Source: Blastocladiella emersonii ATCC 22665 (lineage: Eukaryota > Fungi > Blastocladiomycota). Taken from it: DNA of 64,000 nt. The DNA is taken from assembly GCA_025594325.1 (NCBI GenBank), contig JANHCV010000008.1, positions 744,001-808,000 of the forward strand, in the 5' to 3' direction. The translations under genes were made by a program, and so were the position numbers. The notes beneath the pieces were generated by a model, which saw nothing but the letters and a program-made list of their open reading frames with translations, was not told the origin of the DNA and did no database searches. Below are positions 1 through 64,000 of this stretch, piece after piece. Numbering within the stretch: position 1 is the stretch's first letter; each line of letters begins with the position of its first letter.

Positions 1-602
1 GATTCCGATCGCCGGCGCGAACGAGAGCTCGAACGAGGACGGTCCCGGGATCGCGTACGAGAAGCGCGTTCCGTTCGCGATTGAGAGCGCGATCGATCCG
101 AGCGCCGCAGATTATTCGCGGACTGAGAAGCTGATTGTGAGCGGTCGCGTGACGAAGGACGTGTAGAAGGCTGTGAGGGAAGCTTTTTGGCATCGCGCAA
201 GCTATCGGGTGCTTGGCCGTTCAAACTTGAGGTGGAACGGGACAGCTGGGCCTGTTCGCGGAGATGCACTTGCGCAAGACTAGGCACGCAGTTGCCGGCG
301 AGGTGACTGACTCCATCGTGGAAGGGAATCGGGCAGAGGTCGGGCGTCAAGTCAAGCTGCGACCGCAAACGCTCCAGGTTCGCAATTTCAGCAAGTGCCG
401 TTTGAAAATCGAGCTGGGTGCTCCAGGAGACCGCTTTCGAGGCCCGCGAGAGAAGTGCCGCGCGCATGACGGTTACACGCAGGTCCATGGTCCTGAGCAC
501 CACGGCTTCGAGAAGTGCATGGCGGTCTGCCGCACTGTCCGGAACCCGACTACCAGAGAGCTCATAACGCGCAAGAAGCTCGGTCGCGCCGGCCAAATCC
601 AT
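1..602 (-). CDS. Gag-like family Y, copy Y0 (5' part; runs off the left edge)
   Basis: My translation from ATG 602: MDLAGATELLARYELSGSRVPDSAADRHALLEAVVLRTMDLRVTVMRAALLS...AEIANLERLR then an RS-rich tract, open to position 1. Same N-terminal motif (RALLEAVL..LELRI.LM) as ORFs 10208-11740 and 11970-13862. Absent from the ORF track because its stop lies outside the window. Confidence 0.75.
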   Translation of the reverse strand, partial: MDLAGATELLARYELSGSRVPDSAADRHALLEAVVLRTMDLRVTVMRAALLSRASKAVSWSTQLDFQTALAEIANLERLRSQLDLTPDLCPIPFHDGVSHLAGNCVPSLAQVHLREQAQLSRSTSSLNGQAPDSLRDAKKLPSQPSTRPSSRDRSQSASQSANNLRRSDRSRSQSRTERASRTRSRDRPRSSSRSRRRSE

Positions 603-1069
603 GTTATTATCCAGTTTCATTACGTTGCATAGAGTTATTTGCCAAGCTGCGTCGCTGGGGGTGAGGGCTCTGCAGAACGAGCGGCTGCGCAAAACTTCTC
701 GGAGAGCAGCGGGAGTGTGGCGCCGAGTGTGGCGCTGCGGGCGCACGCGCAGCCACCTGATTGATTAACGCGTCTCGCGCGCGGAGACGCGCTGACGGGG
801 GCGGCGATCACGGAGTCCGAAACTAAGAGGAACGCACGAGAGAGTCGGGTGTGCTAGGAATATTGGCGATTGGTAGCGTTAGGAACTGCTCCCCTCCGTG
901 CTGGGCTCTCAACCCCACCCCTCCTCCACCCCTCCCCCACCCACCCCTCCCCAACCCAACCTCAACTCAACCTCAACTCATCCTCAACTCAGCCCTTCAG
1001 CGCGTCAATGAAAGATACATGCGCTGCGGCGTCGTAGTTAACGCGTTGTGCGGAAAGAAATACGCGCGA

Positions 1070-2913
1070 TTAGAGGATGAAGAGCTTCTTAGTGGGCGCC
1101 TTGTCGCCGAACATCTTATTTACGCTGATGCCCGCGGCGGAGAGCGCGTTCACAATAGCAGCCGCGTTCTCTTCAGGAGCCCGGAGTCGGGAGCAGTCGG
1201 CGGTCGAGTGCGTGCGCGCGATGGGCCAAAGGCCCGGAAGTGATAAGCAAAAGTTGCAACAAAGGTCGGACCCGCGACTGGAAGGAGGAGTCGGCCTTGC
1301 CGTTGAGGTGGAGGATCGGTCCGAAATCGGGACAACACTCGGCTTTTGAGCGACGAGTCGTTCCCTGGAATTGTGCAAAGAATCTGGCTGGGGACCAGAC
1401 AAGGGTGCGCGCAAAGCTTGAGCAGCCAATTCAAGTGGCAGAGAAGATGATGCATTAGCGGACGGAGATTGATCGTGTTCAAAGGCGATTCGCAAAGTAT
1501 TCCGCGAGGGAGAATCAAGAGAAGCGCGCTGACGGCCAGGCGCACGCTCGGGCGATGGCGAGGAAACCGATCCGCGCGATCCAAACGGGCAAGTGAGGTG
1601 GCCGTGCAACTTCACCATATCGCCCAAGCTGCAGCCTTGATCAAACACCATCTCCGTGAGAGGATTGACTGCAGCACCCAAGGCGTAAAAGTGCTCGTCC
1701 GATAGCACTTGCTTGAGCTGGCGATTCCGCCGGTTTCTTGCCACTTCGAGGTCAATCACCTCCCCCAACATCGCGAGGAACCGCGGATGAAAGTCGAGCA
1801 CCGACTCGCCCGGAGCAAGCTTGAGAGCGCGCCAGCGGGCCACCCGTTCGCGCCGCCAGTTTGGGTCCGTCGCGTTGCAAAAAGCGCGGCGGGCCTCCTC
1901 ATTGCTCGTTGTCTCCTCCAAGAATATCGCAAAAGGCCGAGTACAGGTCGGGGTGCACGTTGGATCGCGCCGTCAGGAGCACGGAAGTGAGCGTTTTTGG
2001 CGCGTGAGCGACCGCCTCAAGTTGCGCAAGAAATCGGCGCGCGAGATGCGCGGGTGGATTGGTGCCGCCGCGAAGCTTGGGCACGTGCGTCCGAAGCACT
2101 TGGAACAGCTCCGGGTCATACGCACGCGGCCCGCAACGAGGGCCCGGTGAGTCGGGCTAAGAGCGGCACAGCGACTGGTCACGAGTTCGCGAGACAGGCC
2201 GAAGAAGAGCGCGAGACGGAGAATGCGAGCGAACCAAGTGGCGTAATTGGGTTGGGGTGCGGGATTGAGAGCGTCGGCGTTCTTCATGCGGGAGTTGGGC
2301 CGGCGATCGCGTTCGTGACCGCGGCCGCGCGGAGGAGGGCGCCCGACGTGAAGGTGAGCTTGAGTGGGATCGAGTCGAAAAGCGCATGCTCAGTCGCTGC
2401 TCGAGAGCCAGAGTGCGAGCGGAGCTCGCGCTGCAATTTACCGGCGTCGTTAAGCGGACACTGTGACCAGGCAAGCGTGCTCAAAGGAGCAGATGAGTTC
2501 AACGGTAGAGCATGCTGCGCATTCGATTTGAACGAAACAAGTGCAGCTGTGGTTGCGGTACGGCATGGAGTCGGTGCAATCATGCTGGAGGCTAGCACCG
2601 TCTATATGGCAAATGTCGCGATTACAAACATTGACCTGAGCGGCAGTCAACGCCGCTTTGATTCGAGCCTGTAAGAGCTCCAGCTCCGTGATCTCAGCGG
2701 AACTCTTACTGGTTGAAAAATCCGAAACATCCGGAGCCGAGCCCACGAGAGGCCGAGCGTAAGTAGAAAGTGCCGAGCGCATCATTGATATCCGTAGCTC
2801 CAACAACCGGCGTAGCACGGCTTCGAGGAGCGCTCGCCTGCCCGCTTCGGTCTTAGGAAGCTGGTCGACCTCACATAACGAGCAAGAGGTTTGGCCGCAT
2901 TGGCGAGATCCAT
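1070..2913 (-). pseudogene. Gag-like family Y, copy Y1 (frameshifted)
   Basis: Pieces in different frames: MDLANAAKPLARY (2913), LRRLLELRISMMRSAL, VPKLRGG..ARRFLAQLEAV, DPNWRRERVARWRALKLAPGESVLDFHPRFLAML, knuckle CNFCLSLPGLWPIARTHSTADC. One shift is an extra T in a T4 run near 1930. Confidence 0.7.
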
Positions 2914-3940
2914 CAATTCATCCGATTCCATTGTAACAAGTGTCACACGAGGCGAGCCTGATATCGTGGCCCGAAGCGGAGGTGGGGAAGATCAAGCGGG
3001 CGGGTGGCGGTCGGGCGTTTCGACCTCCTCCCATCATGTGACCGAACGCGTCGACGCGTCTCGCTTCTCGCTCCTCAGGATGGATGGAAGCTCATGCGGG
3101 GTGGGGGTTCATGGGGCAGAGCGGGCCGGCGGCGGTTGGGTCCGGGTACTGGTTGTGCGTGAGCATAGTGACAATCCGCAGCGGGGATCTAAGTTCACGG
3201 ATGATCCAAGTACAGTGCATGGAGAGCCAAGAGCGTTTCTGGGTCGGGGGTAGCTGGAACCATGGGCAAGAAAGATCGATACGGTGGTAACCGCGAGCAC
3301 TGATTTGCTGGCCGCGATCAGGTGATTGTTGGACGCGTCTCGCACGCGTGTCTCGCACGCACGCATGCACCGGCGGCGCGGGCAAAAGAGCAGGCTTTTG
3401 ACCGGATATTCCAATTCAATTCACAAGAACACACGCAGGCACTTGAATCGGACACGAACACGGCACACGAGGGGCAGAAGGGTTATCGCTTGTCTGACAC
3501 ACTGTCGTGTTCTATCGTCGCTAACCCGTAGGTCATCAACCAGTGGGGGGTATCGAACACATGACATCGCACCCCGACACACTCAAGATTGACGGCACAC
3601 TCGGGCGCTCCGGTCACGCTACAGGCACGTAGCGTCGGTCAACCGCGGCCATAACGTATGCGAGCCCTCTCTCATTGCAGCCCAAGTGCAGCATTACTCA
3701 GATATATTGCGTATAGGTTTAAAGCTCGGCCGCTCTAGCTTCGTCCGTGTCCGGTGCGGCGCGCCATGAAGCAAATCGTTCGAGTTCGACACGCCAAGCT
3801 TGTTTTTTTTTTCCCGGGGCACCCCACCAGGGCGCGTCAGCTGCGAAATTTGGAAACTATTACAGGATCTCCAAGAGCGCGATGGCTCGAATCGTAGGTT
3901 TGCCATCGACGAGAACTCTGATCGGAGTATACGGATCGTT

Positions 3941-4641
3941 TCATGAGCTCCCACGTTCTGTTAAACGGTTGCCCCACTTCCTGTTGCCCCACGAGAACTC
4001 TGGGGCAGCCAGTGAAAGGGGACATCCAAGTGTAAGATCCAGTTTTTCCGCATCTCCAAGCACAAAAAGACGACCGCGTTGGAAGCTGCGCTCACAAGGG
4101 TCTCGGTACGAAGCTGGCGACACCAAACCAAGAGATTTCCTAGAGGGAGTCGGGGCGTTGAACGTGAGTCGCTTGATCGTTGGAAACGGTTCTGATTTAC
4201 CGTACAATGAGACCTTGTACACATCAGCCGCCTCTTCCTCGCGATCAGAGCACAGTCTCCGGCCCAGTCCACCAAAGAAAACGGGTTCGCCCTCGGCAGT
4301 CTTGAAGTCAGACTCGGCGGTGAATGAGAGCGTTGTACGCAAGCAATGTCGACGAAGGGTCAACATGGTCGTGAGAATTGGTTCCTGACCGTTGTCGCTC
4401 TGGGCCTCGCTTAGTCCAGTTTCATCGAAGGCTGGCAAGTTGTGAAGAAGAACTTCGGTTTCCGGGGGGAGTTCAGGATATCCAGGTTAAGACAAACGCT
4501 CGTCCTCGGGTGTTTCGACGCAAGAATCGCGGCCTTGAGCTCGGAGGCATCGAGAGTAGCAGCGCGGACTCCGAGTCGAAGGTGAGAGTTGGAAGTCGCG
4601 AGCGGGCTGGCAAGAACCCGAATCACCTCGTCTTCAGGCAT
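3941..4641 (-). pseudogene. F-box-motif ORF abutting Helitron copy 1 (one frameshift)
   Basis: KFSDMPEDEVIRVLASPL resembles the F-box start L.DLP.E+L..I. Frame shifts at the G6 run at 4464-4469 into ORF 3941-4438. Confidence 0.4.
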
Positions 4642-4683
4642 GTCGCTGAACTTGACCGCGCCAAGGATACTAGCGGGACTAAT

Positions 4684-5867
4684 TCTCAGCAGTAGGCTGA
4701 GTTTCTGTGGAGCTGAATTCGCGCTCAAGCTGGGCCATTTGGCACGCCTGACTTTTCTGCCACTCCCATCAACACGCGTCGCGACGCGTCTCGGTCGAGC
4801 TCGAATTATCTTCTCCTCAATTTTCTCCAAATCCTCTTAATAAATCTACCCTCTCACTCTATGAAACTCAACTAAAATCGTCTGGGGCACAGTTCGACGT
4901 CGGAATACTCTCCGTGTACCTGACCTCTCACTCTTCCCGCTCCTCCCGCGGCCACTGTGCATATCCTCTACATTTCCTCCGTCCTTCATGTCCTACGTGG
5001 GCATCCACACGCTTCCCTGACGCTTTGATTTAATTCACCGCTTGCGCGTATTGTGTCTCGCGTTTTTTGTCTCGCGTCTCCTGTCTCGCACTCGTGGCGT
5101 GCGCGAGACACATCGCGTCTCTTGTGTCTCACTAGCACGAGACGCGCACGCGCGTTGCCAGACACGCGCGTGAGAGCGCGTTCGTTGCGCGGACGGCAAA
5201 TTCCCACGCGTCTGGACGCGTGGGAGCGCGTGTGTGCGCGACGCGTGTGTGCGCGACGCGTTGGCACGCGCGTGACGGCGAATTCCCACACGTCGACACG
5301 CGTGCGAGCGCGTCTGGTGCGCGGACGGCAAAATCGCTTGCTTCTTTCTTCCGTGCTTTCTCACGCGGCATCGTCAACGGCGTCATTGGCCGTGTTGAAG
5401 GCTTTGCCACCGACGCGAACAACGACATTGATGCAGTCATCATCCGGCCCAACAAGGATCTGGGTCGCATGCCCAAGCTACCCGGGATCCCCGACGGCTG
5501 CTTCCCGCTGCGCCGCGAGATCGCCTCGTTCCGCCTCAAGAACAAGGTGGCCGGCACATCCAAGACGATCCATCGAGCCCAGTTCCCGCTCGAGCTCGCG
5601 TACGCGCTGACGGCGCACAAGGCCCAAGGGATGACCCTCGAAAAGGTCATCGTTGATCTCGCCGACATGACGCGTGGATCGTTACCGTGGCGCTTCCTGT
5701 ACATGATCCTATCGCGTGTACGGCGCGGTGACGACATCCTGATCCTGCGTGATCCAGGTATCCAAGGCCTGAATCAAACACAGGATCAACATTTACTTGC
5801 CGAGTACGCTCGACTGCAAAGTCTGGCGGAGGCAACCACTACCTAGTCCTTAGCTCATTAATACATG
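4684..5867 (+). mobile_element. Non-autonomous Helitron (Helitron2-like), copy 1, 3'-truncated
   Basis: Begins TCTCAGCAGTAGGCTGAG. Carries the PIF1-type helicase C-terminus (GIVNGVIG..R.QFPLELAYALTAHKAQGMTL..LYMILSRVR, stop 5846). Reverse complement of 25378-26561 and the same ORF translations as copies 2 and 3. Lacks the last ~123 bp. Confidence 0.88.
5043..5330. repeat. CGCG/ACGCGT-dense array inside the Helitron (also in copies 2 and 3)
   Basis: Roughly 24 CGCG tetramers in ~290 bp, including the hairpin TCCCACGCGTC-TG-GACGCGTGGGA and repeated GCGCGGACGGCAAA. Confidence 0.8.
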
Positions 5868-6434
5868 CACAATAAGCTCGCGCATCACCCACTCGCGCAC
5901 GTCCCGTTTGCGCGAAAGCGCGCTTCTACCCAGTTTCGGAAGCCGGTCCATGGCCAACATCACATCTCGGCCGCGCACAATGATGTTGAGATCGGCCTTC
6001 GACGTTGATGATCTGGGACACGGTTCAACATCAAGCTGGTTGATCCAGCCGCCCATCAGCATAAACTGTTTGTTCCTAGGCTTCTTGTATCCGACGGTGG
6101 GTGAGATCGGAACGCGCGCAGCAGTTAGCGCGTCAAAAATGGCACGTGGGTTTTCTGCCGCGGGCAGTCCGATGTGAAGTGCGTTTGCGCACTGGATCGC
6201 GGGTCGCGAAGGAATCCGCAGAAATGACAGGGAGTGCAAGGCGCGTGGACTGCTGCAAGTGAACCCGCGGTCGGTGGAGGTGGGTATGCGGACGCAATGG
6301 GGGCTGGTTTTGTGGAAGCTGTTGCACGCGCCGAGCCTCGAGGAAACTCGGAAGGCTGGCGAGCACTGCGGGGCGACGCACGTTTCGAAACGCGACCCGT
6401 GCAGGTGAACAACGCGCCGCGCCACGGCGCGCAC
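5868..6434 (-). pseudogene. Gag-like family Y, copy Y2 (C-terminal remnant)
   Basis: Knuckle CHFCGFLRDPRSSAQTHFTSDC and C-domain NPRAIFDALTAARVPI..IVRGRDVMLAMDR..VMRELIVH, frameshifted between them. Its last codons come from the Helitron. Confidence 0.65.
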
Positions 6435-6724
6435 TCATGTCCTCACTGTTCCGCGAAACGAAATAAAATGACGCGACAAGGGCAAGACGTGATGCATGGG
6501 GTTGCGAGGCCCGCGGACTCGCTCGAAGGGTCGGAAGAGAGGGGTAGATCGAGGAGTGCATGCAAAACGATCCCGTGGATGCAGCGGGAATGCGTCACGC
6601 CGCGGCGCAGCGCGCTTGCGACCCCGCGGCCCCGAGCAAGGGCGAGATAGCCGGTGAACTCAAAAAAAAGGATGGAGGTGTAGTCAAAAGGCAGAGAGGA
6701 CACAGTGGTCATGGCTGGTGATGC

Positions 6725-8933
6725 CTACGGGTACAAGATTTTGTGGAAGGCGGGCCACGACGCGGTACCGGTCGTCAGGTCCAAAGCCGCCGGCGGACCC
6801 GCAGCAAAGTCGTCAGCCGCGTTCTTCTCAGGGTGTGTGTAGCGGTGGATCCAGGTGCACACGGACTCGGCGAGCGTCGGCTGGACCGAGGCATCGACCC
6901 GTTGGACAATGAGCTTCCGCGACACCTTGGTGTGGTCCTCAGCCGCGGCGGCGACGACCATTTCGGCCATCCAGCTGTTGCGACGGAATGCCACGTCAAT
7001 GATCTCGACCATTCGATCGTGCGGTGCGAGTGACGGGTGCGTGACTAGATGCAAGGGCGGTGTACGGGTCAGTCAAGCAGGGGTCCGACGCGAGCGCGGA
7101 CGCGCGACGCGTACCCGACGAGAATGTGAGTGAGAGGGTCTTGCGCTTGCTGCGCCTGCTGCGCTTGCTGGCCTTGGCACCGACGGCGACTCCTGGAACT
7201 GCGACGTCGTCCGGTGCTGCAACGTTGTTGGGTACCGCGACGAGGTGCGCGCGGCTCGCAAAGGACGCGAGGTGGAAGGCGAGGGCGGCGGCGAGATGGG
7301 GATCGCTTAGCTGGCCAATAAGCTTGATCCCGGCCGTGATGGTCGCGTCGCGGTACTCGTCGTCAAACGCCGCCATGGCGAGGGCGGCGCGGCACTGGTC
7401 GGCGGCCTTGGCGACGTGCGGGAAGTGCGTGCTGCGAGGATCCGGCGCGACGACAACGCCGTCAAGGATGCGGGGGCCGTAGCGCTCGTAGAGGAACGCG
7501 AACGGACCGGCGGCGGCGCGGACCGGGTCAAAGTCGCGGTCGAGGATCTCACTGAGCTTGATCTTGGGGCGGTCCGCCGGGCGCCTGTCGGTCGCGGTAG
7601 GACGGACGCGACCTACGTATTTCGGGTCCAGGCGGAGGATCGAGACGAGGACCTCGAGCATGGTCGTGCCCGGCGGAACCCGGACGTCGGTGGCGCAGTG
7701 GGCGGCGAGCTTTGGCACGCTCGCGCGGAGCCAGCGGAGCCGCTCGCAGTCCATGTGGAGGAGATGGTCCATGAGGCCCGTGTGCGCGTTGAGCGACTCG
7801 GCGAGGCGGCCGACGGCAGCGTCGTCGGCGATGATCTGGTTGATGAGGCGGAAGGCCTCGCGCGTCACCTTGGCGACATTGGGAACAGCGTCAATCTGAG
7901 GCGGCGACGCTGGTACGGGACCGGGCGCAACCTGGCCCGGCGGTTGGTGCGCGGGCGGGAGCGGGGGGAGCGGGGGGAGCGGGGGGAGCGGGGGGAGCGG
8001 GGGGAGCGGGGGGAGGAAGGACGCGGCAGCGTGACGAGCAGACACGACCGCGGGCGGAAGCTGACTCGTCGGCGGTATCGGCAGGTCCTCAGGGCCGCGC
8101 GCAGTCTTGGCAGTGGCAGACACAGCCGACGGGGCGTCGGCGCCGCGGGCTTGCGGCGGCGCGATCAGCGGGGTCTCGCACACGGCCGGGGGCACAGACG
8201 GCGGCGTAGTCGGCGGGCAGGGGCCGGACGCGGTCAGGGTGACGACGCGGAACGTGTCGGTGACCTTGGCGCCCTCCGACGCAGTCGACAAGTCCTCGAC
8301 GACGATCGAGTATGGCGACGGGCCCGTTGATCCGGGTAGCGGGCCCGCGGCCACAACCACGGGGGCCGGGTCGGCGGCGGACCCACCCGCGTCCTCGGCG
8401 ATGAGCTGCGTCGCGACCAGTGCCGCGGGGGCCGGGTTGGTGGTGGAACCGCTCGCGGGCGCGAGGGTGGCGGTGGCGGCGGGCGTGACCGTGGCCCGGG
8501 CCTCGGGGACGTCGACGTCCATTGGGTCCTCCGGTCCGCGATCAGGCTGCTCGCGCTCCTCGAACTCGCGTGCAAGCCTGGCAGCGAAGTTACCACCCGC
8601 CCAGAAAAGCTTGCGCGGGGGCGGCAGGTTCGGACGGCGTCGCTTGGTCGGCGGGGGCGGGACCTTGTTGGCGCGAACTGGAAGGGTTCGACATGGTTAG
8701 GGAACCGCGACGAGAGGGTGTGGAAGCGGATGAGAGCGTACCGTCGTCTTCGTCGTCGTCGGAGGCTGGGCGGCGGGGCGGGCGCGGCGACTGGATCGGG
8801 TCGAGGACAGCGGAGTGGTTCAGCTGCGGCGGCGTCGTGGCCGTGGTCGAGTCGGGCAGGACGTCGTCGACGACCTTGCCAAACTCCGTGTCGCCGGCGG
8901 CCGTACCCGAATCCGCGTCGCCGGCGGCCGTGT
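6725..8933 (-). CDS. Hypothetical protein Z (Pro/Ala-rich N-part, helical C-part), spliced, one frameshift near 8605
   Basis: ORF 6996-8522 joins ORF 6725-7054 in frame through intron 7114..7045 (GTACGC...CTGAC...TAG). Upstream, removing one G from CTGGGCGGGTGGTAAC joins it to ORF 8590-9777. Strongly G/C-ending codons. Confidence 0.55.
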
Positions 8934-9754
8934 CCAGCTGGTGGGCGCAGGGAATCCCAGGTGGGTCAGGCGAACGTGAGCGCGAACGCGAAAGGGCATG
9001 GGTTGCGCGACGAGGCTGCGGCGACGAAGTGCGCTGCCGTTTCCGAGCGGACGAAGCATGAAGTTTGCGAGATCGAGAACGAGGTCGGGAACGCGAGCGC
9101 GAGCGGGAGCTAGAGCGCCGGCGCGGCCGAGTCGATGTACGAGATTGCGAGCGCGAGCGGGAGCTGGAACGCCGGCGCGACCTACGCGGCACGGGAGATC
9201 GAGATCGAGACCGCCGGCGTGACTCTTGTGAAGTGCGAGAAGGAGACTGAGATCCAGGGTGCAAACCAGAGACACGCGACGATTGGTGCGAGCGGGTCTT
9301 GGAGCGGGACCGGTTGCGCGACTGCGTGCGAGAGTGGTGCTCGCGAGAACGAGGCAGAGAATCGCGCCGCTGCGTCGTTGTCGACGGGTTTGACGACCTC
9401 GATTGGGAACGCAAATCGTGCGCAAGGCCCAGTGAGCAAGGCGTCGAGTCAAGCGAAACCGGTGTAGAGCGGGTTGAGCCCGCCAGAGAGTCAGCTTGGA
9501 GCTGAGCACGAAGTAGCTCGAGTCCCGCAAGCTCCCTGGAGTGCGCGGGCCGTTGGTCTCCCGCGCCCGATTGTTCGGAAGTCGCGCCGGGAGACGATGC
9601 ACAAGTAGACAGCGCCGATCGTATCAATACAACTCTAAGCTCCATCTCGAAGCAGCACAGATTCAAGGAGCGCTCGTCGGTCGGCCTCGCTGTCCGGAAG
9701 CGCAGTTGAGGGGTCATAACGTGCAAGGAGTTTGGCCGCCTCCGCGGTGTACAT
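8934..9754 (-). pseudogene. Gag-like family Y, copy Y3 (N-terminus plus RS tract only, fused to gene Z)
   Basis: MYTAEAAKLLARYDPSTALPDSEADRRALLESVL, a frameshift, ELRVVLIRSALS, long RS tract, DPPGIPCAHQL. Similarity to Y4 ends at CAGCTGG near 8934. Confidence 0.65.
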
Positions 9755-9935
9755 GGGTCTATCTGAGTGCATTGCATAGAGTGGCGTCGGGAGAATACAT
9801 TGAAGACGAATGATAGCCGAGAGAAGAAGGGGAGTGGCGAGAAGGGCCAGCAAGCTCGCCCGGTCCCGTGAGCTGAAACTCGTCTCGCGCTTCAAGCCAC
9901 GACCACGAGGAGAGGCACACCAACGATGTATCCAA

Positions 9936-11593
9936 TCATATAGCCCTGCCGGCCTCATCAAGACCCTGCCGAATGAACAAGAACAGCTCGCGCATCGCCC
10001 ACTCGCTGCCGTCCTTGCGCTGGACACCCTCCATCGCCGCGATCACTTCGAACGCACGCACAACCGCGTCCGCGGCGGCAGGCCCAACGACGCGCCCGTC
10101 CCGGTGCGCGCCGCGCAGCCCAAAGGTCCAGCTGCGGAGCACCACGTACAGCTCGCCCGTCGTGCACTTGGTGCCCACGTCTTTCCGGACAGGGATGGCT
10201 GCAGCCGTCAAGGCATCGACGATGATCTGCGCGTTGGATTCGGGGCGCTGCAACTTGCGACAGTGGGGCGTGGCGTGGGTGTGCGCGCCGGAGCGAAGGG
10301 AGGAGATCCGTGCACAAAACCTGCACACCGAAGTGGGGTCACGAGGAGGATCGGACGACTCGTGCTTGAAGCGGGCGCGTCGAAAGCACTCTGCCCCGCC
10401 TGAACCGCCGGTTCATAAGAGCGAGGGAGCGCGTATGCGTTTCGCCGCGACGTTGATGATCCAGGCGATTCCAGGCAAACAATATGTCCTTGCCGCTCCA
10501 CAACCTCGTCAAGCCCGCACTCGCGGACAAAGACAAGCTCCGTGATCGGGTCCGCGACGTGGCCCATGGCGTAGTACATTTTGCCGGCAAAGACTTGTTT
10601 CAGCTGGCGGTGGCGCTTGACCTTGGCAGTGACTGTAATCACCTCGCCTAGGATCGCGAGGAACTGCGGATAAAAGTCGCGCACCGACTGGCCCGGGTAA
10701 ATCGTAAGTGCGGTCCACCGCGTCGCCCATTCGCGCCGCCAGTTGAGGTTGGTCGCATTGAAAAAAATTCGACGCGCTTCCTTGTCGCTCGTCGTCTCCT
10801 CGAGGAACACGGCGTAAACGGCGTGAAGATCAGGCGAGACCATGGGGCGCGCCGTAAATAGTGCGGATGCGAGCGTGTTCGGTGTGTTGACCACCAACTC
10901 GAGCGCGGTAAGAAATTTGCGCACGTCGGCCTGCCGGTAGCCGAACAGCTTTGGAGCATTCGTCCGAATCGTTTTGGCCAGCTGCGGATCGTAGGCACAA
11001 ATTATGCCGGGTGGGTCAGGTGGTGGTGAGCGAGGACGCGGCGAGTGCGAGCGTTGCCGGCTGCGGGACCGCGTGCGGTCGCTGGCCAGTGGTTGTCGAG
11101 GCGGTGAGCGGGAGCGGGATCGATGTTGGAAGACGCTCGCTGAGTGCGCCCGGTTCTCGTGAAAACGCTCGTAAAGAGGCCGCTCGTGAGGGGGTGCGGT
11201 GGGCAGATGGCCGAGAGAACTTGGAACTCGGCGAGATGGCGGCGACGCAAAGTCCTGCGGCTGCGCGGAGAAAACGACTCCACTACTCGAGAGCAGGCCG
11301 CCGTTGCCGGAAAGGAGGTTTGGATGGGACCTCGATAAGTGCGTCTCGAGCCGAGCTCGAAGTCGCTCAAGGTCTGCGATTCGGGCCGATAGGTCGCGGC
11401 AGACAAGCTCTGACCGTGACAGGTCCGATGTAACACGCGAAAGAAGAGTTGCGTGCATCAAGGCTATCCGAAGCTCCAAAGTATTGCGCAGAACGGCTTC
11501 AAGAAGCGCGCGTTGTTCGGCTCGGCCGAATGGGAGGCTCGTCCAGGGGTCATAATTCGCAAGCAGCCTGTCGGCCGCGCGGACCGAATCCAT
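9936..11593 (-). pseudogene. Gag-like family Y, copy Y4 (full length, one frameshift before the knuckle)
   Basis: MDSVRAADRLLANYDP..., NAPKLFGYRQADVRKFLTALELV, NWRREWATRWTALTIYPGQSVRDFYPQFLAIL, then a shift near 10350-10450 to CRFCARISSLRSGAHTHATPHC and the C-domain (ORF 9936-10328). Confidence 0.7.
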
Positions 11594-11969
11594 GGTGCTA
11601 TCTGGGTTCACTGCATGGAGTCGTGTCTGCGGAATACATTGCATTGGGTCCGTAGTGTCGCTTGAAGGGAGCAGACGTGAGGATGATCGGCACGAGCGGT
11701 GAAACGCGGCTCGCGCTGCAAGCCACCGAGTCCGAGTCACGCCGCCACGCGAAGATGTCTCGCGCGTGCCGACGCAGTGGTGCCGACGCGTCCCGAGCGA
11801 GCATGACGAATAAAGAGCTCATGCGTCGCTCGCTCGATTCTGCACATCAATCAACCAGGTGAGCTACTCGACTCTTTGGCGAAGTTCCGGCCATCTCAGC
11901 CCGCAGGCAAGTAAGGGGAACCCACAACAAACTGTATCCGGTGCGATTCCAACCGACAACGAGCCCGAA

Positions 11970-13766
11970 TCACGCAGCAAGCCGTTTCCGGATATACACG
12001 AACAGCTCGCGGAACGCCCCTTCGCTTCCATCCTTGCGCGTGACCCGCTCCATGGCCGCAATCACTGTACGGCCGCGCACGATGGTGGCGATCTCCGTCG
12101 TGGTTCGCCCGCGTTGATTCTTGCGCAGCCCAACCGCCCACCCGCACAGAATCCGGTACCACATGCCGGTGGTGAAGCCTAAGCCGATACCGGGGTCGAC
12201 TTGGATCCCGGCAACGTCCAGTGCAGCGACGATCGCATCCGCATTGGTTCTCGGCGACTGCAGTTCGGGGCAGTTCCTGGCCGTATGGGTGTGGGATCCC
12301 GAGGAAAGGTCTGGCACGGCGGCGCAGAAGGCGCACTGGACGCTACCTGATGTGTCAAGCGGCGGGCGAGCTGCAATTCCTGGATGTGGCGAATGTGCTG
12401 CGGAACGAGAGGACGGCAAATCCGAGATTTCACCGGGTCCGTGCAACGAGCAGGAAGGGGAAGCGATACTTGTGTTCGAGAGCTGGTTGTTGCTCGATGC
12501 CGACGCGAAGTCGTGATCCAAGCACTTGGACTTACTCGACAGCGAGCTGACCATGTGCCCGAACACGAAAACCATATCCTCGAGTCCAAACTCGGGCCGA
12601 CGGACCATGCGCGCAAGAGAATTCGCTGCGCCGTCGACCACCTGGCCCAATTTGTCGGCTAGGATCTGCTTGAGTCCGCGCTGACGCGATCGGGACGGAC
12701 TGAGCTCGGCCACTTCCTCAAGGAGCGCGACAAACCGCGCGAAAAAGTCGCGCACCGTTTCACCTGGCCGGATCTTCAACGCGAGCCAGCGATTGACCCA
12801 GTCGCGCCGCCACCGCGGGTCCGCCGCGTTGAGGAACACGTGGCGAGCCTCCTCGTCGGACATGGTGTCGAGCAAGTAGACTCCGTAGATGGCGAAAAAG
12901 TCGGCCGAGACGCGCGGCCGCGCGTCAAGGAGTGCTCGGGCCAGTGCACCAGGCACAGCTGCGACCGATCGGGTCTCCTGCAGTAGAAGGCGCGCGGCAG
13001 TTGGGTTCGGGCCACGCAGCAGGTCAAGATCGAAAAAGCTATTACGGATAGCTGTACTAGGCGAGCGCGCGGGGGAGCGTGACCGTGGTCGCAAACAAGG
13101 TGAAGAATTAGGTCGGGACAAGCGAGAGCGAGAGCGTGGTCGATCGCGCGAATCGCGGGAGCGGGACTCGCGCGATCGACTGGGTGAACGCGATCGAGCA
13201 TGTGGATAGGCCCGGTCGGCGGGTGAGCTCGTCTGCGAGGGCGAGCGGGATCTGGTGTGAACTCGCGTACGAGATCGTGCACGCCGGTCGTACGTTTGGA
13301 AAGTAGAGCAGGTTTGAGAGCTCGAGGGTAAACGTCGAGGATATTCGGGAGACAAGGTATCCGATACCGGGGCCACCGGCCGCTCCGTTGTGCCAGTAGA
13401 AGCGGACCATGATCGAGCAAGTGGGTGCACCACAGAACCAGGTTTGTGCGCAAGCTCAGGTACACTTGCAGCGCTGCTGTAAGCGATAGAGGACAGGTCG
13501 TGGCTCTGCTTCTCAAGGCGATCCTGGAGCCGCTCTAGTGCCCTGATCTCGGCAACGGCGTCCGTAATACAGTGACCCGAGGCGGACTCGAGTTGGCTGC
13601 GGAGAACCGAGTTGACCAAGGAGAGCCGAAGCTCTACCAGTTGGCAAGTGACGCCGTTGAGAGCGGCACGATGGTCCAGCCACCGGCCCGACGGCGGCGG
13701 ATCATAACTTGCAAGCGTCTCGGCCGCGCCAGACGACTCCATGACATGTTCCATTTTGTATTGCAT
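11970..13766 (-). CDS. Gag-capsid-like protein with RS tract, extended CCHC knuckle and novel C-terminal domain (Y5, intact)
   Basis: Uninterrupted ~600-codon ORF. DPRWRRDWVNRWLALKIRPGETVRDFFARFVALL resembles the retrotransposon Gag CA motif L.Q..gESV.eF..RF..L. Knuckle CAFCAAVPDLSSGSHTHTARNC. No pol or LTR found nearby. Confidence 0.75.
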   Translation of the reverse strand: MQYKMEHVMESSGAAETLASYDPPPSGRWLDHRAALNGVTCQLVELRLSLVNSVLRSQLESASGHCITDAVAEIRALERLQDRLEKQSHDLSSIAYSSAASVPELAHKPGSVVHPLARSWSASTGTTERPVAPVSDTLSPEYPRRLPSSSQTCSTFQTYDRRARSRTRVHTRSRSPSQTSSPADRAYPHARSRSPSRSRESRSRDSRDRPRSRSRLSRPNSSPCLRPRSRSPARSPSTAIRNSFFDLDLLRGPNPTAARLLLQETRSVAAVPGALARALLDARPRVSADFFAIYGVYLLDTMSDEEARHVFLNAADPRWRRDWVNRWLALKIRPGETVRDFFARFVALLEEVAELSPSRSRQRGLKQILADKLGQVVDGAANSLARMVRRPEFGLEDMVFVFGHMVSSLSSKSKCLDHDFASASSNNQLSNTSIASPSCSLHGPGEISDLPSSRSAAHSPHPGIAARPPLDTSGSVQCAFCAAVPDLSSGSHTHTARNCPELQSPRTNADAIVAALDVAGIQVDPGIGLGFTTGMWYRILCGWAVGLRKNQRGRTTTEIATIVRGRTVIAAMERVTRKDGSEGAFRELFVYIRKRLAA

Positions 13767-13829
13767 CAAGTCGCACTGCTGAGAAACGGCTGATCCGAGC
13801 CACGGAGGGAGGTTGAGAGCGGAGGACCG

Positions 13830-13960
13830 GCGTGGCGAAAGCGAGTGGCGCGCGCGGCCCACGTGATGGAAACGCGTCTCGCACCTGCCGACGCGTCGCG
13901 CCGCCGCGCCGAGCCGGGCCGCGCCGGATGCTTGTTACCCGTCCGCCCGCCCGCCGGCGC
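13830..13960. promoter_or_regulatory. ACGCG/CGCG cluster in the divergent intergenic region between Y5 and the 14542 gene
   Basis: GAAACGCGTCTCGC...GACGCGTCGCGCCG. Similar clusters lie upstream of other genes here (near 3050-3360, 39420-39470, 40760-40810, 53880-53930, 57700-57745). Confidence 0.45.
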
Positions 13961-14541
13961 CGCGGATCGGCCCGCACCTGCGCTCCACGCGCACTCATGG
14001 AAACAGCCAGCTGAGCGCCGCCACACTCCCTGCGCGCCGCGGCCCACGCACTCGCCCACCAACTCGCCCTTCCCTGCCCGCCCGTTCTCCTTTCTCCGAA
14101 CGGCCCCATTCTCGCGTTTCCACGGGCCCGTGACTCGCTCACACGCGCTCGTTCGCCCTCATCCCGTCGCACTGGCCAGCTCCTGCACTTTCCTCCTGAC
14201 TCGCCCCGCCGCCTTTGCGTCACTTGCGTGAGCGCACGACGCCCGCCCCAACTTCCCTCCTCGCACCTCATCGCGTCCCCTCTCGCATCTGCCCGAGCCT
14301 GTCGCACCCGATTTGGCCGCCCGCGCGCTTCGCCATCCTCGTTCGTGTGCAGCTGGCTCGACGACGCGTGACCATCGCCGCCCAGAACCTTCTCGGCTGC
14401 CTGCCCGCCGCGCATCGACAGCGCGCCGTGCGCTCGTCGATCTATAGATCACCCTCGCGATACCCTCCGAGTAGGTTCTCGTTCGCCATACCGCAATAGC
14501 GCCGCTCGCTCACTCGTCCGGACGTGTAGTACACCTAGACC

Positions 14542-17500
14542 ATGTCCTCCTCGCCTGCGCCGTCTACCCGTGCGGCGTCAGCCGGGCCGCCGCCGTCCAT
14601 ACCCGGCCCGACCACCGAGCTGCCCTCCTCATCGGCGACCGACACCGAGTCGAGTCCACGTCGACCCGCCGCGTCGAGCAAGCCCGCGACGACGCCGCCA
14701 TCCTCGACTGTCGACGCGGCCGCCTCGTCGCTCGGGCTCACGCCGCAACACCGCCCGCGTTACTCGGCCGCCGCCCCCGCTGCCGAGTCCGACGCGTCAG
14801 GCCAAACACTCCCGCAACCACCGCACCCGCACTACGCGTACCCAGCGTACTTCCACGGCCCGCCGCCGCCGCCATCCAGCGGTCCCCCGCCAGGCTACCC
14901 GTACGACTACTCGGCCATGGCAGCTGCGGCCGCCGCCGCCGCGGCCGCGGGATTCCCGGGTGCTGCCGCGGCCGCCGCGTCGCTCCCGCCGCGCCCGTTC
15001 GCGACGCCGTTCCGGTTCGCCACGCCCGGTCCCCCGCCTCCGCCCTTCGACCACCACCACGGCGGCAGCACGGGCGGCGCCGGTGCCCCGATCCCGGCAT
15101 GGTACTCGAGCATGGCCGCGACCGCGGCATCGACGGGCGACGCCGACCCGCCGCCGCTCGACCACGTCTCAGCGCGCAGCCTCGCGCTGTACCGCGAATT
15201 CAAGCGCACGCAGGAGGAGGGCGACCGCATCCGGATCCAGGCGGGCCAGTTCCCGCTGCACTTAGCGCCGCACGCGGCGCCGCACCCGCACTACCAGCAG
15301 GCGCTCATGCACCAGCACTTCCTCGACGCCCAGCCTCAGCACCCGCCGCCGCACCCGTCCGTCGACGGTCCAAGTCGGCCGGGCGCACGCAAACACGCGG
15401 CGTCTGGCGGCAAGAAGTCGTCCGCTACCGCCGGTGGCGGTGACCTCGCCAAGCGCGTCGAGCCCGCGGGCCGCGGCGCGACCGTGGCGTCCGGGATCGC
15501 GTCGGGCGCCACGCCGTGTCCACCCGTGACCGACAAGTTCCCGACCATGAAGCGCGTCGAAAAGGCCGGCCTCGTGCGCAACGACCAGATCCCGCGCGTG
15601 ACCGCGGCCGCCCTGGCCTCGTCCTCGCCCGGTCCCAACGCCGACGCGCCGCTGGGGTTCCGCAACCTGCCGAGCCGGCTCGCGGCGTCCGAGAGCGCGC
15701 GCAGGGCGACGGTGTCGCGGACTCCAGTGTACGTTCCATTCACTATTCCGCTACTCGGGCAGGACTGACTTTTGGGGATGTAGATCGCGTCGACCTGAGC
15801 AGCCTAACACCGAGCCTGTCTCGCACGCGTCGAATTCATCGAGCCGGTTCAGCTTCAACGGGTCGGCCGCGGATGCCGCCACGCCGAGCTCGGCGCCGGC
15901 CGCGGCGCGGACCCGCACCACCTCGACGCCCGCAACCACCGAGACATCGGCCGCCGAGCCCGAGCACACGCCGGGTCCCGATCCCGGCCCGCCGGCAACG
16001 CCCGCGACGATCGACGCGATGCACGCCGACTTCTGCGCGGCGCTGCTGGTCGACCTGCCCGACGACCCGGACGGCATCCTGAAACTGGAGCGGTTTGAGG
16101 CGGCCATCGACTTTGCGTGCACGAGCTGCAAGAACAAGGGGTACGAGGGCGACAAGCAGGACGGGTTCATGCGCACGCTGATGGCGGTGCACACCATCGT
16201 CAAGGACAAGCTGTACCGTGCGCGGCAGTGCACCATGGAGCAGTATTTCACGCAGTTCCACAAGATCTCGCGCGCCCAGGTGTACCGGCTGCTCGACTGC
16301 CACACGATCCTCATGGAGCTGCACGATTTCGCCGTGCGCCCGTTCAAGCAGCGCATCTGCCGCACCTTGAAGAAGGTCGCGCCCAACGCCGACACGCGCC
16401 GCAAGCTCTGGCAGGCCGTCCTCGACCGGTACCGCGGCAACGTCAACAACCTCACGTCGGGCGATATCACGTCCACGTGGCGCGAGTTCGCTAACAACGA
16501 CCCGCAGCTCCGCGACCTGCTCGCGGCCGCAACCACCGCGGCGGCGGGTAAGTCCCGCCCCTCGACATCCGCTGCGCGCAGCCGCGCCGCCGCCCGCGCG
16601 TCCGCGACGCCCGGCCACGACGACGACGTGTCGTCGGTCGGCACCGCGACGCCCGCCGGTGTGCTCCCGATGCAGCACCCGCCCATGGCCGTCTTCAACA
16701 ACGCGGGCGTCGCGCCTCCGGCGCCGCTCGGGATCCCGCAACAACCGCAGCGCGCAAGCTCCATGGCGCCGCCGTCGTCGACCCCGCACCACCACGCGGC
16801 ATACCCGCCGCCGCCGCCGTTCCACCACCACCACCCGCACGGGCACGCGCACAGCCCCGCGGCCGACGAGTTCCCGTGCCGCCTCGCGTCGTTCTCGCCA
16901 GTGTTCCTGAACCAGGCCGACGACCGCGTCGCCCCCTCCCCCGCCACCGCCGCCACCATCCCTTCATCATCCGCGCGCGGGTCGCGCAACACCTCGCTCC
17001 CGCCGATCCCGCTCCCCGCGCGCGCGCCGTCGCTCCCGCCCAGCGCTCCTGCGCCTGTTCCCGCGGCGTCGCGGCTCGTCGCGGCACTCGATCTCGCGCC
17101 GCGGTTCCCGCCTCAGCAGATGCAGCAGCAGCGCGTCAAGTCGGCGTCGATCGTCTCGGCGACCGTCACGCCGATCCGGCCCTCGGTCGCGTCCGCGGCG
17201 CACGCGCTGCTCCAGGTGTCCGCCATGACGCCGCCCGCGGGCGGGTGGGGGGTTCAGGTCAAGGCCGAGCCACACGCCGTGGAGACTGCGGCGGTGTCGA
17301 CGCCGACGAAGCCCAAGGCGCGCGCGAAGCGTAAGCCGGTGGCGAGCAAAGCGGACACGAACGGCGACGAGCCGCCCGTCAAGCGCCGGCGTCGGACTAA
17401 GAAGTCGGACGGTGAGCCGGCGGCGGACGGCGAGAAGCGGAAGGCGCCGCGCAAGAAGTCGGCGGCGGTGCTGCTGCCGGTTCCCACGGGACCGGCGGTG

Positions 17501-19501
17501 TTTGGTCCACCGGGCGTGCCGTTCTCGCACCAGGTGTACGTGCAGCACGCGCCCATGGAGGTCGACGTCTCGATGCACCAGCCCGTGGCATCCGTCGCGG
17601 TGCCGGCTGAGCCCATGACTGTCGATCCCGCACCCATGACCGCCGCCGACCCCGCGTCGGACCCCGCCGCGCCCGCCGGCGAGGAGCCCGTGCATCCCGT
17701 GATCGAGCTCCCGAAACCTATCAAGATCCCGCCGCTCGACCCGACGCTGCCGCACGTCACGCTGTCAACGACGTCGTCGGGGCAGCCGGTGCTGCTCGAG
17801 CCCCGCTTCGCGGCCGACGACTGGGACTTTGACGCGGCGTGCATCGCCAAGCTCGCGTGCACGCCGCCCGCGCTGCACCGCCGCATCGCGTCGGGCGCGT
17901 GGTCCGCGGCGGCCTCGAGCACATTCAACATGCTGCGCCCGTTCACGCCGACGGTCGTCGCTACGGCGCGCGCGACGCCGCGGGTCTCTTTCAAGACGGG
18001 CGGCGGGGAGCACTCGCGCCACGCGTCCGGTGGGACCGACGCGGGGATGATGCTGTCACACCGCACGCCGCGCGGCGGGCTGCTCGCGCCGCTGCCCGAG
18101 GATCTCGAGGGAAGCGGCGGCAGTGGAGCCCTGTCCCTGTCCGTGTCGCTGAGCGCGACGCTAATGCAGCACCACCGTAGGCGCGCGTCGCAGCCAGCTT
18201 CGTCGGCGCCAGCTTCGGCGCGGACCAACGGGCGACCGAGCCTGCCGCCGTCGCTCATGAACAGCCCGCAGATCGACGCCGTGACGATCGGCATCTTCAA
18301 GTCGCCCAACGGCGTCCGCGGGTCGCGCCTGATTCCGCCGCCATCGTCGGCGCAGGAGGAGTCGACGCATCTCGACGACGCCTACGCGATGCCGCACGGC
18401 ATGTGGACGCTCCCGCAGCACTTCCACCGCGGTGCCATGTACGAGAGCAGTAGCGGGTTCGCGCTCCCGCCTTACCCCGGCGCCGCGGCGGGCCCGTTCA
18501 CGCCGCGCACGGGCATGGCGATTTCGCAGGCGACGGGCGTCCCGATGATGGTCGTCGACGCGTGGCAGCAGCAGCCGCAGTTTCGGTACGCGCCCCATGG
18601 CGCCGAGTTCACGCCCGCGAACGCGCTCGCGCTCGACGCTGGGCCACCTGATGCCGCGGCGGCGGCGGCGCAGCGCGACTGGGTCGTGTACGGCGATGCG
18701 CGGGCGGCCTCGGCCGACGTGCAGCCGCAGTACCCCGACGCAGCGCAGCACCACCACTACCACCACCACTTCCAGGCCGGCAGTGGGATTCCAGAACCCG
18801 TCATGGTCGACGCGGCGCGGCTGTTCGGGATGCAAACCGGCGGCAACGGCGAGCTCCACCCCGACGACGCGGCGCGGCTCATCTCGATCATCTCGCCGCA
18901 GTACCTGCACGAGCCGTCGGCGGGCAGCGGCGGTGGTGGCGGCGAGCACTTCCTCGATGCCGTGTCCGCTGCTGCCTCGGCTGCCGCCGCGGCGGCGTGC
19001 GGGGAGGGCAAGCAGCAGCACTTTGCCGCGTCCGCGTCCGAGCCGCCACCGACGCCGGCCGCCATTGAGTCGTCGTCGACCATGTTCGCCGTGCAGCAGC
19101 CGACGTTTCCAACATCTGCCGCGGCCATGTTCCACGCGATGCAGCACCGCGCGCAGCACCACCCGATGCACTCGTCGCCGTTCACCGAGGAGCACCACAC
19201 GTTCTCGGAGGGCGACGTCGCCGACTGCAGCAGCGTGTACAGCCTGCCGGTCGGGATGGGCGCTGGCATGGGCGACGGCGGCGCTCACGGCGAGCATTAC
19301 TACTACCAGCACCAGAACTCGCACATTTACCACCATCACCGGTTCGCGCAGTCGCAGTCCATGGGCCCGCCGCCGATGCACCCACACGCGTGCCCGCCGA
19401 TGCCGTTCGATGTGGCCGCCCAGCAGCAGCAGCAGCACTATGTCCCGCCGCAGCTAAGACGCGCCATGTCGGCGTCGGCCGCGGACGCGTACACGGGCTA
19501 G
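14542..19501 (+). CDS. Large low-complexity protein with a central putative HTH DNA-binding domain (putative transcription factor), 2 exons
   Basis: ORFs 14542-15768 and 16019-19501 join in frame through intron 15729..15783 (GTACGT...CTGAC...TAG), giving ~1634 aa. Ordered domain FMRTLMAVHTIVKDKLYRARQCTMEQYFTQFHKISRAQVYRLLDC...LWQAVLDRY; NLS-like KRRRRTKK and KRKAPRKK; Pro/His/Ala/Gln-rich flanks. Confidence 0.85.
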
Positions 19502-19955
19502 CCGCGCTTCACTTCTCTCCCCTTCATTTCACGCGTATTCCGACCACTTAATCCATCATGTCTGCATGTACCCTCGCCCGCCCGCCCGCTCGTTCGTGCT
19601 GCATGTCGCGCGCGGCGCGGCAGGTATCACTGTTTCTCACACATAAAAACCATCCTAACGTTGGAACCTGGACCTGGTCGGCTGGCTTTGATGACGAAGG
19701 CGCTCCGAGGAAGTGATTTCGATGTATGGGCAAAGGCTGGAGCGAGACGGGCGGGAGCCGTGAGAAAGATCAAACGAGAGCGTGCGTGACAAGCGAGGGG
19801 CCTGATCCCGGCCGGCAAGCGGACCGAGATACGGATCAAAAGCAAGTGCAGGCGGAGAGCGAGGTGTTGCGAAGGACCGGTTAACAGCTGAGTAGCGCGC
19901 ACCTCGCGAAACGATTCGAGGCGCGCGCGATACGCGAGAAAGGTCCACGATCCCG

Positions 19956-20789
19956 TCACTTCTCTGGCCCGCTTCCGTCGAGCGCGGTCGCAGCACCTGT
20001 GCGGAACGAGTACGCAGTGAGCTCGGGCCGATCTGTGAGGTGGCGGAAGTCGTCAATGAACTCGGACTTGATCAGCAGCAATCCGCCCGGAAGGAGGAAC
20101 AGGGGCCCGTCGGGGTAGCCGATGCGGCGGCGGTGCTTGATGAAGGCGGAAACGACGGCCGCGGGGCACACGGGCTCCTCGTCGGGAGCGCGCGGTACCG
20201 TGACGGCGGTGCTGTGGCGGTAGAGCGGGTCTGCCGTGTGGCGCGGGAGCTGCAGGGTGAGACCGTGGCTGTTGAGCGAGGCGCCGGCGAGAAGCACGAG
20301 TTCGCACGCGTCGGAGCGTGAATCGGGCAGAAGCTCGTCCAAAGAGTGCGTGGCGTAGAAAGCGACGACGGCAACGGCGCGGTGCGCGAACTCGAGGTAA
20401 GTGGTCGGCAGGATCTCGACGTAGCGGATCACGTCCTCGAGCAAGACGGGAGGAGGGCGGACAAAGTTCTTCTCAGGAAGGCATCTTTTGAGCTTGAAGA
20501 TGCCGCGGAGAGTCATCTGAACCTCGTAGGATTTGACGGCGGCGGCGGTTGAGGAGATACCGCGAAACGCGTGCGCGCGGCCGAGACGACTCAGGTACTG
20601 ATTGATGGTGGTAGGTCGCAAGCGAGGATCGAGCCATGCGGCAAAGGCGGCGAGCGAGCGCGGCGTGGGCACCGGGTCGCATCCCATGGTGTCGACGAAG
20701 GTGCTCCAGTGCTGCTCGGCCAGCGCGTAGGCCGCCTCGGTGCGACTATTGCGCCCAGCTTCGGCAAGGGCGTGGGCACGGGCCAGCAA
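19956..20789 (-). mobile_element. Tyrosine recombinase (Cre/DIRS-like), truncated and catalytically degenerate
   Basis: Core-binding motif T..AY...W..F...L..F.A.L...TI..YLS.L..H; box I AFYATHSLDEL (catalytic Arg absent); CPAAV, PLF; box II AYSFRTGAAT (His to Tyr). Stop before the catalytic Tyr region. Confidence 0.8.
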
Positions 20790-20949
20790 CGCCTCTTAGT
20801 CGATCGCGGGAGGGACGGCGCGAGCACGGCGCGGCGGCGCTTGCTGAGGCGCGGACGGTGCCAGGGCGGGCGCGTCAAGTCGGCTGCTGTGGTAGCCGTG
20901 GGGAGATTGCATGGTGTTGGGAGCGCGATGTTGTTTGCAAGGAGAGGAT

Positions 20950-21300
20950 GAGGGAGTGCGAGCGGATCGGCCCAAGGGGCGGCGAGTTCGCCTCGGTCGC
21001 GGCTGCAACAGCGATCGTCGCCGGCCACGTGATTCGTGATGTCGGCGACATGAACGACGCGAAGCGATCGCTTGTGGCGCAGCTCGGGTTCAGCAAGCAA
21101 AGTCTCTGACGGGATCAAAATGCACAGCTTAGTACGCCGTGAGGCGGTTCATGGATTGCGATGCGAAGCTGACCATGGAGTTGGCGCGGATGAGGACACG
21201 AGCCCACGCCGGGATGGCCAAATCGTTGGCGGCGAGCTAGTCGAGGGCGAGGACGATGGCCGTGGCCTCATCGAGATTGATGGTAGGTGGCGGTGCGTGT
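20950..21300 (-). pseudogene. RNase H relic of a DIRS/Ngaro-type retrotransposon
   Basis: TINLDEATAIVLALD*...VLIRANSMV and VVHVADITNHVAGDD..SR match the DIRS RNase H motifs IN.LE..AV..AL, V...DN and HV.G..N..AD..SR, with stops. Directly upstream of the recombinase, the order expected in YR retrotransposons. Confidence 0.6.
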
Positions 21301-21450
21301 GGCCAGAGGTCCCTCTGGCGCGGCGGAGCGAAGGATCGGCACGCGATGCGACGACACCCGCGTGACCGCGCACATGCATGGCCGTTTTCGCTCGCCCTCC
21401 GCAGCGAACGCGCTCTCTCATCGATGAAGCACTGAAACCATCTTCGGACC

Positions 21451-22297
21451 ATGGAACTTCATGCAGCAGAGCCGACACGGCGCGGCAAACGCATCCGTGA
21501 CCGTGCGGATACTTCTTTGAGTGCGCCGATGGGTTCGGCCCCGTTCGTCGTTCCTCCGCGGCCTCGTTTGTGCTCCGGTGCACAGCGGCCGGCCGCTGTC
21601 GCTTCCGTCGCGGTGAACCAGAAGGTCAAGGAGGAATACGTGAGCGGAGATGAGCCGGCTGGCAGCGACGAGGATGGCACAGACGATGCAGTCGCGGACG
21701 GCATCGTCAACGAGGACGACAATCACGACGGCGTTACCAGGTAGGGTTATTGGTGACTACCTCCGTTCCGCTCGGGGCTCTGGATCGAGTTAACTCACTG
21801 CTGCGAGCACAGCTGGCAGCGTCGGCGTCGCCGGGTCACTGTCAAACTGTGCAACATGCCGCTGGACCTTCGCGTGCAGCTCCGCTTGAGAGTTCTTGTC
21901 TACGGGCCTTTCCTCGACGAAGGCGTCCTCGAGAAGCGCTGCTATTCCGATTACCTCAGTCTCTTTGGCAACGAGGAGTCAGTCCTGAGCTTTACAGAGG
22001 TACACGGCCCGTCACGTCTACAAGCATGGGAAACTTAAATGATCTCCGTCGATTCTATTACCGCGACCTCTTCCTTGACGCCGCACGCTCCCAAAAGACG
22101 CGGCTCGGCGAACGGACGGCCGCGCTGCTCAAGGACGGAACGCTCGCCCATCTCTGTCGAGACTCGCCAGCCGCTGGTACAACGGGGGATGAATGCCGGA
22201 CCCTCAATTACAATCGCCAGTGGATGACCAACGAGGCGGGTCGGCAGCATCCTTTTCTTGCTGAGCTCGTCCGCTGCGGTGTGACTTGGAGGCAGGG
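21451..22297 (+). pseudogene. Family X copy a (exons 1-3; 3' half replaced by the hAT element)
   Basis: MELHAAEPTRRGKRIRD; LRVQLRLRVLVYGPFLDE..YSDYL; YRDLFL..HPFLAELVRCGVTWRQG. The exon-3 acceptor reads AT instead of AG. Exons 4-5 are missing. Confidence 0.65.
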
Positions 22298-22493
22298 TAC
22301 GCCCGCTCCACATCGGTCGGGTCCGCGTGAGCCAAGTACACAGTTTTTCATCACCCGGTCGCAGCGGCGGCGGCCTGCCCTGCACACTCTCGCCCTCCTG
22401 CGCCGCCGCGGTGCTTCCTCTCTCTCCCGTCGCGCCAGACTTGGGGCCAATTTAGCGATCGGCTTGCATTCGATCTTGAAACGTAACACAATC

Positions 22494-24932
22494 ATGGCGA
22501 CTCGTGGCAGCGGCGGGCGTACCGCAAAGGCCGCATCGAGTTTGGCATCTACGCCAGCATCTTCATCGGGCACCAAGCGGCCCGCTGGTTCAACGGCCAG
22601 CGGCAAGGCCAAGAAGGCGCGCACTGGTGCCGCGCCGAGTTCCTCGCGTTCCAGCAGTTTGGGCGGGGTCGGCGGCAAGGGCGACTCGGCCGAGGTCGTT
22701 CAAGGACATGTTCTTCACGGTCGGCAAGAAGGGCTCCCCCCCGGAGCTCGACCTCAAGGAGATCTCCAACCTGCGCACGCTGCTCCTGTTCACCCAGCTC
22801 GCCATGGACAAGAAGATGGACTTTGAGGACGTGCTCAAGACCTACACGGAGGCGTACAACAAGCTCGAGTACGGCAAGGCCGTGTGCAAGCTCTGCTTCG
22901 TCATGTGCCCTGAGCGCTCGTTGTTCTCCAAGTCCAAACCGGGCGGGTGGGGCAACCTTGGGAAGCACATGCTCAACCACCACCCCATGTTCGTCAAGCA
23001 GAGCCCGTGGTGCGCCAAGTACTACAATAAGCACAAGGGCAGCGCGTCGTCGGTCCCCCCGACGCAGTCCTTGGTCAACACCATGTTCAACAGCGCCCGC
23101 GGCAGACCCGTGTCCGCCGCGACGCAGGCCGCGTTCGAGGAGGCGCTTGTCAAGTTTGTGAGCTCCAAGGACCAGTCGATTTCGGTCGTCGAGTCCAAGT
23201 CGTTCCGCAAGCTCATTGGGACCGTCTGTCCCGATATCAAGATCCTGCACCGCACGGCCACGTCCAACTGCATCCTCCGCGCGGCGATCCGCGTCAGCGA
23301 CCGCACGCGCGCCCTTCTCGCGCTGCGCATCTCGCTCATCACGCTCATGATTGACGGCTGGACGTCCTCCAACTCGCTCGCATTCATTGGTACGTTTTTT
23401 TCTCCTTCTTGCGCGTCTGGGTCCAGCTTCTGCACGGCGCGAAAGTGCAACGCCGGCGTTGCACTTTTGCTCGGCGCGAAAGTCAGACGCTGGCGTCGCA
23501 CTTTTGCTCGGCGCGAAAGTCAGACGCTGGCGTCGCACTTTTGCTCGGCGCGAAAGTCAGACGCTGGCGTCGCACTTTTGCTCGGCGCGAAAGTCAGACG
23601 CTGGCGTCGCACTTTTGCTCGGCGCGAAAGTCAGACGCTCGCGTCACACTTTCGTGCCAGCCCTGTCCCGTTCCTCGGATCAAGATGACTGACACCGCGC
23701 CGTGCGTTCTCACCTTAGGTATACGTGCTTCATTCATTATTCTTGTGGACGGGAAGTGGGAGCGTCACGAAAGTGTGCTTGATCTTGTGCCAACGGATGA
23801 GAAGACTGGTGAGGGAATTGCGCAGACCATCCTCAACGTGCTTGGCGACTACAACCTCGGCCTCGACCAGATCTTTTTGATTGCTGCTGACAATGCTTCG
23901 GCCAACAAGGCCGCGCTCCGGGTTCTTCAGGATGAGCACGGCGGCGACCATCTCGTTCTTGTCTTTTGTGTTCAGCACAGCGTTAACCGTAGTGTGCAGC
24001 GCGACATCAGCATCTTTCACCACGTGTGCCCCAAGTTCAAACCCATGGTTCATGAAGGCCCAGGGGACCAAGACTAGGAACAGCTCCGTATAAGACTCGG
24101 TGTATACTTCCGCCGTTTGGCTTCCCCGAGCAAATGAGGAGAGCGAGGGCAAATTGGAACAACAGCGAGGGGTGGGGCGGCGGTGCCGCTGCACGCACTG
24201 AGCGTGTTGATTGAGGTCACTTGGCGTCACCTGATCTGGTCGCAACAGTTCATGCCCTTTACCACAAAACTCACCTTTGCACCAAGCTCTCGGAGGCGTG
24301 CGAGACGCTCCTGGGCGCCAAAATGACGGTCCGCAAGGACGTGAGAACGCGCTGGTGGAGCACGCTCAAGGCCATTGCGTGCGTGGTTGACGCAAAGAAG
24401 GGAATTATTTCCGTTGCCAAGAACAGCAAACTGCCCGAGCTCCAGCTTGACGCCAAGGATTGGTCAATTCTCGAGGCCTTCAAGAGTTACTTTTGAGGAA
24501 ATCTTCACGGCCACCACCCCACTCAATGATAGCATCAAGACCTGGACGCTTCCCCTTGGTGCTTACACGTTTGAAAAGATTTTCCATTGCGCAGAAAAGC
24601 AAATCAAGGCGTACCTCCATCCTGACGATTTCGTGCGCTTCACGGACATGAACAACATTGCCAATGACAAGGTAGCCTGCAAGCAGTCGCCTCTTGACTT
24701 CTGGCGCGAAAGGCGGGAGTCGTTCCCAGAGCTTTCCCGCGTTACGCTTGACCTGCTCGCTGTCCCAGCTACGACAACTAGTGTTGAACGTCTATTCTCT
24801 GTCTGCCGAACTGTTCTGCGGCACAACCGTAGCCGTCTTGGTGCCAAGATGTTCCGCTCCATTGTCCTGAACAAAATGGAGCTCCTTGACCGCGAGGCAG
24901 CAGAAGCCGCTGCCAAGTGCAAGCGCAAGTAG
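22494..24932 (+). mobile_element. hAT-superfamily transposase, defective
   Basis: BED finger CKLC...HMLNHH, DGWTS, DNASAN, CVQH, TRWWST and dimerisation region FWRE...FPELSRVTLDLLAVPATTTSVERLFS. In-frame intron 23390..23718. Frameshifts near 22690 and 24491, stop at 24075. TIRs not identified. Confidence 0.9.
23425..23655 (+). repeat. 37-bp minisatellite (~6 units) inside the hAT intron
   Basis: CACTTTTGCTCGGCGCGAAAGTCAGACGCTGGCGTCG starts at 23462, 23499, 23536, 23573 and 23610, with degenerate units on both sides. Confidence 0.95.
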
Positions 24933-25254
24933 TTGTGAACGTTAGGTGTTTGAATCCTTCCCCCTGTTAAAATATAGTCATAGTCCTTCTTAGTCCATTG
25001 ATCCACCCTTGTCCCTATTTGCCTCAGAGAAGTCACTCGTTTTTGCACGTTGGCGGTCCTTTCTGTGAGACATCATCATTGTTAAATCTGTTGCGCAATT
25101 TCTGCATGTTGATGTGTGTGCATTTAAAGTAAGGATTATAGTTGCAACGTTTTCTGACTGCTGTTGTCTTCCACAAGCTTTGTGGGCGAATTAGCGCCTT
25201 AAATGCAAGAAGAGAAATTGGTATCGCTAACCTGATCCTCAGATATCGCTGACA

Positions 25255-26561
25255 CTAGGGGTGTGTGCTTTGCACACTCTGTCTCAGCAGTAGGCGACTA
25301 GGCTGACTTGAAAATATGCTGGACGTCAAGTTCCGTCCGCGTTGAAAGGCGAGTAGTGAATGACGTGTCGAAATCGCCATGTATTAATGAGCTAAGGACT
25401 AGGTAGTGGTTGCCTCCGCCAGACTTTGCAGTCGAGCGTACTCGGCAAGTAAATGTTGATCCTGTGTTTGATTCAGGCCTTGGATACCTGGATCACGCAG
25501 GATCAGGATGTCGTCACCGCGCCGTACACGCGATAGGATCATGTACAGGAAGCGCCACGGTAACGATCCACGCGTCATGTCGGCGAGATCAACGATGACC
25601 TTTTCGAGGGTCATCCCTTGGGCCTTGTGCGCCGTCAGCGCGTACGCGAGCTCGAGCGGGAACTGGGCTCGATGGATCGTCTTGGATGTGCCGGCCACCT
25701 TGTTCTTGAGGCGGAACGAGGCGATCTCGCGGCGCAGCGGGAAGCAGCCGTCGGGGATCCCGGGTAGCTTGGGCATGCGACCCAGATCCTTGTTGGGCCG
25801 GATGATGACTGCATCAATGTCGTTGTTCGCGTCGGTGGCAAAGCCTTCAACACGGCCAATGACGCCGTTGACGATGCCGCGTGAGAAAGCACGGAAGAAA
25901 GAAGCAAGCGATTTTGCCGTCCGCGCACCAGACGCGCTCGCACGCGTGTCGACGTGTGGGAATTCGCCGTCACGCGCGTGCCAACGCGTCGCGCACACAC
26001 GCGTCGCGCACACACGCGCTCCCACGCGTCCAGACGCGTGGGAATTTGCCGTCCGCGCAACGAACGCGCTCTCACGCGCGTGTCTGGCAACGCGCGTGCG
26101 CGTCTCGTGCTAGTGAGACACAAGAGACGCGATGTGTCTCGCGCACGCCACGAGTGCGAGACAGGAGACGCGAGACAAAAAACGCGAGACACAATACGCG
26201 CAAGCGGTGAATTAAATCAAAGCGTCAGGGAAGCGTGTGGATGCCCACGTAGGACATGAAGGACGGAGGAAATGTAGAGGATATGCACAGTGGCCGCGGG
26301 AGGAGCGGGAAGAGTGAGAGGTCAGGTACACGGAGAGTATTCCGACGTCGAACTGTGCCCCAGACGATTTTAGTTGAGTTTCATAGAGTGAGAGGGTAGA
26401 TTTATTAAGAGGATTTGGAGAAAATTGAGGAGAAGATAATTCGAGCTCGACCGAGACGCGTCGCGACGCGTGTTGATGGGAGTGGCAGAAAAGTCAGGCG
26501 TGCCAAATGGCCCAGCTTGAGCGCGAATTCAGCTCCACAGAAACTCAGCCTACTGCTGAGA
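25255..26561 (-). mobile_element. Non-autonomous Helitron (Helitron2-like), copy 2, full length 1307 bp
   Basis: 5' TCTCAGCAGTAGGC; 3' GCCTACTGCTGAGA-CAGA-GTGTGC AAA GCACAC-ACCC-CTAG. No target-site duplication; T on both flanks; helicase C-terminal fragment 26025-25399. Confidence 0.92.
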
Positions 26562-26564
26562 AAA

Positions 26565-27437
26565 ATGGCATCGAATGAAAGCGACTCCCTGCAACATGTT
26601 CCGCTTGAGCAACTTAGTCCCGTGGACTACCGACCCGAGAAACCTGCACTGTCGCCATTGTCGCCCTCCGCGCCGCCGTCACCTCGAACCGCCTCTGCGC
26701 GACCGCTTCAGTTCCTGGACCTCCCGCAAGACATTCTCGCGAGCATTTTACAAGCAGTTCTCGAGTACGCAGGGCCTAGTTCTTTTCTGGTATTGACCAG
26801 GGCCCACAGAACGCTACGTGTCTTGTCAATCAAGCATCCGTCCGTGTACCTCCCAAGCGTCCATCTGGTGTTGTCCCTTCCTTACGGGACCGATCGCCCC
26901 GAGCTTAGCGTGAGAAGATTACTCTCCGGGAGCCTCGCACTCGTTCTCGGGGGTCTTCGCCAACATCTCAACACATTCCGGCTTCCCTGCCCGCCGATTC
27001 ATCTTACACTCTTGCCGCAGCCTGCACAGTGCCAGCCACGGTTGGACGACGAGCAAGTTCTTTCGGCTCTCTACCCTCTCATCAACTCCATCCAAACCAT
27101 GTTCAATCCGAAACACCTTACGGCTGACATGTCGCTGCTCGAGGAGCCCGTAACGACCGCGCTTTTGATGCTGCGCGCTCAACCGATCAGTCTCAAACCC
27201 GATTCAGCTGATGCTATGCGCTTCACTCATCGGGCCTCGGAGTTCTGGGCCGGCGCTGGAATGGAATGGCTCATTGGGAACGTGCCCCGCTTCGCACTTG
27301 TTACTACGTGTTCGGGCTGTGCGTTGCGAGCAGTACTTGGAGACATAGTCGGCTGGCGCTGTTCGGGCTGTTCATCGGACGACCACCAAAACGATCGGAC
27401 TCGCGACGCGAATCAGCCGCCGAAGCATCAGTGCTGA
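26565..27437 (+). CDS. F-box-motif protein, paralog of 43884 (diverges after ~190 aa)
   Basis: MASNESDSLQHVPLEQLS...LQFLDLPQDILASILQAV aligns with MASDENDSLQHVPLKQLS...LQLLDLPQDVLARILHAV. ATG is 3 bp from the Helitron 5' end. Confidence 0.65.
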   Translation: MASNESDSLQHVPLEQLSPVDYRPEKPALSPLSPSAPPSPRTASARPLQFLDLPQDILASILQAVLEYAGPSSFLVLTRAHRTLRVLSIKHPSVYLPSVHLVLSLPYGTDRPELSVRRLLSGSLALVLGGLRQHLNTFRLPCPPIHLTLLPQPAQCQPRLDDEQVLSALYPLINSIQTMFNPKHLTADMSLLEEPVTTALLMLRAQPISLKPDSADAMRFTHRASEFWAGAGMEWLIGNVPRFALVTTCSGCALRAVLGDIVGWRCSGCSSDDHQNDRTRDANQPPKHQC

Positions 27438-27797
27438 ACCTGCCGCAAGCTCTCCTCGAACTGCGCCCCGCTCGAAAATGTTTGCCAGCGCGAGGGCCAC
27501 GCTTCGCCTACTTCGTACCGCGCTTTCTACTGCGCGGCTTGCGCCCCTCGCGTTCGCGGGCTCGGATGCAACTGGTTCTTCTACAAGAACGGCGGCGATC
27601 CCATGTGGCCGTGCCACGCTTCACTCGCGACCGATCAAGCTTGACCTGATTCTACCGAGCAGTCGACTCTTGAGACCAAGTAGCATCCGTTAGAGTTACG
27701 CTCGAGCCCTGCTCGGCGTGTGGCTCTCCTTTGAACAAATACATTCTCATCTGATTTGTTCCGTGTTCGCTCGGTCGACTCTCGTGGATTCGAAACG

Positions 27798-28065
27798 TCA
27801 ACCGTCGCATCGACGCCTTTCGCCCGATTCGACAGCTCGACGTGCGGTGCGCCATGCGTGTGAGTGGCCCGACGCGAGGTGAATATAAGCGACAACCGGC
27901 CGTTCGAGCAGCCAGTCGACGAGCGCCCGCAAGTCAGCAGCAAACTCGGTTCCGAGGGCGCCAGCAGGGTCAGCAATCGCATCGACTAGCTCGCGGTACA
28001 GTTGCACGGGCGGCGGAACGGATCGGTGGTCGACCTTGAGGTGCGCAATGACGCTGTTGCTCGCC
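27798..28065 (-). pseudogene. Family X orphan last exon (copy h)
   Basis: TAG acceptor then ASNSVIAHL...LYRELVDAIADPAGALGTEFAADLRALVDWLL, homologous to exon 5 (LY...ALHD..G.LG.QFA.DA.ALLD). Confidence 0.55.
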
Positions 28066-28346
28066 TAGGATCAGGCGAGACTAGATCAGAGAGGACAAGC
28101 CGTACCCGCAGCCCGTTTCAAACACGTTAACTTTTGAACCATGGAACTCGTGCCACCCGGAACGGTCCGACGCAAGCAATATATCCGCAAGCGTAGAGGC
28201 AGGCTGTACGTAGCGGACCCGCTGGGCGATTTCCATCGAACGCGTTGCGCCACTCAGCTGACGCGGGTGAAACATCAGAGCGGTCGCTCGGTTTCCGCCG
28301 ACCACGCTCCCTCCCTTCAACGGAGCAGCCGAATTGACTCAACACC

Positions 28347-29340
28347 ATGGAACCTGATGCAATGAAACTGGTCCGGCGGAGCAAGCGTATCCGCGAAATG
28401 ACCGAGGCCGAGACCGAGACTGCGTCTTTGGAGCTACCTGCCGCCGACGCGGCTCCAAGGCCTCGCCTGCGCCGCCGTGCTGGGCGGCACGGTGCTGCGC
28501 TTCCGGATGTATCGCAGACATTGGATGTTGAGGAAGCTCTCGGCGGCGACGAGCGGTCGAGCGCAGCTGGTTGCAGCGAGCGCGACCTGGACTCGGACGA
28601 TGCTGCTTCGGACCGAAGTGCGGAAGAGGCGGAGGTTGAGGCTGACGAGGGCAAACACGATGAGGAGGACGTTCAAGTCCGCGGGTACGCCTTGCGATTC
28701 GCTTTCCCAAGTTCGTCCAATCTACAATCTGATCCATTGTCTCGATCATGTGTAGCTCGTCGCGCAGGCGCCGGCAGTCAGCTATCCCACTGCGCAATAT
28801 TCCTCTGCGCGTCAAAGTGCAAATTCGGGTTAGCCGGTTCGTGTACGGGCCGTTTGTCGACGCTTCCACCCTCGAAGCGCACTACTATGCCGATTATCTC
28901 GAAGTCTTCGGCGATGACGAGTCGGTACTGAGCTTTCAAGAGGTACCCGCTCATGCGCCTTGTTTGCTGTAGCTCGCGCTGATCCATTCGATGTGACTCT
29001 AGTACCAGACCCGGTTCACCGCAATCTTCCGCGACAACCACACGTGCATCCTCGCTGTTGCGAAAGCGATTCTCAAGGACCAGGAGTTGGCCCATCTTCG
29101 TCCAAATCTGCCTTCCATCGAGTCGGCTGACCAGTGCCGAACGCTTGCCTTCAATTTGCACTGGATGCTCCAGGCGCCGGCCGACGGTAGCGAGGAGGGT
29201 CGCCTGCATCCGTTCCTTGCTGAGCTTTTCCGCCGAGCAACGAAATGGACCAAGGGCGCGTACATGCTGCTCCGGTACGGGCATTCGCCAACTCACCTCC
29301 GCTCCGCGTCCACGCATCGTCTAGTCAACTTTGTTGGGCC
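28347..29340 (+). pseudogene. Family X copy b (exons 1-3 and start of exon 4, truncated)
   Basis: MEPDAMKLVRRSKRIRE; IPLRVKVQIRVSRFVYGPFVD..YADYLEVFG; LHPFLAELFRRATKW. Similarity stops near 29340, where the decayed midasin tail arrives from the other strand. Confidence 0.65.
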
Positions 29341-29344
29341 GGCC

Positions 29345-30288
29345 GACAGACGTGTTGCAAAGAATGAAGAAGATTCTGTATTGAGCCCGTGGGCGTGGAA
29401 GGAGAGAGCTTGCAGATGCCGCCGTGATGGTGGGCGAAGCGGCACGGGGCGGCGGCAAGCGAGCGCGCGGAGGGTCGGGCGAGCAAAGCCATGGCGGATA
29501 CGGTCGCACAGGTCGGCGAACGTGAGCGAGGCCTGGTGGTACATAAGCAGCAGTGATGATGGCGCACCCGTAGTGGGACGCGCGCGTTGCCGCGCGGAGA
29601 ACTCGTCGGCCGAGTCCGACAACGATGGAGTCGCAGCAGCGATGTCGACCATACCGACGCTGGCCGCTGAACCGGGGATTCTTGTGTGCGGCGCGGCCGA
29701 CCGACTGGCCGTCGGCAGCAGCGAGTGCGAGGGCGAGGGTGAGTGTGGGCGTCGCCGCGAATGAGTACCTCGATACGGCCGACTGCGTCCAACGGCGCGC
29801 GGCTCGCGGCGCGGCGGCTAGCTGGCAAACACGCACAGGCGGTGCGCAGGCTCCTTGCGCTACATGCGCGAGGTGCGGCGCACGAGCGGGCGCGACTGGC
29901 CGTGATCGCAAACGCGACAGGCCGTGAGCACGAACGCGACAGTGGGCCAGTCCTGGACGGGAGCAAACTCGGGCTGGGGCGGCGGCGGCTGCCGCGGCGC
30001 GATCGCAAGAAGCGCCACGCCCTTGGGCCACCGTGGCGAGGGACACGGCATGGGCGCAGCCGCGGTCGCGCATGAGCTCGCGCGGGTCGCCGCCGATCTA
30101 GAAGTTGGCGATGCGGCGGATGTCAGCGTGGGTTTCGTGAAGCACGACTTGGCGTCGGGCAGGCGCTATGCCGCGTCCTTGCCGGCGCGGTCAGCGACGT
30201 TATTGTTGAGCGGGTATCGTCGTCGCCGTGGCCGCGAGCCCGCGGAGATCTGCAGCTCGAGCTCGAGGTTGCCCTGCAGCTGGCGCGT
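29345..30288 (-). pseudogene. Probable decayed continuation of midasin
   Basis: After the TAA the frame reads TRQLQGNLELELQIS. Further on, LHETHADIRRIANF*IGGDPRELM, EFAPVQDWPTVAFVL and SLLLMYHQASLTFADL occur in shifting frames with stops; they loosely resemble midasin linker text (inference). Confidence 0.5.
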
Positions 30289-33200
30289 TTAGTGGTGGAC
30301 GAGCGAGAAGCGCGTGGCCGGGTCGAGCGGCGACGTGGGCACCGCGAGCTCCATGAACGCGAGCCCGAGGTGGATCCACGCGAGCCCGAGCTGCTCGAGG
30401 TTCGACGTCTCGGTCGCGACAATCTCGGTCGCGCTCGCGATGCGCGCTTCCGCGTGGGGCGTCGCGGGCACGTCGCGCAGGAGGTGCATGCGCGCGGCAA
30501 CGAGGTCGCGCTCGAGCGCGGCGAGGTCGAGCTGCAGGAGGTCCTGGTGGTCGAGCATGAGCATGGCCGTCGACTTGAGGCGCGCCGTGATGGTCTCCAT
30601 GGCGATGACCGAGGCCTCGGGCGCCGCGGCAATGAGCTCGGCCGACAGCGCCTTGGGCTGCGGGCGCCACAGCGACTGGTCGAGGAACACGCGCTGCACG
30701 TCCGTGTACAGCATGTTCCAGCTGCGGTCGGCCGACTCGGCGGCGCGGTTCTCGCCGAGCGACCACTGGAGCAGGCGCAGGTGCACGGCCTCGGCGAGCG
30801 ACGGCGTGTGGGCCTCGAGCAGGCGGACGGTCGCGGGCGACGCGACGGCGCCGGCGCCGGAGCGGTGCGCGCGGAGCAGGCCCTGGACCATGATCGACGA
30901 CCACACCCACTTGGACACGGCGTGCGATCGGTGCGTCTCGGCGTCAAACGCGGCCTTGACAAGCGACCGGACCGACTCCTCGGCGGCCTGCGGCTCGACG
31001 ACCATGAGATCGTCGGCGTCGCGCGGCAGCTGCTGCTCGGGAGCGGGAGCGGGAGCGGCGGCGGCGGCGAGGTGCGGCTCGATGAGGGCGACGAGACGCG
31101 GGAGGTCCTCGTTGAGCGACGCCTGCTGGGTCGCGTCGCCGAGGAACACGTTGGTGAGCGCGTCGACGGCGAGGTTGCGGAGGTCGACGGGCAGGCGGCG
31201 CACGTCGACGGCGAGCAGGTCCATGACGTGCTGGTACAGCTCGGCGGTGCGCACGGCCCACGGGTGGAGCCGGACCCACACGGCCTGCGACGCCTCCATG
31301 TCGCCGGCGTACACGCGCTGGAGCTGGACGAGGTGCGCGTGGAGCTGCGCGAACGCGGGCGCGGCCTTGGTCGCGTCAATGAGCTGCGAGACGTGCGCGT
31401 CGAGGAGGTCGAGGTTGAGCTCGTGCTGCACGAGGCACTGCGACCACATGGACCACGCCCACAGGAGGACGGGGAGCGCGGTCTCGGCGGACGCCGCGGA
31501 ATCGAGCATCGCGGCGGCCATGCCGGCCTCGAGCGCGCCGAGCAGCGGGTACAGCGGCACGACGACGGGCGGGATCTCGACCTTGGACACGCGGTGCGGG
31601 AGCGCGGTGAAGCAGTGCGACCGCTGCACGACGTTCATCTTCGACAGCTTGAGGTTCGCCGTCTGGTCAAAGACCGACTCCTGCGCGAGCTGCAGCTTGA
31701 TGAACAGCAGCACCGCCTTGGCGAGCACGTGGTTGTCGCGGGCGAAATCGGCCGCGGCCATGCGGTCGAGGAGCACCGCGAGGTGGTCCCCGCTGACGCG
31801 GAGCGGCGCGAGCGCGGGGCTCTGCGCGCGCCAGTCCACCCACGCCGCGAGGAGCGGGCGCCACTGGGCGACGTCGGCGCGCTCCACCAAACAGTCGGCG
31901 GCGGCCGCGAGGTGCGCGTCGGGCACGAGCTGCGACGTGAGGTACGAGAACTTGGCCTCGACGAGCGACGCGAGCGAGTGGTGCAGGAGCAGCGGCGGGT
32001 GCGGGACGATCGGGCCGTCCGAAACCGGTGCAGAGGGAACGGCAGCGAACCCGCTCACGACGGCGTGCAGGTCGGCCTGGGTGTTGTGCGCAGCGAACGC
32101 GACGGCGTGGTCGGCGTCGAACCCGCGCTGGAGCATGTCGGCGACGTAGTCGGTGGCCATGACGAACTCGCGGGCCGAGTGGTGGCCGGCGCGGGCGAAC
32201 CGGGCGAGCATGGACTCGCGCAGCCCCGCATCGCGGATGCCCTTGACCTCGAGCAGCTGGGCGAGGACGTGCTCGTCGCGCATCCACTGGCCGTCGACGA
32301 GCGAGATTTCGACACCGCGGTTGCGCATGGCGCGCGAGATCTGGCCGAACTTGGGGTCGAGCGTCATGAACATGCGGAAGTTCGGGTGCGGCTCGACCGT
32401 GACGAACTCGCCGTCGTCCGTCTGCCCGCGCTCGTTGATGAGCAGGTGCCGGTGCGCGGACGCCTCGAACAGCGGGTTGAGCCGGTCGAGGACCGACGGC
32501 GAGCACAGGTTGGCGTTGTCGAGGAGGATCCACTTCCCGTTCTGGACCGCGTCGAGCAGCACGCCGTCGACCCACTCGAACTTGCCCGCGACGCTCGCGA
32601 GCTGCTCGTACTTGGCGACGAGCCGCGCGTGGTGCGGCTGGTGGTCGGGCTGGCCCGTGGCGGTGCACACGTACGCGAGGAGGTCGGTCCAGTGGCGGAG
32701 CTGGTCCACCGTCAAATGCTCGGCGTGCGCGTACGCGGCGAGCTGCGCGAGACTCTCGTGCTCGACGTTCTGGGCGAGCGCGGGCGCGACGCCCGAAACC
32801 ACTGCCAAAACACGGCGCGAGTCGGCGGCGAGCGCGCGCATGAGCTGCTCGAGGCACCGGGTGCGGTCGACCTGCTCGAACCCGCCGAGGAGCTCGAGGG
32901 CGTCGACGGACGAGTTCATAGCGAACTCGACGAGCGCGTTGCCCGTGAGCGCGGCGGCCGCGCGGACGAGTTCCGTCTTGCCGCTGCCCGAGGGGCCGAT
33001 CACCATGGACATCCACCCGGCGTGCACGCTCGTGAGCAGCGCGTGCAGCGGGCGGAGCATCGAGTGCGGGACGAGCACGTGCTGGGCGGCGAACGCCGCG
33101 CCGGCGCCGGCGCCCGCACCGGTGGCGCGCGGGACGGTGACGCTGCCGACGGCGACCGACTCGGGGGTGACGAGCAGGTCCGGGTTGGCGGGCGTGAGGT

Positions 33201-36200
33201 CGGCGCCGGTGACGGCGCTCCACAGGGCCAGCGTCTTGGCGCGGTCGGCGTCCGACTGCATGCGCTGGAGGTACAGGACGTCGAGGAAGGCCGCGGGGTC
33301 CGCCGCGCCCGTCTTGGCCATGAGCTCGAGCCAGCGGAGCACGTCGCGGAGGTTGAACTCCCACGGCGACCCGGCCATGCCGAACTCGCGGGCGACCATG
33401 GTCTTGTGGTGGAGCTGCGAGTTGAACTCGAGCATCTGGCAGACGACGGCGTCGCCGGCCACGTTCGGGTGCATGTCGGCGACGATGGTCATGAGGTCGT
33501 GGTCGGTGAGGGGCATGACGTGGACCTGGGTGAACCGGTTGAGGAACGATTTGGGCAGGCCGCGGCGGCCGCCGCCCTCCTCGAGCGGGTTCTGCGCGCC
33601 GAAGATGCGGAAGTCGGCGTGCTTGTCGAAGCTGCGGTCGAGCTCGGGGAGGTACACGGACCCGCGGTGGTCGAGGCACGCGTTGAGGCCCTCGAGGACC
33701 GACTGCGACGCGAGGTTGAGCTCATCGAGCAGCACCCAGTCGCCGGCCTTCATGGCCGCGAGGAACGGGCCGTCGCGCCACGCAAACTCGCCGGCGGCGC
33801 CGCCCTCGACGGGCAGATCGCTGCCGAACAGGTCGATGAGGTCCGTCTGCTCGCTGAGGTTGATGCGGACGAGCGCGTGGCCCGACAGCTGCGCGAGCGC
33901 GGAGACGAGGGACGTCTTGCCGACGCCGGGGCTGCCCTCGAGGAGGATCGCCTTGGCGGGGATCTGCAGCGCGCGGAGGACGCGGAGGAGGTTCTCGCGC
34001 GACGTCGGCGCGTTGAGCGTGTGGCGGGCGGGCTTGACGGGGTGGCTGCCGTGGGCGATGGTGAAGGCGCCGATCCCGAACCGGCCGTCGGCGTCGACGA
34101 CGTCCGTCATGCTCTCGACGGCGGCACCAGTCCGCGCCTCGAGCTCCGCGAGGCACCGCGCGGCGAACGCGGGCGACTTGAGGCCGTCGAGGAGGACCAT
34201 GGCGCCGCCGTGCAGCACCGCGTTGTTGTGTCCGAGCTGCGGCGCGGACGCGAGGACGAACTCGGCCCACGCGATCAGGTCGCGCATCGAGATGACGCAC
34301 GCGACGTGATCGTGGCGGCACTGGTCCTTGAACCAGGTCACGTAGTCGAGGATGGTCGCGGCCGTGGCCGCGTCGCCGCGGAGCTTGGCGGCGACAATCT
34401 CGTGCAGGTCCGCGTAGTCGTCGACCTGGTCGGTCCAGATCTCGGTGAACCGGTTGCGGAGCGCGGGCGAGAGCTCCTTTTTCCCGTAGTCGCCGCCCGG
34501 GTTCATGGTGGCGAGGAACCGGAACGCGTCGACGGCCGTCACCTGCTCGACGTCGCCGCCCTTTTCGGCGATGAGCAGCGTGCGCGCGGGCTCGAGGATC
34601 GAGTTGAGCCGCTCGAGGACCGAGTCGTCGGCGAGCGAGATCTCGTCGAGGAGGAAGTAGTGCCCGTGCTTCATGGCCTGGATCAGCGGGCCGTCCTGCC
34701 ACTCGAACAGCTTCTCGTTCGCGGCACCCTCGGCGTCGTGGTCGCCGGCCGAACCGCGTGCGGGCCGCTGCGACCCGATGAAATCGGACGTCTCCGAGTG
34801 CTGGTGGCAGTTGACGATGACGAGGGGCGTGGCGAACAGCTGGGCGAGGACCTGGCACACGGTGGTCTTGCCGCACCCGGTCTCGCCGACGAGGAGCACG
34901 GGCTCGTGGTGCTGGATGCACGCGACCGTGAGGGCGAACAGCCGCTTCATCGTGTTGTTCCACACGACGGTATCGGGCAGCGCGCCGCGGAACTGGTCAA
35001 AGGTGCGGGCGTAGAGCGCGGGCGGGTCGATGACGATGCCCTTCTTCATGCCCTGCAGCACCTCGATGACGAGCTTGCGCTCGGCGGCGGACCGGACGCG
35101 CTCGCCCAAAATCATCCACCCGTTCTCGGCGAGCGCCTGGTACGTCTGGGCGGGGCGGTTGGCCCAGCGGAACAGGTCGCGGAGCGTGGCGAACGAGGCC
35201 TTGCCGTCGAACAGGCGCGACTCCATGCGGCGCTTGCGGAGCTCCTGGTACACGGCGATGATGGCCTTCGCGTACGACGGCGCGATCGCGCACCGGCCCG
35301 CGAGGATCGTGTGCAGCTCGTCGTCGGGGAGGTCGTCAAAGTGGAGCTCGAGGAACCGGTTGCGGAACGCGCGCGAGAGCACCTTGCGGCCGCCGTAGCT
35401 GGGCGGGTTCTGTGTCGCGAACAGCATGAAGTGCGGGTGCGGGCGGACGACCTGCTGGGTCTCGGGGATGAACAGCTCGCGGTTATCGTCGAGCAGGCGG
35501 TTGAGGGCCTCGAGGACGTCCGTGGGCGCGAGGTTGAGCTCGTCGAGCACGATCCAGTGGCCCTCCTTGAGCGCCGTCACCAGCGCGCCCTCCTTGAACA
35601 CGAGCTTGCCCGTGTCGTCCGACACGTAGCACCCGAGGTACTCCTGCAGGTCCGTGTGCTCGTGGTTGTTGATGCGCACAAACTGGTGGTGCGTGACGCG
35701 CGCCAGGTGCTCGATCATGCTGGTCTTGCCCGACGACGTCGGGCCCTGGATCAGCACCGGGTACTTGGCCGTCATCACCGACCGCGCCAGGTTGAGCAGG
35801 TTGCGGTGCACCGACGGCGTCAGGATGTACGCGGGCGGCTCGCCGGCGTACTCGTGCGGGCCGCGGCGGAGCCAGAACGACTCGAACTGCACGTAGTCGT
35901 CGGGGTTGGCCGGCGCCGGCGTCGGGTGCTTGAGCAGCTTGGCGTTGCCGCGCAGGAGCGTGGTGTGGATCACCTCGAGCATGGTGCGCTGCGAGGCGAG
36001 GTCGAGCAGCGTCAGGAACGTCATGGAGAAGCCCTCGAACAGCGCGCGGCGGAGGCCGAACATGGGCGCGACCGCCGCGACGAAACTCAGCGCGCGGGAC
36101 AGCGTGCGCAGCGAGAAGTGCGGGCGGGTCCCCGCGCCGTCGTACAGGCTCGACTCGGCGAGCCGCTTCGCGTCGAGGTAGAACTGGACGACGTCGCCGA

Positions 36201-39195
36201 CGACGTGCGGGTCGGCGTGCGCGAGCGTGGCGAGGTACGACCCGACGATCAGGGTGAGGTCGTCGAGGTAGTTGTCGGGCGACTCGACGTAGATCTCGGT
36301 GAACCGGTTGCGCAGGCCGATCGGCAGGTCGCGCTTGCCGACGTCGGTCGCCGGGTTCATGCATGCGAAGATGCGGAACTCGGGGTGCCGCGGGACCACC
36401 TCCTCGTCGCCGCGCTCCGTCAGGAGCAGCGACCCGTGCTCCTCGAGCAGACCCGACAGGGACTCGAGGGTCTCGGCGGACGCCAGGTTGACCTCGTCGA
36501 GCAGGACCCAGTCGCCCTTGCGGATCGCCGACACCAGCGTGCCCTCGACGAACGAGAAGAAGAGCTTGGCCGCGGACCCGAGCATTTTGCGGAGGTCGGC
36601 GACGCGGGCGCCGAACTCCTTCCAGTCCTGGCGGACCTGCGGCGGGATCGCCTTGGCACCCGCCGACGCGGCGTCGGCCTTGTCGAACCGGTCCTGGGCC
36701 ATCTTGAGCGCCTTCATGAACTGGACGACGAGCGGCTCGAACTTGGACTTGGCGTGGGCCTTGCGGACGGCGTCGAGGAACGCCTGGTTCTTCTTGACCG
36801 AGAAGGTGGCCGCAAACAGCGCGTAAAACTCCTCGACGAGCGGCGCCACGTGCGCGGCCATGGACGCGGGCTTGAACCCGCCCATGAGGTCCGACGACTC
36901 GGTCTGCTGCGACAGGTTGATGACGTGCAGCCGCTTGTGCAGGGTCCGGGCGAGGTGCTGGACGACGGTCGTCTTGCCGCACCCGGTCTCGCCGACGAGC
37001 AGGACGGGCTCGGTCATGGCGACGGCCACGGCAATGCGCTCGAGGAGCCGCTTCGCGTGGCCCGTCGTCGCGAACGGGTGGCGCGAGGACTTACGCCCCG
37101 CACCGCCGTGCGCGTGCGGCGGGAGCGGCAAGGCGACACGGCCGACGGCGAACGTGGTGTCGCCGAGGTGTAGCTCGGGCGCGTACTGGGTCGCAAAGTA
37201 GTCGCGTTTGGCCGCGGGCACGTCGAGGGCGTCGCACAGCACGCCGAGGACGCGGCGGCGCAGGTCGGCGTTCGGGATCATGCACACGAACACGTCGATG
37301 GCCTCCTTGAGCAGGGGCTCGATGACGTTCTCGTCGCGCGTCACGGCGTCGTAACCCAAGCCGGTGCCGGGCGCCACGAGCATCTGCGCGCGGTGGCACC
37401 ACTTGATCAGGTCGCGCGTCGACATGTACCGCCCGCCCGACTGGTACGACGAGCGGTACGTCGGGTCGTGGTAGAAGTGCGCGACCTGCTCGAACGCGGC
37501 GACGAGCAGGTCCGCGAGCGGCGCGAGCCGCGGGAACCGGCGCGCGAGCACGTGCAGGAGCTCGTCGCGGCCGAGCTGCGCGATGCGGACGTGGGTCCAG
37601 AGCGACGCGCCGAGGCCCTGCGCGGCCGACATGCGCGGGGCGAGGGTGAAGGGGTCGAGCGCAGTGGTCGCGAACAGCTGGAAGTTCGGGTGCGCGGCGA
37701 TCTCCTGCCCGCGCTGCGGCACGTACAGGGTACGCTTCTCGAGCAAGGGCACGAGCAGCGACACCACGTCCTTGGACGCCATGTCAATGTCCTCGAGGAC
37801 CAGCCAGTGGCCGTCCATGACGGCGCGCGTCAGGACGCCGCGCGACCACGCAAACTGGCCGGGCGTCGACGTCGCGACGTAGGTGCCGAGCAGCGTCTTG
37901 CCGTCCGACTGGTCGCCGAGGTGGATCTTGGTCAGGGTGGAGGCGCGGCCGAGGCGCGCGGCGAGGTCCTCGATCAGGCACGTCTTGCCCGAGCCCGTGA
38001 TGCCCTCGAGGAGGACGGGCGACCCGAGCGACGCGGCCATGGCGATGGCGCACATGTTGCGGCGCGTGGTCGGGGTCTCGACGAGCGTCGACACGCGGTC
38101 GGCGGCGGGCGCAGCGTCGGTCGGGAGCAGGATCCCGCACACGTCGACGACGTACGGCGACAGGTAGTCGGCGGTGACCGTCACGGGCTCGCCCGCCGCC
38201 TCAACCGCATGTGCGGGGGCGGGCGCGGCGAGCTCGTCCTGGAGTGCGCGGACGACGGCGAGCTCCTCGAGCGCGAAAAACGCGTCGGTCTCGGACACGC
38301 GGCGGACGATCGCCGCGCGCTCGGCGTCGGCGACCGCAAAGTACTCGGCGAGGATATGCGCGACGATCACGCGCGACCGGGGCGCGAGGACGGGCGCGTC
38401 GACGAGCGCGTGCAGCGGGTGCAGGTTCCACGTCCCGCGAACGGCGGGGACGTGAGCGAGCAGGCGGTGGGTGGCGAGGAGGACGGCCTCGATGTTGGCG
38501 TGCTCGGCGGGGGTGAGGGTGTTGGGGTTAGGGGAGTCGCCGTTCAGGAGGTGCAGGGCGAGGCGGTCGGTCGGCGGCGGGTGCGCGGCAAAGTAGCGGG
38601 CGACGAACAGGCGGGACTGCGGGGCGATCAGGACGATGGTCGCGAGCGCGATGCACGTCGACTCGTGCGTTGAGAGGGTGGCGAGGGAGGTCGGCGGCGC
38701 GGTGTCGATGTCCACGTCCATGGCTAGACGGAAGACCGAATTCGGGGATCAGCGACAAGATCTGTGCGCGCGCGGCGAAGGGTGCGTACCGTTGGCATCC
38801 TCAGATGCATCTCCACTAAAGCTCCGGCGGCGTTTGCCGGGAGCCGACTTGGCGGGGCTGCGCGAGAGCGACTCGGTCTGCGGGGAAGCGTGCACAATGC
38901 GTGCGACGAGGTCGAGGAGGAGCGGGCGGCACGCGGCGACGACGGCGCGGGTGAAGCGCGGGTCGGCGAGCACGGCGGCGAGCGCGGTGAGCGCGGCCTC
39001 CTTGGCGTGGCGGTCGAGCGACGGTGTTGGCTCGGACTCGGGGAAGAGGGAAGCGAGGGTGGAGAGGGCGTCATGGCCGCGGTTGCTGGTGACGGCGATG
39101 GCCGCCGCGGGGCCGCTGGCCGTTACCCCCGAAGCGGCGGCGAGGACGGCGCGGACGGGGCCCCGCAGGTCGAAGCAAAAGTCGACAATCTCCAT
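30289..39195 (-). CDS. MDN1: Midasin / Rea1 AAA+ ATPase, C-terminally truncated (~2945 aa, no D/E-rich tract or MIDAS domain)
   Basis: Six Walker A motifs in order (GITGSGKT, GETGCGKT, GPTSSGKT, GETGCGKT, GSPGVGKT, GPSGSGKT) with W...DE+N Walker B and RNRF/LNRF motifs. Exon 1 39195-38790 (MEIVDFCFDLR...) splices in frame through intron 38789..38724 to the 2810-aa ORF. Confidence 0.95.
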
Positions 39196-39535
39196 GGTCG
39201 CTGCTACGCTACGCTGCGAACGGAGCGGGGCGTCAGGGACCAGCGGGAGGGAGAATCGGACTATAGTCGGGGAGACGCACGGCGCGTGAAGGGAAGGCGG
39301 AGCGGTCAGCGCGTGTGTCTCGTCGGGTCGGCGTGTCGTTGCGCTGTGCTGCATGCGAGAATGGTCATACCAGCCGGCGTCACGATGGCAGGGCTCGAGC
39401 ATCCTCGGGGACAGGGGACCGGGTGCGACGCGGCGCGGCGCGGACATGTGACGGCGTGTGATGCGTTGCTACGCCGCCGCTCAGCCTCTCGGCCCTTTCC
39501 CTGACCCTCACACGCAGCCAATATCCCGTTCCCGT

Positions 39536-40540
39536 TCACAAATCATAGGTGTATAGTGGGGCAGCGAGAACGACGAGGGAGGGACAGAATATCGACAGGA
39601 CGGCGAACTCGGCGCGCGTGCGCACGCTCGTTCCAGGGCTTGCGCTTGGTCTACACGGGTGAGGGAGAAGGATGAGATCGGGCCGCTCAGGCAGCGGCGA
39701 GTCCCGCAGTAGCGATCGTACGCGGACGGCCTCGGCGTTGCGGAACTGTTTGAGCGCCTCGAGGGCCGATCGCGGACTGGAACTCGCGGGCCAGCGGCCA
39801 CGGCCACGGCCACGATGCACTTGAGCCCAACCGGGCGCACACCGCGGCTGTCCCGACGCCTTGTTAGCCGGCGCCCGTGTCAGCGTTGTCAATTGGCCCG
39901 CGAGCAACACGACCTGCGCGACCACGGTGCGCGGCGACGGCGGCTCGCGGCGCGGGAGCTCGGCCTCAATGGCGGCCTGGACCGCCGTGTCCGCGGCGTC
40001 GGCGGCGCGGCGATGCTGCTCCTGCTCGAGCGTCTCGGGCGTGTGCTCGGGCAGCTCGGCGTGCACGAGCGCCTTGTACTGGCCCACGTCGCCCTTGAGC
40101 ACGACGAGCGCCATGAGCCGGTGCAGCGTGTCGGGGCGCACGAGCTGCTCGGCGATCCGCGCCGCCGCCCGTCGCGACGGCCTGGTCGAGCGTCGGCCCG
40201 CCCGCGATGAGGCCGCCGATCGGGTCCTGCGCTGGCCGCCGTTCGGCTGCGGGCACCGAGACGCCGAGGAGCGAGGTGTTCTTGGTCTTGACGGACGCGC
40301 GGACGCGCGGACGCCGCCGCCGACGAGCTCGTCGACGCAGCCGGGCGGGTGGTCGGGACACGACGTGTAGTGCGGCGACTGCGAGTCGACGGCGCCGCAC
40401 GTGCACTTGTCACCGGTGCACGAACCGCGTCGGGTACAGCGCGCGCAGCGAGAAAAAGGGCGCGACGTAGTCCATGGTGATGAGCAGCGCGTGCAGCTCG
40501 CTGCGCGTCGACGGGTGCGGCCCAGGCGGCAACGGCGCAA
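39536..40540 (-). pseudogene. Degenerate unknown gene
   Basis: Coding-like segments (LLITMDYVAPFFSLRALYPTRF; LVRPDTLHRLMALVVLKGDVGQYKALVHAELPEH) lie in different frames. No family recognised. Confidence 0.3.
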
Positions 40541-41002
40541 ACAGCATGGTGCGTGACGGTTGGCGACTCGGGGCCGGGCGGCCTGATGTTGCCAAAGGCC
40601 TGGCGGGCAGAATGCAGCAAGTCAAGGAGATCGATTCATGGGGGAGAGGCGCAGATGGTGGAGCGACGGGGGAAGGCGGCGAGAGGGGCGGAGCGGCGCC
40701 ACCGAGCCCCCCTGGCCTGCCCCCTGGCGGCGGCGCGGGCGAAGATGGGCCCGTGCGCGCACGTGGTGGCGCGGCGCGTCGAGTGGCGCGTCGCGTCGCG
40801 TGGCGGGGAAGCGGGCGGCGCGAGACATCACGCGGAGAAGGCGTGACGGCGCCACCGCGGCGAAGTGCGCCCACATGGTCCAGTCGGGCGGGCGGAGCGT
40901 GCAAACGGCTCGTCCGACCCGACCCGCCCTGGTGCAGCACATAGGCCGAGCGCCCCCGCCGCCGGTCCGCGCTCTTGCGCCCCTGTCCCGCACTCTGCCA
41001 TC

Positions 41003-43021
41003 CATGTCGTCGTCGTCGCCGTCACCGAGCGCCGACTGCGCCGTCGTCATCAATGACTTCCAGTGGCTGCCTGGCAAGAAGCCAACGGATCCGGACTGCT
41101 GCAAGTGGCCTGATAACAATTGCGATGCGAGTGGCCGCTTGATGGAACTGTGCGTCTCGCGGTGCAAGGATGGGCCCTCGGGATCGGACTTATGCTAGAC
41201 TTGTGTAGGTACCTGTCTGGCAACCAGCTCAACGGCTCGATTCCCACCTCGATTGAGAAGCTGGTGAACCTCCAATATCTGTACGTTGCCACTCGACCAC
41301 GCCTTGACTGCACCACTACACGTAGCTGACTGTGCGCTCGGTTTGTTGTAGGTACCTGTCTGGCAACCAGCTCAACGGCTCGATTCCCACCTCGATTGAG
41401 AAGCTGGTGAACCTCCAATATCTGTACGTTGCCACTCGACCACGCCTTGACTGCACCACTACACGTAGCTGACTGTGCGCTCGGTTTGTTGTAGGTACCT
41501 GTACAACAACCAACTCAGCGGCTCGATTCCCAGTTCGATTGAGAAGCTGGTGAACCTCCAATATCTGTACGTCGCCACCCTACCACGCCTTGACTGCACC
41601 ACCACACGTGGCTGACTGTGTGCTCGGTTTGTTGTAGGTCCCTGTACAACAACCAACTCAGCGACTCGATTCCCAGTTCGATTGAGAAACTGGTGAACCT
41701 CCGATATCTGTACGTTGCCACTCGACCACGCCTTGACTGCACCACTACACGTAGCTGACTGTGCGCTCGGTTTGTGTAGGTACCTGTACAACAACCAACT
41801 CAGCGGCTCGATTCCCAGTTCGATTGAGAAGCTGGTGAACCTCCACGATCTGTACGTCGCCACCCTACCACGCCTTGACTGCACCACCACACGTGGCTGA
41901 CTGTGTGCTTGGTTTGTGTAGGTACCTGTACAACAACACACTCAGCGACTCGATTCCCACCTCGATTGAGAAGCTGGTGAAACTCCAAACTCTGTACGTT
42001 GCCACTCGACCACGCCTTGACTGCACCACTACACGTAGCTGACTGTGTGCTCGGTTTGTTGTAGGTCCCTGTACAACAACCAACTCAGCGGCTCGATTCC
42101 CAGTTCGATTGAGAAGCTGGTGAACCTCCACGATCTGTACGTCGCCACCCTACCACGCCTTGACTGCACCACCACACGTGGCTGACTGTGTGCTTGGTTT
42201 GTGTAGGTACCTGTACAACAACACACTCAGCGACTCGATTCCCACCTCGATTGAGAAGCTGGTGAAACTCCAAACTCTGTACGTTGCCACTCGACCACGC
42301 CTTGACTGCACCACTACACGTAGCTGACTGTGTGCTCGGTTTGTTGTAGGTCCCTGTACAACAACCAACTCAGCGGCTCGATTCCCAGTTCGATTGAGAA
42401 GCTGGGGAACCTCCAATATCTGTACGTTGCCACTCGACCACGCCTTGACTGCACCACCACACGTTGCTGACTGTGCGCTGGATTTGTGTAGGGGCCTGTC
42501 CAACAACCAGCTCAGCGGCCCGCTTCCCCAGCTCCCTCCTACCCTGTACGTGCTTCTCCCACCTTGCTCCACAGGACCTCTAACTCAGCAAGTTGCGTAG
42601 GGCCTCGTGCAATATCCTGTATGGAGAGTCCGAGCAGAACAAGTTTACCTGCTTTGCAGGTTCAACGCGCGAAGGAAGGTGCTTTGAGAAGGACAACGCT
42701 GCTCTGAAAAACCTTCCCGTTTGCCCCACCCCTACCCCCACCACTTCACCTTCTCCCATCCCCACGTCCCTGCTTCCCCTCTTCCTTGGCATCGCGATCC
42801 CCATTGCGCTCCTGCTCGCTACTGCCGCATTCCTCCTTGGCCGCCGCCGCCGCCACCGCTCGCCTCCCACGGTCCAGGACAAGCCTGCTCCGCGCCCCGC
42901 TTCGCTTGAGTCTGCGCCTGAGGAGCTGTATCTCCCGCCTGCCCTGTCGCCGCCCAAGCGCGAGAGCGACAACGACAGCATCCTGTACCTGCCCACCACG
43001 TCCGCGTCCGCATCCAAGTAG
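41003..43021 (+). CDS. Plant-type LRR receptor-like protein (Cys cap, 9.75 LRR exons, TM helix, short tail, no kinase)
   Basis: Cap DC..W....DCC.W..NC..GR..L. 72-nt exons at 41209, 41352, 41495, 41638, 41780, 41922, 42065, 42207 and 42350 plus a 54-nt exon at 42492, each LxLxxNxLxGxIPxxxxxLxxL with GT-AG introns in phase. Last exon from 42601 has TM LLPLFLGIAIPIALLLATAAFLLG then RRRR. No clear signal peptide; start uncertain. Confidence 0.88.
41209..42545 (+). repeat. 142-143 bp exon+intron tandem repeat
   Basis: Ten units; introns are as similar to one another as the exons are. Confidence 0.95.
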
Positions 43022-43159
43022 GCGGTTTGGGCTTTCAATTTTGTGTGTGTAATCCCCGCATCGATTCCCCCCATAAAGTCGACGCGTTTGTGTCCTCGCG
43101 ACGTGTGTTGATCCCAGTCTCTGCTGCTCTTGTGATGTGAGGTCATCGATCACGCGAGC

Positions 43160-43669
43160 GTCTCGTTGAGCGTGGGCAAGCGGTGCTGTTGAAGAGTATC
43201 TCGCGCGACTCAACAAGCGCGTGGCACGCGCCAGCCGCACCGAGGTCGAGGCGATCACGCTGTAGCAGCTCGCGCCAACCTTGGTCGAAACGGTTGTCGT
43301 TCTTGTACAATCTCCATCGCACCGCTCCGCACTCGCGTCGCACCGCTCCACACTCGCGTCTCGCTTACTGAAACCCGTTGCGTTTGCCGTGTAGGCGAGC
43401 GGCAGCGTCGCGACTCATTTCGGCGTCACGATGTCTGGCCGCCCAAAGCTTGGCCAACTGTATCAGGAAGCAATGGACGCCCTTCACAGCGCGGACGGCA
43501 CGTTTGGCACGCAGTTCTCGGACGACGCATGCGCTCTCGTCGAGAGCCTGCGTTGCCGCTCGACCAGGCATGGTGCAGCGGAGGCCCAACCCTCCGCGTC
43601 GCGCCGCGTCCCTCGCGATGCTCAAACAGGGCTTTTGTGCACTCTGTACAAAAAGCGCGAGGACTGATG
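43160..43669 (+). pseudogene. Family X copy g (exons 4-5 only)
   Basis: AVEEYLARLNKRVARASRTEVEAITL*QLAPTL (stop where a paralog has CAG) and LYQEAMDALHSADGTFGTQFSDDACALVESL..PRDAQTGL. Confidence 0.6.
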
Positions 43670-43883
43670 AATATTCCTTATGTCTTGCGCCGCGTTCATT
43701 GATAAATCGTGGTCGACGCAGCCCATTCCATGGCCGTGGCTCCGCGGATACTCTGAGACTAATCACGCCCCCCATCGACTGGGCGGACTCGTGTTGCGCC
43801 ACAACGTGATCGAGGCGAGCGAGCGAAGACGAAACGCGGTCACCGCGACTCGCGACGCACCTTTGAGGCTCATGAACGCAAAA

Positions 43884-45041
43884 ATGGCATCGGATGAAAA
43901 CGACTCCCTGCAACATGTTCCGCTCAAGCAACTCAGCCTAGTGGACGATCGCCCCGAGGAAGCTGGGATGCTGCCGCAGGCGCCCGCTGCGCCGCTGTCA
44001 CCTCGACCAGCTGCGGAGCGACCGCTTCAGTTGCTCGACCTCCCGCAAGACGTTCTCGCGAGAATTCTACACGCAGTCATCGAGAATGTGGGTCCGGGTG
44101 CTTTTCGAGCCTTTGCAACGGCCAACCGGACGCTTCATTCGTTTGCGCGCTCTGATCCAGCCTTATACTCTCCATGCGTTCATTTGGTTGTCTCGCCGGC
44201 GTACGGCGCTGCGAATCCCAACCTTTCGATTGAAACGTTCGTTCCTGCGATTTTCACAACCGTTCTCGCGTTCCTGCGCACGCTTGCCAACACGCCTGGG
44301 CTATCCTGCATGCCGTTTAATCTCACTCTCCTGTCGCAGCCTGCCCAGTGCCAGCCGCCGTTGAGCGACGGAGACAGCTCATCGACCCTCTACACTCTTA
44401 TCGACTGGATCCGAAAGACACTTGGGACGCGGCGCCTCACGGTTGACCTGTCGCACGCCGACCCGTACCGCTTGCACCCGTTCCTCGCCGAGCTCGTCCG
44501 GCGGTTCCTGAACTGGCGTGAGAGTACGTGCCACTACGCGTCGTCCAAATCCCGCACGAGCTAACTCATCGCCCGTTGCACCCTGGCAGTAAGCGGCATC
44601 GACGCCATTGACGCCTACCTCGAGCGCGTGAGCCAGCGCATGGCGCAGACGCGCGGGCGCGAGGTCAAACCCGCCACGCTCCGCCAGCTTGCGCCGCTCC
44701 TTGTCGTGACTGTCGCCACCATTGTACGATCTGATCTTCGCCGAACATCGCTTCCGGACTATTCCGACCAATCCCAATTACGGTAGATGAACGTTGGCGT
44801 CGTCGCACATCTCAGCGCCGCGTGCGCCCACCGCGCGCCCCTCCAGCACCTGTACAACGCGATCGTCGCTGCCCTCCACGACCAAAATGGCATGTTCGGG
44901 AACCAGTTTGCCAAGGACGCGTGCGCGCTTATCGATAAGCTGCGCAACTCGACACCCAAGCCGAGCGGAAGTATTGGTGACGTGCCCCGCGACGCGCACT
45001 CGGGGCTGCCGCTCGCCATGTTCATTGAGCGCGACGAGTAA
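43884..45041 (+). CDS. F-box protein with the family X C-terminal domain (copy c, 3 exons, apparently intact)
   Basis: LQLLDLPQDVLARILHAV; LHPFLAELVRRFLNWRE, intron, ISGIDAIDAYLERV..TLRQLAPLLVVTVATI, intron, MNVG..LYNAIVAALHDQNGMFGNQFAKDACALIDKL..PRDAHSGLPLAMF. Splices are in frame. Confidence 0.75.
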
Positions 45042-45244
45042 GTGCTAGACTCGCTTCTTTAGCGCTCGCATGTATTCAATACCACCCTGATTGTTCTCTT
45101 CGGACGTGATGTGGACAGGCAAGAAAAACGATTGACTTGAACCACGCGTTGCGCCACTCATGTGGGCAAACGCAGATCCGTTTCACTCTGCCCGCGCGCT
45201 GCAGTCTTCTCTCCCGTTAACAGATCACCTTACATAAAGTCTCC

Positions 45245-46603
45245 ATGGAACCTCATGCAACGGAACCAGCGGTCCGCAAACGGCGTCGTACCAGCTTCGC
45301 CGCGGCCAGCAGCAGCACTCGGCCAGTGCCGTCAGTCGCCCGAGCTTCGCTGCAGCGCGTGGCTCTCGCACCGGATCAGCAGGCTCTCACTCGTGCCGTG
45401 TCGATGAAACTCGATGATGCTGGTTTCGCGAGCGGTGACGATCTGTCCGACATGAGCAGCAGTGACGTTGAGCCGCCGGCTCGTGTGAGCAGTGCCAGCG
45501 GGGCGGGCCAGGGCTCCGGCGGAGCTCAGAGGCACGTCTCAAGCCCACGCAGAAACGCGCTCCATGTATCACTAAACCGGTGAGTCGTCTAGGAAGCGGC
45601 GAATTTCCCGCAAGCACCCAAGTGCACTGTAAATCTCACAGGCCCTCCGGACGCAGTTGCGCGCCAGCGTCCTCGTGTACGGTCCGTTCGCTGACGCTGA
45701 GACGCTTCGGGCCCATTGCTACGCCGATCACGTTTATACGTGCGACGAGGGCGAGCTGGTGGTTCCGATTGAGAAGGTGCGGTCCCTGTGCGCTTGCCCC
45801 GCTTTCCATTCTCCACGCACGCTGACGCACCGCGTATAGTACCTCGAGCTGTTCAAGACCGAAGTTCACAACACTCGCACGTTCTTTGTTGACACGGCCA
45901 ACGCGCTCCTCCGTGACCAAACCGCTTCCCTTTCCAAGCCTGACCTCTCTTGTCTTCAAGCGGATGACGATATCCGCGGCATCGATTATCATCGCGTCTG
46001 GATAGTCCAGGAGACGGACGATTCTGCATCGCCTCGCATGCACCCGTTCCTTACCAGCCTTCTCCGTCGCGGAATGAGTTGGCGCGGCGGTACGTGTGCC
46101 GCTCGCCACCTTGCTGAGGAGTGAAGACTTACCACACCGGCGCCTTGAATAGTCAACGGCGTTGTTGAGATCCAGCTGTACATCTCCCGACTCAACGATC
46201 GGCTTACGCGGACCGCGGACCGTCACGCCGACGTCGTCTCGCTGCGGCAGCTCGCTCCGCTCATCGTGGTCTCCGTCGCGACGCTCGCACGTTCGCGTCG
46301 CTCCCACCCGCCGTGCCCGCCGCCGTACGCTAACCCGCCGTTTAGGCGAGCGGCAGCATCATCACGCACCACGGTGTACACGGCAAATCTCGCCCGCCGC
46401 TCGAGAAGCTATTCAACAACCTCGTGGCTGAGCTCGACGACGAAGACGGACTACTCAGCAAGCAGTTTGCCGCGGACTCGCGCGATCTCCTCGAAGAGCT
46501 GGCCCGCGAGCTTCGCGCCACGTGTACGAGCTCGGACCAGCTTCCGCGCGACGCGGTGACCGGGCTCCCGCTCGTGGCGTTCCTCGACCGTAGCTCGGAG
46601 TAG
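45245..46603 (+). pseudogene. Family X copy d (5 exons; exon 1-2 junction appears disrupted)
   Basis: MEPHATEPAVRKRRR; LRTQLRASVLVYGPFAD; MHPFLTSLLRRGMSWRGG; LRQLAPLIVVSVATL; LFNNLVAELDDEDGLLSKQFAAD. I could not find an in-frame, stop-free exon 1-2 splice. Confidence 0.6.
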
Positions 46604-46930
46604 TTTGAACTCTCCTTTTTTGTAAATGACACGCATATGACATGGGGAATCTGTTCCAATTGGTTCCCTGTCCCGGATGATGTTCCTAGTGTTTGACCTG
46701 CGGCTTGAGCTCACCAGGACGTCACGCTTACTTCGGACTATCAGCGTGAGGTTCAAGGAAGGTCCACCGCTCACGTGGGTGGCGCAACGCGTCCACGGCC
46801 GCGCTACGGTGTTCAGTCTGCTCACCACGCGCGAACAGTAGAAGTGAATCAGGCACGAAGGTACATTGACATGAATATACGCCAACTCACTCTACTCCTC
46901 GCGCTCGGCGCGCGTCGCAAGTGTGAATCT

Positions 46931-48243
46931 CTAATCCGCGTCTCCTGGCGCATCATCGTCACTCACCTCCTGCCCTTGAGCAGCGGCATCACGGAGCAGC
47001 AGGTCGATGAGAGCGCACGATTCCGCGGCAAACCGGTCGCCGAGCGTTCCGTGTCGATCGTTGAACGTCGCGAGCATCCCGTTATACAGAAGCTCCATCG
47101 GCGGCATGCCTGTGCGGTCGGCCTGGAAGTGGAGCGCGACGCCGCAGCTCGCCTACGCGATCCAAGTGGAAAGTGAGTAGCGCTCGTCAATAACGGTGCG
47201 GTGCTCCGGGTGAATCGTACCATCACCGCGATAGCAACGACGATCAGCGGTGCGACCTGGTGGACCGTCACGACCTTGGCCTCGGCGCCGGCGGTCCGCG
47301 CGGTGCGCTCGTTGAGCCGTGCGAGGTACGGCTCTATGTCGACAATGCCGTGCCCTAAAGAGTCGTGCTCAGAGCACAAGCAAACGACGAATGACCGATG
47401 CGCCAAGCGCACCTCCATGCCAGTTCATGGCGCGACGGACCAGCTGGTCGACGAACGGGTGCATCGCAAACGCACCGCTGCCGTCGGCGCACGCCTTGAC
47501 CATCCAGCGCAGATTGAACTCGACGCCGCGCGAAGCCACAGCCGAGACGTTGGTCGGCAAGTCAAGGCGGGTCGAGTCGGAGCGTTTGCCTTGGAGCATA
47601 CGCTCGGCCGCAGCGCTCAGGATCTTGCGGAAGTTCCCGGCGGCGTGGATGAACAGAGCATGGTACTAGCTCGCGAACGAAATGAGCAACCCATTATCAC
47701 CTGCGAAGCCCTTCAGGTGTTACGTAATTGAACTCCATGAGCGGCTCGATCCCGCGGAAAGATTCGAGATAGTCGGAGTAGCAGTGCTTGCGGACGGTTC
47801 GCTCGTCCGCGAAGGGCCCGTAGATGAGGCTGCTGACGCGAATCTGCGCCTTGAGCGCCGGTGACACGTGCGCCAGGATAGGTCGGTACCACCGCCTGTG
47901 AGTGTGACTAGTCCCATCGCATAGGTGAGACACGAGCGACATGTTCGGGCGGGCGGACGGATCGAGCGGAACCGTACCCGCCAGTTACCTCTGGCTCGTT
48001 GAGGTCTTCTTCCTCGCGCTCAGCGTCGCTGCTAGCAGGCGCACTCGACTCACTAGTGTCACCGCTACCGCCCTCCTCGCCAATCAAGGCAGGCGATGCA
48101 GCAGACCCAGCTTTACTCCTCGGGCGCAGCCGCGCTCGCGGAGCAGCATCGGGCACGCGCGGCGGCGGGACCCGCTCAGCGGCGGCGACGCGCTTCCAAA
48201 TACTCTAGCTGCGGCGGGCGGGACCCGTTGCATTAGGTTCCAT
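46931..48243 (-). CDS. Family X copy e: five in-frame exons, single TAG at codon 13
   Basis: Exon boundaries traced by hand (donor 47977, exon 2 from 47907, exon 3 from 47665, then exons 4 and 5 to TAG 46931). All GT-AG and in frame. Only lesion is TAG at 48207-48205. Confidence 0.7.
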
Positions 48244-48396
48244 GGCGGCGTTGGTTGCCGTGACACCGCAGGATCAACAGGTTGAGAGCGTGCGACCAGG
48301 CGTGCGAGTTCGCAGTGTCAAGTGGCGCAACGCGCAACCGCCGACCCTTCCTCCTCCGCTCTCCCAAACGCAGCGCATGTGACGCACAACGAAACC

Positions 48397-49786
48397 ATGA
48401 AACTTCATGCAACGGACTCGACACGGCGTAGTTAACGCATCCGCGACCGGGTCGTGACCGAGTCTGCGCCAGTGGAGCGAGCTCCCACCGATGGCCCGCG
48501 GCCCCATCTGCGCCCGAGCGCCACACGGTCGGACGTTGGAGCTAGCCCAGTCGCTGTCAAGGTCGAGGAGTGTGTCGACGATGAGGGGCTTTCTGAGTTG
48601 CCCAGCAGTGATGAACCTTCAGACGAGGAATATGACCAGCGTGATGAGAGCGATCGAGAGGAGGAGGACCGCAACGAAGGGTCTGACGACCATGTTCGTG
48701 AGTATGTTTCTGCCTTGCCGTTTATTGTTTCGAGCGATTTTAACGGGACACATTTAGACCCAAGGCCAAGCGCCATCGCCCCGCAGCTGTCAAGTCAGAC
48801 AGCCTGTCACCCCAGCTCTGCATGCAGCTCCGCGTAAGCGTTCTCGTCTATGGCTTGTACCTCGACGCCAAGGACTTGGAAGCCCATTGCTATGCCGACT
48901 ACCTCGAGCTCGTAGGCGAGGAAGAGCCAGTCCTTGATTTCCGCAAGGTACGGTCCTCGTTTGGTTTGCGTGCACGATACCAAAGCTCACCACCTGCACG
49001 AACAGTACATGGACCTTTACCACATGGTTTCCAAGAGCCTTCGAAGCCGCTTTTCGGATGCCGCAAAGGCGATTCTCAAGGACAGACGCTCTGTTCAAAT
49101 TCACCCCAAACTTCCCGCTCTTGATTCGACCGGCGTTACTCTCACCCTCGATTTCAACTTGAGCTGGATGCTTGAGGACCACCAGCCTGATGTCCGCGGA
49201 TCGCTCCACTTGCACCCCTTCTTTCTCGCCGTCATCAAGCGGGGCACCAACTGGCGCGAAGGTACGCGTTCCGCCTTTTCTGTTGGACCGGGAACAATCT
49301 AACCTCACTTGCAAATTTTGGCTGGCTATAGGACACTGGGTTAAGGGCATCGAAGCGTACCTCGAGCGACTCAACGCGCGCTTGATTCGGAACATGGTTG
49401 CCAACGCACCGTCCGTCACTTTGCAGCAGATTGCCCCGTGCGTCTTGATTGTCATCGCAACGCTCGTATGTGCATCCGTTGCATGCGTTCTCTTCCGCGA
49501 CGGAAATCTCATTCAAATCCCAATTTTGTAGGCAAGCGGCGGTGTCGCGGTGAGCGCTAGAGCCCACATTCGCCGCCGTCCTTCGCTCGAACCTCTGTAC
49601 GCTCAGTTCCTGGCTGCGCTTCACGATTCTGCCGGGCCACTCGGTCATCAGTTCGCTAGCGACGCTTACGCTCTCCTAGACAAGTTCCGGGTGGCCGCAG
49701 GCAACCATGAGGGCCAAGTTAACGCCCTTCGCAATTCCTCGACGGGACTCCCGCTCGCCGCGTTTATCCCGCGGCCCGAGGGGTAA
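48397..49786 (+). CDS. Family X copy f: five in-frame exons, single TAA at codon 13
   Basis: Introns 48702-48757, 48948-49005, 49262-49331 and ~49466-49531 are all GT-AG and in frame. Only lesion is TAA at 48433-48435. Confidence 0.7.
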
Positions 49787-50158
49787 CAGTTCCGAGTCCT
49801 TCGCTGTTCTCTGTATCCGGCTCTATACAAATCTCTGTTCCACAATTATTGCTGCACGGCAACGTGCTGGTTTGAACGGATTTTGTCTTGCGGAGTGCGA
49901 AACGCGTCGCTTATCAGGATTGACCGTGGCCAACTACGCGCCTCAAACCTTAAGTTTGCGGTCGCGGCGCTGTCGCATGAGTGGCGCCGCGCTTTCCTCG
50001 CCGTGTGAAATGGACGTACAATGGCCGTAAATTTGATTAAATATAGCAGGAGCGACTGAAAGAAGAGTAGGGGAGGACGCGCTATTCATGTGCAGGCGTT
50101 GCGCCGCCGCGTGACTTGAAACAAAAGGATCAAACGCCACCACCACCACCGGTAGTCG

Positions 50159-51869
50159 TTAATAGCGGCGAATATGCGTCCTCAGCGCGTTCTTCGGGAC
50201 CAGAACCGGTAATACAACCTTGACTTCGGGTGGAGCGATGGCCGCAATGAGCTCCGCTCGACGGCAGAGTGAGTTCATGCCGATTTCGAGCGACTTGAGC
50301 GATTTTGGGAGAAGCGGCGCGAGCAGCATCGCCATCTCATCGCTAATGAGCGCTCGCTCGAGGCTGAGTGACTCCAAACTAGGCGGGAGACGTTCTGCCA
50401 GCGCGCGCAGGCTGTCACCTTGGAAACGGTTGGCCAAAAGATTCAGCGAGCGCAAGGAATTCGGAAGCACCAAGCACTTGACCTTGGCCGCGGTGTTGAG
50501 ACGCGCTTCCGAAAGTTCAAGCGAGGCAAGACCAGCAGGGAGGCCAGCCATGAGCGTGGTCAGCGCGGTTTTGGTAAGAGCAATTCCCGAGAACTTGAGC
50601 AAGGCAAGTGTTTGGGGAAGACAATCGGCGAGAGCTTTGGCAAATACGTCCACTCAAGGCCCGTCGGCATTGGTGAAAGGATCGTCGGATTCGAGATTTC
50701 CTATGAGGATCAACTCGGACAGGGCAGGAGGCAGCTTCCAGCGGACGTCCACGCGATCGCCAGGTACAAAGAAATTCGAGACTGAGAGCTCGAGACGCGA
50801 TAGCGAGGAGGGGAGGAGTGGGCCAAGCTCTGCCAGTCCCGCTGCAGTGAGCGGATTCCAAGCGAGATCCAACAAAAGAAGATTGGGCGGGAGTTGAGTG
50901 GCGACGGCAACCAAAGCATCGTCATTGAGCTCGAGTTCGGTCAGACTCGAAGGCAAGTCGCGCAAGAGCGCGGGTGCAAGCTCGCCGAGATGATCGGATG
51001 AAAGCGTGAGCTTCTCCAGCTGTGCTGGCCAAAGCATTTTGGGAAGTTGTGCTGGATCAGCAACGCGTGAGGGCCAACCGGATATCCATGTGAGCGAGGT
51101 CACTGTGTGGGGCAGGCGTACTGCAAGAAAGCGGTGCAAATTGATGGTGCAACAGTTGATGTAAAGAGACCCGAGCGCCTGCATTGGGCTCTGGAGCGAT
51201 TCGTTGAGAGCCAGAACGCTCGCCATGCGGATCGGCTCATGGTCAAGGGTGAAATCGGTGATGCGACCCTCAGCGAGGTCAACGACAGCTGAATGGATTG
51301 CCGAGTCGATGACGCGCGGCGGTTCGTTCTATTGCGGATCTCGGCTCAGGTTAGAGACAGTTTTGCAAAGATTCGAGTCAAGGGGATGCGTACCTTCAAG
51401 GAACAATGTGGGAGAGAGTATGAAGCCTAGCGAGAAATGAGTGAACATGATGCTCGACAATGTTCAGCCCGCCCGCCCGGAGTAGTGAAGACTCGTACTG
51501 TGCGCCCAATGGGACGCGTTGTTCTTCTCGAATGGTGATGGGAATTTCCAGTGGCAGGCCCGAGTCGCACCACCACTCGAGCGACTCAAGCTGCATATTC
51601 TCAGCTGCAGTAGCAATTGCCGATTTCGTATACACAAGGGGAAGCCCCGATGCCACCCATTTGACAAGGACGGGAACAGCGCCGCATCCACTCGCAGCGT
51701 CCATGGAAAGGCTTGGCGCGTGTTGCAAGATGGCTCGGTGGACCTGCGGAATATCGCGCTCACGAGCCACCCGTGCGTACTGCACCAGCCCGTGCACGTC
51801 ATCGGGATCGTCGTGAAGCTCGATTGCACGGAGTAAGATGTCCCCAATGAGACCCGCGACAGAGAACAT
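50159..51869 (-). pseudogene. Ankyrin-like repeat plus RNI-like LRR protein (in-frame TGA at 50654)
   Basis: MDAASGCGAVPVLVKWVASGL..LEWWCDSGLPL repeats, then LRRs LPSSLTELEL / LLDLAWNPLTAAGLAELGPLLP. ORFs 50654-51226 and 50159-50653 are collinear across one stop. Intron 51391..51329 is likely. Confidence 0.65.
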
Positions 51870-52047
51870 TATTTGCTTCACATGCGCTGCGGGAGCGGGA
51901 ACCGACTCGGGGGTCCGCCCGGCCTTGGCCTTGGGCGACTGGGAGCGCCACAGCGTGAGGTCACTCGAGGCGCCCACGACGCGCGATCACCGCGCTGGCG
52001 GTCCGTTCGCCTTGCTCCCCCAAGAACGCAAAGCTAATGGAACGAAC

Positions 52048-53770
52048 ATGGGATTTAACTTGCCGCAACTTATTGAACATTTGCTCTGCTACGCCGTCCA
52101 GGCGCACGACGACCCAAACGACCGCGTCGGCCTCGCGCAGTACGCGCGGGTGAAGCGGCGCGCCGGCATTCCAGGTGTCACTCGCGCCATTTTGCGCCGC
52201 TGCTCGCTGCTCTCCATGAGCGAAGCGACCAGGCGGGGCAATGTGGCCGCGCTTGATGCCTGGCGCGCGTCACGGCTTTCTTTGACATACTCGATCGACG
52301 CGCTTGTCGAGGCCGGCCAGAGGTGTCAATTCCAGGTCCTGGACTGGTGGCGCGACTCGGGACTTCCGCTACCGCCGTTCAAGGCGTACTCGATCTCACG
52401 TGAACGCTCGCCTATCGTTGGCGTCATCGGAGCTCGCGCTGTCGCTGAGATGATCGAAAAGCTACCCGTACGTGTGCGCAGCCGAGTGAACGAGAAGGAG
52501 AAACTGAGCCGCGTCTAACTCTTGCATTGTGCGATGCTAGGTCTCCTCCCCCAACGCTATCGAGCCGGGCGACGCTGACATGTTACAGCGGCTTCCGAAC
52601 AAAGCTAATGGCAACTGCGGGTATTTGTCATTCAACAGCGGCCGCTTGACTTCAAATGGAATCAACGCACTCAATGCTCACCTTTCAAACCCTGGTCAAT
52701 CCGTCCAAGACATGTATTTGGCGCGTGTAACATGACCACCGAGCTTGTGAGATCGCTCTTTAGCCCGTCGACTGTCCGCTCGCTCGCATTCACCAGCATG
52801 CGTCACGATCCGCTTGCCGATTCGGTGACCAGTCTTTCCTTCTCCCGCTCGTATGTTGATCCTCGTGGCGCGGGTGAGCTTGGCAGCCTTTTCTCAGCAA
52901 AGCTCGAATCTCTGACGTTTCGCTATTGCGATTTCAGCCTGCTCGACGAGTCGACCACGCTGTTCACGTATCTCCCAGCGACTCTCGAAATGTTACACAT
53001 TCAATGGTGTTACTTTGATGCTGATGCTTTGCAACCGGCCGCCGACGCTCTAAGTCCAGCTCTCGCATTCATCGCATTTGTGCGCTCGCTGCCCCAATCT
53101 ATCACGTCTCCGTCGTTCAACAACTGTGGGCTTACACTTGCTGACGTGCGCGAGCTCGCTTACCGCCTCCCCATTACCCTCGAAGAGCTCGATCTATCCG
53201 ACAACTCAATCTCGAACGGCTCAATGACGGCGCTCGCTCCCCAACTTCATGAAGGGATGCGCGTCCTGAACCTCATGTCTTGCGCACTGTCAGACGAAGA
53301 CCTTACAGGCCTCGCACGCAGCCTTCCGAGCTCTCTCGTGATTTTGAGGCTGCTTTGACCGAATCATTTCGGGGCACTTCGTTTCTTCAACGCGCCAGGC
53401 CGTCGCGAACTAGTACGAGCGGCGGGTGCACCGGTTCAGCTTGAGCACTTGTGGCTTGGCGCAATCGGCATGACTGATGCTGATTTGGAGCAACTTCTGA
53501 AAGCCCTGCCGAGCACCGTGCGATCGCTGGTACTGTAAGCCAATCCGATTTCAGACGCGCCCTACTGGCCGCTTGATAATTTCGCGAGTTCGCGGGATTC
53601 CACGGCGAGCATCTCACTCGGTGGCACGCAAATCACCGAGGGTTCGATCATGTTTCTGGCTCGAAACGAGAAGCTGGATGTGTGCAAAGTCTGGTCCGAC
53701 TTTCCGCTTGATATGTAGTGAAACAATTCAACGTTTACTGCAAGAGCACCCACGTCGATCTATCGTTACT
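52048..53770 (+). pseudogene. Paralogous ankyrin-like plus RNI-like LRR gene, divergent from 51869
   Basis: HDDPNDRVGLAQYARV matches HDDPDDVHGLVQYARV of the left copy; VLDWWRDSGLPL; LRRs LPITLEELDLSDNSISNGSMTALAPQL; further LRR text after stops at 53358 and ~53537. Confidence 0.6.
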
Positions 53771-53879
53771 TGAGCGCCGTGCGCTCAGCACAAGGTTGGA
53801 AAGATTTAACACGTTTTGGTTGATCATACAGTGATGGGGTTAGAGGCTCGATCGAGGCTTGAGGCAGGCCACGGCGGAT

Positions 53880-53945
53880 TTCCCACGCGTCGTGACGTCA
53901 GACGCGACGCGTCGCTTCGCGCTCACGCTCCCACCAATCGGCAAA
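53880..53945 (+). promoter_or_regulatory. ACGCG-rich putative native promoter separated from the 55277 gene by Helitron copy 3
   Basis: TCCCACGCGTCGTGACGTCAGACGCGACGCGTCGC and a CCAAT lie just left of the element. Removing the element places them ~40-100 bp before ATG 55277. Confidence 0.4.
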
Positions 53946-53955
53946 CCATGAAGCA

Positions 53956-55262
53956 CTAGGGGTGTGTGCTTTGCACACTCTGTCTCAGCAGTAGGCGACT
54001 AGGCTGACTTGAAAATATGCTGGACGTCAAGTTCCGTCCGCGTTGAAAGGCGAGTAGTGAATGACGTGTCGAAATCGCCATGTATTAATGAGCTAAGGAC
54101 TAGGTAGTGGTTGCCTCCGCCAGACTTTGCAGTCGAGCGTACTCGGCAAGTAAATGTTGATCCTGTGTTTGATTCAGGCCTTGGATACCTGGATCACGCA
54201 GGATCAGGATGTCGTCACCGCGCCGTACACGCGATAGGATCATGTACAGGAAGCGCCACGGTAACGATCCACGCGTCATGTCGGCGAGATCAACGATGAC
54301 CTTTTCGAGGGTCATCCCTTGGGCCTTGTGCGCCGTCAGCGCGTACGCGAGCTCGAGCGGGAACTGGGCTCGATGGATCGTCTTGGATGTGCCGGCCACC
54401 TTGTTCTTGAGGCGGAACGAGGCGATCTCGCGGCGCAGCGGGAAGCAGCCGTCGGGGATCCCGGGTAGCTTGGGCATGCGACCCAGATCCTTGTTGGGCC
54501 GGATGATGACTGCATCAATGTCGTTGTTCGCGTCGGTGGCAAAGCCTTCAACACGGCCAATGACGCCGTTGACGATGCCGCGTGAGAAAGCACGGAAGAA
54601 AGAAGCAAGCGATTTTGCCGTCCGCGCACCAGACGCGCTCGCACGCGTGTCGACGTGTGGGAATTCGCCGTCACGCGCGTGCCAACGCGTCGCGCACACA
54701 CGCGTCGCGCACACACGCGCTCCCACGCGTCCAGACGCGTGGGAATTTGCCGTCCGCGCAACGAACGCGCTCTCACGCGCGTGTCTGGCAACGCGCGTGC
54801 GCGTCTCGTGCTAGTGAGACACAAGAGACGCGATGTGTCTCGCGCACGCCACGAGTGCGAGACAGGAGACGCGAGACAAAAAACGCGAGACACAATACGC
54901 GCAAGCGGTGAATTAAATCAAAGCGTCAGGGAAGCGTGTGGATGCCCACGTAGGACATGAAGGACGGAGGAAATGTAGAGGATATGCACAGTGGCCGCGG
55001 GAGGAGCGGGAAGAGTGAGAGGTCAGGTACACGGAGAGTATTCCGACGTCGAACTGTGCCCCAGACGATTTTAGTTGAGTTTCATAGAGTGAGAGGGTAG
55101 ATTTATTAAGAGGATTTGGAGAAAATTGAGGAGAAGATAATTCGAGCTCGACCGAGACGCGTCGCGACGCGTGTTGATGGGAGTGGCAGAAAAGTCAGGC
55201 GTGCCAAATGGCCCAGCTTGAGCGCGAATTCAGCTCCACAGAAACTCAGCCTACTGCTGAGA
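53956..55262 (-). mobile_element. Non-autonomous Helitron (Helitron2-like), copy 3, full length 1307 bp
   Basis: Same length, termini and ORF translations as 25255-26561. Flanks T|element|T, no target-site duplication. Confidence 0.92.
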
Positions 55263-55276
55263 ATATACACACTCCC

Positions 55277-57475
55277 ATGAATCAACGCTCTATGCATTCT
55301 ACTCGCGAGACCGACTCAAGCTTCAGCATCGGTGAGCTGCCGACGGAGCTGCACGTTGCTGTTCTGCAGCTCGCCTTGCCTCGCAAATGCGTTCCAGCTT
55401 CGTCTCGCGACTTGCAGATTGCGGCCGCGGATAGAATCTTGCAGCCCATCTGGGATACTCGGCGCTCGGGCCTGTGGTTCAAGGCCGCCGCCCGGCGCAA
55501 GGTCGCTGGCGGTGTCAATCGAGACTCCCCTCGGACTGACCTTGCCTTGTACTTGCAGCAAGCCAACCGAAAATATCCCTGCTACCCCAACGCACGCTTC
55601 TTCCGTGCTGCCTCGTCGGTCTTGCTCCGTCGCATGCGGCTTCTCGTGACCGATCTGGACCAGCTCGCGCGTCACGTCGGCCCAGACGCATGTACCGCGG
55701 CCGGCTTGCCGCCTCGCAAATTTCAACCGTATTTCGATGGGACACCGCCTCAGCCCCAGCCAACCATCTCGTGTCTCCTTGTCCCCGCTTACTCGCACAT
55801 GGACATGTTTGTAGCCGCCCTCGCGCATCACGACGCATCGGCAGCACGCGAGATTCTCGAGGCGACGCTCAACCAGACCCCGGCGCTGCTCAACGTCTCC
55901 TCCAATGACTGGTTATTCACGCATCGTCCGTCCATCAAACAGTTGGAGTATTATGCAAGACGCTTTCCCAAGCCGATCACCCTGCTCGCGTACCTTACCG
56001 TTCTCGCAATCTACATGTGGAAGTCCGACTTTCTCAAAGCGGTGACCGAGCTCGGTCTCAGCGTCGATGTCGCCATGCTTCACGGCGCGTTCACCCAGAT
56101 CCTTCCCGGCTTCCCGCCGTACGACCCCAAGGTTACATCGCACGGCCATTTTACTCGCACGCTCAACTGGTTGATGCGCTATTTCCCCTCGGTCGTTGAC
56201 GGCATGGTCGAATCAAGTTACTCTGGGAGTACGGGTCCGCTCAATACGCCCATGCACTTTGCCCACGCGCACGCTCTCGCCATGTTCCCTGGACGGCTGC
56301 TGGCTGGAGCCGAGCCGGACAAGCTTGCCGAGCTTGTTCTCATGGCGAGTCAACAATCCGCAGGTCCGAACCTGCTTGCCGTCCTCAACAATCGCGGTCT
56401 TCTTGCTCCCGGGACGCTTGCTCACATCCTGCCCTACTCCATCACCAATTGGGCAAGCAAACGCATGCCCAAGCTCGCGTGCCAGGTTGTGGACCTCGCT
56501 GGATTGCAACTCGAGAGCGTGCTCGCTTGCGGTACATTTTGTTTTCCGCACTTGAGGATCGTCCAAAGTTAACTTGATCCCGTGTCTCACGTCCGCGCTC
56601 GGCTAGCATTCCACACTTGCTTCGCCAGCGCACTTTCATCAAGCGGCACGAACACATCCTCGGCCGGTTCGAGGCGCGGGGCACCCATGGCCAAACCGCG
56701 CGAACTGTTCCGCTTCGTGCTCGGGCACGTGCCCGACGAATGTCCTTCATTCTCGGACCAGCTCTCTGTGTGTATCCTCACCGGTCGCGATCCGACCGGT
56801 TTGGTGCAAAAGCAGGAACAGCAGGAAGCTCCGCTCAACGCGGCGATGCGATTCCAAACAATCTTTCCCAGGGCGAACGTCGATTCGCGCGAGATCGCGC
56901 TCTTGTTTGGACTCACTGCTCGCATCATTCCTCCTACACCGTTCGATCAGTGCAAAGTGTACACTTGGGCGTACTGGGTGACGTATGCTGCCCTCCGAAA
57001 CCCCGCCACTCGCACCGGGGCGATCGAGCTTATCGAGTAACATCCAGGTCTTGGCCCGATTCTGCTCGGCACCATGGTCGAGAAGCAGCTGGCCAGGGAG
57101 CTAACGATCAGTGTACATTTCACTGTTGGCGCTGACGGCGCCAAGTCGTCCGAAGCCGGCCCGCTCTGGACCCAAACGGCTTGGTTTTCTACGATCAAGG
57201 ACCTTCTCGCTCATGGAGGCGGCTTCGCGCAGGTTCCCGACTCGTGCAAGGCGGCGCTCCGCAAGAATTTCAACACGCCCAAGTTCCTGAGCTTGCTCGG
57301 CCCCACCTCCGCGCGCACCCATGTCCGTGCGAGAGCGAGACATGATCGCAATCAAAACCTCGTAGAATGTCCGCAGGGCGAGCTCGTTCGCGTTCTCGCG
57401 AGCAGCGACCTTGGTACTCTTCTCGACGTGGTGGACGGCTGCAACTGCTTGACCATGGCCGACTTCTGGAGCTGA
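55277..57475 (+). CDS. F-box-motif protein, spliced, with an in-frame TAA at 57038
   Basis: SFSIGELPTELHVAVLQLAL. Intron 56532..56606 joins ORF 55208-56572 to ORF 56582-57040 in frame, and the frame continues past TAA into ORF 57074-57475. Confidence 0.6.
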
Positions 57476-58243
57476 GTACCGGACGGCGCGCTGGACGTCG
57501 TACGTGACGCTGCGTGGGTGCGTGGATTCAAAGCCTGATTTCCGATTGCATGCGCGGAAAGTGCTACGAGTGCATCGAGCAGCTGAAGCGCGTCGCTCCC
57601 GTGGGATCAGCGCCTCAGTAAGGTGTTATTGTGGTTGCAGTTAACGTGCCTGGGAATTTGACTTTGCGCTCTTGCTAAATACACGCGCGGGGGACTGTCG
57701 TCGCGCTCAGCGCTCGTGCGAGACACGTTGGGAGACGCGTCGAACAATCATGTGATGTGGCGGCGCCGATTTCGATTGGGCCTGCGCGAAAGTTGCCGTG
57801 CGAAGTGGCCTCCCCACAAGCAGCTCAGAAACACTCTGCTATGAATACAATCAAACATTTACTTGCTGCAATGTCCTCGTATCCTCGCGATCGCTTGCCG
57901 TCGCGGGCGGCGCGCGCCGGGCGCCACCCATCTTATCGTTGGCCGTGAGCGCCGCGGGCAACGACGACCTGGGGCTCGACGGCGACGAGATCCGATCGCG
58001 ACGCTCTTGGCACTTGGCCGACACGCTGCTGCACTCCTCGGTGGGCTCGCACCTCTCTCTGCGTCGTCGATTGAGCTGTTACACGACTCGGAGACGGGAT
58101 GCGCGGACGAGGCGACGTCGCCCGTTCCCTCGGTCCTCGCAAGCAACTTGTGCGCCGTCGCCCGTGATCCTTGACAACTTCCGCCGCGGGGACACGCTCG
58201 CGCGCGAACTGGCCGCGTCTTATTCGCGCGGGCGGACCCCCGC

Positions 58244-58738
58244 TTGGTGCGCGTATCTCTGGCGTCGACGCGCTCGAGATCACCGCCAACAACGTGCGCC
58301 TTGTCTCCCAGCCGTACCCGCACCACTCCGCCGCCCGCCCGCATGCTCATGGACGCCACGCCCGACCCCACCGAGTCCGAGTGCTTGCACGCGTGTGTCC
58401 AGGGTATCTCGCCGTTCATCCCCGCCGCGTACCTCGGGAAACACAAATACGGCTACCGTATCCTTGAGTGCTGCTCGGCGGTGGACGCACCTAACGCGCA
58501 GAATGGGAACGCACTCATGTGCGGGGCGCGCGGCGCGCATTTCGCCGTAGTGTGCACGCTGCTCGAGTACGGCACCGAGCCTGATTATGTTGACGGCGAC
58601 GGGTGGTCTGCAACGAGATCCGCCTGCGGTACGGGCGCGCCGGGAACTACAACGTTCGCCGCGGGCGGTAACGGGCCGCCGCCGTCGAGTCTTCCGCTGT
58701 CAACGGGCGCCAATACGCTTGGCCGCGGGACTGAATAG
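58244..58738 (+). pseudogene. Ankyrin-repeat gene relic
   Basis: ISPFIPAAYLG..ILECCSAVD and GNALMCGARGAHFAVVCTLLEYGTEPDYVDGDGWSA are two degenerate canonical ankyrin repeats. Confidence 0.55.
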
Positions 58739-59118
58739 GAGACGCGCCCGCTCCCGCTTACGCTCACGCAGGCGCCGCCCGGCGCGCGGAATGTCAAGCG
58801 GCGGTACTTGAGTTCGTCCACGTCTGCCGCGTTGTTTGTTCGGCGCATGCCCCAGCACGCCACCACATGGTCGTGGGCGGGGCCCTCAGCGGCGTCGGTC
58901 GCGTCGGCATCGCAGCGGGAGCGGAAAAATGAACATGAAGCGCGCGACGTGAACTGAGGAATATTCCAAGGGCAGGTGACAGAACCAAGCATGTATGTTC
59001 GAATCACATCAGCTATCCTGATCCACCGCGTCTGCTTCTGCTTATCATCGCCTACTTGCGCCGCGACTGGCGCGCAGACTGTGAAACGGACCCTGGCTGC
59101 GGGCGCGCTGGCCCAGAT

Positions 59119-60370
59119 TAGGGACTGTGCGAAGCGGGGTTTCGGGCGGGAGGGGAAGGTTTGAGCCGATCACGTGAGGGTTCGAAGCCTCCCGGCGGCG
59201 GCGAAGCCTCCCGTCCCGAGCCGGTTTGAGGCTCCAACCGTCCCGGCCCCGGGACGCCTTCAACTCCACCCTCTCCCTCGCTGTAAACGCTCCCTCCCCG
59301 CCCCAAAACAAATACACTCACTCTCTAATGAAGTTCCAGTCCAAGATCTCTGCAACTATGCCCCGCTCCAACACCACCACGCGCCCGAACTCGCTCACCG
59401 ACCCGACCGACCCGCCCGCTGGCGCTTCGTCGGCCCTGACCGGCGGCGGCGACCGCGAGCCGGCGGCCATCGCCACGGCAACCGACTCGCCCCAGCCCGG
59501 TGGCAAGCCGCGAGCCCGTACGCGCAACAGCAAGCAGAAGACCAAGGACGACCGCCTCAACGACCACTACGCTTACTACTACTACAATAACCTTTCTGAG
59601 ACTTATGCCGGCGTGACGAAGAAGTACTTACGTGAGCTTAGATTTACATTGCAGGGGGTTGTGCGCAGGTTTCATTAATTTTGTGACGTGAAGAGAGGGT
59701 GGAAGAGTTAGCCGACGCGGACTCTGGGCCGCTCGCCCAGCGCAGCACCAGCACGGCCCGAAACGTTCCCGGCGTGCGGTGTGGTGAATGGTCGTGCCGC
59801 GTGGCTCAGCGCGAGACGTTTCGAGTCAAGCCACGTCCCACGCGACGCGTTTCCCACCGCGACACGCGACGCCACTCGGACGCGTTCCCCCTCCTCGTCA
59901 CCGCTGCGCGACGCGTCAACTCGGCCGCGGGCCTCAAACCGAGCCTTCTCTCCGTCTGCTGTTCTACGAATCACACGTAACAGTTGATCGGAGCGTCGGT
60001 TCGGAGCTTGAGTGCTCACGTCGTTCGTCGCGCAGGTACTTCTCGCCGCCCTCCCATTTGTCCCCTCATCCCACTCCCCGTCGTCGTCGCTCCCTTCGGG
60101 AAGCTCCTCCTCCTCCTCTGTTATATACGGTCTGCTGTTCTACGAATCACACGTAACAGTCGATCGGAGCGTCGGTTCGGAGCTTGAGTGCTCACGTCGT
60201 TCGTCGCGCAGATTCTGGACTAGACCTCTTGCAGTACCTCTCGATCCTCGGTCCCCCTACAGCGGCGACCGGCTCGCACAGACCCGTGCTCCAGGCTCGG
60301 GACGGGATGGTTTGCAGTGAAACCTGAAATCTTCCCCTCCCGCCCAGAACCCCGCTTCGCACAGTCCCTA
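59119..60370. mobile_element. Non-autonomous TIR DNA transposon, 1252 bp, 40-bp TIRs
   Basis: Left TAGGGACTGTGCGAAGCGGGGTTTCGGGCGGGAGGGGAAG versus right (reverse complement) TAGGGACTGTGCGAAGCGGGGTTCTGGGCGGGAGGGGAAG, 2 mismatches. Subterminal TCCCGTCCCGAGCC at both ends. No transposase; small ORF 59328-59678. Confidence 0.85.
59954..60211 (+). repeat. 82-bp direct repeat, two copies 176 bp apart, inside the TIR element
   Basis: GTCTGCTGTTCTACGAATCACACGTAACAG...GTCGCGCAG at 59954-60035 and 60130-60211, one mismatch. Confidence 0.9.
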
Positions 60371-61543
60371 TTCGAGGAGCTGCGCCTGGCACCGTTTGAT
60401 CAGGGCGACACCAAAGGCGCGGTCCCAAGCGGTACGGCCGAACACCCAGTTCTTGTCGCCGTCCTTGATCGCCTGGATGTCAAGCGAGTCGGCCCACGAG
60501 TGGTAGTCGCGGACGAATTTCTTGTCGGTGGGCTTGGTCAAGTCAAGTTCAAGTTCGGCCAACTTGACGTTGCGATCGTACTTGAAGTTGCAGAAGTTGC
60601 TAATGTTGGCCTCGCGCTCGTCGCGCTCCGCCACGGTCAGAGAAGAAGGTAAGAGCTCCTGGTTCATGGCGCCAATGTCAACCACGAAATCGGGGTCCGA
60701 CAGCTTCTTGGTCATGGCCAAGAGCGTCGCGATCCGGAGGCAGTTGACGCGGCGGCAGACGAGGGCGTTGGGCGTGGCCGCAGTCTGAAAAACTTCGGAG
60801 CAGCAGAGGCGCGCGAGCTCCTCAGTCGTCAGAGTGGCCGCGCCACAAGTATTGAGAGTACCTGGTCGGCCCGGCTTCGGGTTGTGCGTGAAGACCTACG
60901 CGGTATTTCGCGCGGTGAGTTGTGAGTGGATCACGAGGTAATATGCAAACGTACCTTGTTGCCGCGGTCGTTGACAAGCGCGAGGTGGTCGGATGGCAAG
61001 TTATCCAAAAAAATTTTGAGGAATTCGTCCTCGGGCACCCGCTCATCCGCGTTGCTGAAATTTTCTGCATGGGACGACGACGACGACGGGTCAACACCAG
61101 GTGTACGCCTGGCCTGCAGCGAAGCTTGCTCATCAATGGGCCCCTCACCGAACAGGCTTGCCAGGCCCAGCTACATATAAAAGCGTGGCTCATAAGTGGT
61201 TCGTCCCTAGGCCATGATTGATTGAGCTGGAACGAACCGGGATCCGGAACTTTGGCCAGCTGCGGGAAACGGCGGCCGCCGTGGTGGTCGGACCAGCGGG
61301 AGCCGACCGCACGGCCGTCCACTGCGCGTACTGCACGACGTTGGCGCGGTGGATCACGGACTTCTTGTGGCGCCGAAGGGCTTCGGTGCGGAAGTGCACA
61401 CCGCACGACTCGCACCAGTCGTAGCCGTTGCCCGACTCGAAAGCGGGCGGGAGGTCGGCGGGTAGCTTCGACGGCGGGTTGACGCGGCGCGCCGGCGCGT
61501 CGAGCCACTCGCGGCCACGTCCATTCGGGCTCGGTACATTCAT
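60371..61543 (-). CDS. U1/matrin-like C2H2 zinc-finger protein, spliced, ending at the TIR element
   Basis: WCESCGVHFRTEALRRHKKSVIH (C-x2-C...H-x5-H). Intron 60954..60896 joins ...LVNDRGNK to VFTHNPK...AMTKKLSD...QAQLLE in frame. The upstream splice near 61100-61190 is not resolved. Confidence 0.55.
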
Positions 61544-62672
61544 TGCAAGAAGTTCAGTAAGTTACATGGACCGCCCTCGGCGTCGACTCGGAGGAGAAGG
61601 TCGACCGAGCGGAAGCGACGACACTTCGGTCGCCAAACGGTTTGTCGGCTGCGCCGCACACGTGAGGCCTGCGCCACATGACTCATGTGATGCACGTGAA
61701 GTGAGCGGCGCGTCGCGAAGCCGCTTGCGAACCGAGGCTCAGCATATAAAATTAGCAAACCACATGTACCAGGTGAAAGCGTAGAAGCGACCCTGAAAAG
61801 TGGCAACAAAACGTCAAGTCCTCGGAGCATTCGCGAAGGCCTCAAAGCTGGGCAGAACATAGGGCATCGGCAATAGTTGGGTATCGGCGTCGAGATAATG
61901 TTGAGCTGGATCGACTTAGAGCGCTGGCGTAAGGCAGAATCCCGACGCGGACGCACACGATGGGCCATGGACATAGCGGCAACGGAAGCGTTCGCCGCGA
62001 GAGAGTGGTCGGTCGGACTGTCGCGCGATGCGATCAGATGGTCGAGGCACACACAATGGGTTTCTAGCGCAGAGCGCAGGGCGAGCGAGCAAGTGGTGAG
62101 TGATCGGCCGTGTTCACGCGGTATTCTACCCAAAGCGACACGCCCCAGGTCGAGGTTGACCTACGACCCCGCCGCGTGACGCTCGCCGCCGACTTGAGCT
62201 GGTCGTGCGCGTCGCGGCGCGTCGTGTTGTGGCTGGCCGGAGCTTGGTGGTCGTCGACCGACAGGGAAGACCACCACGCGCGCGTGATGTTGCCGCGGAA
62301 CTCGCGGAAGTCGAGTCACAATTGCTGAGAGCATCGTGTTGAGCGTGAGCTTGGCCATGAACCGCAGTCAATGATCGAGATGACAACGGGCGTTGCAGTT
62401 CTGGAGCGACCAACGTCGAGGCGCCCTGCCGCTTGAAGCAGTTGAAGCAGAGGAAGTTGAGCGTCGACGACGACAGCAAGTACGTGAGGCCCGGCGCGGC
62501 CCAGCACGACCTGGCGGCTCGTACTGTGTTGTCAGCCGGAAGTCGTTGCGTAGCACTCGCCCTAGGTTCGAGCGATGCGTCATGATTCTGCGAACGGCGG
62601 CGGGTTCCTTCGCGTACCGAATGATGCCACTCGCTCGCCGCGGGCTTGGCGCGCGCGTGAGCTCGGGGATGG

Positions 62673-64000
62673 ATGAGTATGGCCATTGGCGCCGCCACGG
62701 CTATTTCTACTTGCTCCGCGAGTAAAGACGGCGCTCCGACGTATAACGCAATTGTGCCCGAGTCGCCCGAGCAATGCGCGCTGCTCGAGGTCATGAACTG
62801 CCGAGCCAGGACTTTTCAAGCTATTATGCACTCCCGCTTGTCAGCCTTGGGGCCGGCTCAACCACCGCATGTGATGGATCTAACGCGCAAGCTCCTTGTT
62901 GTGGAACAAGCGCATGTTCGAGTGGACCTGCTTCCGTCTCCAGCTGCTCATTCGGCTCACACAGATGCACTTGCATCGCCGTGTGATCCTCAAAATACGA
63001 AGCCTGACATGCCACTTGGCTTTGAAGTACCTCCGCCTGCTGCTCCTCGGTTGGCTCGCGCGGATGCGGTTGCCTCGCCTTCCGCTCATCAAGAGACAAA
63101 GCTTGACACACCAAATGGCTCTGACTTGCCTCTATCGTCCCCTCGTCAGCCGTTTCGCGCGGATGCGCTTGCCTCGCCGTCCGCTCATGAAGACACACAG
63201 CTTGACGAACCGCGTGATCTTGAATCGCATCATGCGACTCCTTCACACATAACTTCCGATACGAGTAACAGCAGCGTAACCCCTCTCGCTCAGCCTGCGC
63301 TGTCGACGACTTCAACTCGTACTTTGGAGGCAATCATTGATGCAGCGGATTTCCAGTTTACGACCTTCCAGCCGCTTTCCGATCGCGCTGGACCGGAAAT
63401 CAAAGCCATGATTACAGCACTAACCACGGCCAGCGTCCCGCCCGGCCAGCTAGCCCGCGCGCTGCTCTTGACTCGATCCCTTTCCCGAGTTCCGCGCAAC
63501 ATTTACCATGCTTTTGCGATCGTTTTGGATCCAGATATGCCCGACGACTACGCGCGTGATGCTGTGCTTGCCGTATTCTGTCCGCGGCGGCCCAAGTGGG
63601 TTTCCCAGTGGCTCGAGTTTCGCGTCGAGCGCGGCGCGGATCGCTTGAGCGCACTCGAGCAAACTCGGTCGATTCTGCGCAATGTTCCCGGATGGAGCCC
63701 GGCCCGCGAGCGGCTTCCGCACGTCAAACGGCTTGTTGCGGAGCGGATTGACGGCGCGAATTTCAACAACTTGTTTGACGTTTTCATGGATCGGGATCAG
63801 ACGCTTGGTGACCTTTTTACGGCTTGTCTTGGGGCGACTTCTACACGCGCGGGCAATGCAGCCAACGATCGCCCGGTGCGGGAGATCAAGGTTCAATCAC
63901 GGACTGCCAGTGAAGCGATTTCAAACTCCGCTGAACAATGGCCAGCGAAACGGTCTCGCTGGCTCGCTTCGCCGCGACCTTCGTCGCCGAGGATCGCTGA
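62673..64000 (+). CDS. Gag-like family Y, diverged copy Y6 (open, runs off the right edge)
   Basis: My translation, 442 codons with no stop: PESPEQCALLEVMNCRARTFQAIMHSRL ... VPPGQLARALLLTR...PDDYARDAVL...PKWVSQWLEFRVERG, matching Y5 VPGALARALLDAR...SDEEARHVFL...DWVNRWLALKIRPG. Confidence 0.7.
   Translation, partial: MSMAIGAATAISTCSASKDGAPTYNAIVPESPEQCALLEVMNCRARTFQAIMHSRLSALGPAQPPHVMDLTRKLLVVEQAHVRVDLLPSPAAHSAHTDALASPCDPQNTKPDMPLGFEVPPPAAPRLARADAVASPSAHQETKLDTPNGSDLPLSSPRQPFRADALASPSAHEDTQLDEPRDLESHHATPSHITSDTSNSSVTPLAQPALSTTSTRTLEAIIDAADFQFTTFQPLSDRAGPEIKAMITALTTASVPPGQLARALLLTRSLSRVPRNIYHAFAIVLDPDMPDDYARDAVLAVFCPRRPKWVSQWLEFRVERGADRLSALEQTRSILRNVPGWSPARERLPHVKRLVAERIDGANFNNLFDVFMDRDQTLGDLFTACLGATSTRAGNAANDRPVREIKVQSRTASEAISNSAEQWPAKRSRWLASPRPSSPRIA

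Follow-up and report, generated by a model that had tools for sequence, protein, structure and literature searches.

Genes that retain a Gag without pol are known from animals, from plants and from three single-copy cases in Dikarya (PMC8321522). The animal genes Arc/dArc, PNMA and RTL/PEG10 are pol-less and LTR-less, derive from the Gag of Ty3/gypsy-order elements and have kept the capsid region. The co-opted fungal genes, Crtg12-14, are of Ty1/copia or Bel-Pao origin, single copy and shared between families (PMC8321522); Blastocladiomycota are not mentioned in the main text of that survey. The vertebrate SCAN family is a capsid-derived domain present in dozens of copies, many of them clustered (the family is mentioned in PMC8321522). 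It retains only the C-terminal domain of the capsid, fused to C2H2/KRAB transcription factors. Gag derivatives can also act against retroelements. Ty1 p22/p18 and mouse Fv1 are restriction factors that consist of fragments or derivatives of Gag and interfere in trans with the assembly of particles or with incoming capsids; p22 is the precedent for Gag-derived restriction (PMC4599808, PMC8458377). Fv1 is a single gene whose product has a coiled coil at the N-terminus and a capsid-like domain.

The stretch of DNA analysed here, below called the window, comprises 64,000 nucleotides of Blastocladiella emersonii ATCC 22665, contig JANHCV010000008.1, positions 744001-808000. It contains six head-to-tail copies of one gene family, Y0-Y5, on the minus strand within 1-13862 and a seventh, divergent copy, Y6, on the plus strand at 62673. 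These are the copies and places given by the original prediction, and the motifs it quoted are all present in the alignments. With Y5 or Y4 as phmmer query against the six-frame translation, the other copies are found at E-values of 1e-5 to 1e-40, i.e., the likeness among them is far above chance. Only Y5 is intact, one of the seven. The features are, in window coordinates:

3..623, minus strand: Y0, N-terminal helices and RS tract; the rest lies beyond the left window edge and is seen in locus L006 at 4430-5633
768-773: ACGCGT of Y0
1073..2934, minus strand: Y1, every domain, spread over three reading frames, broken; CCHC at 1193-1258
3046-3059: ACGCGT of Y1
5853..6425, minus strand: Y2, C-terminal domain only; adjoins a 1.2-kb repeat
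6996..8522, minus strand: non-family ORF, 508 aa, proline-rich with a PPL repeat; occupies the place expected for the missing halves of Y3 (3') and Y2 (5')
8590..9777, minus strand: Y3, N helix and a very long RS tract (51 RS/SR dipeptides), then unrelated sequence
9960..11740, minus strand: Y4, every domain, the C-terminal third in another frame (change between 10349 and 10475); CCHC at 10260-10325
11786-11791: ACGCGT of Y4
11970..13766, minus strand: Y5, intact ORF of 598 aa, ATG at 13766, stop included in the coordinates; full-length match to the family HMM, conserved start region
11973..12269, minus strand: C-terminal helical domain of Y5, ~100 aa, four predicted helices (alignments, AF2 pLDDT 80-94)
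12270..12335, minus strand: zinc finger of Y5, C-x2-C-x12-H-x4-C; aligns with the CAYC-x14-H-x4-C finger of the Gag of a resident element
12531..13043, minus strand: mid domain of Y5, 171 aa, all-alpha, capsid-like; homologous to residues 150-326 of the same Gag
13062..13301, minus strand: RS-dipeptide tract of Y5; densest 80 aa with 24 RS/SR dipeptides and 56% R+S
13872..13896, no strand: two ACGCGT (MCB-like) motifs, ~110-135 nt upstream of the Y5 start
24053..24247, minus strand: solo LTR of a Ty3/gypsy-order element, TG...CA, with a 5-bp target duplication TGAAC; 94% identity to L003 16350-16545
62673..63998, plus strand: Y6, ~25% identical, with a different repeat where the other copies have the RS tract; continues past the right window edge; A5 HMM E-value 1e-43

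The left 14 kb of the window is one end of an array that runs past the left edge. The sampled locus L006, which overlaps the window at 100% identity, contains at least five more units, and the two together bring the array to 12 or more units of ~2 kb, arranged head to tail. One of the units in this 12-unit array is intact, two have all domains but are frameshifted, and the remainder are truncated; broken copies were searched piecewise and not joined across stops or frame changes. An intron as the cause of the frame change in Y4 was rejected, as no plausible splice pair is present. Similar arrays are dispersed across ~1.1 Mb of the contig. We found 51 mid domains in the 215 kb that were sampled, and the family has at least 51 copies. 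The genes are apparently intronless and encode ~600 aa each. Funannotate gene models exist for 21 members, the majority of copies are unannotated, and the genome paper (PMC9730499) does not mention the family.

A relative outside the arrays is the Gag of an LTR-pol element ~90 kb away, whose solo LTR lies in the window. At ~893.8-899.2 kb of the same contig (L003:17341-22680, minus strand) a single ORF of 1780 aa encodes Gag-Pol, with the domains RVP, RVT_1, RT_RNaseH, Integrase_H2C2 and rve in this order, and the element has 196-bp TG...CA LTRs and a polypurine tract. Its ORF is intact and its LTR copies are 94-97.5% identical, and it has probably been active recently in this genome. The family profile A5 aligns to the first 690 aa of this ORF with an hhalign probability of 91.5% (E 8.8e-7, 146 columns across the whole mid domain), and profile A3 to the same region with 82.5% (E 9.7e-6). 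The HMMER score of the family profile is 42.9 bits, from a match that comprises the mid domain and, collinear with it, the finger (residues 150-326 and 460-520 of the ORF), while the best of 2000 shuffles reaches 9.1 bits and the reversed sequence 0.3 bits. This shows that the family is homologous to a bona fide Gag. As the match is to the Gag region of an intact Gag-Pol ORF, the homology is now direct and goes beyond a resemblance of motifs. The identity is only 11-20% however, and the element is a long-branch outgroup to the family.

The family lacks the protease, RT, RNase H, integrase and LTRs that this element has. Domains of protease, RT or integrase are absent from the long ORFs of the window, and six-frame translations of the window and loci L001-L006 contain RT, PR or IN motifs only in the L003 element. 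The units in the window are not flanked by LTR pairs or by any other direct repeats. The absence of protease, RT, integrase and an LTR pair near the copies had been claimed in the original prediction and held in the window searches. The spacers have no similarity to the LTR of the related element, and their origin from decayed copies of this LTR was rejected for that reason. Further, no two family members share more than 69% amino acid identity, and the array units are 25-69% identical. Without LTR pairs, pol domains or near-identical copies, the family members are not units of an LTR retrotransposon.

The copies group by locus, with 9 label changes compared to 19.2 in shuffles, a value reached in none of 200. 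New copies would arise by local duplication of DNA rather than by retrotransposition, then diverge under purifying selection, and many would decay, i.e., birth and death. Selection was measured on copies whose mid domain is still open. Among these, pairs within a locus have dN/dS of 0.25-0.45 at dS 0.5-1.2, the 25 closest pairs (within-locus pairs included) have 0.20-0.45, and pN is lower than pS in 96% of 465 pairs. Since copies are most closely related to their neighbours in the array, the constraint acts after duplication, in place. The criterion of purifying selection used for co-option in PMC8321522 is met here by gag-only genes, for open mid domains only. The values are not near 1 and the array copies are not embedded in LTR-pol elements. 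The view that this early-diverging fungus has a tandem family of Gag-like genes, without pol and LTRs and subject to birth and death, therefore holds, given the Gag homology, the clustering by locus, dN/dS below 0.5 and the many broken copies.

Codon use is uneven. The GC3 of the mid domains has a median of 0.76 and reaches 0.95, against a GC12 of ~0.55, and some copies are at host level, 0.85-0.95. The whole of Y5 has 0.66, compared with 0.97 for the neighbouring midasin gene, which might indicate low expression or weak codon selection. RIP or methylation decay was rejected as the cause of low GC3, with CpG observed/expected of 1.2-1.4 and normal RIP indices. Of 18 copies, 13 have an ACGCGT upstream of the gene, between about -80 and -195 and for the most part between -110 and -160, where 24% would be expected (p = 2.4e-5). 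An M-K-L-D start is conserved among copies, and both the motif and the start context are maintained between spacers that are otherwise saturated. The motif, the start context and the 21 gene models may be taken as indirect support for expression at most.

From the N-terminus, the proteins have helices, an RS tract and an all-alpha capsid-like domain of ~160 aa (171 aa in Y5), followed by a low-complexity linker, a CCHC finger with a long spacer and a helical tail. The Gag of the L003 element has the parent-type layout of N-terminal helices, all-alpha capsid-like domain of 150 aa, low-complexity linker and long-spacer finger, and is collinear with the family including the C-x2-C-x12-14-H-x4-C finger (x14 in the element) and the helix that follows. 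Its linker is Q/P-rich and lacks an RS tract, whereas Y0, Y3, Y4 and Y5 have 12-30 RS/SR dipeptides in their densest 80 aa. The proposed new domain architecture is hence only partly upheld, most of it being inherited from a parent-type Gag, and the RS tract is the family's sole addition. The tract is shared with SR proteins, but the family has no RRM or other Pfam RNA-binding domain.

The finger had been described as a C-x2-C-x11-H-x4-C knuckle, and a CCHC knuckle as one of the hallmarks of Ty3/gypsy-type Gag. The spacing is instead C-x2-C-x12-H-x4-C in 18 of the 28 copies examined and x11-x16 in the remainder, a pattern 28-fold enriched over background. The retroviral knuckle, C-x2-C-x4-H-x4-C, is absent from every family fragment, and the family finger is not this knuckle. 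Classical-type C2HC fingers, as in FOG or MYST, have the spacing C-x2-C-x12-H-x3-5-C and a beta-beta-alpha fold. This spacing fits the same 18 copies, but the AF2 model of the Y5 finger shows two short helices only (pLDDT 80-85), and Pfam reports no zinc finger in Y5.

A referee may object that no profile recognises these proteins as Gag. The Pfam searches covered all copies as well as sets of 26 and 42 aligned members, and none of the window copies, Y5 included, has a match. The best match anywhere is that of a three-repeat member, P0001, to PNMA (PF14893) with 22.4 bits (E 9e-5, cut-off 25), followed by Retrotrans_gag (PF03732) with 14.8 bits (E 0.033, cut-off 24.1). Both matches involve the PGE-V--F--RF motif, the one to Retrotrans_gag (residues 100-131) falling on it and the one to PNMA (71-162) extending across it, but a His_Phos_1 noise match is about as strong. 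No copy reaches the threshold of a Pfam Gag family, and the evidence for Gag in the original prediction was in this respect weaker than claimed. However, the Gag of the L003 element has zero Pfam matches itself, so the silence of Pfam on the family is uninformative.

Structurally, the AF2 model of the mid domain is confident (pLDDT 91, pTM 0.85) and has ~10 helices. Foldseek against PDB (twice) and BFVD returned sub-threshold lists in which every E-value is above 1 and Ortervirales capsids predominate. The best matches are retroviral CA, with HIV-1 CA-CTD at TM 0.52-0.60 and a probability of ~0.5; ~21 of the top 50 in BFVD are Ortervirales Gag or coat proteins, and Ty3, Arc and PEG10 are not in the top 50. 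This enrichment, which rests on a predicted model, is merely suggestive. Word-index homology searches with the whole of Y5, residues 285-630 and the N-terminus found nothing, and a PDB sequence search with profiles A4 and A5 returned only noise from the RS tract. Among 1.84 billion (1.84e9) proteins all 21 matches are from B. emersonii; the 20 that were checked are all on contig JANHCV010000008.1, and no relative was found in another species, including other Blastocladiomycota. The synteny criterion for co-option (PMC8321522) is unmet, because there is no orthologue in any other species.

The array structure, the absence of pol and LTRs, the constraint in place and the conserved start region with its ACGCGT motif are shown. 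Domestication is inferred, and a host function is inferred at most. On balance, we favour the view that this is a pol-less, LTR-less, Gag-derived tandem family, locally duplicated and under constraint, whose products may be trans-acting Gag mimics. Each unit would keep the Gag order of the resident Ty3/gypsy-order element and add the RS tract. The N-terminal helices and the capsid-like domain might mediate oligomerisation of the products, and RNA might be bound by the RS tract together with the finger; the predicted capsid formation and RNA binding are inferred from sequence alone. For the role itself, our best guess, less likely than not and made only by analogy to Ty1 p22 and Fv1, is that the mimics bind or poison the particles of related retrotransposons. 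Ty1 p22 is encoded within Ty1 and identical to its Gag, whereas the family is separate and divergent. Fv1 resembles the family in joining a coiled coil to a capsid-like domain, but it is a single gene, and restriction by the family is an analogy only. Several points speak against our explanation: only one of seven window copies is intact in a mostly truncated local array, direct co-assembly is doubtful at 11-20% identity to the single available element Gag, the Pfam models of Gag all stay below threshold, the dN/dS values come from copies with an open mid domain only, the GC3 of Y5 is low and orthologues are lacking elsewhere.

It is unlikely that the copies are relics without host function, i.e., a decayed gag-only non-autonomous retroelement or pol-less element multiplied by unequal crossing-over and drifting. 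Most copies are broken or truncated, the neighbourhood is full of mobile DNA (an identical three-copy repeat, the solo LTR, a Plavaka transposase gene), the window copies have a much lower GC3 than midasin, and the family is confined to one species. However, nearest relatives in the same array keep dN/dS of 0.25-0.45 at dS 0.5-1.2, and 51 mid domains are still open despite that divergence. Relics would also not be expected to keep a promoter motif and start context amid saturated spacers or, in some copies, host-level GC3, and neither an LTR nor a likeness of the spacers to the LTR of the element is present.

The main alternative role to Gag mimics is Arc-type cellular packaging of RNA. Here the products would be cellular capsid or RNP builders of the Arc/PNMA/PEG10 type, forming shells or granules with host RNA, e.g., stored mRNPs of zoospores. 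The retention of the whole Gag layout for assembly and nucleic-acid binding, the gain of an RS tract, a typical RNA- and phospho-regulated module, and the conserved ACGCGT motif, which suggests programmed expression, speak for it. Nevertheless, we consider it improbable. Cellular co-options of Gag are usually one or a few conserved genes, and the fungal ones are all single copy (PMC8321522), whereas the dozens of copies here diverge fast and die often, which is the pattern of conflict genes, and no orthologues exist in other Blastocladiomycota. Compared with Arc, PNMA and PEG10, the family also has another finger spacing, the RS tract and an extra C-terminal domain, and capsid assembly is only inferred.

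Amplification by rolling-circle (Helitron-type) capture, instead of unequal crossing-over of a resident gene, is very unlikely. A repeat of 1.2-1.3 kb, in three copies of 100% identity and with a UvrD_C_2/Pif1-type helicase C-terminus, adjoins Y2, and other arrays have helicase genes of the PIF1-like and Herpes_ori_bp kinds nearby. However, the repeat copies are identical while the array units are 25-69% identical, so repeat and array are of very different age; moreover, the repeat interrupts the array rather than bounding units, and the units share no terminal sequence. Finally, an orphan helical zinc-finger family with a chance resemblance to Gag, for which the absence of a Pfam Gag family at threshold, the His_Phos_1 noise level and the Foldseek E-values above 1 could be cited, is all but excluded by the two-segment collinear match of 42.9 bits against 9.1 for the best of 2000 shuffles, the hhalign probability of 91.5%, and an element Gag that likewise lacks Pfam matches.

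Returning to the Gag-derived family we favour, it can be speculated that its dozens of proteins are capsid mimics, encoded in the germline as a diversifying library and expressed from a promoter of cell-cycle type (ACGCGT), which recognise and poison the particles of LTR retrotransposons, or that its intact members build RNA-carrying shells in zoospores. If the former were true, it would be an Fv1- or p22-like defence grown into a multigene system in an early-diverging fungus. Like Crtg12-14, the family is a gag without pol in a fungus, but it is of Ty3/gypsy order, belongs to Blastocladiomycota and has at least 51 copies in one species. It likewise differs from Arc, PNMA and PEG10, which are few conserved orthologues, in having dozens of tandem copies, and from SCAN in keeping almost the whole Gag. 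It would be by far the largest such family in a fungus, of a size without precedent there. The Gag type, with its long-spacer CCHC finger, is unrecognised by current Pfam models and PDB sequences, and a living relative of it is still part of a Ty3/gypsy-order element in the same genome. As a parent-type element occurs beside the derivative family in a model organism that can be cultured, restriction of related elements versus service to the cell is directly testable.

Some minor observations concern the window itself. An Rfam search and exact database look-ups of its ORFs gave no matches. The ORF at 6996-8522 has no Pfam match and no paralogue in loci L001-L006; that it is a divergent family member was rejected (hhalign probability 0.1%), and its GC3 is 0.83. 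Mobile DNA is abundant around the array, i.e., the three-copy, 100%-identical repeat with its Pif1-type helicase end, the solo LTR and the Plavaka transposase gene.

The minus strand of positions 1-13862 codes for a single protein family, in eukaryotic DNA with a G+C content of 54-72% in 2-kb windows across the stretch. The assignment is supported alike by the ORF listing, by tblastn, by phmmer and by an iterated HMM run on the six-frame translation. The copies in the window are as follows.

Family copies in the window
Y0, 3-623, minus strand: continues past the left edge
Y1, 1073-2934, minus strand: three frames share the coding sequence
Y2, 5853-6425, minus strand: C-domain alone
Y3, 8590-9777, minus strand: N-terminal helix and a very long RS tract, unrelated sequence beyond
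Y4, 9960-11740, minus strand: one frame change near 10349-10475
Y5, 11970-13766, minus strand: intact, 598 aa
Y6, from 62673, plus strand: 25%-identical paralogue, continues past the right edge

There is no plausible intron to account for the frame change in Y4. The family motifs listed in the original prediction are all present and the RS-dipeptide tract is real; however, the finger had been given as C-x2-C-x11-H-x4-C, while the actual spacing is C-x2-C-x12-H-x4-C. The x12 spacing is found in 18 of the 28 copies in the genome sample, the others having x11-x16, and the finger pattern is 28-fold enriched over background. No direct repeats flanking the units were found, and the similarity of the DNA between units is limited to coding parts. 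Pfam gives no match for any window copy, and a word-index homology search gave none with the whole protein, the C-terminal 346 residues or the N-terminus.

Structure prediction and sub-threshold Pfam matches give only indirect support for a relationship to Gag, which they suggest as a possibility. The AF2 models cover the mid and C-terminal domains, leaving out the N-terminal coiled coil. The 171-aa mid domain is modelled as about ten helices (pLDDT 91, pTM 0.85), and in a 364-aa model the finger and C-domain (pLDDT 80-94) are preceded by a disordered S-rich linker. In Foldseek searches against PDB and BFVD every E-value is at least 1, still the lists are dominated by Ortervirales capsids: about 21 of the top 50 BFVD matches are lenti-, delta-, beta- and epsilon-retrovirus Gag plus two caulimovirid coat proteins, and the HIV-1 CA C-terminal domain is matched below threshold (TM 0.52-0.60, prob ~0.5). 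P0001, an annotated family protein with three mid-domain repeats, has sub-threshold Pfam matches to PNMA (E 9e-5) and Retrotrans_gag (E 0.033). The latter lies on the PGE-V--F--RF motif and the former spans it, and a His_Phos_1 noise match is about equally strong.

The direct evidence comes from a retrotransposon on the same contig. A motif scan of the loci fetched around family genes flagged an open frame of 1780 aa on the minus strand of one of them (L003:17341-22680), with the following Pfam domains.

Pfam domains in the 1780-aa open frame (residues)
692-797: RVP
931-1084: RVT_1
1153-1279: RNase H
1440-1493: Integrase_H2C2
1526-1605: rve

This is a Gag-Pol with the Ty3/gypsy domain order. 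The element is intact, covers L003:16350-22699 (contig JANHCV010000008.1, ~892.9-899.2 kb) and has 196-bp LTRs of the form TG...CA. The 3' LTR lies at 16350-16545, preceded by the polypurine tract GGAGGGGGG, and the 5' LTR, starting from 22660, is 97.5% identical to it across the 40 nt visible. The element is inserted directly behind the final unit of an array and was never called as a gene. A solo LTR of this element is found in the window at 24053-24247 (94% identical, with the 5-bp target duplication TGAAC on both sides), close to a tandem repeat with a period of ~37 bp (23417-23652), and a further LTR fragment is located at L007 3465-3596.

The N-terminal 690 aa of the open frame were assigned as Gag by position. 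Aligned with hhalign, the family profile A5 matches this Gag at 91.5% (E 8.8e-7) over 146 columns, i.e., the whole mid domain (Gag 155-303), and the profile A3 at 82.5% (E 9.7e-6). HMMER scores the family against it at 42.9 bits in two collinear stretches, one covering the mid domain (Gag 150-326) and one the finger and the next helix (Gag 460-520), while the best of 2000 local shuffles scores 9.1 bits and the reversed sequence 0.3. By eye, and unscored, the N-terminus of the element Gag consists of leucine-rich helices; its finger reads CAYC-x14-H-x4-C. The family members are Gag homologues. The element Gag itself goes unmatched in Pfam, also with the E-value limit raised to 10, and has no sequence relative in the PDB; the failure of the family to match Pfam Gag models is therefore no argument against Gag descent. 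The Gag of both element and family is of a type outside current models. In the tree, the element Gag comes out as a long-branch outgroup with 11-20% identity to each of the copies. This fits a single old origin and a later expansion in place, as far as can be judged from one element and a midpoint root.

Are the copies then resident genes or parts of a mobile element? The long ORFs of the window contain no pol domains; in the fetched loci, the only ones are those of the element. The array units have no LTRs, and their spacers show no similarity to the element LTR. No two family copies are more than 69% identical, and the tree clusters them by locus, with 9 label changes where shuffles give 19.2 and none of 200 gets down to 9. 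The seven L001 copies together make up one clade (support 100/98). From the absence of pol and LTRs, the low identity and the clustering by locus, we infer local duplication at the DNA level.

After duplication, the copies have been constrained as proteins. Within-locus sister pairs have a dN/dS of 0.25-0.45 at dS 0.5-1.2, and pN is lower than pS in 96% of 465 pairs (both Nei-Gojobori). This holds with the caveats that sampling was confined to copies whose mid domain is open and that dS is distorted by GC3 bias. Mid-domain GC3 has a median of 0.76 (range 0.60-0.95) and exceeds GC12 (~0.55) in all; the best copies are at host level, and the whole of Y5 is at 0.66. Members such as P0010 and P0003 resemble the host in codon usage. 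The midasin (MDN1) gene of the window (30289-38721, minus strand; AAA_5 and Midasin lid domains, 2810 codons open and intron-free there) reaches 0.97, i.e., the host codon bias is extreme beside that of the array genes. The copies show no signature of RIP or of CpG depletion. Array units have decayed heavily: of the 12 in the local array, a single unit is intact, two retain all domains but with a frameshift, and several are reduced to the N-terminal, RS and mid parts or to the C-terminal part. Broken copies entered the searches as separate pieces, never joined across a stop. The frameshifts are probably real rather than assembly errors, because the 34.3-Mb genome (21 contigs) was assembled from PacBio HiFi plus Illumina reads (PMC9730499). 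The family is unmentioned in that paper.

A profile search of 1.84 billion representative proteins gave only 21 matches. All 20 that were looked up are a 'hypothetical protein' of Blastocladiella emersonii ATCC 22665, encoded on the single 1.8-Mb contig JANHCV010000008.1 (locus tags H9P43_006651 to 006885). The seven loci fetched around member genes span 186 kb to 1.30 Mb of this contig. One of them, L006, is 100% identical to the window where the two overlap, placing the latter at 744001-808000, and shows the array running on leftward for five or more further units, which makes a minimum of 12 in ~31 kb. With a 42-sequence profile, 51 family mid-domains are found in the 215 kb sampled, nearly all head-to-tail inside a locus and the majority unannotated. 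As this sample is centred on known members, linear extrapolation of copy number is invalid; more than 100 copies in all is plausible. The gene models of P0001 (L001 10001-13458) and of a second annotated family protein, P0004 (L005 10001-15141), join two or three adjacent mid domains via long introns, and are likely array units merged by the gene predictor rather than genuine multi-domain genes. Chitin synthase genes adjoin two separate arrays (L004 11157-17526; L006 20744 onward), a Herpes_ori_bp-type helicase gene lies within L004, and a Plavaka-type transposase gene at the end of L007.

The start region of the copies is conserved (GCA ATG AAA ... ATG GA, giving M-K-L-D-x-x-M-D). ACGCGT occurs in the 300 nt preceding the start in 13 of 18 copies against 24% expected (p = 2.4e-5), at about -80 to -195 and mostly at -110 to -160, frequently as GAGACGCGT. 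The spacer outside this motif cannot be aligned. It is a conserved promoter motif of the copies. In yeasts the same sequence is known as the MluI cell-cycle box; by analogy, and from sequence alone, it may have a cell-cycle role here.

Co-option of Gag is itself already known. Three events are reported in fungi, all single copy, all in Dikarya, and derived from copia or Bel-Pao (PMC8321522). The B. emersonii family differs from these in phylum, source lineage and scale, in its tandem arrangement, in the addition of the RS tract and in its non-canonical finger. The original prediction had inferred a domesticated capsid-forming family. The synteny/orthologue criterion for co-option is failed, because no relative is annotated in another species.

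We suggest that the N-terminal helices and the capsid-like domain would mediate self-association, while the RS tract, added in the family, and the CCHC finger would bind RNA, probably under phospho-regulation. The products could be trans-acting capsid mimics that bind or poison particles of related retrotransposons. We favour this role because the pattern of conflict genes is seen here, with dozens of copies that diverge quickly and die at a high rate, because a related element in the same genome seems recently active, and because precedents exist. The recent activity is inferred from the intact ORF, the 94-97.5% identical LTR copies and the solo LTR with its TGAAC duplication. The precedents are Ty1 p22 (PMC4599808, PMC8458377) and Fv1. 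Without expression data behind it, even this favoured role is less likely than not. Two rivals are less likely still, neither ahead of the other: an Arc-like role in a cellular RNP, or mere relics without any host function.

The window also contains a segment of 1.2-1.3 kb present three times at 100% identity (4682-5867, inverted; 25253-26562; 53954-55264). The segment codes for the C-terminus of a UvrD_C_2/Pif1-type helicase (weak Pfam match) and looks like the end of a very young mobile element, Helitron-like or other. One copy adjoins Y2, breaking into the array. Where the halves of Y3 and Y2 are missing there is a 508-aa ORF (6996-8522, minus strand; GC3 0.83) with a (PPL)n repeat (9-bp tandem repeat, 7951-8015), which lacks a Pfam match, is unrelated to the family and has no paralogue among L001-L006. 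The ORFs at 26415-27437 and 43680-44564, both plus strand and without Pfam match, are 51% identical over 197 aa; the initial 49 codons of the former lie within the three-copy repeat, and a 70%-identical piece is found near a PIF1-like gene in L001. A satellite of about nine ~143-bp units (87-94% identity) occupies 41201-42528. In the right half, the only other ORF recognisable by Pfam has leucine-rich repeats (52609-53355, plus strand; LRR_6, E 1.8e-7), and ARAGORN predicts a 92-nt tRNA-Gly(GCC) at 56293-56384, of a length compatible with an intron, inside the long ORF 55208-56572.
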